From assembly GCF_022539665.2 (NCBI RefSeq), contig NC_081333.1, forward strand, positions 5,704,001 to 5,768,000: 64,000 nucleotides of DNA, given 5' to 3'. Each line of letters begins with the position of its first letter. The first letter of the stretch is position 1. Below the pieces are notes generated by a model. It was not told the origin of the DNA and did no database searches. It saw nothing but the letters and a program-made list of their open reading frames with translations. This DNA is from Daphnia carinata. Its lineage: Eukaryota. This document shows, one piece after another, positions 1 to 64,000 of this stretch. The position numbers were made by a program, and so were the translations under genes.

Positions 1-1607
1 CGCGTTCTAAAAAATTGGCTTAAAGAAATCGGTTACCCTGGTCAGTTAACAGCTGAGAATACCGTGCTCTTTCGCCTGGAAGATATTGAAAAAGTTGAGC
101 GCAGTTGGTTTAGTGTGGCGGAATTTGTTGAATGCCCGCTTCAATGAGGCACCTGTTGACAAAAAACCACTGAAAGCTTTCAATAAAACTTGACTTGTTT
201 GAATGTTTAATACCTGTGCGTTTGGCATATCTTTTGATCGGACAACAATCCATCCTTGCGTATTACTTCACTTTCAAAGTTGCAAATGAAGTGGGCCTGA
301 GAAATGTGCAAAATGCAACTCAAGTAATACTTCACCTGTAATTAGAAAATTTGTGTGATTCAGATGAAGCCACACTATCTTTTTGTGAACGTAAACAGTA
401 GTGTATTGCTTACCATACCATACCAACACCTGTTGAAGGAGAACTGAAGTGGAAGTGCAGAGCTCGTTCACCTGAAATGGGTTGACAAAGTTCAACACTG
501 TTCGTTGAGGACAGTGGTTCCTTTTGAATGCTTATCTGTGCAGGTTTGAGGTACCTGTTGAAAAATAAATGTTGAATACCTTAAGCCAAACATGTCTTGT
601 TAAACTTTATGTAAAAGATTACTATCGTGCACCAGTAGTGCTGTACACCTATAAGGTGGCATTGCCTTTTGTTGATCAAATGTGAGCGAAAAAAAATTGT
701 AATCTTCAGGTGATGCCACTGCCGTTCTGGAATGTACGCAACAGTCAATTAGTCAACACAAACATTGACCCATCTAAAAATTAAACTGAATTAGAAATGC
801 CAAGCCCGTTCAACTGGACAATGTTGAAAAAGTTGAACAACGTTAACTTGAGGGTAATGGAACTTGTTGCAAGCTAATATCTGCAAATAAGTTATACAAA
901 TTTGAATGTAGGATGTTACCTGTTTAAATGAGCAGGGAAAAAAACATTTTCTAGTACAACACATCCAATGGCTGACTTTTGGGAGAGCTAAGAGACATCA
1001 AAAGAAACCACTGGCAACTGAATTATCACCTGTTTGAATGAAAATTATATTGAAACAAACAGAAATGTTGAATTTTGGAAAAAATTGTGGTATAAGAAAT
1101 CGCTTACCATAGTTAAAATATGACAGCAGGACGTTTTTGTCTACGTCGTTTGGTAACTGAATTTCGTCTGACGTCAATGTGTCAATGATGGTGAAAACGG
1201 ATTGCTAAAATGCGGAATGTGGTGATTGGAAATGACTAAAAAAAGGGAAAACATAAAACGGGAAAAAGCTAGCTTAGCCGTAGGCAGGTCGAACTTTTTC
1301 AGGTAGTCGAACCTTTTTCCAGGTAGAAAAAAAACACGTGATGTCAATACGACCAATGATAAAACGGATGGCAAAAGAGAAGGAAAAGGTTAAGCTTTGC
1401 CAAAGGCAGTTTAAACCTTTTTTCAGGTAGTCGAACCTTTTTTCAGGTAGTTGAACCTTTTTCCAGGTAGAAAAAAAGCACGTGACTGCACACGAACCAA
1501 TCACTGCGTGCGCAAGCCGTTAGGTTTTTCGGACAAACACACAGACAGATACACAAACAAACTCCACCCACAAATAGACCTTTGGCTTAAATAAAGAGAG
1601 TAGAAGA
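1..1607 (-). mobile_element. Probable Helitron (rolling-circle transposon) 5' portion; continues beyond the left window edge
   Basis: The minus strand reads A|TCTTCTACTCTCTTTATTTAAG..., followed by a (GTTT/GTCT)-like microsatellite at ~1535-1561. This matches the 5'-TC terminus and microsatellite layout of arthropod Helitrons. The junction falls at an A|T dinucleotide of the satellite (cacta|tattcac). No Rep/Hel ORF or 3' CTRR end is visible in the window. Confidence 0.55.
1285..1485. repeat. Imperfect ~20-bp tandem repeats (caggtagtcgaacctttttt) within a ~140-bp duplicated unit
   Basis: Copies of caggtagtcgaacc-T-run lie at ~1285-1330 and ~1412-1470. Each block ends in aggtagaaaaaaa(a/g)cacgtga. 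Confidence 0.8.
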
Positions 1608-4600
1608 TATTCACATTGAATACACGTATATTTGATGCTGTTTGAATGTAGATATTGAAACTCACTGTATCACACTATATTCACATTGAATACACGTATA
1701 TTTAATACTGTTTGAATGTACATCATGAAACTGATTCTATAACACTATATTCACATTGAATACACGTATATTTGATGCTGTTTGAATGTAGATATTGAAA
1801 CTCACTGTATCACACTATATTCACATTGAATACACGTATATTTGATGCTGTTTGAATGTAGATATTGAAACTCACTGTATCACACTATATTCACATTGAA
1901 TACACGTATATTTGATACTGTTTGAATGTAGATCATGAAACTAATTCTATAACACTATATTCACATTGAATACACGTATATTTGATGCTGTTTGAATGTA
2001 GATCATGAAACTGATTCTATAACACTATATTCACATTGAATACACGTATATTTGATGCTGTTTGAATGTAGATATTGAAACTCATTCTGTATCAACTATA
2101 TTCACATTGAATACACGTATATTTGATACTGTTTGAATGTAGATCATGAAACTGATTCTATAACACTATATTCACATTGAATACACGTATATTTGATGCT
2201 GTTTGAATGTAGATATTGAAACTCACTGTATCACACTATATTCACATTGAATACACGTATATTTGATACTGTTTGAATGTAGATCATGAAACTGATTCTA
2301 TAACACTATATTCACATTGAATACACGTATATTTGATGCTGTTTGAATGTAGATATGAAACTGATTCTATAACACTATATTCACATTGAATACACGTATA
2401 TTTGATGCTGTTTGAATGTAGATATTGAAACTGATTGTATCACACTATATTCACATTGAATACACGTATATTTGATACTGTTTGAATGTAGATCATGAAA
2501 CTGATTCTATAACACTATATTCACATTGAATACACGTATATTTGATGCTGTTTGAATGTAGATATTGAAACTCACTGTATCACACTATATTCACATTGAA
2601 TACACGTATATTTGATGCTGTTTGAATGTAGATATTGAAACTCACTGTATCACACTATATTCACATTGAATACACGTATATTTGATACTGTTTGAATGTA
2701 GATCATGAAACTGATTCTATAACACTATATTCACATTGAATACACGTATATTTGATGCTGTTTGAATGTAGATATTGAAACTCATTGTATCACACTATAT
2801 TCACATTGAATACACGTATATTTGATACTGTTTGAATGTAGATCATGAAACTGATTCTATAACACTATATTCACATTGAATACACGTATATTTGATGCTG
2901 TTTGAATGTAGATATTGAAACTCACTGTATCACACTATATTCACATTGAATACACGTATATTTGATGCTGTTTGAATGTAGATATTGAAACTGATTCTAT
3001 AACACTATATTCACATTGAATACACGTATATTTGATGCTGTTTGAATGTAGATATTGAAACTGATTCTATAACACTATATTCACATTGAATACACGTATA
3101 TTTGATGCTGTTTGAATGTAGATCATGAAACTGATTCTATAACACTATATTCACATTGAATACACGTATATTTGATGCTGTTTGAATGTAGATATGAAAC
3201 TGATTCTATAACACTATATTCACATTGAATACACGTATATTTGATACTGTTTGAATGTAGATCATGAAACTGATTCTATAACACTATATTCACATTGAAT
3301 ACACGTATATTTGATGCTGTTTGAATGTAGATATTGAAACTGATTCTATCACACTATATTCACATTGAATACACGTATATTTGATGCTGTTTGAATGTAG
3401 ATATTGAAACTGATTGTATAACACTATATTCACATTGAATACACGTATATTTGATGCTGTTTGAATGTAGATATGAAACTGATTCTATAACACTATATTC
3501 ACATTGAATACACGTATATTTGATGCTGTTTGAATGTAGATATTGAAACTCATTGTATCACACTATATTCACATTGAATACACGTATATTTGATGCTGTT
3601 TGAATGTAGATATTGAAACTGATTCTATAACACTATATTCACATTGAATACACGTATATTTGATGCTGTTTGAATGTAGATATGAAACTGATTCTATAAC
3701 ACTATATTCACATTGAATACACGTATATTTGATGCTGTTTGAATGTAGATATTGAAACTGATTCTATAACACTATATTCACATTGAATACACGTATATTT
3801 GATGCTGTTTGAATGTAGATATTGAAACTGATTCTATAACACTATATTCACATTGAATACACGTATATTTGATGCTGTTTGAATGTAGATATTGAAACTC
3901 ATTCTATCACACTATATTCACATTGAATACACGTATATTTGATGCTGTTTGAATGTAGATATTGAAACTGATTCTATAACACTATATTCACATTGAATAC
4001 ACGTATATTTGATGCTGTTTGAATGTAGATATTGAAACTCACTGTATCACACTATATTCACATTGAATACACGTATATTTGATGCTGTTTGAATGTAGAT
4101 ATGAAACTGATTCTATAACACTATATTCACATTGAATACACGTATATTTGATGCTGTTTGAATGTAGATATTGAAACTGATTCTATAACACTATATTCAC
4201 ATTGAATACACGTATATTTGATGCTGTTTGAATGTAGATATTGAAACTGATTCTATAACACTATATTCACATTGAATTGAATACGTATATTTGATGCTGT
4301 TTGAATGTAGATATTGAAACTGATTCTATAACACTATATTCACATTGAATACACGTATATTTGATGCTGTTTGAATGTAGATATTGAAACTGATTCTATA
4401 ACACTATATTCACATTGAATACACGTATATTTGATGCTGTTTGAATGTAGATATTGAAACTGATTCTATAACACTATATTCACATTGAATACACGTATAT
4501 TTGATGCTGTTTGAATGTAGATATTGAAACTCATTCTATCACACTATATTCACATTGAATACACGTATATTTGATGCTGTTTGAATGTAGATATGAAACT

Positions 4601-7600
4601 GATTCTATAACACTATATTCACATTGAATACACGTATATTTGATGCTGTTTGAATGTAGATATTGAAACTCACTGTATCACACTATATTCACATTGAATA
4701 CACGTATATTTGATGCTGTTTGAATGTAGATATGAAACTGATTCTATAACACTATATTCACATTGAATACACGTATATTTGATGCTGTTTGAATGTAGAT
4801 ATTGAAACTCACTGTATCACACTATATTCACATTGAATACACGTATATTTGATGCTGTTTGAATGTAGATATTGAAACTGATTCTATAACACTATATTCA
4901 CATTGAATACACGTATATTTGATGCTGTTTGAATGTAGATATTGAAACTGATTCTATAACACTATATTCACATTGAATACACGTATATTTGATGCTGTTT
5001 GAATGTAGATATTGAAACTGATTCTATAACACTATATTCACATTGAATACACGTATATTTGATGCTGTTTGAATGTAGATATTGAAACTGATTCTATAAC
5101 ACTATATTCACATTGAATACACGTATATTTGATGCTGTTTGAATGTAGATATTGAAACTGATTCTATAACACTATATTCACATTGAATACACGTATATTT
5201 GATGCTGTTTGAATGTAGATATTGAAACTGATTCTATAACACTATATTCACATTGAATACACGTATATTTGATGCTGTTTGAATGTAGATATTGAAACTG
5301 ATTCTATAACACTATATTCACATTGAATACACGTATATTTGATGCTGTTTGAATGTAGATATTGAAACTGATTCTATAACACTATATTCACATTGAATAC
5401 ACGTATATTTGATGCTGTTTGAATGTAGATATTGAAACTGATTCTATAACACTATATTCACATTGAATACACGTATATTTGATGCTGTTTGAATGTAGAT
5501 ATTGAAACTGATTCTATAACACTATATTCACATTGAATACACGTATATTTGATGCTGTTTGAATGTAGATATTGAAACTGATTCTATAACACTATATTCA
5601 CATTGAATACACGTATATTTGATGCTGTTTGAATGTAGATATTGAAACTCATTGTATAACACTATATTCACATTGAATACACGTATATTTGATGCTGTTT
5701 GAATGTAGATATTGAAACTCACTGTATCACACTATATTCACATTGAATACACGTATATTTGATGCTGTTTGAATGTAGATATTGAAACTGATTCTATAAC
5801 ACTATATTCACATTGAATACACGTATATTTGATGCTGTTTGAATGTAGATATTGAAACTGATTCTATAACACTATATTCACATTGAATACACGTATATTT
5901 GATGCTGTTTGAATGTAGATATTGAAACTGATTATAACACTATATTCACATTGAATACACGTATATTTGATGCTGTTTGAATGTAGATATTGAAACTGAT
6001 TCTATAACACTATATTCACATTGAATACACGTATATTTGATGCTGTTTGAATGTAGATATTGAAACTGATTCTATAACACTATATTCACACATTGAATAC
6101 ACGTATATTTGATGCTGTTTGAATGTAGATATTGAAACTGATTCTATAACACTATATTCACATTGAATACACGTATATTTGATGCTGTTTGAATGTAGAT
6201 ATTGAAACTGATTCTATAACACTATATTCACATTGAATACACGTATATTTGATGCTGTTTGAATGTAGATATTGAAACTCACTGTATCACACTATATTCA
6301 CATTGAATACACGTATATTTGATGCTGTTTGAATGTAGATATGAAACTGATTCTATAACACTATATTCACATTGAATACACGTATATTTGATGCTGTTTG
6401 AATGTAGATATTGAAACTGATTCTATAACACTATATTCACATTGAATACACGTATATTTGATGCTGTTTGAATGTAGATATTGAAACTGATTCTATAACA
6501 CTATATTCACATTGAATACACGTATATTTGATGCTGTTTGAATGTAGATATTGAAACTGATGTATCACACTATATTCACATTGAATACACGTATATTTGA
6601 TGCTGTTTGAATGTAGATATTGAAACTGATTCTATAACACTATATTCACATTGAATACACGTATATTTGATGCTGTTTGAATGTAGATATTGAAACTGAT
6701 TCTATAACACTATATTCACATTGAATACACGTATATTTGATACTGTTTGAATGTAGATCATGAAACTGACTATATTCACATTGAATACACGTATATTTGA
6801 TGCTGTTTGAATGTAGATATTGAAACTCATTGTATCATACTATATTCACATTGAATACACGTATATTTGATGCTGTTTGAATGTAGATATTGAAACTGAT
6901 TCTATAACACTATATTCACATTGAATACACGTATATTTGATGCTGTTTGAATGTAGATATTGAAACTGATTCTATAACACTATATTCACATTGAATACAC
7001 GTATATTTGATGCTGTTTGAATGTAGATATTGAAACTGATTCTATAACACTATATTCACATTGAATACACGTATATTTGATGCTGTTTGAATGTAGATAT
7101 TGAAACTGATTCTATAACACTATATTCACATTGAATACACGTATATTTGATGCTGTTTGAATGTAGATATTGAAACTGATTCTATAACACTATATTCACA
7201 TTGAATACACGTATATTTGATGCTGTTTGAATGTAGATATTGAAACTGATTCTATAACACTATATTCACATTGAATACACGTATATTTGATGCTGTTTGA
7301 ATGTAGATATGAAACTGATTCTATAACACTATATTCACATTGAATACACGTATATTTGATGCTGTTTGAATGTAGATATTGAAACTCACTGTATCATACT
7401 ATATTCACATTGAATACACGTATATTTGATGCTGTTTGAATGTAGATATTGAAACTGATTCTATAACACTATATTCACATTGAATACACGTATATTTGAT
7501 GCTGTTTGAATGTAGATATTGAAACTGATTCTATAACACTATATTCACATTGAATACACGTATATTTGATGCTGTTTGAATGTAGATATTGAAACTGATT

Positions 7601-10600
7601 CTATAACACTATATTCACATTGAATACACGTATATTTGATGCTGTTTGAATGTAGATATTGAAACTGATTCTATAACACTATATTCACATTGAATACACG
7701 TATATTTGATGCTGTTTGAATGTAGATATTGAAACTGATTGTATCACACTATATTCACATTGAATACACGTATATTTGATGCTGTTTGAATGTAGATATT
7801 GAAACTGATTCTATAACACTATATTCACATTGAATACACGTATATTTGATGCTGTTTGAATGTAGATATGAAACTGATTCTATAACACTATATTCACATT
7901 GAATACACGTATATTTGATGCTGTTTGAATGTAGATATTGAAACTGATTCTATAACACTATATTCACATTGAATACACGTATATTTGATGCTGTTTGAAT
8001 GTAGATATTGAAACTGATTCTATAACACTATATTCACATTGAATACACGTATATTTGATGCTGTTTGAATGTAGATATTGAAACTGATTCTATCACACTA
8101 TATTCACATTGAATACACGTATATTTGATGCTGTTTGAATGTAGATATTGAAACTGATTCTATAACACTATATTCACATTGAATACACGTATATTTGATG
8201 CTGTTTGAATGTAGATATTGAAACTGATTCTATAACACTATATTCACATTGAATACACGTATATTTGATGCTGTTTGAATGTAGATATTGAAACTGATTC
8301 TATAACACTATATTCACATTGAATACACGTATATTTGATGCTGTTTGAATGTAGATATTGAAACTGATTCTATAACACTATATTCACATTGAATACACGT
8401 ATATTTGATGCTGTTTGAATGTAGATATTGAAACTCACTGTATCACACTATATTCACATTGAATACACGTATATTTGATGCTGTTTGAATGTAGATATTG
8501 AAACTGATTCTATAACACTATATTCACATTGAATACACGTATATTTGATGCTGTTTGAATGTAGATATTGAAACTCATTCTATCACACTATATTCACATT
8601 GAATACACGTATATTTGATGCTGTTTGAATGTAGATATTGAAACTGATTCTATAACACTATATTCACATTGAATACACGTATATTTGATGCTGTTTGAAT
8701 GTAGATATTGAAACTGATTCTATAACACTATATTCACATTGAATACACGTATATTTGATGCTGTTTGAATGTAGATATTGAAACTGATTCTATAACACTA
8801 TATTCACATTGAATACACGTATATTTGATGCTGTTTGAATGTAGATATGAAACTGATTCTATAACACTATATTCACATTGAATACACGTATATTTGATGC
8901 TGTTTGAATGTAGATATTGAAACTGATTCTATAACACTATATTCACATTGAATACACGTATATTTGATGCTGTTTGAATGTAGATATTGAAACTGATTCT
9001 ATAACACTATATTCACATTGAATACACGTATATTTGATGCTGTTTGAATGTAGATATTGAAACTGATTCTATAACACTATATTCACATTGAATACACGTA
9101 TATTTGATGCTGTTTGAATGTAGATATTGAAACTCACTGTATCACACTATATTCACATTGAATACACGTATATTTGATGCTGTTTGAATGTAGATATTGA
9201 AACTGATTCTATAACACTATATTCACATTGAATACACGTATATTTGATGCTGTTTGAATGTAGATATTGAAACTGATTCTATAACACTATATTCACATTG
9301 AATACACGTATATTTGATGCTGTTTGAATGTAGATATTGAAACTGATTCTATAACACTATATTCACATTGAATACACGTATATTTGATGCTGTTTGAATG
9401 TAGATATTGAAACTCATTGTATCAACTATATTCACATTGAATACACGTATATTTGATGCTGTTTGAATGTAGATATTGAAACTGATTCTATAACACTATA
9501 TTCACATTGAATACACGTATATTTGATGCTGTTTGAATGTAGATATTGAAACTGATTCTATAACACTATATTCACATTGAATACACGTATATTTGATGCT
9601 GTTTGAATGTAGATATGAAACTGATTCTATAACACTATATTCACATTGAATACACGTATATTTGATGCTGTTTGAATGTAGATATTGAAACTCACTGTAT
9701 CACACTATATTCACATTGAATACACGTATATTTGATGCTGTTTGAATGTAGATATGAAACTGATTCTATAACACTATATTCACATTGAATACACGTATAT
9801 TTGATGCTGTTTGAATGTAGATATTGAAACTGATTCTATAACACTATATTCACATTGAATACACGTATATTTGATGCTGTTTGAATGTAGATATTGAAAC
9901 TGATTCTATAACACTATATTCACATTGAATACACGTATATTTGATGCTGTTTGAATGTAGATATTGAAACTGATTCTATAACACTATATTCACATTGAAT
10001 ACACGTATATTTGATGCTGTTTGAATGTAGATATTGAAACTCATTGTATAACACTATATTCACATTCAATACACGTATATTTGATGCTGTTTGAATGTAG
10101 ATATTGAAACTGATTGTATAACACTATATTCACATTGAATACACGTATATTTGATGCTGTTTGAATGTAGATATTGAAACTGATTCTATAACACTATATT
10201 CACATTGAATACACGTATATTTGATGCTGTTTGAATGTAGATATTGAAACTGATTCTATAACACTATATTCACATTGAATACACGTATATTTGATGCTGT
10301 TTGAATGTAGATATTGAAACTGATTCTATAACACTATATTCACATTGAATACACGTATATTTGATGCTGTTTGAATGTAGATATTGAAACTCACTGTATA
10401 ACACTATATTCACATTGAATACACGTATATTTGATACTGTTTGAATGTAGATCATGAAACTGATTCTATAACACTATATTCACATTGAATACACGTATAT
10501 TTGATGCTGTTTGAATGTAGATATTGAAACTCACTGTATCAACACTATATTCACATTGAATACACGTATATTTGATGCTGTTTGAATGTAGATCATGAAA

Positions 10601-13600
10601 CTGATTCTATAACACTATATTCACATTGAATACACGTATATTTGATGCTGTTTGAATGTAGATATGAAACTGATTCTATAACACTATATTCACATTGAAT
10701 ACACGTATATTTGATGCTGTTTGAATGTAGATATTGAAACTGATTCTATAACACTATATCATTGAATACACGTATATTTGATGCTGTTTGAATGTAGATA
10801 TTGAAACTCATTCTATCACACTATATTCACATTGAATACACGTATATTTGATGCTGTTTGAATGTAGATATTGAATATTCACATTGAATACACGTATATT
10901 TGATGCTGTTTGAATGTAGATATTGAAACTACCTGTATCACACTATATTCACATTGAATACACGTATATTTGATACTGTTTGAATGTAGATCATGAAACT
11001 GATTCTATAACACTATATTCACATTGAATACACGTATATTTGATGCTGTTTGAATGTAGATATTGAAACTGATTCTATAACACTATATTCACATTGAATA
11101 CACGTATATTTGATGCTGTTTGAATGTAGATATTGAAACTGATTCTATAACACTATATTCACATTGAATACACGTATATTTGATACTGTTTGAATGTAGA
11201 TCATGAAACTGATTCTATAACACTATATTCACATTGAATACACGTATATTTGATGCTGTTTGAATGTAGATATTGAAACTCATTCTATCACACTATATTC
11301 ACATTGAATACACGTAAATTTGATCCTGTTTGAATGTAGATCATGAAACTGATTCTATAACACTATATTCACATTGAATACACGTATATTTGATGCTGTT
11401 TGAATGTAGATATGAAACTGATTCTATAACACTATATTCACATTGAATACACGTATATTTGATGCTGTTTGAATGTAGATATTGAAACTCACTGTATAAC
11501 ACTATATTCACATTGAATACACGTATATTTGATGCTGTTTGGATGTAGATATTGAAACTGATTCTATCACACTATATTCACATTGAATACACGTATATTT
11601 GATGCTGTTTGAATGTAGATATTGAAACTGATTCTATAACACTATATTCACATTGAATACACGTATATTTGATGCTGTTTGAATGTAGATATTGAAACTG
11701 ATTCTATAACACTATATTCACATTGAATACACGTATATTTGATGCTGTTTGAATGTAGATATTGAAACTGATTGTATAACACTATATTCACATTGAATAC
11801 ACGTATATTTGATACTGTTTGAATGTAGATATTGAAACTGATTCTATAACACTATATTCACATTGAATACACGTATATTTGATGCTGTTTGAATGTAGAT
11901 ATTGAAACTCATTGTATAACACTATATTCACATTGAATACACGTATATTTGATGCTGTTTGAATGTAGATATTGAAACTCACTGATTCTATATTGTTATT
12001 GAATACACGTATATTTGATACTGTTTGAATGTAGATATTGAAACTCACTGTATACACTATATTCACATTGAATACACGTATATTTGATGCTGTTTGGATG
12101 TAGATATTGAAACTGATTCTATCACACTATATTCACATTGAATACACGTATATTTGATGCTGTTTGAATGTAGATATTGAAACTGATTCTATAACACTAT
12201 ATTCACATTGAATACACGTATATTTGATGCTGTTTGAATGTAGATATGAAACTGATTCTATAACACTATATTCACATTGAATACACGTATATTTGATGCT
12301 GTTTGAATGTAGATATGAAACTGATTCTATAACACTATATTCACATTGAATACACGTATATTTGATGCTGTTTGAATGTAGATATTGAAACTCACTGTAT
12401 CTATACACTATATTCACATTGAATACACGTATATTTGATGCTGTTTGGATGTAGATATTGAAACTGATTCTATCACACTATATTCACATTGAATACACGT
12501 ATATTTGATGCTGTTTGAATGTAGATATTGAAACTCACTTCTATCACACTATATTCACATTGAATACACGTATATTTGATGCTGTTTGAATGTAGATATT
12601 GAAACTCACTGTATCACACTATATTCACATTGAATACACGTATATTTGATACTGTTTGAATGTAGATATTGAAACTGATTCTATAACACTATATTCACAT
12701 TGAATACACGTATATTTGATGCTGTTTGAATGTAGATATTGAAACTGATTCTATAACACTATATTCACATTGAATACACGTATATTTGATACTGTTTGAA
12801 TGTAGATCATGAAACTGATTCTATAACACTATATTCACATTGAATACACGTATATTTGATGCTGTTTGAATGTAGATATTGAAACTCACTGTATCATACT
12901 ATATTCACATTGAATACACGTATATTTGATGCTGTTTGAATGTAGATATTGAAACACACTGTATCACTATATTAATGTAGATATTGAAACTGATTCTATA
13001 ACACTATATTCACATTGAATACACGTATATTTGATGCTGTTTGAATGTAGATCATGAAACTGATTCTATAACACTATATTCACATTGAATACACGTATAT
13101 TTGATGCTGTTTGAATGTAGATATTGAAACTCACTGTATCACACTATATTCACATTGAATACACGTATATTTGATACTGTTTGAATGTAGATCATGAAAC
13201 TGATTCTATAACACTATATTCACATTGAATACACGTATATTTGATGCTGTTTGAATGTAGATATTGAAACTCACCGTGTCATACTATATTCACATTGAAT
13301 ACACGTATATTTGATACTGTTTGAATGTAGATCATGAAACTGATTCTATAACACTATATTCACATTGAATACACGTATATTTGATGCTGTTTGAATGTAG
13401 ATATTGAAACTCACTGTATCAACACTATATTCACATTGAATACACGTATATTTGATGCTGTTTGAATGTAGATATGAAACTGATTCTATAACACTATATT
13501 CACATTGAATACACGTATATTTGATACTGTTTGAATGTAGATCATGAAACTGATTCTATAACACTATATTCACATTGAATACACGTATATTTGATGCTGT

Positions 13601-16600
13601 TTGAATGTAGATATTGAAACTCACTGTATCAACACTATATTCACATTGAATACACGTATATTTGATACTGTTTGAATGTAGATCATGAAACTGATTCTAT
13701 AACACTATATTCACATTGAATACACGTATATTTGATGCTGTTTGAATGTAGATATTGAAACTCATTCTATACACACTATATTCACATTGAATACACGTAT
13801 ATTTGATGCTGTTTGAATGTAGATATTGAAACTGACTGTATCACACTATATTCACATTGAATACACGTATATTTGATACTGTTTGAATGTAGATCATGAA
13901 ACTGATTCTATAACACTATATTCACATTGAATACACGTATATTTGATACTGTTTGAATGTAGATCATGAAACTGATTCTATAACACTATATTCACATTGA
14001 ATACACGTATATTTGATGCTGTTTGAATGTAGATATTGAAACTCACTGTATCACACTATATTCACATTGAATACACGTATATTTGATACTGTTTGAATGT
14101 AGATCATGAAACTGATTCTATAACACTATATTCACATTGAATACACGTATATTTGATACTGTTTGAATGTAGATCATGAAACTGATTCTATAACACTATA
14201 TTCACATTGAATACACGTATATTTGATGCTGTTTGAATGTAGATATTGAAACTCACTGTATCACACTATATTCACATTGAATACACGTATATTTGATGCT
14301 GTTTGAATGTAGATATTGAAACTCACTGTATCACACTATATTCACATTGAATACACGTATATTTGATGCTGTTTGAATGTAGATATTGAAACTCACTGTA
14401 TCACACTATATTCACATTGAATACACGTATATTTGATACTGTTTGAATGTAGATCATGAAACTGATTCTATAACACTATATTCACATTGAATACACGTAT
14501 ATTTGATGCTGTTTGAATGTAGATATTGAAACTCACTGTATCACACTATATTCACATTGAATACACGTATATTTGATACTGTTTGAATGTAGATCATGAA
14601 ACTGATTCTATAACACTATATTCACATTGAATACACGTATATTTGATGCTGTTTGAATGTAGATCATGAAACTGATTCTATAACACTATATTCACATTGA
14701 ATACACGTATATTTGATACTGTTTGAATGTAGATCATGAAACTGATTCTATAACACTATATTCACATTGAATACACGTATATTTGATGCTGTTTGAATGT
14801 AGATATTGAAACTCATTGTATCACACTATATTCACATTGAATACACGTATATTTGATGCTGTTTGAATGTAGATATTGAAACTCACTGTATCACACTATA
14901 TTCACATTGAATACACGTATATTTGATACTGTTTGAATGTAGATCATGAAACTGATTCTATAACACTATATTCACATTGAATACACGTATATTTGATGCT
15001 GTTTGAATGTAGATATTGAAACTCACTGTATCACACTATATTCACATTGAATACACGTATATTTGATGCTGTTTGAATGTAGATATTGAAACTCACTGTA
15101 TCACACTATATTCACATTGAATACACGTATATTTGATGCTGTTTGAATGTAGATATTGAAACTCACTGTATCACACTATATTCACATTGAATACACGTAT
15201 ATTTGATGCTGTTTGAATGTAGATCATTGAAACTGATTCTATAACACTATATTCACATTGAATACACGTATATTTGATGCTGTTTGAATGTAGATATTGA
15301 AACTCACTGTATCACACTATATTCACATTGAATACACGTATATTTGATGCTGTTTGAATGTAGATCATTGAAACTGATTCTATAACACTATATTCACATT
15401 GAATACACGTATATTTGATGCTGTTTGAATGTAGATCATGAAACTGATTCTATAACACTATATTCACATTGAATACACGTATATTTGATGCTGTTTGAAT
15501 GTAGATATTGAAACTCACTGTATCACACTATATTCACATTGAATACACGTATATTTGATACTGTTTGAATGTAGATCATGAAACTGATTCTATAACACTA
15601 TATTCACATTGAATACACGTATATTTGATGCTGTTTGAATGTAGATATTGAAACTCACTGTATCACACTATATTCACATTGAATACACGTATATTTGATA
15701 CTGTTTGAATGTAGATCATGAAACTGATTCTATAACACTATATTCACATTGAATACACGTATATTTGATGCTGCCTTGAATGTAGATATTGAAACTCACT
15801 GTATCACACTATATTCACATTGAATACACGTATATTTGATGCTGTTTGAATGTAGATCATGAAACTGATTCTATAACACTATATTCACATTGAATACACG
15901 TATATTTGATGCTGTTTGAATGTAGATCATGAAACTGATTCTATAACACTATATTCACATTGAATACACGTATATTTGATGCTGTTTGAATGTAGATATT
16001 GAAACTCACTGTATCACACTATATTCACATTGAATACACGTATATAAGATGCTGTTTGAATGTAGATCATTGAAACTCACTGTATCATACTGTATTCAAA
16101 TTGAATACACGTATATTTGATACTGTTTGAATGTAGATCATGAAACTGATTCTATAACACTATATTCACATTGAATACACGTATATTTGATGCTGTTTGA
16201 ATGTAGATATTGAAACTCACTGTATCACACTATATTCACATTGAATACACGTATATTTGATGCTGTTTGAATGTAGATATTGAAACTCACTGTATCACAC
16301 TATATTCACATTGAATACACGTATATTTGATACTGTTTGAATGTAGATCATGAAACTGATTCTATAACACTATATTCACATTGAATACACGTATATTTGA
16401 TGCTGTTTGAATGTAGATATTGAAACTCACTGTATCACACTATATTCACATTGAATACACGTATATTTGATACTGTTTGAATGTAGATCATGAAACTGAT
16501 TCTATAACACTATATTCACATTGAATACACGTATATTTGATGCTGTTTGAATGTAGATCATGAAACTGATTCTATAACACTATATTCACATTGAATACAC

Positions 16601-19600
16601 GTATATTTGATGCTGTTTGAATGTAGATATTGAAACTCACTGTATCACACTATATTCACATTGAATACACGTATATTTGATGCTGTTTGAATGTAGATCA
16701 TGAAACTGATTCTATAACACTATATTCACATTGAATACACGTATATTTGATGCTGTTTGAATGTAGATATTGAAACTGACTGTATCACACTATATTCACA
16801 TTGAATACACGTATATTTGATACTGTTTGAATGTAGATCATGAAACTGATTCTATAACACTATATTCACATTGAATACACGTATATTTGATGCTGTTTGA
16901 ATGTAGATATTGAAACTCACTGTATCACACTATATTCACATTGAATACACGTATATTTGATGCTGTTTGAATGTAGATATTGAAACTCACTGTATCACAC
17001 TATATTCACATTGAATACACGTATATTTGATGCTGTTTGAATGTAGATATTGAAACTGACTGTATCACACTATATTCACATTGTCTACACGTATATTTGA
17101 TCCTGTTTGAATGTAGATCATGAAACTGATTCTATAACACTATATTCACATTGAATACACGTATATTTGATGCTGTTTGAATGTAGATCATGAAACTGAT
17201 TCTATAACACTATATTCACATTGAATACACGTATATTTGATACTGTTTGAATGTAGATCATGAAACTGATTCTATAACACTATATTCACATTGAATACAC
17301 GTATATTTGATGCTGTTTGAATGTAGATATTGAAACTCACTGTATCACACTATATTCACATTGAATACACGTATATTTGATGCTGTTTGAATGTAGATCA
17401 TTGAAACTGATTCTATAACACTATATTCACATTGAATACACGTATATTTGATACTGTTTGAATGTAGATATGAAACTGATTCTATAACACTATATTCACA
17501 TTGAATACACGTATATTTGATGCTGTTTGAATGTAGATATTGAAACTCACTGTATCACACTATATTCACATTGAATACACGTATATTTGATGCTGTTTGA
17601 ATGTAGATATTGAAACTCACTGTATCACACTATATTCACATTGAATACACGTATATTTGATGCTGTTTGAATGTAGATATTGAAACTCACTGTATCACAC
17701 TATATTCACATTGAATACACGTATATTTGATGCTGTTTGAATGTAGATCATGAAACTGATTCTATAACACTATATTCACATTGAATACACGTATATTTGA
17801 TGCTGTTTGAATGTAGATATTGAAACTCACTGTATCACACTATATTCACATTGAATACACGTATATTTGATGCTGTTTGAATGTAGATCATGAAACTGAT
17901 TCTATAACACTATATTCACATTGAATACACGAACATTTGATGCTGTTTGAATGTAGATATTGAAACTCACTGTATCACACTATATTCACATTGAATACAC
18001 GTATATTTGATGCTGTTTGAATGTAGATCATGAAACTGATTCTATAACACTATATTCACATTGAATACACGTATATTTGATGCTGTTTGAATGTAGATAT
18101 TGAAACTCACTGTATCACACTATATTCACATTGAATACACGTATATTTGATGCTGTTTGAATGTAGATATTGAAACTCACTGTATCACACTATATTCACA
18201 TTGAATACACGTATATTTGATACTGTTTGAATGTAGATCATGAAACTGATTCTATAACACTATATTCACATTGAATACACGTATATTTGATGCTGTTTGA
18301 ATGTAGATATTGAAACTCACTGTATCACACTATATTCACATTGAATACACGTATATTTGATGCTGTTTGAATGTAGATATTGAAACTCACTGTATCACAC
18401 TATATTCACATTGAATACACGTATATTTGATACTGTTTGAATGTAGATCATGAAACTGATTCTATAACACTATATTCACATTGAATACACGTATATTTGA
18501 TACTGTTTGAATGTAGATCATGAAACTGATTCTATAACACTATATTCACATTGAATACACGTATATTTGATGCTGTTTGAATGTAGATATTGAAACTCAC
18601 TGTATCACACTATATTCACATTGAATACACGTATATTTGATGCTGTTTGAATGTAGATATTGAAACTCACTGTATCACACTATATTCACATTGAATACAC
18701 GTATATTTGATACTGTTTGAATGTAGATCATGAAACTGATTCTATAACACTATATTCACATTGAATACACGTATATTTGATGCTGTTTGAATGTAGATAT
18801 TGAAACTCACTGTATCACACTATATTCACATTGAATACACGTATATTTGATGCTGTTTGAATGTAGATATTGAAACTCACTGTATCACACTATATTCACA
18901 TTGAATACACGTATATTTGATACTGTTTGAATGTAGATCATGAAACTGATTCTATAACACTATATTCACATTGAATTATATTCATTGAATACACGTATAT
19001 TTGATGCTGTTTGAATGTAGATATTGAAACTCACTGTATCATACTATATTCACATTGAATACACGTATATTTGATGCTGTTTGAATGTAGATATTGAAAC
19101 TGATTCTATAACACTATATTCACATTGAATACACGTATATTTGATGCTGTTTGAATGTAGATATTGAAACTCACTGTATCACACTATATTCACATTGAAT
19201 ACACGTATATTTGATACTGTTTGAATGTAGATCATGAAACTGATTCTATAACACTATATTCACATTGAATACACGTATATTTGATGCTGTTTGAATGTAG
19301 ATATTGAAACTCACTGTATCACACTATATTCACATTGAATACACGTATATTTGATGCTGTTTGAATGTAGATATTGAAACTCACTGTATCACACTATATT
19401 CACATTGAATACACGTATATTTGATGCTGTTTGAATGTAGATCATGAAACTCACTGTATCACACTATATTCACATTGAATACACGTATATTTGATACTGT
19501 TTGAATGTAGATCATGAAACTGATTCTATAACACTATATTCACATTGAATACACGTATATTTGATGCTGTTTGAATGTAGATATTGAAACTCACTGTATC

Positions 19601-22600
19601 ACACTATATTCACATTGAATACACGTATATTTGATGCTGTTTGAATGTAGATATTGAAACTCACTGTATCACACTATATTCACATTGAATACACGTATAT
19701 TTGATACTGTTTGAATGTAGATCATGAAACTGATTCTATAACACTATATTCACATTGAATACACGTATATTTGATGCTGTTTGAATGTAGATATTGAAAC
19801 TCACTGTATCACACTATATTCACATTGAATACACGTATATTTGATGCTGTTTGAATGTAGATATTGAAACTCACTGTATCACACTATATTCACATTGAAT
19901 ACACGTATATTTGATACTGTTTGAATGTAGATATTGAAACTGATTCTATAACACTATATTCACATTGAATACACGTATATTTGATGCTGTTTGAATGTAG
20001 ATATTGAAACTCACTGTATCACACTATATTCACATTGAATACACGTATATTTGATGCTGTTTGAATGTAGATCATTGAAACTCATTGTATAACACTATAT
20101 TCACATTGAATACACGTATATTTGATACTGTTTGAATGTAGATATTGAAACTGATTCTATCACACTATATTCACATTGAATACACGTATATTTGATACTG
20201 TTTGAATGTAGATCATTGAAACTGATTCTATAACACTATATTCACATTGAATACACGTATATTTGATGCTGTTTGAATGTAGATATTGAAACTCACTGTA
20301 TCATACTATATTCACATTGAATACACGTATATTTGATACTGTTTGAATGTAGATCATGAAACTGATTCTATAACACTATATTCACATTGAATACACGTAT
20401 ATTTGATGCTGTTTGAATGTAGATATTGAAACTCACTGTATCACACTATATTCACATTGAATACACGTATATTTGATACTGTTTGAATGTAGATAATGAA
20501 AATGATACTATAACACTATATTCACATTGAATACACGTATATTTGATACTGTTTGAATGTAGATATTGAAACTCATTCTATCACACTATATTCACATTGA
20601 ATACACGTATATTTGATGCTGTTTGAATGTAGATATTGAAACTCATTCTATAACACTATATTCACATTGAATACACGTATATTTGATGCTGTTTGAATGT
20701 AGATCATGAAACTGATTCTATAACACTATATTCACATTGAATACACGTATATTTGATGCTGTTTGAATGTAGATATTGAAACTCACTGTATCATACTATA
20801 TTCACATTGAATACACGTATATTTGATGCTGTTTGAATGTAGATATTGAAACTCACTGTTTCATACTATATTCACATTGAATACACGTATATTTGATACT
20901 GTTTGAATGTAGATCATTGAAACTGATTCTATAACACTATATTCACATTGAATACACGTATATTTGATGCTGTTTGAATGTAGATATTGAAACTCATGTA
21001 TTCACTGTATCATACTATATTCACATTGAATACACGTATATTTGATACTGTTTGAATGTAGATCATGAAAGTGATTCTATAACACTATATTCACATTGAA
21101 TACACGTATATTTGATGCTGTTTGAATGTAGATATTGAAACTCACTGTATCATACTATATTCACATTGAATACACGTATATTTGATGCTGTTTGAATGTA
21201 GATATTGAAACTCACTGTATCATACTATATTCACATTGAATACACGTATATTTGATGTTGTTTGAATGTAGATCATGAAACTGATTGTATAACACTATAT
21301 TCACATTGAATACACGTATATTTGATACTGTTTGAATGTAGATCATGAAACTGATTCTATAACACTATATTCACATTGAATACACGTATATTTGATGCTG
21401 TTTGAATGTAGATATTGAAACTCACTGTATCATACTATATTCACATTGAATACACGTATATTTGATACTGTTTGAATGTAGATCATGAAACTGATTCTAT
21501 AACACTATATTCACATTGAATACACGTATATTTGATGCTGTTTGAATGTAGATATTGAAACTCATTGTATCATACTATATTCACATTGAATACACGTATA
21601 TTTGATGCTGTTTGAATGTAGATATGAAACTGATTCTATAACACTATATTCACATTGAATACACGTATATTTGATGCTGTTTGAATGTAGATATTGAAAC
21701 TCATTGTATCATACTATATTCACATTGAATACACGTATATTTGATGCTGTTTGAATGTAGATATTGAAACTCACTGTATCATACTATATTCACATTGAAT
21801 ACACGTATATTTGATACTGTTTGAATGTAGATCATGAAACTGATTCTATAACACTATATTCACATTGAATACACGTATATTTGATGCTGTTTGAATGTAG
21901 ATATTGAAACTCACTGTATCATACTATATTCACATTGAATACACGTATATTTGATACTGTTTGAATGTAGATCATGAAACTGATTCTATAACACTATATT
22001 CACATTGAATACACGTATATTTGATGCTGTTTGAATGTAGATATTGAAACTCACTGTATCATACTATATTCACATTGAATACACGTATATTTGATGCTGT
22101 TTGAATGTAGATCATGAAACTGATTCTATAACACTATATTCACATTGAATACACGTATATTTGATGCTGTTTGAATGTAGATATTGAAACTCATGTATAA
22201 CACTATATTCACATTGAATACACGTATATTTGATGCTGTTTGAATGTAGATATTGAAACTCACTGTATCATACTATATTCACATTGAATACACGTATATT
22301 TGATACTGTTTGAATGTAGATCATGAAACTGATTCTATAACACTATATTCACATTGAATACACGTATATTTGATGCTGTTTGAATGTAGATATTGAAACT
22401 CACTGTATCATACTATATTCACATTGAATACACGTATATTTGATACTGTTTGAATGTAGATATTGAAACTGATTCTATAACACTATATTCACATTGAATA
22501 CACGTATATTTGATGCTGTTTGAATGTAGATATTGAAACTCACTGTATCATACTATATTCACATTGAATACACGTATATTTGATGCTGTTTGAATGTAGA

Positions 22601-25600
22601 TATTGAAACTGACTGTATCATACTATATTCACATTGAATACACGTATATTTGATACTGTTTGAATGTAGATATTGAAACTCACTGTATCATACTATATTC
22701 ACATTGAATACACGTATATTTGATACTGTTTGAATGTAGATCATGAAACTGATTCTATAACACTATATTCACATTGAATACACGTATATTTGATGCTGTT
22801 TGAATGTAGATATTGAAACTCACTGTATCATACTATATTCACATTGAATACACGTATATTTGATACTGTTTGAATGTAGATCATGAAACTGATTCTATAA
22901 CACTATATTCACATTGAATACACGTATATTTGATGCTGTTTGAATGTAGATATTGAAACTCTCTGTATCATACTATATTCACATTGAATTCACGTATATT
23001 TGATGCTGTTTGAATGTAGATATTGAAACTCACTGTATCATACTATATTCACATTGAATACACGTATATTTGATACTGTTTGAATGTAGATATTGAAACT
23101 CACTGTATCACACTATATTCACATTGAATACACGTATATTTGATGCTGTTTGAATGTAGATATTGAAACTCACTGTATCACACTATATTCACATTGAATA
23201 CACGTATATTTGATACTGTTTGAATGTAGATCATGAAACTGATTCTATAACACTATATTCACATTGAATACACGTATATTTGATGCTGTTTGAATGTAGA
23301 TATTGAAACTCACTGTATCATACTATATTCACATTGAATACACGTATATTTGATACTGTTTGAATGTAGATCATGAAACTGATTCTATAACACTATATTC
23401 ACATTGAATACACGTATATTTGATGCTGTTTGAATGTAGATATTGAAACTCACTGTATCACACTATATTCACATTGAATACACGTATATTTGATGCTGTT
23501 TGAATGTAGATATTGAAACTCACTGTATCACACTATATTCACATTGAATACACGTATATTTGATACTGTTTGAATGTAGATCATGAAACTGATTCTATAA
23601 CACTATATTCACATTGAATACACGTATATTTGATGCTGTTTGAATGTAGATATTGAAACTCACTGTATCATACTATATTCACATTGAATACACGTATATT
23701 TGATACTGTTTGAATGTAGATCATGAAACTGATTCTATAACACTATATTCACATTGAATACACGTATATTTGATGCTGTTTGAATGTAGATATTGAAACT
23801 CTCTGTATCATACTATATTCACATTGAATACACGTATATTTGATGCTGTTTGAATGTAGATCATGAAACTGATTCTATAACACTATATTCACATTGAATA
23901 CACGTATATTTGATACTGTTTGAATGTAGATCATGAAACTGATTCTATAACACTATATTCACATTGAATACACGTATATTTGATGCTGTTTGAATGTAGA
24001 TATTGAAACTCACTGTATCACACTATATTCACATTGAATACACGTATATTTGATGCTGTTTGAATGTAGATATTGAAACTCACTGTATCATACTATATTC
24101 ACATTGAATACACGTATATTTGATACTGTTTGAATGTAGATCATGAAACTGATTCTATAACACTATATTCACATTGAATACACGTATATTTGATGCTGTT
24201 TGAATGTAGATATTGAAACTCACTGTATCACACTATATTCACATTGAATACACGTATATTTGATACTGTTTGAATGTAGATCATGAAACTGATTCTATAA
24301 CACTATATTCACATTGAATACACGTATATTTGATGCTGTTTGAATGTAGATATTGAAACTCACTGTATCACACTATATTCACATTGAATACACGTATATT
24401 TGATGCTGTTTGAATGTAGATATTGAAACTCACTGTATCATACTATATTCACATTGAATACACGTATATTTGATACTGTTTGAATGTAGATCATGAAACT
24501 GATTCTATAACACTATATTCACATTGAATACACGTATATTTGATGCTGTTTGAATGTAGATATTGAAACTCATTGTATCACACTATATTCACATTGAATA
24601 CACGTATATTTGATGCTGTTTGAATGTAGATATTGAAACTCACTGTATCACACTATATTCACATTGAATACACGTATATTTGATGCTGTTTGAATGTAGA
24701 TATTGAAACTCACTGTATCATACTATATTCACATTGAATACACGTATATTTGATACTGTTTGAATGTAGATCATGAAACTGATTCTATAACACTATATTC
24801 ACATTGAATACACGTATATTTGATGCTGTTTGAATGTAGATATTGAAACTCACTGTATCATACTATATTCACATTGAATACACGTATATTTGATGCTGTT
24901 TGAATGTAGATATTGAAACTCACTGTATTCTATAACACTATATTCACATTGAATACACGTATATTTGATACTGTTTGAATGTAGATCATGAAACTGATTC
25001 TATAACACTATATTCACATTGAATACACGTATATTTGATGCTGTTTGAATGTAGATATTGAAACTCACTGTATCACACTATATTCACATTGAATACACGT
25101 ATATTTGATGCTGTTTGAATGTAGATATTGAAACTCACTGTATCACACTATATTCACATTGAATACACGTATATTTGATACTGTTTGAATGTAGATCATA
25201 AACTGATTCTATAACACTATATTCACATTGAATACACGTATATTTGATGCTGTTTGAATGTAGATATTGAAACTCACTGTATCATACTATATTCACATTG
25301 AATACACGTATATTTGATACTGTTTGAATGTAGATCATGAAACTGATTCTATAACACTATATTCACATTGAATACACGTATATTTGATGCTGTTTGAATG
25401 TAGATATTGAAACTCACTGTATCATACACTATATTCACATTGAATACACGTATATTTGATGCTGTTTGAATGTAGATATTGAAACTCACTGTATCACACT
25501 ATATTCACATTGAATACACGTATATTTGATACTGTTTGAATGTAGATCATGAAACTGATTCTATAACACTATATTCACATTGAATACACGTATATTTGAT

Positions 25601-28600
25601 ACTGTTTGAATGTAGATCATGAAACTGATTCTATAACACTATATTCACATTGAATACACGTATATTTGATGCTGTTTGAATGTAGATATTGAAACTCACT
25701 GTATCACACTATATTCACATTGAATACACGTATATTTGATGCTGTTTGAATGTAGATATTGAAACTCATTGTATCACACTATATTCACATTGAATACACG
25801 TATATTTGATACTGTTTGAATGTAGATCATGAAACTGATTCTATAACACTATATTCACATTGAATACACGTATATTTGATGCTGTTTGAATGTAGATATT
25901 GAAACTCATTGTATCAACACTATATTCACATTGAATACACGTATATTTGATGCTGTTTGAATGTAGATATTGAAACTCACTGTATCACACTATATTCACA
26001 TTGAATACACGTATATTTGATACTGTTTGAATGTAGATCATGAAACTGATTCTATAACACTATATTCACATTGAATACACGTATATTTGATGCTGTTTGA
26101 ATGTAGATATTGAAACTCTCTGTATCATACTATATTCACATTGAATACACGTATATTTGATACTGTTTGAATGTAGATCATGAAACTGGTTCTATAACAC
26201 TATATTCACATTGAATACACGTATATTTGATGCTGTTTGAATGTAGATATTGAAACTCACTGTATCACACTATATTCACATTGAATACACGTATATTTGA
26301 TACTGTTTGAATGTAGATATGAAACTGATTCTATAACACTATATTCACATTGAATACACGTATATTTGATGCTGTTTGAATGTAGATATTGAAACTCACT
26401 GTATCACACTATATTCACATTGAATACACGTATATTTGATGCTGTTTGAATGTAGATATTGAAACTCACTGTATCACACTATATTCACATTGAATACACG
26501 TATATTTGATACTGTTTGAATGTAGATCATGAAACTGATTCTATAACACTATATTCACATTGAATACACGTATATTTGATGCTGTTTGAATGTAGATATT
26601 GAAACTCACTGTATCATACTATATTCACATTGAATACACGTATATTTGATACTGTTTGAATGTAGATCATGAAACTGATTCTATAACACTATATTCACAT
26701 TGAATACACGTATATTTGATGCTGTTTGAATGTAGATATTGAAACTCACTGTATCACACTATATTCACATTGAATACACGTATATTTGATACTGTTTGAA
26801 TGTAGATCATGAAACTGATTCTATAACACTATATTCACATTGAATACACGTATATTTGATACTGTTTGAATGTAGATATTGAAACTCACTGTATCACACT
26901 ATATTCACATTGAATACACGTATATTTGATACTGTTTGAATGTAGATCATGAAACTGATTCTATAACACTATATTCACATTGAATACACGTATATTTGAT
27001 GCTGTTTGAATGTAGATATTGAAACTCACTGTATCACACTATATTCACATTGAATACACGTATATTTGATGCTGTTTGAATGTAGATATGAAACTGGTTC
27101 TATAACACTATATTCACATTGAATACACGTATATTTGATGCTGTTTGAATGTAGATATTGAAACTCACTGTATCATACTATATTCACATTGAATACACGT
27201 ATATTTGATACTGTTTGAATGTAGATCATGAAACTGATTCTATAACACTATATTCACATTGAATACACGTATATTTGATGCTGTTTGAATGTAGATATTG
27301 AAACTCTCTGTATCATACTATATTCACATTGAATACACGTATATTTGATGCTGTTTGAATGTAGATATTGAAACTCATGTATCACACTATATTCACATTG
27401 AATACACGTATATTTGATGCTGTTTGAATGTAGATATTGAAACTCTCCTATCACACTATATTCACATTGAATACACGTATATTTGATGCTGTTTGAATGT
27501 AGATCATGAAACTGATTCTATAACACTATATTCACATTGAATACACGTATATTTGATGCTGTTTGAATGTAGATATTGAAATTCACTGTATCACACTATA
27601 TTCACATTGAATACACGTATATTTGATACTGTTTGAATGTAGATCATGAAACTGATTCTATAACACTATATTCACATTGAATACACGTATATTTGATACT
27701 GTTTGAATGTAGATCATGAAACTGATTCTATAACACTATATTCACATTGAATACACGTATATTTGATGCTGTTTGAATGTAGATATTGAAACTCACTGTA
27801 TCACACTATATTCACATTGAATACACGTATATTTGATACTGTTTGAATGTAGATCATGAAACTGATTCTATAACACTATATTCACATTGAATACACGTAT
27901 ATTTGATGCTGTTTGAATGTAGATATTGAAACTCACTGTATCACACTATATTCACATTGAATACACGTATATTTGATGCTGTTTGAATGTAGATCATGAA
28001 ACTGATTCTATAACACTATATTCACATTGAATACACGTATATTTGATGCTGTTTGAATGTAGATATTGAAACTGACTGTATCACACTATATTCACATTGA
28101 ATACACGTATATTTGATACTGTTTGAATGTAGATCATGAAACTGATTCTATAACACTATATTCACATTGAATACACGTATATTTGATGCTGTTTGAATGT
28201 AGATATTGAAACTCACTGTATCACACTATATTCACATTGAATACACTTATATTTGATACTGTTTGAATGTAGATCATAAAACTGATTCTATAACACTATA
28301 TTCACATTGAATACACGTATATTTGATGCTGTTTGAATGTAGATCATGAAACTGATTCTATAACACTATATTGACATTGAATACACGTATATTTGATGCT
28401 GTTTGAATGTAGATATTGAAACTCACTGTATCACACTATATTCACATTGAATACACGTATATTTGATGCTGTTTGAATGTAGATCATGAAACTCATTCTA
28501 TAACACTATATTCACATTGAATACACGTATATTTGATGCTGTTTGAATGTAGATATTGAAACTCTCTGTATCATACTATATTCACATTGAATATACGTAT

Positions 28601-31600
28601 ATTTGATGCTGTTTGAATGTAGATATGGAAACTTATTGTATCACACTATATTCACATTGAATACAAGTATATTTGATGCTGTTTGAATGTAGATATTGAA
28701 ACTCACTGTATCACACTATATTCACATTGAATATACGTATATTTGATGCTGTTTGAATGTAGATATTGAAAATCACTGTATCACATTATATTCACATTGA
28801 ATACACGTATATTTGATGCTGTTTGAATGTAGATATTGAAACTCACTGTATCACACTATATTCACATTGAATACACGTATATTTGATACTGTTTGAATGT
28901 AGATCATGAAACTGATTCTATAACACTATATTCACATTGAATACACGTATATTTGATACTGTTTGTATGTAGATCATGAAACTGATTCTATAACACTATA
29001 TTCACATTGAATACACGTATATTTGATGCTATTTAAATGTAGATCATAAAACTGATTCTATAACACTATATTCACATTGAATACACGTATATTTGATGCT
29101 GTTTGAATGTAGATCATGAAACTGATTCTATAACACTATATTCACATTGAATACACGTATATTTGATGCTGTTTGAATGTAGATATTGAAACTTACTGTA
29201 TCACACTATATTCACATTGAATACACGTATATTTGATACTGTTTGTATGTAGATCATTAAACTGATTTTATAACACTATATTCACATTGACTACACGTAT
29301 ATTTGATGCTGTTTAAATGTAGATATTGAAACTCACTGTATCACACTATATTCACATTGAATACACGTATATTTGATACTGTTTGAATGTAGATCATGAA
29401 ACTGATTCTATAACACTATATTCACATTGAATACACGTATATTTGATGCTGTTTGAATGTAGATATTGAAACTTACTGTATCACACTATATTCACATAGA
29501 ATACACGTATATTTGATACTGTTTGAACGTAGATCATGAAACTGATTCTAAAACACTATATTCACATTGAATACACGTATATTTGATGCTGTTTGAATGT
29601 AGATATTGAAACTTACTGTATCACACTATATTCACATTGAATACACGTATATTTGATGCTGTTTGAATGTGGATATTGAAAATCACTGTATCAAACTATA
29701 TTCACATTGAATACACGTATATTTGATGCTGTTTGAATGTAGATATTGAAACTCACTGTATCACACTATATTCACATTGAATACACGTATATTTGATACT
29801 GTTTGAATGTAGATCATGAAACTGATTCTATAACACTATATTCACATTGAATACACGTATATTTGATGCTGTTTGAATGTAGATATTGAAACTCACTGTA
29901 TCACACTATATTTACATTGAATACACGTATATTTGATACTGTTTGAATGTAGATCATGAAACTGATTCTATAACACTATATTCACATTGAATACACGTAT
30001 ATTTGATGCTGTTTGAATGTAGATCATGAAACTGATTCTATAACACTATATTCACATTGAATACACGTATATTTGATACTGTTTGAATGTAGATCATGAA
30101 ACTGATTCTATAACACTATATTCACATTGAATACACGTATATTTGATGCTGTTTCAATGTAGATCATGAAACTGATTCTATAACACTATATTCACTTTGA
30201 ATACACGTATATTTGATGCTGTTTGAATGTAGATATTAAAACTGATTCTATAACACTATATTCACATTGAATACACGTATATTTGATGCTGTTTGAATGT
30301 AGATCATGAAACTGATTCTATAAAACTATATTCACATTGAATACACGTATATTTGATGCTGTTTGAATGTAGATATTGAAACTCACTGTATCACACTATA
30401 TTCACATTGAATACACGTATATTTGATGCTGTTTGAAAGTCGATATTGAAACTCTCTGTATCGCACTATATTCACATTGAATATACGTATATTTGATGCT
30501 GTTTGAAAGTAGATATTGAAACTCACTGCATCACACTATATTCACATTGAATACACGTATATTTGACGCTGTTTGAATGTAGATATTGAAACTCACTGTA
30601 TCACACTATATTCACATTTAATACACGTATATTTGATACTGTTTGAATGTAGATCATGAAACTGATTCTATAAAACTATGTTCACATTGAATACACGTAT
30701 ATTTGATGCAGTTTGAATGTTGATATTGAAACTTACTGTATCACACTATATTCACATTGAATACACGTATATTTGATGCTGTTTGAATGTAGATATTGAA
30801 ACTCTCCGTATCACACTATATTCACATTGAATATACGTATATTTGATGCTGTTTGAATGTGGATATTGAAAATCACTGTATCACACTATATTCACATTGA
30901 ATACACGTATATTTGATAATGTTTGAATGTAGATATTGAAACTCACTGTATCACACTATATTCACATTGAATACACGTATATTTGATACTGTTTGTATGT
31001 AGATCATGAAACTGATTCTATAACACTATATTCACATTGAATACACGTATATTTGATGCTGTTTGAATGTAGATATTGAAACTCACTGTATCACACTATA
31101 TTCACATTGAATACACGTATATTTGATACTGTTTGAATGTAGATCATGAAACTGATTCTATAACACTATATTCACATTGAATACACGTATATTTGATACT
31201 GTTTGTATGTAGATCATGAAACTGATTCTATAACACTATATTCACATTGAATACACGTATATTTGATGCTGTTTGAATGTAGATATTGAATCTCACTGTA
31301 TCACACTACATTCACATTGAATACACGTATATTTGATACTTTTTGAATGTAGATCATGAAACTGATTCTATAACACTATATTCACATTGAATACACGTAT
31401 AATTGATGCTGTTTGAATGTAGATATTGAAACTTACTGTATCACACTATATTCACACTGAATACAGGTATATTTGATACTGTTTGAATGTAGATCATGAA
31501 ACTGATTCTATAACACTATATTCACATTGAATACACGTATATTTGATGCTGTTTGAATGTAGATATTGAAACTCACTGTATCACACTATATTCACATTGA

Positions 31601-31799
31601 ATACACGTATATTTGATACTGTTTGATTGTAGATCATGAAACTGATTCTATAACACTATATTCACATTGAATACACGTATATTTGATGCTGTTTCAATGT
31701 AGATACTGAAACTCACTGTATCAAACTATATTCACATTGAATACACGTATATTTGATGCTGTTTGAGTGTAGATATTGAACCTCACTGTATCACACTAT
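1608..31799 (+). repeat. 70-bp satellite DNA array, block 1 (~430 monomers)
   Basis: The monomer tcacattgaatacacgtatatttgatgctgtttgaatgtagatattgaaactcactgtatcacactatat (70 nt) repeats head-to-tail. Two main variants: A (gatgctg...tattgaaactcactgtatcacac) and B (gatactg...tcatgaaactgattctataacac), plus A/B hybrids. Confidence 0.99.
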
Positions 31800-32001
31800 T
31801 GTAACGAGCCCAAAGGCTATCCGCAGACAGCCACACCCTCAACATCCCTCAAGCGTTTCACGAGTGAAAGTGAACGTATCCCCACCCATTTTACCTTCAA
31901 ATGTGTGTTAGTTAGTAGTATAAATACAGCATGTTTGTACCTTGTTAAATCGGAATTGTTACGACGATTCACTGCAATACACGAGGTTATGAAACTTTAA
32001 A
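31800..32001 (+). repeat. 5' LTR of Gypsy element 1 (~200 bp)
   Basis: Has a TG start, a TATA-like agtataaata near 31917, and ends just before the PBS. The terminus reads tttaaa instead of the expected ttaca. No partner LTR is available to confirm the end. Confidence 0.7.
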
Positions 32002-32003
32002 AT

Positions 32004-32020
32004 TGGAGGTCCCAACGAGA
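32004..32020 (+). promoter_or_regulatory. Primer-binding site complementary to the tRNA-Gln 3' end
   Basis: tggaggtcccaacgaga compared with the reverse complement of the eukaryotic tRNA-Gln 3' end as recalled (TGGAGGTCCCACCGAGA): one mismatch. Confidence 0.8.
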
Positions 32021-32142
32021 CTCACACTTGTTGTCCAGTACAAAGTTTCTACCCGTACCTTATTTCAGTGATTGTGCTCTACACTTCCCCGACGAGTCTC
32101 CAACAACTCTACCAGACCAAGGAACACCATCAAATGTAAGCG

Positions 32143-33566
32143 AATGCCGCTTGATCATATTGTATCAGAGACTACTCGTAAGGAGAATACTTTGTATCCG
32201 AACATTGCTGACGAACTATCTCCACCGTTGTACCCCGTATTTCCCGAGCCAGACACAACCAACCAAAATCCCAACTACCCTCGAGAAAAATTTTTAGACC
32301 ACTGGAAAACTCTTGTGGACTTAGAATTTGAACAAGAAGTAGAACAAAACAAAACCTATCAGACTACCACCACAAAAGCAAAAATCCAACAAATAGAATC
32401 CAAAAAACAAGAAGTTATTAAAGAGACCCACAACGCATTACAATTATATTCATATACGTTGTTAGAACCATCGTTGTAAGTACCAAGTGGTATAACAGCA
32501 GAAACTATTACAAACACCACAAAGACAGTCAAAAATTACGTAGAATCCCTTGGTGGCAACACCGAAAACCTTGAAAGTTTATTACAGCAAATTAGCATTG
32601 TACATGGTAAAGAGAAAGAATTCTTATTAGGTACCAGCCGTATTTTACAAAGAGAAGTAGTACTTGCGCAGATTACAGAGAAAAAATGTTCGTCTGAACT
32701 CAATTTTGAGTTACAGAGCTTAAGAAAGCAGCTAGAGAGCAACAAGAAAAAGGCAAAGAGTTCCAAATACACCTTAAGTAGCTCCCTTGAACAACTCCAA
32801 GAAAGTAACGAAACACTAAAAAACTCCCTTGAAAAAACTGCCAATCGAATAAGCGAATTAGAAACAAGCCTTGAAAGTGCCACAGCAACAGAAAACCAAC
32901 TACAAAACCTGTTACGAAAAAAGAAGCCAATATCATAGCAGTTGAGAGAGAAGGGCAAGAAATAATTAGCAAACTTGAAAGTGAAAGAAAACAACTGGTT
33001 ACGAAGTTAGAAACCGCCGAGCAACAGATAAAAGCAGCTTTAGAAACAAACAAACAACTTCAGACAGAAACAAAAGAAACAAAAGAGATCCTTGAAAAAA
33101 CCTTAACAGAAAAAGTCGCCTTACCAAGAAGTCTGATAGATATTACTACAAAGAATAAAAATCTTGAAACAGAATTACAAAAAATCAACGCGCAGACAAT
33201 AAACCAAGAAGAAAAGATTAAGTATCTGGAAAACAGGATAAGAGAATATAGAAAGCAACAGGTAACATTCGCTGAAACCGAAGACTTAGACAACTCCAAC
33301 GAACCAGGAGAGATAACGAAATTAGTAAGTGAGATAAACGACCTAACCTCAATAACAGAAGGAGACAAATCCCTTAACTTCGAGTTAGAATCTGAACAAG
33401 TTGAAAAACTACAGCAACTCAACAACGACCTACAGAACCAAATCGAGATCCAAAACGACAACCTTCTTCAACTAGAGCGAAAGTACCAAACTCTCAAAAA
33501 CAAAATCGAAATGGGACTTTCACACAAAGAAGCTTCAAGAATTGACCGCGACGCAACAGATACCGA
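32143..33566 (+). pseudogene. gag: gag, N-terminal part (long coiled-coil region), disrupted
   Basis: E/K/Q/L-rich heptad-like frame from ATG 32143. It has an in-frame TAA at 32477-32479 and a 1-nt frameshift in the A-run near 32916-32922. The frame reads ...RDATDT up to the transposon insertion. Confidence 0.75.
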
Positions 33567-34204
33567 GATTGGCGGTGAAATAGGACTGAAACCAAATAGG
33601 ACTGGAGAAATAGGACTGAAAATTTTCAGTCCTATTTCTACCGGAGAAATAGGACTGGGAGAAATAGGACTGACTTTTAAATACTTTTAGGACAGTCCTA
33701 TTTCTCCACGCCATCGGTCCTATTTCTCCTTGGCCTCAGTCCTATTTCTCCTTAGAAATAGTCCTATTTCTTTTATTTTGTTCCAATAGGAACGATATGC
33801 CTCCAATCCGGTAGGCAACATATTGCGTCAGAGCGTCGGCTTATATCCATTTCCCTTTGCAAAAAACCGATGGTGTTAACGCGTTACTTAAATGGTTCAC
33901 CAAACATTTATCTCTTATCATATTTTAATTATAATCGCTGGTGCACATGGAATATGTTGTATTTAATACAGTTCATTGAATAAAATACAATTAAAACTAA
34001 AACAGAATTGTTTATTAATTTTGTCTCAATTTATTAGGGTAATTAACTTTCCCAGTTGCACTCATGTTGTACTTTCTAATACTACTATCAAATAAGATAA
34101 TATAGCAAGTCATAACCAAATCGGTACCGCTCTAAGCTGCGACTCGAGTTGTCCTGAGTTCGATTCCATGTTGTGGCATATGGTCAGGGGTTTTTGATAA
34201 TATT
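33567..34204 (+). repeat. Left TIR: near-identical outer 364 bp with gaaataggact subrepeats, then a diverged inner part
   Basis: 33567-33930 is the reverse complement of 39094-39457 with few mismatches. It contains multiple (g)aaataggact motifs in both orientations. Weaker homology continues to ~34204. Confidence 0.9.
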
Positions 34205-34554
34205 TACGGTTAAGTTAAATATGAAAAGTGAAAGAATGTTAACGAATCTTCAACTGTATGAAAGCAAGTTCCTCACCAAGAGCAAGAAGAACTGTTGAGA
34301 TAAAAGAGATTGGATGAGAGAGGAGCTGGTAGAAGATGGTAGAAGGTGGTAGAAGATGGTAGATGGGGGAAAAAAAAATTTAACATTTTAACTATTCCTC
34401 AACTTCTTTACCAAGAGGAGGATTCTACCACGGAAGTGGATGACCCATAATGACATAGCATTACTCATCAAGTAATGTATTTCGCCAATGGCTTAAGTTG
34501 ATATTTGTAATGCCATTGAAATAAAACTAATTAAAATTTATTGGTGTTAAGGCC

Positions 34555-34845
34555 GAGGAAGTTGAAGATGATAGCCGCCGGCGAATAGAAAGAAGAGATT
34601 TCCAGAAGTAGAAGATTAACGGCTTAAGCAGCTTAAGACTTATGAGTGCTTAAGACGAGGAGGTTGATGATGGTTGCCGTCGGCGAAAAGAAAGAAGAGA
34701 TTTGCAGAAGTAGAAGATCAACGGCTTAAGCAGCTTAAGACTTATGGATGATTAAGACGAGGAGGTTGATGATGGTTGCCGTCGGCGAAAAGAAAGAAGA
34801 GACTTGAAGAAGTAGAAGATCAACGGCTTAAGCAGCTTAAGACTT
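34555..34845 (+). repeat. 102-bp tandem repeat, ~3 copies, upstream of the transposase
   Basis: The unit gaggaggttgatgatggttgccgtcggcgaaaagaaagaagag...ggcttaagcagcttaagac starts at 34555, 34657 and 34759. Confidence 0.9.
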
Positions 34846-35017
34846 AGTATTTCACCACAATTAATGCAACAGCAAGAAGTGCTTCCTTCCTATTTGCCGA
34901 GAGGTTTGGTTCCGCCCCTTTTCCGTTCCTCATGTCTGACAGACTATATATGGATACAATAAGGCCATACAACTTCAATAGTTCGTCTTAGACTTCGCTC
35001 TAGCACTTACCATTATC

Positions 35018-37864
35018 ATGTCTTCAGCTCTCATTCAATGTTCGGGATGCAAATCCAGTATTCTTGGCCGGAAGCAATTCTGCGTTTGCCTTAGCTGCCA
35101 TGTTCCTGTCCATCGTCTTTGTTGTGGTGTTACCTTCCGTAAGGGTGTTGCGCCTTCATGGAAGGAATTCAGCAACTTTTATCGGTGCGCCATGTGTTCT
35201 AGTGGTAGTGTAGTTCAAGGTTCCAACGTAGATGTAGCGGATGTTGATGGTGCAGTATCTGGGGGATCCAATGGCGATGTAGCTGTTGTTGCTGTTGCTG
35301 GTTCCGAAGGAGGTCGTCCAAAAAGATTGCTAAAGCCCAGGAGCATTTTCGATCCTTCACACGAAGTCAAGAAAAAGCCTCTAGTTCCAGTTTCTCCACG
35401 TCGTCCATCATCACCACGTCAGCGCTCAACTCCTCGCACATCTCCTCAGACTCATTCTGCCCATCGTCCAGCAGCTCCGTCCTCTCCACCCTCCCCACAT
35501 TCTCCGTTGACAATGTCACCCTTGGTGAGTCTTGTTGTGTCTCCTGTTCTTTTAATGTTGTCTCCTCTTCTTAGGTCAACTCCTCCAGTTCCACCACCAC
35601 GAAGAAAACGCATGGCCCAACTTCAGCCTCAATCGACCAGCAACATCCTACCAGACCTGTCTCCAGAAGCTGCAATCCCGAGAAGATCATACGAAAGCGA
35701 TGGAAGAAGAGAAGAATCATTTGCCGAACCCAACGAATCGACAATGGAGGTATATATTTCTGTTTTATCGCAACTTGTCTTAGTATTTCATTAACTAAAC
35801 GTTTTTGGTAGCAATCATCGTATGAGGAACCGACGGAACCATCCTACAAGATTCATGAGGAGGGAACGAACAAGGGACTCCATAAGCTTACTGATGGATT
35901 AGGTAATAATTAAAATAAAAGTGCTTATTGAATCAGACTGAAGGTTACCTTTCTTATTACAGGATTTTGCTTCAGCAAAAAAGCCATCAGTAAGAGCACA
36001 TATACATGGCGCTGTACCTCCCGACCTTCTGCAAACCCATGTAAAGCTATCGTGAAACAAAAGAAAACCCCCTTTTGGACTGCTTGGTGAATTACAATAA
36101 CGCTGACTTCACCCTTGTTCCCCACGATCAAGAAAACACCCACAATCACCCACCAGACATTGGAAACCAGAGAAGGGTAAGTTGTTTTAGAAAAAAATAT
36201 ATTTGAGTTTCTATATGTGTAAGTTGGATTTTTTTGCTTTATAGGTTGACATCTTTAGAGAGTCGAAGAAAGCCTGCGTTGATCAACAGTTTACGGACCC
36301 CAGGGAGATCTTGTTTGCCGAATTAAAGAAACGCAAGTCCATAGAAGGAAGACACATGCCGGATGTTGATTTGGCCACACGTCGTTTACGGTATATTAGA
36401 TAAATGAATTATATCAGGATTAGGGTTAATGATTAACGTTTCTATTCCAGGTACAAAAGAGCGAAGGTTATGCCCGCCAACCCCAGGAAAGATGACCCTT
36501 TCTTTCCTGTGGTGGAGAATTTTTTCCCACCAAACTGGTATCAGGGCGCCATCTTCGCTGGAACGGCCCAAGACCGTGCCCGGCACCTTTTATTTTTCAC
36601 CCCTACTATGAAGCGGCAGCTGGAAGACTGCAAGACATGGTTCATGGACGCAACTTTCTATTTTGTTGATGAACCCATCAAACAGGTGCTTTTAATTATC
36701 TTAATAATGTAATCAAAGTTAACTATAACCTATTTATTTCTATATAGCTCTTCACGATCAATGGGTTTATCAAGAACGACAAGAACGAAATAAAACAAGT
36801 TCCCCTACTGTTCTGTTGCATGACCAGGAGAAGAGCAGCTGACTATAGCGCTGTCTTCGAGAAGATAAAGGTATAGCTACTATATCGTCTACAAATAGTT
36901 TATCATGTAAAAATAATAAATGTTATATTGTTATAGGAAATTATCCCCCTTCCTAGAGTCCAGCGGATCGTGACCGATTTCGAACGCGCTATATTTACAG
37001 CTGTTCGCAGGCACTTTGTGGATATTCAGCATTTTGGCTGCAATTTCCATTGGTGCCAAGCCGTTCTGAAAAAGGTCCGGGATCTTCACCTTGCCGCCCA
37101 ATATAACAACAAGGGACCGAATCCAGTGCGAGACTTTGTTTTTCGCCTGCTATGCCTTGCATATCTCCCTGGTAATTATCACAAAAATGTAAAATTTAAT
37201 GGTCGTAAAAAACATTTACTAACTTACATTTTTTTCATAGCTGGTAAAATTCCTGGCGTGTTTGACGCGTTGAAGAGCTCAGCACCTAGAGAACTTCCAG
37301 CACTGATGGAGTATATGGAGCGGAATTGGATTCGGGGCAAGTTCTGGACTCCAGAGAACTGGTCATGCTTCAACACATTAACGCGTACCAATAACGACTG
37401 TGAAGGAATGCACCACCAATGGAACAAGGTAATTTACATTTGAACATAAACATGTAATGGATAATTTTGAACCAAATCGTTTGTAGTTGGCAGGCGGATC
37501 TAATTTAAAATTCTACAAGATGACAATGGTATTGCGGAAACTGGCCGAAGAAGTTTCCCTTACCAGCACGCTACTCTGCCATGATAAAATAAGGGCTCAC
37601 CGCAAGAAGGAGACCCAACTGAAGAATTCCGTACTGTTCCAGCTTTGGGCGCGTTACCAAGATAATGAGGTATGTTATCTAAACATGCAAAAAATAAAAG
37701 CTTACCTATAACTGATCATTTTTTCCCAGCTGTCTACAATGGATCTTCTAGAAGAAATAGTTTTAGAACTTCGTTCATCTTTTCCCTCTACTGTTTCATC
37801 ACATGCCCTAAATGTTGCTGTTAATAGTACTAATGATGAACTGGATATGACATTAACTGAATAA
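35018..37864 (+). CDS. Multi-exon MULE transposase with N-terminal PHD-like finger and FLYWCH domain (at least one apparent frameshift)
   Basis: C4HC3 pattern (CSGC..CLSC..H..C..CAMC). FLYWCH-like GFCFSK..YTWRC..C..HNH. MULE core WFMDATF / VPLLFCCM / TDFERAI / GCNFHWCQA / RTNNDCEGMH. About 11 short GT-AG introns, stop TAA 37862-37864, AATAAA near 37937. A 1-nt frameshift lies in the homopolymers at ~36065-36075. Confidence 0.88.
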
Positions 37865-38556
37865 CGTTTGTTTGTTTGTACATGTATTTTATTTGACGAT
37901 TGTTTACATACTTTATAATAATTGACATGCTTTATAAATAAACTTTAATAATCTAAATTGACTTTTTTACTTTAATATAACATGTAATGTAATACATTTT
38001 GCTTGAATTATTAGGAGAAAACTTCTTGTACAACCGACGACTAATGTGCCTTTTGATGGTGGTTGGTTAGTGGCCACAATTCTCGAGAAGGTGATGGACC
38101 TAAAAAAAAATAAAATTGCAATAATTATACCAATATACTGCATATAACTATAAATGAATTTACCTAGCATGTTTAAATCCATTCGTCATCCAAAAATTCG
38201 TTGATCAGCTCCCTACGAAAAAATAAAAATAAAGTTAATGAAAAAGATAAAAAAAAAACTTAAGAAAAAAAAAAAAACGTTAAACCGGCCTGAGGAAACT
38301 GTAAAAAAAATTACCAGGCATAACCTATAAAGAAGAAAAAGAAGAAAAAAAATTATTAGTAAAACATAAGCAAGGTATAAGTAAGATATCTATCGAAATG
38401 TACTTACTGTTTGCGACTCTGAACTGCTGAACTGCTGCGACTGAACTGCTGCGACTTAGAAACAACCCGCAGCTGGACAGGAACTGGGCAGGAACTGGGC
38501 AGGCCGCTGGACACGAACAACAGGCAGGGAAAGCAGCCATATCCACAAACTCCATC

Positions 38557-38672
38557 CACAGCACATTCACAACACATTCACAAAACATTCACAGCACATT
38601 CACAGCACATTCACAGCACATTCGCAGCACATTCACAGCACATTCACACATTCACAGCACATTCACAGCACC
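38557..38672. repeat. 11-bp minisatellite (cagcacattca)n, ~10 copies
   Basis: Directly visible tandem copies with a few variants. Confidence 0.9.
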
Positions 38673-38819
38673 CAACACCTTCTAGAGCTAAATACTGACT
38701 GGCTGTAATGCTGAAACCGCATGTGGAAATTGGGAAGTCAGGAATACCATTATTTTCCATTTCAGTAGTATTACCCTAAACACCAGTAATTGTTTTCTTC
38801 CCAAAAATTGTTTCATAGA

Positions 38820-39457
38820 ATAATTATTAAAAACCTCAGATGATATGAAACCAGGGAGAATCGAACACAGGACTACCCGTGTCACAGCTTAGAGCACTAC
38901 CGATATGGTAAGACTTAGTTGGTAAGTTGGTGCTGCTAGTTGCAAGAGCAAGTACAAAATGAATGCAACTGGAAAACATTTTATGCACTAAAAAGTAAGA
39001 AAAATGTAATAAATATTTCTGGTGTAGCCGTTGTAGTATTTTACTAAATGAACTATATTAGACATAGTATGTTTCAGGGTACTCTGCAATTTAAATTAAA
39101 ATATGATAAGAGATAAATGTTTGGTGAACCATTTAAGTAACGCGTTAACACCATCGGTTTTTTGCAAAGGGAAATGGATATAAGCCGACGCTCTGACGCA
39201 ATATGTTGCCTACCGGATTGGAGGCATATCGTTCCTATAGGAACAAAATAAAATAAATAGGACTATTTCTAAGGAGAAATAGGACTGGTGGCAAGGAGAA
39301 ATAGGACTGCTGGCATGGAGAAATAGGACTGTCCTAAAAGTTTTAAAAAGACAGTCCTATTTCTCCCAGTCCTATTTCTCCGGTAGAAATAGGACTGGAA
39401 ATTTTCAGTCCTATTTCTCCAGTCCTATTTCGTTTCAGTCCTATTTCACCGGCTACC
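38820..39457 (-). repeat. Right TIR of the MULE
   Basis: Reverse complement of the left TIR. Near-identical over 39094-39457 and diverged over ~38820-39093. Confidence 0.9.
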
Positions 39458-39465
39458 GATACCGA

Positions 39466-40774
39466 TAGCCTCGATACATCCACAACCCAACCAATTGTAA
39501 AAGCATTAGGAGAATTATTTTCCAGAGAAGACAAAAAGTCAATTCCAATCTTCAAAGGGAAAAGTACTGATAAACTAATAACAGAATGGCTGAAGGACGC
39601 CGAACATGTCGCACGCAACAACGACTGGGACGACAACCAAAAAATACGATTCTTCTCTGACAGACTAAAAGGCGATGCCTTAGAATGGCATGGAAACTAC
39701 GTGGAAGAGCAAGGTGACGAATTAAGTTATGACGAATGGAAAACTGCCATTATTGCAAGATTCCAGGATGCATACGACTTAGCAGCACAAAGAAAAAAGT
39801 TATCCACGCTAAAACAAAAACCTGAAGAGAAATGCAAAGCCTTTATTTCAAGAATCAACAGTCTCTACGAGTCCATTGAAGGCAAAGAAGAAAAATCTGA
39901 CCAAAACCAGACAATAGTTGAAGGTCGACTCATAAACACAGTCAAAAGAATGAGAGATTATACCAAAATCAAAATTCTGATGCAAGGCATTTTACCAAAA
40001 TTCAGAGCAGAGCTCTATTTTCGAATGCCCGAAGACCCTGAAGATTTTGATCAGCTTTGTAAACAACTAATCATATCCAAAGGTATCCTATATAGCAAGG
40101 AAACTGCAGAAGACAAGGAAATAAATGCGGTGATAGCAGGGATAACGCATCACGAGAAACAACAAGACAACGAACTTTCACAACAAAAGACAGAAATTGA
40201 ATTCTTAAAACAAAAAATTCAGGAACTGGAAAAAACTAATAAAAATCGTAACTTGGCACAGGATACTGATATAACCATAGCAGCAGCAGATCGATACGAA
40301 CCAAGATCCTCACGATCAAGTGATCGGTACTCCAGATCACAAAATCCGCGAGTTCGATTCGACGACAGATCAAATAGCAGAGGCCCCAGTAGTGACCGAA
40401 ATTTTGGCCGTAGCAGGGAGAACAGCCCATACCGCAACAATTATACTTCACCACGAAGACAAGGTACTTCCCCAGGGTATCGACAACCCAATTACCCTTC
40501 ATATCAACAAACACAGAGACCTTCATACAACAACGGACCGACCCATTACAATCAACCACACTTTCAACCGAGCAACAATCAACAAGCGTATCACCAAAAC
40601 CCAGGTTATCCACGACAATACCCGCAGCAACGACAAAACCAGCCGAACACCCACGACACTCTTGGAAATAAGATTATTATCTGTTACAAGTGCAATAAAA
40701 AAGGACACATTGCACGAGAATGTTGGACAGATATGGCACGTATCAACATCCCGAACCACCGTCCAATGCAGTAA
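39466..40774 (+). pseudogene. gag: gag, C-terminal part (capsid-like region and CCHC zinc knuckle)
   Basis: Open frame resuming after the TSD: IPIFKGK..WLKDAEHVA..W..KIRFFSDRLKGDALEW, ending with CYKCNKKGHIAREC. Confidence 0.88.
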
Positions 40775-42700
40775 ACACAATATCCCTACCAACCAACCCT
40801 TTAACACAAAATTTAGAAATAGCGATACCCAAACTAATCCGTATACCAGTAAGAATTTTTGGACAAGAAATTAACGCTTTAGTAGACACAGGAGCAGCAG
40901 CCAGTTTAGTATCAGATAAAGTATTTTTTAAGAAGAGGGAAAAACTCGAAGAAATTAAAAATACCCCTCGCCGATATTTAGGACAGTATCAGGAGAAATC
41001 TTAAGCTCAAAAGGAAAATTTAGATTTTCAATTGTCATTAACAGCAGTCACGTCATTAAGCATGATTTCTTTATCATGGAAAACTTAAATGAAAATTGTA
41101 TCTTAGGATTAGACTTCTTATCAAGCAACAATGTAAAAATTAATACCAAAAACAGGCAGATCAATTACGATCATTCCGGAGTAGAACATAACTTTAGAAA
41201 TAACATACTCCCAATATACAGCATAACATTTGGCAAAGTCGGCATTCATATTCCACTCCGCCCAAACCGTTCATCAGACTATAACGACAACCACGATTTA
41301 ACAGAAGCAGATTATCGCAACCTAGAATCTTTCTCCCAATCAGAAACTGACAAGAAAAATAAGCGAATTGGACAAACCCAAGAAAGTACAGCGACTAACA
41401 TTTCCGACGAGATTCAAATTAAAATTGGAAATCTATTGAAAAAACACGAAACCCTATTTGCTGAAAGAGAATCAGATTTAGGTCTAGCAACTGATGTAAA
41501 ACACTCCATTAACATAGGATACAACGCCCCAATTACACAACGATTGCGCAGAACACCAGAAGCATTAAAACTAATTGTCAAGACAAAAATAGATGTAATG
41601 ATGAGTAACAATATCATTAGAGAAAGTCACAGCCCATTTGCAGCAGCAATTGTAATGGTCCCCAAAAAAGATGGAGAAATGCGTATGTGTATTGACTATA
41701 GGGCACTTAACAAAATAACGGTAAAAGACAAATACCCATTACCAAGAATCGACGACACCATTGATGCATTGAGCGGATCGGTTTACTTCTCAACATTGGA
41801 CTTAGTGAGTGGCTACTGGCAGATCGAGATAGAAGAAAGCGACAAACACAAAACCGCCTTCATCTGTGAACTTGGACAATACGAATTTAATAAAATGCCA
41901 TTTGGACTAACAAATGCACCAAGCACTTTTCAACGAGCAATGAACAACATATTGAAATCAGTATTGTTCAGGTTCGCATTGGTTTACCTGGATGACATCA
42001 TAGTGTTCAGTAATAATATTGCTGAACATGTGATACATCTAGAAGCAGTGTTTAAACTTCTTAAAGACGCAGGACTAAAATTAAAAAGAAAGAAATGCGA
42101 ATTTTTCAAAGAAGAATTAGACTATTTAGGATATATTGTTTCGAAAAAAGGAATAACACCGAGTACAAAAAAGTTAGAAGCAATCATCAAATACCCAGCT
42201 CCCAAAAACGTGAAAGAATTGAGCTCATTTCTAGGTTTGGCTAGCTATTACAGAAAGTTCATCAGGGCTTTTGCTGATAAAGCCCACCCACTGACAGCGC
42301 TAACGAGAAAATCAGCCGAGTGGAAATGGGGAGAGGAACAAAGGGACGCCTTTGATTGTATCAAGAACTGTCTCATAACTAGACCTATCCTAGGGTATCC
42401 AGATTTCACGCGCGAATTTCTCATCTACACAGATGCCTCAGGATACGGTATAGGAGCAGTCTTGGCTCAGATGCAAACTCTACCTCAATCAGCGGATTCA
42501 GCGGAGTCCGACGTACAGGAACCCCGTGAATCAGACGGCGCGGAAGTCGTCATAGCGTATAGCTCTAAACATCTGAACGACCGCGAAGCCAAGTGGTCAA
42601 CCACAGAGAAAGAGGCTTACGCCATCATCCACGCAATTGACGTATTTAGAACGTATCTATACGGACGCAGATTCACCGTATTTACAGACCATAGACCTTT
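40720..42700 (+). CDS. pol: pol of element 1 (protease, RT, RNase H), partial; 1-nt frameshift near 40958-40968
   Basis: ALVDTGA protease; RMCIDYRALN, MPFGL and YLDD for RT; YTDASG..TDHRP for RNase H. The protease frame (40720-41004) joins the 41076 frame through a homopolymer indel. Confidence 0.92.
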
Positions 42701-42800
42701 NNNNNNNNNNNNNNNNNNNNNNNNNNNNNNNNNNNNNNNNNNNNNNNNNNNNNNNNNNNNNNNNNNNNNNNNNNNNNNNNNNNNNNNNNNNNNNNNNNNN
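42701..42800. other. Assembly gap (100 N, true size unknown)
   Basis: Run of exactly 100 N. Confidence 1.
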
Positions 42801-45800
42801 TAGATAATGAAACTGCTTCTATAACAGTATATTCACATTGAATACACGTATATTTGATGCTGTTTGAATGTAGATATTGAAACTCACTGTATCACAATAT
42901 ATTCACATTGAATACACGTATATTTGATGCTGTTTGAATGTAGATCATGAAACTGATTCTATAACACTATATTCACATTGAATACACGTATATTTGATGC
43001 TGTTTGAATGTAGATATTGAAACTCACTGTATCACACTATATTCACAATGAATACACGTATATTTGATGCTGTTTGAATGTAGATAATGAAACTGCTTCT
43101 ATAACACTATATTCACATTGAATACACGTATATTTGATGCTGTTTGAATGTAGATCATGAAACTGATTCTATAACACTATATTCACATTGAATACACGTA
43201 TATTTGATGCTGTTTGAATGTAGATATTGAAACTCACTGTATCACACTATATTCACATTGAATACACGTATATTTGATGCTGTTTGAATGTAGATATTGA
43301 AACTCACTTCTATCACACTATATTCACATTGAATACACGTATATTTGATGCTGTTTGAATGTAGATATTGAAACTGATTCTATAACACTATATTCACATT
43401 GAATACACGTATATTTGATGCTGTTTGAATGTAGATATTGAAACTCACTGTATCACACTATATTCACATTGAATACACGTATATTTGATGCTGTTTGAAT
43501 GTAGATATTGAAACTGATTCTATAACACTATATTCACATTGAATACACGTATATTTGATGCTGTTTGAATGTAGATATTAAACTGATTCTATAACACTAT
43601 ATTCACATTGAATACACGTATATTTGATGCTGTTTGAATGTAGATATTGAAACTCACTGTATCACACTATATTCACATTGAATACACGTATATTTGATGC
43701 TGTTTGAATGTAGATAATGAAACTGATTCTATAACACTATATTCACATTGAATACACGTATATTTGATGCTGTTTGAATGTAGATCATGAAACTGATTCT
43801 ATAACACTATATTCACATTGAATACACGTATATTTGATGCTGTTTGAATGTAGATATTGAAACTCACTGTATCACACTATATTCACATTGAATACACGTA
43901 TATTTGATGCTGATTGAATGTAGATATTGAAACTGATTATATAACACTATATTCACATTGAATACACGTATATTTGATGCTGTTTGAATGTAGAAATTGA
44001 AACTCACTGTATCACACTATATTCACATTGAATACACGTATATTTGATGCTGTTTGAATGTAGATATTGAAACTGATTCTATAACACTATATTCACATTG
44101 AATACACGTATATTTGATGCTGTTTGAATGTAGATATTGAAACTCACTGTATCACACTATATTCACATTGAATACACGTATATTTGATGCTGTTTGAATG
44201 TAGATATTGAAACTGATTCTATAACACTATATTCACATTGAATACACGTATATTTGATGCTGTTTGAATGTAGATATTGAAACTCACTGTATCACACTAT
44301 ATTCACATTGAATACACGTATATTTGATGCTGTTTGAATGTAGATAATGACCCTCACTGTATAACACTATATTCACATTGAATACACGTATATTTGATGC
44401 TGTTTGAATGTAGATATTGAAACTGATTCTATAACACTATATTCACATTGAATACACGTATATTTGATGCTGTTTGAATGTAGATATTGAAACTGATTCT
44501 ATAACACTATATTCACATTGAATACACGTATATTTGATGCTGTTTGAATGTAGATATTGAAACTGACTGTATCACACTATATTCACATTGAATACACGTA
44601 TATTTGATGCTGTTTGAATGTAGATATTGAAACTGATTCTATAACACTATATTCACATTGAATACACGTATATTTGATGCTGTTTGAATGTAGATATTGA
44701 AACTCACTGTATCACACTATATTCACATTGAATACACGTATATTTGATGCTGTTTGAATGTAGATATTGAAACTCACTGTATCACACTATATTCACATTG
44801 AATACACGTATATTTGATGCTGTTTGAATGTAGATATTGAAACTGATTCTATAACACTATATTCACATTGAATACACGTATATTTGATGCTGTTTGAATG
44901 TAGATATTGAAACTGATTCTATAACACTATATTCACATTGAATACACGTATATTTGATGCTGTTTGAATGTAGATATTGAAACTGATTCTATAACACTAT
45001 ATTCACATTGAATACACGTATATTTGATGCTGTTTGAATGTAGATATTGAAACTGATTCTATAACACTATATTCACATTGAATACACGTATATTTGATGC
45101 TGTTTGAATGTAGATATTGAAACTCACTGTATCACACTATATTCACATTGAATACACGTATATTTGATGCTGTTTGAATGTAGATATTGAAACTGATTCT
45201 ATAACACTATATTCACATTGAATACACGTATATTTGATGCTGTTTGAATGTAGATATTGAAACTCACTGTATCACACTATATTCACATTGAATACACGTA
45301 TATTTGATGCTGTTTGAATGTAGATATTGAAACTGATTCTATAACACTATATTCACATTGAATACACGTATATTTGATGCTGTTTGAATGTAGATATTGA
45401 AACTCACTGTATCACACTATATTCACATTGAATACACGTATATTTGATGCTGTTTGAATGTAGATATTGAAACTGATTCTATAACACTATATTCACATTG
45501 AATACACGTATATTTGATGCTGTTTGAATGTAGATATTGAAACTGATTCTATAACACTATATTCACATTGAATACACGTATATTTGATGCTGTTTGAATG
45601 TAGATATTGAAACTCACTGTATCACACTATATTCACATTGAATACACGTATATTTGATGCTGTTTGAATGTAGATATTGAAACTGATTCTATAACACTAT
45701 ATTCACATTGAATACACGTATATTTGATGCTGTTTGAATGTAGATATTGAAACTGATTCTATAACACTATATTCACATTGAATACACGTATATTTGATGC

Positions 45801-48800
45801 TGTTTGAATGTAGATATTGAAACTCACTGTATCACACTATATTCACATTGAATACACGTATATTTGATGCTGTTTGAATGTAGATATTGAAACTGATTCT
45901 ATAACACTATATTCACATTGAATACACGTATATTTGATGCTGTTTGAATGTAGATATTGAAACTCACTGTATCACACTATATTCACATTGAATACACGTA
46001 TATTTGATGCTGTTTGAATGTAGATATTGAAACTCACTGTATCACACTATATTCACATTGAATACACGTATATTTGATGCTGTTTGAATGTAGATATTGA
46101 AACTGATTCTATAACACTATATTCACATTGAATACACGTATATTTGATGCTGTTTGATTGTAGATATTGAAACTGATTCTATAACACTATATTCACATTG
46201 AATACACGTATATTTGATGCTGTTTGAATGTAGATATTGAAACTGATTCTATAACACTATATTCACATTGAATACACGTATATTTGATGCTGTTTGAATG
46301 TAGATATTGAAACTGATTCTATAACACTATATTCACATTGAATACACGTATATTTGATGCTGTTTGAATGTAGATATTGAAACTGATTCTATAACACTAT
46401 ATTCACATTGAATACACGTATATTTGATGCTGTTTGAATGTAGATATTGAAACTCACTGTATCACACTATATTCACATTGAATACACGTATATTTGATGC
46501 TGTTTGAATGTAGATATTGAAACTGATTCTATAACACTATATTCACATTGAATACACGTATATTTGATGCTGTTTGAATGTAGATATTGAAACTCACTGT
46601 ATCACACTATATTCACATTGAATACACGTATATTTGATGCTGTTTGAATGTAGATATTGAAACTCACTCTATAACACTATATTCACATTGAATACACGTA
46701 TATTTGATGCTGTTTGAATGTAGATATTGAAACTCACTGTATCACACTATATTCACATTGAATACACGTATATTTGATGCTGTTTGAATGTAGATATTGA
46801 AACTGATTCTGTAACACTATATTCACATTGAATACACGTATATTTGATGCTGTTTGAATGTAGATATTGAAACTGATTCTATAACACTATATTCACATTG
46901 AATACACGTATATTTGATGCTGTTTGAATGTAGATATTGAAACTGATTCTATAACACTATATTCACATTGAATACACGTATATTTGATGCTGTTTGAATG
47001 TAGATATTGAAACTCACTGTATCACACTATATTCACATTGAATACACGTATATTTGATGCTGTTTGAATGTAGATATTGAAACTGATTCTATAACACTAT
47101 ATTCACATTGAATACACGTATATTTGATGCTGTTTGAATGTAGATATTGAAACTGATTCTATAACACTATATTCACATTGAATACACGTATATTTGATGC
47201 TGTTTGAATGTAGATATTGAAACTGATTCTATAACACTATATTCACATTGAATACACGTATATTTGATGCTGTTTGAATGTAGATATTGAAACTGATTCT
47301 ATAACACTATATTCACATTGAATACACGTATATTTGATGCTGTTTGAATGTAGATATTGAAACTGACTATATCACACTATATTCACATTGAATACACGTA
47401 TATTTGATGCTGTTTGAATGTAGATATTGAAACTGATTCTATAACACTATATTCACATTGAATACACGTATATTTGATGCTGTTTGAATGTAGATATTGA
47501 AACTGATTCTATAACACTATATTCACATTGAATACACGTATATTTGATGCTGTTTGAATGTAGATATTGAAACTGATTCTATAACACTATATTCACATTG
47601 AATACACGTATATTTGATGCTGTTTGAATGTAGATATTGAAACTGATTCTATAACACTATATTCACATTGAATACACGTATATTTGATGCTGTTTGAATG
47701 TAGATATTGAAACTGATTCTATAACACTATATTCACATTGAATACACGTATATTTGATGCTGTTTGAATGTAGATATTGAAACTGATTCTATAACACTAT
47801 ATTCACATTGAATACACGTATATTTGATGCTGTTTGAATGTAGATATTGAAACTGATTCTATAACACTATATTCACATTGAATACACGTATATTTGATGC
47901 TGTTTGAATGTAGATATTGAAACTGATTCTATAACACTATATTCACATTGAATACACGTATATTTGATGCTGTTTGAATGTAGATATTGAAACTCACTGT
48001 ATCACACTATATTCACATTGAATACACGTATATTTGATGCTGTTTGAATGTAGATATTGAAACTCATTCTATAACACTATATTCACATTGAATACACGTA
48101 TATTTGATGCTGTTTGAATGTAGATATTGAAACTGATTCTATAACACTATATTCACATTGAATACACGTATATTTGATGCTGTTTGAATGTAGATATTGA
48201 AACTCACTGTATCACACTATATTCACATTGAATACACGTATATTTGATGCTGTTTGAATGTAGATATTGAAACTGATTCTATAACACTATATTCACATTG
48301 AATACACGTATATTTGATGCTGTTTGAATGTAGATATTGAAACTGATTCTATAACACTATATTCACATTGAATACACGTATATTTGATGCTGTTTGAATG
48401 TAGATATTGAAACTCACTGTATCACACTATATTCACATTGAATACACGTATATTTGATGCTGTTTGAATGTAGATATTGAAACTGATTCTATAACACTAT
48501 ATTCACATTGAATACACGTATATTTGATGCTGTTTGAATGTAGATATTGAAACTGATTCTATAACACTATATTCACATTGAATACACGTATATTTGATGC
48601 TGTTTGAATGTAGATATTGAAACTCACTGTATCACACTATATTCACATTGAATACACGTATATTTGATGCTGTTTGAATGTAGATATTGAAACTGATTCT
48701 ATAACACTATATTCACATTGAATACACGTATATTTGATGCTGTTTGAATGTAGATATTGAAACTCACTGTATAACACTATATTCACATTGAATACACGTA

Positions 48801-51800
48801 TATTTGATGCTGTTTGAATGTACATTAAGAAAATGATTCTATAACACTATATTCACATTGAATACACGTATATTTGATGCTGTTTGAATGTAGATATTGA
48901 AACTGATTCTATAACACTATATTCACATTGAATACATGTATATTTGATGCTGTTTGACACTATATTATATTCACATTGAATACACGTATATTTGATGCTG
49001 TTTGAATGTAGATATTGAAACTGATTCTATAACACTATATTCACATTGAATACACGTATATTTGATGCTGTTTGAATGTAGATATTGAAACTGATTCTAT
49101 AACACTATATTCACATTGAATACACGTATATTTGATGCTGTTTGAATGTAGATATTGAAACTGATTCTATAACACTATATTCACATTGAATACACGTATA
49201 TTTGATGCTGTTTGAATGTAGATATTGAAACTCACTGTATCACACTATATTCACATTGAATACACGTATATTTGATGCTGTTTGAATGTAGATATTGAAA
49301 CTCATTCTATAACACTATATTCACATTGAATACACGTATATTTGATACTGTTTGAATGTAGATCATGAAAGAGATTCTATAACACTATATTCACATTGAA
49401 TACACGTATATTTGATGCTGTTTGAATGTAGATATTGAAACTCACTGTATCACACTATATTCACATTGAATACACGTATATTTGATGCTGTTTGAATGTA
49501 GATATTGAAACTGATTCTATAACACTATATTCACATTGAATACACGTATATTTGATGCTGTTTGAATGTAGATATTGAAACTCACTGTATCACACTATAT
49601 TCACATTGAATACACGTATATTTGATGCTGTTTGAATGTAGATATTGAAACTCACTGTATCACACTATATTCACATTGAATACACGTATATTTGATGCTG
49701 TTTGAATGTAGATATTGAAACTCACTCTATCACACTATATTCACATTGAATACACGTATATTTGATGCTGTTTGAATGTAGATATTGAAACTCACTGTAT
49801 CACACTATATTCACATTGAATACACGTATATTTGATGCTGTTTGAATGTAGATATTGAAACTCACTCTATCACACTATATTCACATTGAATACACGTATA
49901 TTTGATGCTGTTTGAATGTAGATATTGAAACTGATTCTATAACACTATATTCACATTGAATACACGTATATTTGATGCTGTTTGAATGTAGATATTGAAA
50001 CTGCTTCTATAACACTATATTCACATTGAATAACGTATATTTGATGCTGTTTGAATGTAGATATTGAAACTCACTTAATCACACTATATTCACATTGAAT
50101 ACACGTATATTTGATGCTGTTTGAATGTAGATATTGAAACTCACTGTATCACACTATATTCACATTGAATACACGTATATTTGATGCTGTTTGAATGTAG
50201 ATATTGAAACTCATTCTATCACACTATATTCACATTGAATACACGTATATTTGATGCTGTTTGAATGTAGATATTGAAACTCACTGTATCACACTATATT
50301 CACATTGAATACACGTATATTTGATGCTGTTTGAATGTAGATATTGAAACTGATTCTATAACACTATATTCACATTGAATACACGTATATTTGATGCTGT
50401 TTGAATGTAGATATTGAAACTCACTGTATCACACTATATTCACATTGAATACACGTATATTTGATGCTGTTTGAATGTAGATATTGAAACTCATTCTATA
50501 ACACTATATTCACATTGAATACACGTATATTTGATGCTGTTTGAATGTAGATATTGAAACTGATTCTATAACACTATATTCACATTGAATACACGTATAT
50601 TTGATGCTGTTTGAATGTAGATATTGAAACTCACTGTATCACACTATATTCACATTGAATACACGTATATTTGATGCTGTTTGAATGTTGATCATGAAAC
50701 TGATTCTATAACACTATATTCACATTGAATACACGTATATTTGATGCTGTTTGAATGTAGATATTGAAACTGATTCTATAACACTATATTCACATTGAAT
50801 ACACGTATATTTGATGCTGTTTGAATGTAGATATTGAAACTGATTCTATAACACTATATTCACATTGAATACACGTATATTTGATGCTGTTTGAATGTAG
50901 ATATTGAAACTGATTCTATAACACTATATTCACATTGAATACACGTATATTTGATGCTGTTTGAATGTAGATATTGAAACTGATTCTATAACACTATATT
51001 CACATTGAATACACGTATATTTGATGCTGTTTGAATGTAGATATTGAAACTCACTGTATCACACTATATTCACTGTATCACACTATATTCACATTGAATA
51101 CACGTATATTTGATGCTGTTTGAATGTAGATATTGAAACTGATTCTATAACACTATATTCACATTGAATACACGTATATTTGATGCTGTTTGAATGTAGA
51201 TATTGAAACTCATTGTATCACACTATATTCACATTGAATACACGTATATTTGATGCTGTTTGAATGTAGATATTGAAACTCACTGTATCACACTATATTC
51301 ACATTGAATACACGTATATTTGATGCTGTTTGAATGTAGATATTGAAACTGATTCTATAACACTATATTCACATTGAATACACGTATATTTGATGCTGTT
51401 TGAATGTAGATATTGAAACTCACTGTATCACACTATATTCACATTGAATACACGTATATTTGATGCTGTTTGAATGTAGATATTGAAACTCATTCTATCA
51501 CACTATATTCACATTGAATACACGTATATTTGATGCTGTTTGAATGTAGATATTGAAACTCACTGTATCACACTATATTCACATTGAATACACGTATATT
51601 TGATGCTGTTTGAATGTAGATATTGAAACTCACTATATCACACTATATTCACATTGAATACACGTATATTTGATGCTGTTTGAATGTAGATATTGAAACT
51701 CACTGTATCACACTATATTCACATTGAATACACGTATATTTGATGCTGTTTGAATGTAGATATTGAAACTCACTGTATCACACTATATTCACATTGAATA

Positions 51801-52607
51801 CACGTATATTTGATGCTGTTTGAATGTAGATATTGAAACTCACTGTATCACACTATATTCACATTGAATACACGTATATTTGATGCTGTTTGAATGTAGA
51901 TATTGAAACTCACTGTATCACACTATATTCACATTGAATACACGTATATTTGATGCTGTTTGAATGTAGATATTGAAACTGCTTCTATAACACTATATTC
52001 ACATTGAATACACGTATATTTGATGCTGTTTGAATGTAGATATTGAAACTGATTCTATAACACTATATTCACATTGAATACACGTATATTTGATGCTGTT
52101 TGAATGTAGATATTGAAACTCACTGTATCACACTATATTCACATTGAATACACGTATATTTGATGCTGTTTGAATGTAGATATTGAAACTGATTCTATAA
52201 CACTATATTCACATTGAATACACGTATATTTGATGCTGTTTGAATGTAGATATTGAAACTCACTGTATCACACTATATTCACATTGAATACACGTATATT
52301 TGATGCTGTTTGAATGTAGATATTGAAACTCACTGTATCACACTATATTCACATTGAATACACGTATATTTGATGCTGTTTGAATGTAGATATTGAAACT
52401 CACTGTATCACACTATATTCACATTGAATACACGTATATTTGATGCTGTTTGAATGTAGATAATGAAACTGCTTCTATAACAGTATATTCACATTGAATA
52501 CACGTATATTTGATGCTGTTTGAATGTAGATATTGAAACTGTTTGTATCACACTATATTCACATTGAATACACGTATATTTGATGCTGTTTGAATGTAGA
52601 TATTGAC
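42801..52607 (+). repeat. 70-bp satellite array, block 2 (~140 monomers)
   Basis: Same monomer and orientation as block 1. The gatactg/tcatg B-variant is scarce and a taatgaaactgcttct variant is present. Confidence 0.99.
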
Positions 52608-52982
52608 ACTACACGAAATAAGATAGATAAGGATGTTTCGAGACTTACTGTGAGCTCATGGTGGAGAGCGGCGACTGGCGGAGAAATGACGCAACACAAT
52701 TCAGTAAGTGACACAGGGTTTGTATTATAGCACTTTTGGACACGGAGCACCGTACACTTCGACTCACAAAAACAGACTGCTTTACAATTTTTCGGGGAGA
52801 ACATTTTATAGGTAAGTAGAAGGTCGAATTGGTTAGCACTTCGGGAAGGGCAGGGGATTTTGCCGTGTAAATTTAACACAGAGGTGCGAAAAGGGGCATG
52901 GGGCGGTTCTCGGAGGTTAAAGTCCTCCGTGGGAACCAAGGTCGGTGTGGGGAGAAGCGGTGCCGGTGGGTCGTCCCTTACA
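52608..52982 (-). repeat. 3' LTR of element 2, lacking its outermost ~28 bp
   Basis: Matches 63249-63623. The terminal segment equivalent to 63221-63248 is absent. Confidence 0.95.
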
Positions 52983-53015
52983 TACCTTACGGCCGTGGAA
53001 GATTGCGTCCCGCAA

Positions 53016-53675
53016 TCACGATGTAAGGATGAGGGGTAGAGTTGACTCGCTATCGTAGGAGTGATATCCAGATGTCTCGCTTGGAGAGTCGGATATGTTG
53101 ATTACCTCTACTTCGTTCTGCACCCAATTTTCTTCTTGCGCTGGACCAGGTGATACTGGTGGAGCCAAAAAGGTTTCGTCGAGGGGTTCTTCGGGCCTAT
53201 AGTCTCCGAACGTCGGCGTGGAGCACCTCGGGAAGTGGTCGCCGTAGTCGTACCCCTTCTGAAACCCAGTGTTTACGTAGTACTGGGTGGGGATATATTC
53301 TCGGGTGCGGGGGTCGTCGTCGTCGGTGACAAAATGGCCTGGCGTAACTCCGACGCGCCATGATGCCCGGTCTTCTTCTGCTCCGTCTAATTTCCTTTTC
53401 TTGCTGCGGTGTCGCTCGATGCTGTCGTTCAACGCCGCCGTATGCAGGCTCCTGCCGGCAATGGGAAGCTGATTGTCGTCATCTTCGGCCCCTACGCCAT
53501 GGTAACGGATAAAGACGAAGCTTGCGCCCGAACAGTTCCTGAAATTTTGAGGTGTACGCCAGCCGAGGGTGGTGCGGTGGTAGGAGACGGTTGGTTGGCT
53601 ATTTTCGACGGGTCGACACCAGGGGCAGATATCCTCCGTGTGGCTGTGGCCGCACACAGGGTAAGCGTTTGCCAT
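53016..53675 (-). CDS. ORF4: putative accessory protein (219 aa) with Cys/His cluster, basic NLS-like motif and acidic C-terminus
   Basis: ATG in good context (actATGG), ~12 nt after an acceptor-like ccttcaacag. Contains CGHSH....CPWC, RHRSKKRKL and a D/E/S/P-rich tail. Same sense as gag-pol-env, ending 34 nt before the 3' LTR. No recognised homologue. Confidence 0.6.
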   Translation of the reverse strand: MANAYPVCGHSHTEDICPWCRPVENSQPTVSYHRTTLGWRTPQNFRNCSGASFVFIRYHGVGAEDDDNQLPIAGRSLHTAALNDSIERHRSKKRKLDGAEEDRASWRVGVTPGHFVTDDDDPRTREYIPTQYYVNTGFQKGYDYGDHFPRCSTPTFGDYRPEEPLDETFLAPPVSPGPAQEENWVQNEVEVINISDSPSETSGYHSYDSESTLPLILTS

Positions 53676-54443
53676 AGTTCTTCTTGCTGTTGAAGGTATA
53701 CTGATTCTGTTGACGTCGGGTTGTAGCTTAAATAATGCGACCGGTAGGGACGAGGAGGCTTATTTTTTTGGATTCGACCAATGGCGAAAAAGGTGGTGGG
53801 GAAAACGATGGCGACCAAGGTCAACGTAGGGGTTTGATCGTGGGAAAAAGGGTGAACGGTTGATCGTGGGAAAGAAAAACGGCGGAAGGTGAGTTGTAGG
53901 TTCGAGACTCAGTTTCGACAGAACGACATTACTAATTTGTAAGAAAACAAAATGACAAAACACATGAAATGGGAGTTGCATGACACTGTGATTTAAAACT
54001 GCTTTTTTGTTAGGGGGTGGTAACTCGAGTTTTGGTTACTGATCCTTTTGTTAGGTCGGTGTACTGTAGGCCGGAGTCGGTGTAGGTCGTAGTCGACCTG
54101 GGTGTAGGAGGTAGGTTTAGTCGTCAGGCAATAAGGGCAAGGATTACGCAAAACAAAAAAAAAATGCAGAATATACGAGAAATTCAAAAAAGTTATGCGA
54201 AAAATGTAAAAAAAATCCAAAAAAAAAAACCCACAAGAGAGGGCAAAATATAAGGAAAAAACCGAAAATATTCATAACAATCAATGGCAGGAGGAGTATT
54301 GGCTAACAACCGCATCTAGAGGGTTTAGTCATGGGCCAAAACATGGCATTTATGATAATCCGAAGGAAAGAAATATGAAAAGCATAATAAACGGCCTGTT
54401 TAGGTAAGTGGGATGGCATAGATTTTCGAAATTTGGGAGAGCG

Positions 54444-54806
54444 TCTCAGATAGCCTAATTGATTAAGGCCCCCAAAGTTAAGTGGGATCTGCAGACAGGA
54501 CTTGGGTTCGAATCCCACGTTGGAAATTCTAAGGCAGAGGCGAAGGGCCAATCTGGCGCGACCGGTAAAATGGTTGGGCGACCGTCAGACCACCTGGAGC
54601 TGAAAACCGAAAGTGGAGGGGAGATAATCGCCGCCGGAGCTAGCGCCCGGTGAAGGTGGAAAGATGTCTCCCTGAAGCGGCTGGGCCTGAACTAACGCTG
54701 AGGCAACCTCTCAGCGGGTAGCAAGTGGAGTGCTTAGGAAACCTCCAGCTAGCGTGGTGACGCTGGTGGCGCCACGAGCTCAAAACAGCCGACGATCAGT
54801 CCTTTT
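54444..54806 (+). ncRNA. Putative Pol III unit: tRNA-like head (54444-54526) plus structured RNA (~54540-54802), antisense to element 2
   Basis: A-box-like TAGCCTAATTGA (54451-54462) and B-box GGTTCGAATCC (54505-54515). D, anticodon, variable and T arms can be drawn. Many GC-rich helices follow, with G-U pairs on the plus strand. The first T4 run is at 54803-54806. Confidence 0.6.
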
Positions 54807-55026
54807 AGTCGTTTTCTTCCTTCATTTTAGAGTTGATCCGAGGTTTTGAGGAATGGGAAGTGGATTAAGGGTGTTTGGAAGCGGAAAAAAATAAAATATC
54901 TACTACCGCCACCTGCGGCCGGTTGGCACTACTGCAGTTAGCGCCACCCGCCCCGGTTTGGGTTATAGATTTGGTTTTTTGTAATGGGATTCGGGTGCTT
55001 GTTAGTTAGGAAATGTTTTGCATTTG

Positions 55027-56928
55027 CTATTTTTGTAGCAACGTCGCTGCTTGTCGGTGGAGTGTAGTTTTTCCTACATTGGGCATCCTATTTGTCGACC
55101 GGTATGGCTCTGAACGCTCGATTTGCTGCACTGTGGGTGGGACGTTAATGATATTTATTGGAGCTGATGGTGCGTTGTGGACGTTTGCGTGGCCCCCGGA
55201 CTCCAGATCGGTTTCTCTCGCGGCACTAGTCGCTAACCAATTAAAGGGGTTGCACGTCGGTAAACAGGACAAACACGGAATGAATCTCGCAAGAAGGGAT
55301 CCCAATCCACAAAATCGGAAGGCTAGTGCAATGACGATGCCTATGCCTGAAATGGATCCGAAATCTCTGAGCCAGTTTCCTACTCTGGCCATGAAGGAGA
55401 TGTGCGGAGCGTCGTAAGCGTTGAGTAGGACGTTACTGACCCGCCGGGTAAGCCTTATGTCGGTGGTGCTGTGTTCGTGTACTGTTGCTAGGAGATCTGC
55501 CATGGCCGCCGCCGGACTCAAAGGATTTTGTTTAAGCGCTGGGTGCAGCTGTAGGACTGAACCGAGGGTGTTATCTACTTCGTATGTCAGGGCGTTGATC
55601 AGCTTTGTGCCCCTTACTGCCACAGAAGGTACTATAGGGTCCCAGGTTCCATTTTTGTAGGTGTGGGCACGACCGTTGAAATTGACGAATCCGGAGTGCC
55701 AGTAGCATTCTCTATACTCGGTTAGTTCCCACCCTTCTATACTGATGGTGGAGTTCTCTACCTTTGGCTGAGGTCCGCAGTCCGTGATGACTGTTGCAAA
55801 GGTTACCTCACGGGCGGCGCACTGGAGTACGGCGACGTCTTTGCCCGTTGGTTGGAGTTTGGTGCATTTCGGCAAGCTCAAATAGCTGGCGGCTAGCCAA
55901 CCATTATATTGCGCCGTGGCGATGGCGTTTTTATGCGCTGTTTCCCGAATTTGACACTGGAGCGCCCGTATTTCTTCCGCCAGCCCATTCGACATTTCTA
56001 CAGCGACATCCCGGATGTATTGTGTGTGAGCTACTGCGTCTATCTCGGCGCGGAGCATTGTCGGGATGGTCCAGTTTTTGTTGTTCAATTTGGCCTCGTT
56101 CTTCGAATTGTTCAAGACGATCCAGGAGGCTACTACGCGGTCCATCCCTAACACGGGGCGGTAGTTTGAGTAGTTCGTCGCCGGTTTGCAAAGTCCAACA
56201 CTGACATTTTTCACCACGAAGTCTAATTGTTTACTGGAGTCGCGAATTCGGAAAATTTTCTGGTCGGATGTCTGATATAACAGGGCCACTCCTTCCTCTA
56301 CTTGTTTAGCTTGGCATTTTTGGGATTCCCGGAGCGAGTTGTCCCATACGATCGTCACGAGGTTGTGTACTAACGAACCGTTGGCGGAGGCGGGAATGTC
56401 GCCTAAGGGCGAGCTGATGACGCAGTCCGAACATTCGGTCTCCAAGATCACCTCTTCCAACCGGCAGTTGATCAGGTAGTCGCTGCTAGTTTGTAGCCAG
56501 CTTCCTTGTACATGTGGCGTTGTTTCCAGAGACCACTTGTTGGATCCCAGGTTGTTCATCGGCTGTCTGTCGCACAATCTTGAATCGCGTAATCTTCGAC
56601 ATTCGTCGGCGGTAACGTCCAAAGGCGTGCGGTGCTCTTGCACGTGGTCCCATTGAAAAAAGTCGCGATAGACTGTTTTACTCATTTTCCACATAACACA
56701 CGTATGTCCTAAAAATCTCTGCGTAACGGGTAGTGTAGAGTACACGTTGTAGTATACTCGAACGGGGGCTGCTGAGCTGATTTTGTGTTTGCAGCCTTCG
56801 TCGTCGAACTGGAGAAATCCCTTGTGGAGGGCGTTGTCACAATCGCAGACCGTAGCGTTGAATGCAAGGCTTCCACTGACCATCGTGGCTAAAACGAAGA
56901 TCTGTAAAACACTATAAGATGAAGACAC
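55027..56928 (-). CDS. env: Env-like type I membrane glycoprotein, probably a class III fusogen; likely spliced at 56901
   Basis: Signal-peptide-like IFVLATMVSGSLA, Cys-rich ectodomain with multiple N-x-S/T sites, TM segment ISGIGIVIALAFRFCGLG and a cytoplasmic tail. Lies in the third-ORF position after pol. The acceptor ttatagtgttttacag immediately precedes the signal segment. Confidence 0.85.
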   Translation of the reverse strand: MSSSYSVLQIFVLATMVSGSLAFNATVCDCDNALHKGFLQFDDEGCKHKISSAAPVRVYYNVYSTLPVTQRFLGHTCVMWKMSKTVYRDFFQWDHVQEHRTPLDVTADECRRLRDSRLCDRQPMNNLGSNKWSLETTPHVQGSWLQTSSDYLINCRLEEVILETECSDCVISSPLGDIPASANGSLVHNLVTIVWDNSLRESQKCQAKQVEEGVALLYQTSDQKIFRIRDSSKQLDFVVKNVSVGLCKPATNYSNYRPVLGMDRVVASWIVLNNSKNEAKLNNKNWTIPTMLRAEIDAVAHTQYIRDVAVEMSNGLAEEIRALQCQIRETAHKNAIATAQYNGWLAASYLSLPKCTKLQPTGKDVAVLQCAAREVTFATVITDCGPQPKVENSTISIEGWELTEYRECYWHSGFVNFNGRAHTYKNGTWDPIVPSVAVRGTKLINALTYEVDNTLGSVLQLHPALKQNPLSPAAAMADLLATVHEHSTTDIRLTRRVSNVLLNAYDAPHISFMARVGNWLRDFGSISGIGIVIALAFRFCGLGSLLARFIPCLSCLPTCNPFNWLATSAARETDLESGGHANVHNAPSAPINIINVPPTVQQIERSEPYRSTNRMPNVGKTTLHRQAATLLQK

Positions 56929-56999
56929 ATGAGATATACGTTTTCTTTGGGAGGGTTAGTTGTTCGTCTGCTCCGCATGCTACATGTATATACACATTT

Positions 57000-59900
57000 T
57001 TATAATTTCCGGGGCGGCCGGATTTTAGTCCAGGGCCTTAATCCTTCCCGTCTTTCAGGTCGGGCTACTATTTCGTCTTCGCTCTGTTCTGGAGGGGTAA
57101 ATCCAAAAAATGGATTAGAGATGTTTATTTCGTTTTCTTCCGCTATTGGTTCTAGTGTGGACGGTTCCCATGAGTCAGGGATCAGGTCGTTTAGTCCTAG
57201 CGCTTCTTCTTCCGTTGATTCTTCGATCGTCCTATCTTCAGGATCTAGTCTGAGGTCTTCGAAAACAGGGCAAGGGTCGTCTCTCCAAATCATTGCTTCG
57301 AGTAAGGGTTTGATCCGGTTGGTATGGACTAGCTGCGGCGTTGCTACTGGGGTGGACTGGATCTCTACCGTGTGGTTGGAGTTGATTTTTGTTATCCGGT
57401 AAGGTCCTTGGTACCTCGGGTTTAATTTTCGACTAGTGCCGGGTTTGACTGTTCGGACGTCGAGTAGTACCTTGTCTCCGATCTGATACTCAAACGTCTT
57501 CACCCGTTTGTTGTACTGCTCTTTCTGCTGTATCCTAGCTTTTTCCAGATTTTCTTTGACGAGGTCGAATGCTTTGAAGAGTCGCTTCATGGTCTGGCTC
57601 TTGTAGTCCTGTGGGGTGATAGGATCGGTGGTGCCCGGCTGTAACCAACGGTCTATTGGCATTACTGCGTCTCGGCCGTGATTTAGGAAATACGGCGTTT
57701 CTTGCGTCGATGAGTTGACTGAGTGCCGGTAAGCAAAAGCTACATGCCCTAGCATTTCTTCCCAGTCTTCGTACCCTTCCGAAATGTATTTTCTCAGCAT
57801 TTCCACGACAGTTTTGTTGAACCGTTCTGTTAATCCATTCGTTTGGGGGTGATACGCTGTTGTGGTGCAGTGCTTGATGCGAAGCGCTTGGCACAGTTGC
57901 TGGAACAGTTCCGACGTAAAATTGGTTCCACGATCCGAGATGATTACTCTAGGAGGGCCGTGGTAATTTATGATTTTGTCGACTAGAGCTTTGCATGTAG
58001 TTACTGCCGTTTGATCTGGCAGCGCCACTACTTCGACCCATTTGGTAAAGTAATCCGTTATTACTAGTATGTGATTGTTTCCCTCGAAGGATGTGGGATT
58101 TATCGGGCCCAGGAAATCGAGTCCCAGGGTCTCGAAGGGGGCTTGTGCAGGTTGGAGCGAGTGCAGGAGCGCTCGGTTGTCGGATCGACGCTGTCGGGCG
58201 CACACCTCGCATTTCTGGCAGTATTCTTTGACGTCTTCGAGCATGCTGGGCCAATAGTACTTGTCGCGTAGCCTTTGGCAGGTCCTTCTGTAGGCGAGGT
58301 GGCCGGAAAGGGGTGAATCGTGGTATTCCTCTACTAGTGCTTGCCTGAGTGATGCTGGTACCACCACTTGTTTTTGCATGAATCGACGCCTTTTCTCGGA
58401 ATGTGGGATGTAGGACCTGCAGAGTACGCCGTCCTCGACGGTGAATAATTCGATTTCCTTGGCCCAACTTGGCATTCGTCGGTGATCTTCTTCCCATAGG
58501 AGCCCGTTTTCTAGGTATGATCTGATGTCTTGACATAACGGGTCGTCCTTCTGTTCCTGAACTATGCTGTCGACGTCTTTCGGCTGCACTTGGACGGCTG
58601 CCACCGGGATTCGTGATAGGAAATCGGCGTTTTCGTTTACTCGCCCGGGCCGGTACCGCACCGTATATTTGAGGTTGCCGAGCGTTATTGCCCATCTGCC
58701 TAATCTGCCCGTTTCGTCTTTAAAGGTCTGAAGCCATTGTAGTGGGCGGTGGTCACTCACTATTACGAACGGGTCGTCTTGTAAGTAATATTTAAATCGT
58801 TTGACTCCGAAAATCAGAGCAGCTGCTTCTTTCTCCACCGTAGAATATTTCCTTTCCCTGTCGTTTAGGTGTCTGCTGGCGTAGGCAATCGGCTGGTCTC
58901 TACCGTTGATTTCTTGGGAGAGGACGGCTCCTAGTCCGTAGTCGCTTGCGTCGGTGAAGATGATGAATTCTTTACTGAAATCCGGGTATGCCAACACGGG
59001 TTGGGTGATTAAACTTTTCCTTAGGGCTTCGAAGGATTTCTCCTCTTCTGGGCCCCACTTGATCTCGTCTTTTGGCTGTCCTTTTGTTCGTATTAGAAGT
59101 GGATGTGCGGTGGTTGAAAATTTCTCGATGAATCGCCGATAGTATGAGGCTAAACCCAGGAACGATTGTAGCTCTCTTACGGTGCTTGGGCGTTTGTAGT
59201 TGGCTATTGCTTCGATTTTGCTAGGATCAGGAGCGACCCCGTCCGCTGATATGATGTGTCCTAGGTAGTGTACTTTATCTTGTAGAAATTTGCACTTGGA
59301 CAGTTTAAGTTTTAGATTAGCTTTTTCTAGTAGTCCAAAGATTTCCTGTAGATGCGTGACGTGCTCTTCGATAGTAGTCGAGAAGACTATGATGTCGTCC
59401 AGGTAGACCAGACAACTCTTCCCGAGGACATTAGATAGTACGAAGTTCATTAATCGTTGGAACGTTCCTGGAGCGTTGGTTAGCCCAAATGCGAGTCTAT
59501 TCCATTCGTATAAATTATTGTCGACGATAAATGCGGTTTTTTCTTTGGATTGCTCCTCCATTTCGATTTGCCAATAGCCTGACGCGAGGTCGAGAGTGGA
59601 GAAAAGCTTTTGTCCTTGCAGCAAGTCTAGGACATCGTCGATTCTCGGTAGTGGGAATGAGTCCTTTTTCGTTATCGCGTTTAATTTCCTGTAGTCGATG
59701 CATAGTCTTTCTTCTCCTGATTTTTTCCGTACCAAAACGATGGGTGATGCCCATGGTGAAACAGAGGGTTTGATAATGTCGTTTTCGAGTAACTCCTGGA
59801 TTATTTTCTCCGCGACTTCTTTTTGCCGTGGAGAGTTTCGGTAGGGCCGAGAGCGGATGGGTCCTTTGCCTTGCGTGTCGATCGTGTGCTTGACTAGCCC

Positions 59901-60809
59901 TGTTTTCCCGAGGTCTTCTGTTTTGAAAGCAAATAGGTGGGTATGATTTGTAAGGAGTAATTGTAATGCTTGTTTTTCTCGGGCTGGGATGGCTGTTAGG
60001 GCTTTTTCGAAGATGGTGGAGTCGGCGGGGATGTTCTGGTAGGAGCAGGAGGCGATGGTGTGTTGTGCTTTTTCTTCGGTGAAGATTACTTTTCCTAGCA
60101 CTTGAAACGCGGGTATTGTGATTTGCTTGTTGGTCTCGTTGACGACGACTATGCGGAATAATCCATTTCCCTGTTTCTTCGAAACAAACGGGTCGAGTCG
60201 GATTCCCTTCGGGAGTTCCGGCGCAGATATAAATGAGCAGGCGATATTCGGGGGTAGCTTTCCGCCCCCCTGTTCGCTCTCCACCACTTGTGCTGTGTAT
60301 GGAGAGATGGTGATTTTTTGCGGGGTGATCATAACGGGTTCGTGAGGTGATTGATCGGGTCTTCTCATCCGATAAATCGTACACTCACTACCATCAAACA
60401 TGAATTTATGCCCGTAGAGAGCGTCTAATCCTAGTACGCAGCTCTCGGTGATACCGTCCACTACAATGAACGCTTGGGTTAAGAGATCGGGACATTCTTC
60501 GTCCACTAGTTGAAAAGTAAGGGTGACTGTGCCCTGAGTTTTTAAGCGCCTGTTATTTATATCATATAGCTCTACTGCAACCTCTGGAGAGAAATTTACG
60601 ATGTTTCCACAAAGTTTTGAATATAATTTGTTACTTAGCAGGCTTTTTCCTGCACCACTGTCGAAAAGAGCTTCAAAGATCACTTCGCCTGCTTTTAAGG
60701 TGATTCTGGGGGGTCCGACTTTACTTTGCACACTTTTTACGTACTGGCGGGGCTTAGGAGCGTTTCCACCGGTTGGCCCGTCACGTCTATCGGTGGTTAC
60801 TCGTTTAAC
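57000..60809 (-). CDS. pol: pol of element 2 (PR-RT-RNase H-integrase), expressed by -1 frameshift from gag
   Basis: ALFDSGA, RLCIDYRKLN, YLDD, TDASD..DHRPL, HHCC (HDSPLSGH..CQKCEVC), DDE (LDFLGP/SDRG/ERFN) and GPY motif. The frame is open from the slippery site at 60809-60803. No chromodomain recognised. Confidence 0.97.
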   Translation of the reverse strand, partial: VKRVTTDRRDGPTGGNAPKPRQYVKSVQSKVGPPRITLKAGEVIFEALFDSGAGKSLLSNKLYSKLCGNIVNFSPEVAVELYDINNRRLKTQGTVTLTFQLVDEECPDLLTQAFIVVDGITESCVLGLDALYGHKFMFDGSECTIYRMRRPDQSPHEPVMITPQKITISPYTAQVVESEQGGGKLPPNIACSFISAPELPKGIRLDPFVSKKQGNGLFRIVVVNETNKQITIPAFQVLGKVIFTEEKAQHTIASCSYQNIPADSTIFEKALTAIPAREKQALQLLLTNHTHLFAFKTEDLGKTGLVKHTIDTQGKGPIRSRPYRNSPRQKEVAEKIIQELLENDIIKPSVSPWASPIVLVRKKSGEERLCIDYRKLNAITKKDSFPLPRIDDVLDLLQGQKLFSTLDLASGYWQIEMEEQSKEKTAFIVDNNLYEWNRLAFGLTNAPGTFQRLMNFVLSNVLGKSCLVYLDDIIVFSTTIEEHVTHLQEIFGLLEKANLKLKLSKCKFLQDKVHYLGHIISADGVAPDPSKIEAIANYKRPSTVRELQSFLGLASYYRRFIEKFSTTAHPLLIRTKGQPKDEIKWGPEEEKSFEALRKSLITQPVLAYPDFSKEFIIFTDASDYGLGAVLSQEINGRDQPIAYASRHLNDRERKYSTVEKEAAALIFGVKRFKYYLQDDPFVIVSDHRPLQWLQTFKDETGRLGRWAITLGNLKYTVRYRPGRVNENADFLSRIPVAAVQVQPKDVDSIVQEQKDDPLCQDIRSYLENGLLWEEDHRRMPSWAKEIELFTVEDGVLCRSYIPHSEKRRRFMQKQVVVPASLRQALVEEYHDSPLSGHLAYRRTCQRLRDKYYWPSMLEDVKEYCQKCEVCARQRRSDNRALLHSLQPAQAPFETLGLDFLGPINPTSFEGNNHILVITDYFTKWVEVVALPDQTAVTTCKALVDKIINYHGPPRVIISDRGTNFTSELFQQLCQALRIKHCTTTAYHPQTNGLTERFNKTVVEMLRKYISEGYEDWEEMLGHVAFAYRHSVNSSTQETPYFLNHGRDAVMPIDRWLQPGTTDPITPQDYKSQTMKRLFKAFDLVKENLEKARIQQKEQYNKRVKTFEYQIGDKVLLDVRTVKPGTSRKLNPRYQGPYRITKINSNHTVEIQSTPVATPQLVHTNRIKPLLEAMIWRDDPCPVFEDLRLDPEDRTIEESTEEEALGLNDLIPDSWEPSTLEPIAEENEINISNPFFGFTPPEQSEDEIVARPERREGLRPWTKIRPPRKL
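60746..60809 (-). promoter_or_regulatory. -1 programmed ribosomal frameshift signal (G_UUA_AAC plus downstream stem or pseudoknot)
   Basis: Heptamer in gag codon phase just before the gag stop. A 6-nt spacer is followed by stem ccaccg/cggtgg, and loop gggc can pair with downstream gccc. pol is in the -1 frame. Confidence 0.75.
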
Positions 60810-63049
60810 TTCCCGTTGAAGGGATTACTTGCCGGTGGATTCCCCAGCGGTGGTGGCGGGTACTGCGGCGTCTGTTGCTGCGGTTGGCTTGGTGGCTGCT
60901 GGTGATATTGCCTTTGCTGCTGGTTTCCCGCCGTCGGGTGTTTCTGTCCTGGCGGGGGTTGGTTGGCTTTATTGTAGCAGGTGCTGCTGGTGTGTCCCCG
61001 GCGTCCGCAGTTGTCGCATGCAAGCCTCATTTTTGCTGCACAGTCCTTCGTGTCGTGACCGTACATGTTGTGGTAGGTGCAATATTTATCCGAGGTCCCA
61101 GGGTTACGTTGTTCGTTTCTTCGTCCTTCCTGATTTTTTGCGAGTTCTGCTCTTATTGCTTCTCTAATGAGGGATGTGATGTCGTCCTTTTTTACTGGCG
61201 GAGGTGGTACGTCGTAGTTCCCTGGATGGCCCCTGGAGTTAGCGAGTTCTAGCGCTAGGTCGTGCCGCTCTGCTGCTTCGATCATCTGGTCGAAGGAGGG
61301 GAAGTCCAGACAAAATAGTCGGTCGTGTAGTTGAGGCGCCAGCCCGTTCATGAATTTGTCCCTGCTTAACTGTTCGATGACTTCCTGGCTTACGTTGGGA
61401 TAGCCTCCTCTTGCTAGTTTTTGGATTCGATGGGCGAAGTTCCTTATTGATTCCGCGGGCTCTCTTTTGCAGCTGTTAAACGACGTTCTGTATTTGTGTT
61501 CCATGTTTTTCCCCATGAATCTTTCTTTCAGGGCTCGCTTGACGGTTTCGTAACAGGTGGCTTCGACTGGGTGGTCAAGCTGGAATTGTTCCATAAAGTC
61601 GCCTGCAGGTCCTACCAGTTTAGACCGTAGATATTTAATTTTTCTGGAATCTTCGAAGTCGCCGATATCCATTGTGTTTTCAAAGTGTCTGATCCACGAA
61701 TTGAGGTCCACATTATCTCCTGGCTTGGAGAATACACTAATTTGAGATAGTAGCCGCGTCGCTTGAATGTCGAGGTCGCTGATGGTCGACTGACGTTGAC
61801 CGTAGGATTGTTGTGATGGGTACGTGCTCATGGTCGTGTAACTGGGTTGAATTGCCATTGTCGACACAGTGGGGTAATCTTGCCGTGTAGGCGCAGCGAG
61901 ATCGTTTGTCTTATGTTGCCATGGAGTAGGGTTCGGCGTGGACGTATATTGTGGCGTGGGCGTGGGTTGGCTCGTACTGCCCCTTAGGGTCGCTACGAAG
62001 CTTGCTGCTGCTTCGGTTGTCCAGTTGTTCCTCGTTAGGGTTCGAAACACTGTGATTAGGTCGTCTTCCGAATCGTTTGTGTGATGGTTAGATTCCATTG
62101 TAGTGTGTGGTGTAGTTGTTACGAGTTGCGGGGTAAATGACACTCTTTTTGGGATTGGTGGTTGAGGGTGATCCGCGTTTGGTCTTGGCGTTTCTTTGTT
62201 CACAGCTCCTGAGTTTGAGATTTCTTCTTTCTTGTGTTTGTTGATGGCTCCGGTGTCTCGTTCTTGGTTTGTTACGAACGGGTTTCCTGTTGTTCTGACG
62301 GGATGTGGCGCGAAGGCTGAGTGTGGTCTGTCTGAACTAAAACTGGTTAACCCCGGATTTGATCGTGGAGCGGGGTCGCTTGGTGCCGGTTGAGTTATTG
62401 CGTTAGTCTGTGGTAGCCTTGGGTAGATGCTTTCCGATGGAGGTGTGAGAAGTGTTCGTAGGTTCAGAAAATAGAACAGCTCCCTCGGTGTGTAAAATTT
62501 GTCTCCGTGTGTTCGTATGAGTGCTCGGTATAGCTGTTGGGTCTTTTCGTATGGGAGTGTAGGTTGGCTGTTCAAAGCCCTGAGGAATTGCAGCTCTAAT
62601 AGAATTTCTTCTTCTGGTACGTCTTCGAGCTGTAGATCGGCGTATAGTTTATTGAAACTTGGTGTTCCGGTTAAGTCTACTTTGCACGCTGAGATAGTTT
62701 CTTGGAAAAATAGTTCAGTGGGGTCGGTTTGTGGTTGTTCGTGATCGTTTTCTAATATCGTTTGGGCTTTTCTTAGCACCTCCAAAGGGGGTGTTTCAAG
62801 TTCGTTGACCTCCAGGTGAGTGGTTTCTTTCTCCCTTATGTTGTTCCACTGACTTGCGAGGTTGTGTTCTTCTATTTCGTCGTCGGTGAGCAGATTGGTG
62901 TTGGGTGAGTCGGTTTCTGGAGTTTTTTGTGTGTGGATCGGTGAATAAATGACTTCACTGTTGTGCCCTTGGGCTTTTGGATTTCTTTTGGATGCTAGTC
63001 CCGTCACTATTTTACTTGCATTCCGAAATGCTTTAGTTAAATTATCCAT
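60797..63049 (-). CDS. gag: gag of element 2 (750 aa)
   Basis: Capsid-like region (WIRHFE..KIKYLRSKLVGPA..KREPAESIRNFAHRI..FMNGL) and two knuckles, CTYHNMYGHDTKDC and CDNCGRRGHTSSTC. Confidence 0.95.
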   Translation of the reverse strand: MDNLTKAFRNASKIVTGLASKRNPKAQGHNSEVIYSPIHTQKTPETDSPNTNLLTDDEIEEHNLASQWNNIREKETTHLEVNELETPPLEVLRKAQTILENDHEQPQTDPTELFFQETISACKVDLTGTPSFNKLYADLQLEDVPEEEILLELQFLRALNSQPTLPYEKTQQLYRALIRTHGDKFYTPRELFYFLNLRTLLTPPSESIYPRLPQTNAITQPAPSDPAPRSNPGLTSFSSDRPHSAFAPHPVRTTGNPFVTNQERDTGAINKHKKEEISNSGAVNKETPRPNADHPQPPIPKRVSFTPQLVTTTPHTTMESNHHTNDSEDDLITVFRTLTRNNWTTEAAASFVATLRGSTSQPTPTPQYTSTPNPTPWQHKTNDLAAPTRQDYPTVSTMAIQPSYTTMSTYPSQQSYGQRQSTISDLDIQATRLLSQISVFSKPGDNVDLNSWIRHFENTMDIGDFEDSRKIKYLRSKLVGPAGDFMEQFQLDHPVEATCYETVKRALKERFMGKNMEHKYRTSFNSCKREPAESIRNFAHRIQKLARGGYPNVSQEVIEQLSRDKFMNGLAPQLHDRLFCLDFPSFDQMIEAAERHDLALELANSRGHPGNYDVPPPPVKKDDITSLIREAIRAELAKNQEGRRNEQRNPGTSDKYCTYHNMYGHDTKDCAAKMRLACDNCGRRGHTSSTCYNKANQPPPGQKHPTAGNQQQRQYHQQPPSQPQQQTPQYPPPPLGNPPASNPFNGKLNE

Positions 63050-63199
63050 CTAATCTCACCCGGGCTATTTTTGCGGCGTTGATGCGGGCTTAACAAAAAT
63101 AATACCCAGAAATCTTGATAGATGGCGCTCAAGTGTCAATAAAAGTGCGAAAAAAAAAAAAAAACAAAAACAAGGATGTCTCTTGCGGAAGCGTGGTAT

Positions 63200-63218
63200 T
63201 CGAATTTCACTGTCACCA
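63200..63218 (-). promoter_or_regulatory. Primer-binding site (tggtgacagtg...), tRNA identity uncertain, possibly Leu
   Basis: TGG lies 2 nt downstream of the LTR ...cctcACA end. Only partial resemblance to tRNA-Leu 3' complements, from memory. Confidence 0.6.
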
Positions 63219-63220
63219 GA

Positions 63221-63623
63221 TGTGAGGTTTGTCCAGTGAGGGAGACAAACTACACGAAATAAGATAGATAAGGATGTTTCGAGACTTACTGTGAGCTCAT
63301 GGTGGAGAGCGGCGACTGGCGGAGAAATGACGCAACACAATTCAGTAAGTGACACAGGGTTTGTATTATAGCACTTTTGGACACGGAGCACCGTACACTT
63401 CGACTCACAAAAACAGACTGCTTTACAATTTTTCGGGGAGAACATTTTATAGGTAAGTAGAAGGTCGAATTGGTTAGCACTTCGGGAAGGGCAGGGGATT
63501 TTGCCGTGTAAATTTAACACAGAGGTGCGAAAAGGGGCATGGGGCGGTTCTCGGAGGTTAAAGTCCTCCGTGGGAACCAAGGTCGGTGTGGGGAGAAGCG
63601 GTGCCGGTGGGTCGTCCCTTACA
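63221..63623 (-). repeat. 5' LTR of element 2 (403 bp, TGTAAGG...CCTCACA)
   Basis: TG...CA termini with imperfect inverted ends, a TATA (cctataaaa) on the minus strand near 63445-63453, and a following PBS. Confidence 0.95.
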
Positions 63624-63989
63624 ATAATGAAACTGATTCTATAACACTATATTCACATTGAATACACGTATATTTGATGCTGTTTGAATGTAGATATTGA
63701 AACTGATTCTATAACACTATATTCACATTGAATACACGTATATTTGATGCTGTTTGAATGTAGATATTGAAACTGATTCTATAACACTATATTCACATTG
63801 AATACACGTATATTTGATGCTGTTTGAATGTAGATATTGAAACTCACTGTATCACACTATATTCACATTGAATACACGTATATTTGATGCTGTTTGAATG
63901 TAGATATTGAAACTCACTGTATCACACTATATTGACATTGAATACACGTATATTTGATGCTGTTTGAATGTAGATATTGACACTCACTG
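63624..63989 (+). repeat. 70-bp satellite, block 3 (~5 monomers)
   Basis: Same monomer and orientation. Confidence 0.98.
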
Positions 63990-64000
63990 TGTAAGGAACG
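63990..64000 (+). mobile_element. Start of another LTR, probably related to element 2, in the opposite orientation
   Basis: The satellite stops abruptly. tgtaaggaacg matches the element-2 LTR start tgtaagggacg at 10/11. Only 11 nt are visible. Confidence 0.6.

What the first reader, a model, noticed from the sequence alone, without database searches (positions are those of the whole stretch)
54444..54815. Antisense tRNA-headed, highly structured Pol III-type RNA inside an env-bearing retrotransposon
Seen: between env and ORF4, on the strand opposite to gag-pol-env, is a long-variable-arm tRNA-like fold. It has D stem gcct/aggc, anticodon-like stem ccca/tggg with an irregular loop, variable stem tctg/cagg, T arm tggg-ttcgaat-ccca, a poor acceptor stem, and A and B boxes. 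About 260 nt of nested helices follow directly: tctggcg/cgtcaga (54552/54583), cgacc/ggttg, gggagata/tgtctccc (54619/54665), gccgg/ccggt, cgctgag/ctcagcg (54696/54710), ctagcgt/acgctgg (54749/54760), ggctg/cagcc (54679/54786) and ggagctga/tcagtcc (54596/54796). The linkers are A-rich. The non-Watson-Crick pairs are G-U on the plus strand and would be A-C on the genomic RNA, so the fold belongs to the antisense strand. The first T4 terminator comes only at 54803. Known parallels: adenovirus VA RNAs, EBV EBERs, MHV68 tRNA-miRNA TMERs and BLV Pol III miRNAs. Inference: this is an element-encoded ncRNA gene (RNAi/piRNA decoy, regulator or ribozyme) using a tRNA mimic as promoter and processing leader. 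I do not recognise the RNA family.
Basis: partly seen in the sequence, partly recalled or inferred. Interest (0 to 1): 0.9.

Follow-up and report, generated by a model that had tools for sequence, protein, structure and literature searches.

The report
tRNA-type promoter inside water-flea retrovirus
An intact, envelope-bearing retrotransposon, likely of a water flea, carries a worn tRNA-like promoter pointing against its genes that would make a 360-base RNA, but that RNA's predicted folding is no better than chance and no relative sharing it was found, so its role is open.

Summary
The setting is real: a complete Ty3/gypsy element on the minus strand (52608-63623) with identical LTRs, open gag, pol and gB-type env, and a real fourth gene (62% identical to a protein whose cluster representative is labelled Daphnia magna). 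The tRNA-like head at 54444-54526 (+) is also real: Rfam tRNA 18.6 bits, the only strict B box in 64 kb, best A+B+T-arm score in 178 kb (0 of 40 shuffles). Its acceptor stem and G19 are broken, so it reads as a promoter rather than a processing leader. The 'highly structured' body is not shown. All named stems are present, but folding energy is at shuffle level (z -0.3 to -1.2), the minus strand folds slightly better (z -2.2), and an unbiased G-U versus A-C count gives no plus-strand bias. No homologue was found; 9 of 9 relatives with a complete env-to-LTR interval lack it. No genome or RNA data were available, so covariation and expression are untested. Best reading: a captured tRNA-derived Pol III unit, likely transcribed as an antisense accessory RNA (0.36); a passenger SINE remnant is nearly as likely (0.30).

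The parts
54444..54526 (+). tRNA-derived head: D arm, anticodon-like arm with an 8-base loop, variable arm, T arm; broken acceptor stem; parent tRNA not assignable
   Evidence: Rfam RF00005 18.6 bits; ARAGORN only at 80% threshold, anticodon undetermined
54451..54462 (+). A box (G19 replaced by A)
54505..54515 (+). B box, exact; the only strict one in the window
54527..54802 (+). 276-base GC-rich body (60% GC); predicted helices, best supported 54618-54673, 54678-54791, 54696-54716, 54748-54767; structure not above shuffle level as a whole
   Evidence: 54615-54675 alone has z -2.56 on + (one of six sub-regions tried)
54803..54828 (+). three T4 runs, predicted Pol III terminator cluster
   Evidence: function inferred
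55027..56955 (-). env open frame (642 codons stop to stop), herpesvirus gB-type fold
57000..60824 (-). pol (RT, RNase H, integrase; Ty3/gypsy order), uninterrupted
60797..63049 (-). gag, uninterrupted
53016..53675 (-). ORF4, 219-residue accessory protein
   Evidence: 62% identical to P0047 and 64% to P0046 (Daphnia magna KZR96185.1); no Pfam hit
53700..53734 (-). TATA-like box and initiator just upstream of ORF4 (candidate internal Pol II promoter)
   Evidence: P0047's read-through keeps the three-residue words that these letters encode
52608..52982 (-). 3' LTR (about 28 bases shorter at its outer end than the 5' LTR's run up to the PBS)
63249..63623 (-). 5' LTR, 100% identical to the 3' LTR over 375 bases
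63208..63218 (-). primer-binding site, likely tRNA-Leu type

Best explanation
A tRNA-derived A-box/B-box unit sits antisense in the non-coding gap between env and ORF4 of an intact env-bearing Ty3/gypsy element, was likely captured by one lineage of the element, and is likely transcribed by RNA polymerase III into one unprocessed RNA of about 360 bases that would act as an accessory non-coding RNA. Shown: the boxes, their spacing, the T4 cluster, the intact host element, absence from distant relatives. Inferred: (1) TFIIIC binds the A and B boxes in each integrated copy and Pol III runs from about 54444 to 54803, independent of the LTR promoter, so the RNA could be made while the LTR is silent, as for the BLV Pol III cluster that lies between env and R3; (2) the head works at DNA level and is not cut off by RNase P or Z, because the acceptor stem and G19 are broken; (3) the unit was copied through reverse transcription as part of the element, since the LTRs are identical while the unit has no target-site duplication or tail; (4) the RNA, being fully complementary to the genomic and env RNAs in that stretch, most likely damps or times the element's own expression (antisense pairing or head-on Pol III/Pol II interference); a VA/EBER-like decoy role is the second option. 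Steps 1, 2 and 4 are untested.
For: Unique exact B box with correctly spaced A box and T arm; Rfam tRNA match over all 71 model positions; GC island bounded by the head and by three T4 runs; no direct repeat of 7 or more bases flanking the unit and no A-rich or simple-repeat tail; host element young and intact; the clade carries virus-like accessory cargo: ORF4 is conserved from its start codon, has relatives in L006, P0015 and P0029, and L010 has a different accessory frame behind a TATA/initiator. Precedent: BLV Pol III type-2 promoters between env and R3, with Pol II/Pol III interference suggested (PMC10236774, passages).
Against: No homologue in 34 env-related loci by blastn, nhmmer or two single-sequence covariance models; 9 of 9 loci with a complete env-to-LTR interval lack a T arm there, including L006, which has an ORF4-like frame. 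Body folding is at chance level on + and slightly better on -; no G-U strand bias. A broken acceptor and intact boxes are also what SINE heads look like (established knowledge), and 360 bases is within the SINE range of 100-700 (PMC10886601, Discussion). No expression data.
Confidence: 0.36

Rival explanations
1. Passenger SINE remnant: an ordinary tRNA-derived SINE inserted into the 3' non-coding region of an ancestor of this element and has been carried along without a role; tail and target-site duplication have eroded.
For: tRNA head with intact boxes and broken acceptor; SINE-range length; absent from all sampled relatives; body not more structured than shuffles; Kojima proposes SINE insertion as the origin of tRNA-derived parts of TRIM LTRs (PMC10886601).
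Against: No duplication of 7 or more bases, no tail; the unit ends in T runs, whereas SINEs usually end in A-rich or simple repeats (established knowledge); the B box is exact although tail and duplication would have had to erode; no second copy in the window (about two thirds of the window is satellite, so this is weak).
Confidence: 0.3
2. Sense-strand RNA element: the GC-rich body is a folded signal on the genomic (minus-strand) RNA for export, packaging or translation, placed after env as in simple retroviruses (CTE/RTE type, recalled), and the tRNA-like head is a separate remnant next to it.
For: The minus strand of 54594-54805 folds better than shuffles (z -2.21, 3 of 150; z -2.29, 3 of 200) with low ensemble diversity (7 of 150); A-C (that is, minus-strand G-U) mismatches outnumber G-T in the unbiased count.
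Against: The z-scores are modest, depend on the bounds chosen (z -1.25 for 54527-54802) and are uncorrected for several windows tried; relatives replicate with env-to-LTR intervals as short as about 10 bases (L007); it leaves the fit of head, body and T4 cluster into one Pol III unit to chance.
Confidence: 0.14
3. DNA-level barrier: the boxes are kept to bind TFIIIC/Pol III as a chromatin boundary that shields ORF4's promoter or the element from the surrounding satellite heterochromatin; the RNA is a by-product.
For: DNA-level features are exact while RNA-level tRNA features are broken; the element sits in a 70-base satellite array; ORF4 has its own candidate promoter about 710 bases away, pointing the other way. 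tRNA-gene and B-box barriers are established knowledge (recalled).
Against: Does not account for the 276-base GC island ending at a T4 cluster; the other LTR element in the same satellite (31800-42800) has no comparable boxes.
Confidence: 0.11
4. TMER-like precursor or ribozyme: RNase Z cuts behind the tRNA and frees a hairpin precursor or a self-cleaving RNA.
For: tRNA head followed by hairpins; one 56-base stem-loop (54618-54673, pair probabilities 0.8-0.98) is of pre-miRNA size.
Against: Broken acceptor stem and G19; the stem-loop has a 5-base one-sided bulge and starts 90 bases after the head; no hammerhead core, group I, group II domain V, twister, pistol or RNase P motif by recalled short patterns and no Rfam ribozyme at E up to 10.
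Confidence: 0.09

Closest known systems
BLV Pol III miRNA cluster (PMC10236774; passages read)
   Same: Type-2 Pol III promoter elements in the non-coding gap between env and accessory genes of a retrovirus; Pol III and Pol II units face each other.
   Different: BLV has five short pre-miRNA units with the B box behind the terminator; here one unit of about 360 bases with a whole tRNA-like head, antisense to the genomic RNA, in an invertebrate Ty3/gypsy element; no expression shown.
MHV68 TMERs (PMC4337559; passages read)
   Same: tRNA-like head with internal Pol III promoter followed by stem-loops and oligo-T.
   Different: TMER1 is about 200 bases, in a DNA virus, processed by RNase Z into miRNAs; here the acceptor stem is broken, the body is 276 bases and branched, and no processing is shown.
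Helenus / TRIMp3 (PMC10886601; abstract and Discussion read)
   Same: tRNA-derived sequence carried by an LTR retrotransposon, probably from a SINE insertion.
   Different: Helenus is non-autonomous, 311-1263 bases, with the tRNA part in the LTRs driving the element itself; here it is internal, antisense, in an 11-kb autonomous element and cannot drive genomic RNA.
tRNA-derived SINEs (SINE2)
   Same: Head with A and B boxes, unrelated body, length in range.
   Different: No tail, no target-site duplication found; dispersal not testable.
Branchiopod HSV/gB-type errantiviruses (PMC13524379; abstract, passages, section 'Additional files', supplement rows read)
   Same: The host element: Ty3/gypsy gag-pol-env, gB-type env, close in sequence to the listed Dpul_errantivirus_3 ectodomain (by eye).
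   Different: The main text has no occurrence of 'structured RNA', 'ribozyme', 'accessory' or 'Daphnia', and the 12 of 16 passages shown use 'tRNA' only for primer sites; no Pol III unit or ORF4 was seen there.

Membership tests
Functional tRNA gene | Cloverleaf reaching Rfam/ARAGORN thresholds, 7-pair acceptor, 7-base anticodon loop, G18-G19 | tested here: not met
   18.6 bits against 29; two acceptor mismatches; 8-base loop; G19 is A
Pol III type-2 unit | A box and B box in tRNA spacing, downstream T4 or longer | tested here: met
Pol III type-2 unit | Pol III occupancy and transcript | not testable with these tools
   no run could be listed
tRNA-derived SINE | tRNA-derived head with A and B boxes | tested here: met
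tRNA-derived SINE | Target-site duplication and A-rich or simple-repeat tail | tested here: not met
   longest flanking direct repeat 6 bases; no tandem repeat at the 3' end; erosion after an old insertion is not excluded
tRNA-derived SINE | Dispersed copies outside the LTR family | not testable with these tools
   no genome held; none in the window or 34 loci
TMER (tRNA-miRNA) | RNase Z-competent tRNA directly followed by pre-miRNA hairpins | tested here: inconclusive
   acceptor broken; one bulged 56-base hairpin 90 bases downstream; cleavage not testable
BLV-type Pol III miRNA genes | Short hairpin units with A box inside and B box after the terminator | tested here: not met
   B box lies about 300 bases before the first T4
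Helenus / TRIMp3 | Non-autonomous TRIM with the tRNA-derived part in both LTRs | tested here: not met
   autonomous element; LTRs hold no B box
Known ribozymes and Pol III RNAs (RNase P/MRP, SRP, 7SK, group I, hammerhead and others in Rfam 15) | Match to the family model or core motif | tested here: not met
   recalled short motifs; a diverged member below Rfam's reach is not excluded
Conserved structured RNA | Covariation among homologues | not testable with these tools
   no homologue obtained
gB-type errantivirus (host element) | Two LTRs, PBS, Ty3/gypsy gag-pol, downstream env with gB fold | tested here: met

The most novel reading that the evidence does not exclude
An invertebrate endogenous retrovirus encodes its own Pol III non-coding RNA gene, a 360-base tRNA-headed antisense RNA of a new family and the counterpart of VA/EBER/TMER/BLV RNAs, beside an independently promoted accessory protein; a second element of the clade (L010) may carry an unrelated tRNA-headed antisense unit, so such cassettes would be a recurring, so far undescribed accessory layer of errantiviruses that counters or tunes host small-RNA silencing.
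Probability: 0.25. Interest if true: 0.8.

Novelty: new variant of a known kind. Interest (0 to 1): 0.48.

Why it matters
Pol III non-coding RNAs are known from vertebrate DNA viruses and from BLV, and tRNA-derived pieces from the LTRs of non-autonomous TRIMs. My ten literature searches (open-access library only) listed no such unit inside an autonomous invertebrate env-bearing retrotransposon. If it is expressed and conserved, these elements have a virus-like accessory layer (own RNA gene, own accessory promoter) that works apart from the LTR, which bears on how they persist under piRNA control, in a genus that is easy to culture and sequence. If it is a passenger SINE, it is a minor annotation.

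Tried and rejected
No genome was held for the window and the loci's records could not be searched further. Sequencing runs: none was listed for 53000-55600; no RNA holder listed. Env, pol and ORF4 searches of viral contigs and an env search of bacterial genomes gave no relative. DNA patterns from the unit: 0 in viral contigs, 5 of 5 hits inside phage reading frames with no similarity beyond the pattern, 0 in bacterial genomes; blastn against phages, no match. blastn and nhmmer against 34 loci gave only poly-A noise. Two covariance models built from the single window copy found only that copy in 219,692 bases, and nothing above 5.2 bits in L010 4400-6700 without filters. ARAGORN 'tRNA-Asn' calls in L007 and L028 lie in the pol end and were rejected. 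A B box in L007 (2855, -) scores 25.9, equal to the best shuffle, and was set aside. Coding remnant: no frame spans the unit, and none of 61 proteins matches its translations better than E 0.005 in a tiny search. Self-priming: no 11-base match between the unit and the rest of the element on the pairing strand. ORF4: no hit in the word-based search or the Atlas; found by the exhaustive search. Earlier scan findings by sequence, place and three word sets: nothing on this element; one word set gave TRIM cases. I left the third homologue search unused.

Full report
Setting. The finding lies in a complete Ty3/gypsy element on the minus strand, inserted in a 70-base satellite. Its LTRs (52608-52982, 63249-63623) are identical over 375 bases. 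gag, pol and env are uninterrupted. Env has 45 relatives at E 0.001 or better; all that carry an organism name are Daphnia proteins, and the best near-full-length one is 58% identical. Its model matches herpesvirus glycoprotein B (Foldseek E 3e-15, TM about 0.3; mean pLDDT 66). The host is therefore likely a cladoceran whose own copy is not in the protein collection, and the element belongs with the branchiopod gB-type errantiviruses of PMC13524379. ORF4 is a real gene: 64% identical to a Daphnia magna fragment and 62% to its full-length cluster mate from the same start codon.

The head. Rfam's tRNA model aligns over 54444-54526 at 18.6 bits, below the family threshold of 29, with E 0.31 for 4227 families in 451 bases; by my arithmetic that is about 7e-5 for the tRNA family alone, or about 0.01 scaled to the window. 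It was not listed in a 6-kb scan, and ARAGORN reports it only at an 80% threshold among 10 calls. The B box is exact and is the only strict one in 64 kb. A simple score from recalled A-box and B-box consensus plus T-stem pairing ranks it first in 177,754 bases, with 0 of 40 shuffles reaching it. RNA-level tRNA features are damaged: two mismatches and two G-U pairs in the acceptor, a mismatch at the base of the T stem, A in place of G19, an 8-base anticodon loop. The parent tRNA cannot be assigned: the long extra arm suggests Leu or Ser, while six letters after the T arm match the tRNA-Lys(CUU) end listed in the paper's table. I read the head as a promoter, not as a substrate for RNase P or Z; that is an inference.

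The body. 54527-54802 is 60% GC against 40% and 44% on either side and ends at three T4 runs. The named helices exist, and several have pair probabilities above 0.8. But the fold is not better than dinucleotide shuffles: z -0.51 for the whole unit (30 of 100 shuffles as good), -0.3 and -1.24 for two body bounds on +, against -1.25 and -2.21 on - (-2.29). Numbers of long stems are at shuffle level. The G-U argument is circular when stems are picked on one strand; counted without that choice, G-T mismatches are 3 against 7 A-C, or 7 against 12, and 3 against 1 among local hairpins. So the strand of the fold is undecided. The T4-free run is unremarkable, 6th longest of 91 gaps. Many true RNAs also have modest z-scores (established knowledge), so this removes support and does not disprove structure. 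No Rfam family other than tRNA fits, and recalled ribozyme cores are absent; only a relaxed hammerhead pattern matches, on both strands.

Relatives. No genome was held. An env profile fetched 34 loci from metagenome contigs, at 27-59% env identity. None matches the unit by blastn, nhmmer or single-copy covariance models. Of 27 loci checked for the conserved pre-LTR hairpin, 9 reach it; their interval from the end of the env match is 8-984 bases against 2007 in the window, and none has a T arm there. L006 carries an ORF4-like frame without the unit. These relatives are distant (pol 56-71% where covered), so this shows that the unit is not clade-wide, not that it is unconserved in sisters; the closest sister known from protein (P0047) could not be read as DNA. 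One locus, L010, has a possible tRNA-headed antisense unit in another gap, unrelated in sequence and at chance level for its promoter: a lead only.

SINE test. No direct repeat of 7 or more bases flanks the unit and there is no tail. With identical LTRs, a SINE that landed after this copy integrated should still show both, so the unit was likely copied with the element. An older insertion, since eroded, remains possible, and dispersal could not be tested.

Mechanism. I commit, at 0.36, to a captured tRNA-derived Pol III unit that is transcribed from integrated copies into one antisense RNA of about 360 bases and serves the element, most likely by damping or timing its own sense transcription. 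The model is BLV, whose type-2 Pol III promoters lie between env and R3 and for which Pol II/Pol III interference has been suggested (PMC10236774). Rivals: passenger SINE remnant (0.30), sense-strand RNA signal beside an unrelated head (0.14), DNA-level TFIIIC barrier (0.11), TMER-like precursor or ribozyme (0.09). Nothing about expression or function is shown.

Literature. Seen: PMC13524379 (abstract, passages, one section, supplement rows), PMC10886601 (abstract, Discussion), PMC4337559, PMC10236774 and PMC2996953 (passages). VA RNA, EBER, CTE/RTE, tRNA barriers and SINE tails are recalled. Ten searches listed no report of such a unit in an autonomous invertebrate LTR element; the library misses most subscription papers and repeat databases, and the errantivirus supplements that I searched hold coordinates and proteins, not element DNA. 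Two earlier scan notes pointed me to the Helenus paper; I did not test their claims.

Verdict. Observation partly confirmed: promoter head real, structure claim unproven. Novelty: new variant of a known kind. Interest 0.48; 0.8 if an expressed, conserved RNA gene is shown (probability 0.25).

Noticed in passing
window 53004-53020 (- strand) and L001, L002, L004, L006, L007, L008, L009, L010, L019: A sense-strand hairpin with a 3-base loop lies about 20 bases before the 3' LTR in the window and in 9 of 27 loci checked. On 9 aligned rows, 5 of 8 pairs show changes on both sides, 0 of 500 shuffles reach this (relatedness not corrected). A purine tract is weak or missing between it and the LTR in several elements, the window's included, so it may mark the plus-strand priming site. 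This is better supported than the finding's own body structure.
   Followed up: partly
window 53016-53734 (- strand): ORF4 is a real accessory gene (62% identity to P0047 from its start codon; relatives in L006, P0015, P0029) with a TATA-like box and initiator in textbook spacing; the bare pattern is not enriched overall (9 found, 8.15 expected), but 2 of the 9 precede frames of over 100 codons. Function unknown; cysteine/histidine cluster at the start, basic patch, acidic end.
   Followed up: partly
L010 5575-5250 (- strand): Second possible tRNA-headed antisense unit, in the pol-env gap of a relative: 5-pair T arm, A-box-like word, 246-base body with z -2.32 (3 of 200), ending in T runs, with one internal T4. 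Promoter score is at chance level (0.275 expected), no Rfam tRNA hit, and no homology to the window unit.
   Followed up: partly
L010 4530-4908 (+): Accessory frame of 103 codons with two CxxC words behind a TATA box and initiator, between pol and env. L019 and L021 also hold frames of about 200 codons in that gap.
   Followed up: no
window 63195-63218 (- strand): Six bases after the primer site follows a word complementary to a tRNA T loop; similar words follow the primer sites of several relatives. Possible extended primer pairing.
   Followed up: no
window 52600-52612: The 3' LTR lacks the last 28 or so bases present in the 5' LTR and there is no clean target-site duplication; the end meets the satellite at a short shared word, which suggests a deletion or an assembly join.
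   Followed up: partly
window 31800-42800 and 63990-64000: A second gypsy element (gag 39347-40774, pol cut at 42803 by satellite, a 630-base inverted repeat at 33573-34201 / 38823-39451) and the start of a third LTR sit in the same 70-base satellite, so the array appears to attract insertions.
   Followed up: no
L008 about 9300-9480, L009, L010 8946-9184: A block between env and the pre-LTR hairpin is conserved between L008 and L010 (74% over 241 bases); part of it reads by eye as an antisense coding word.
   Followed up: no
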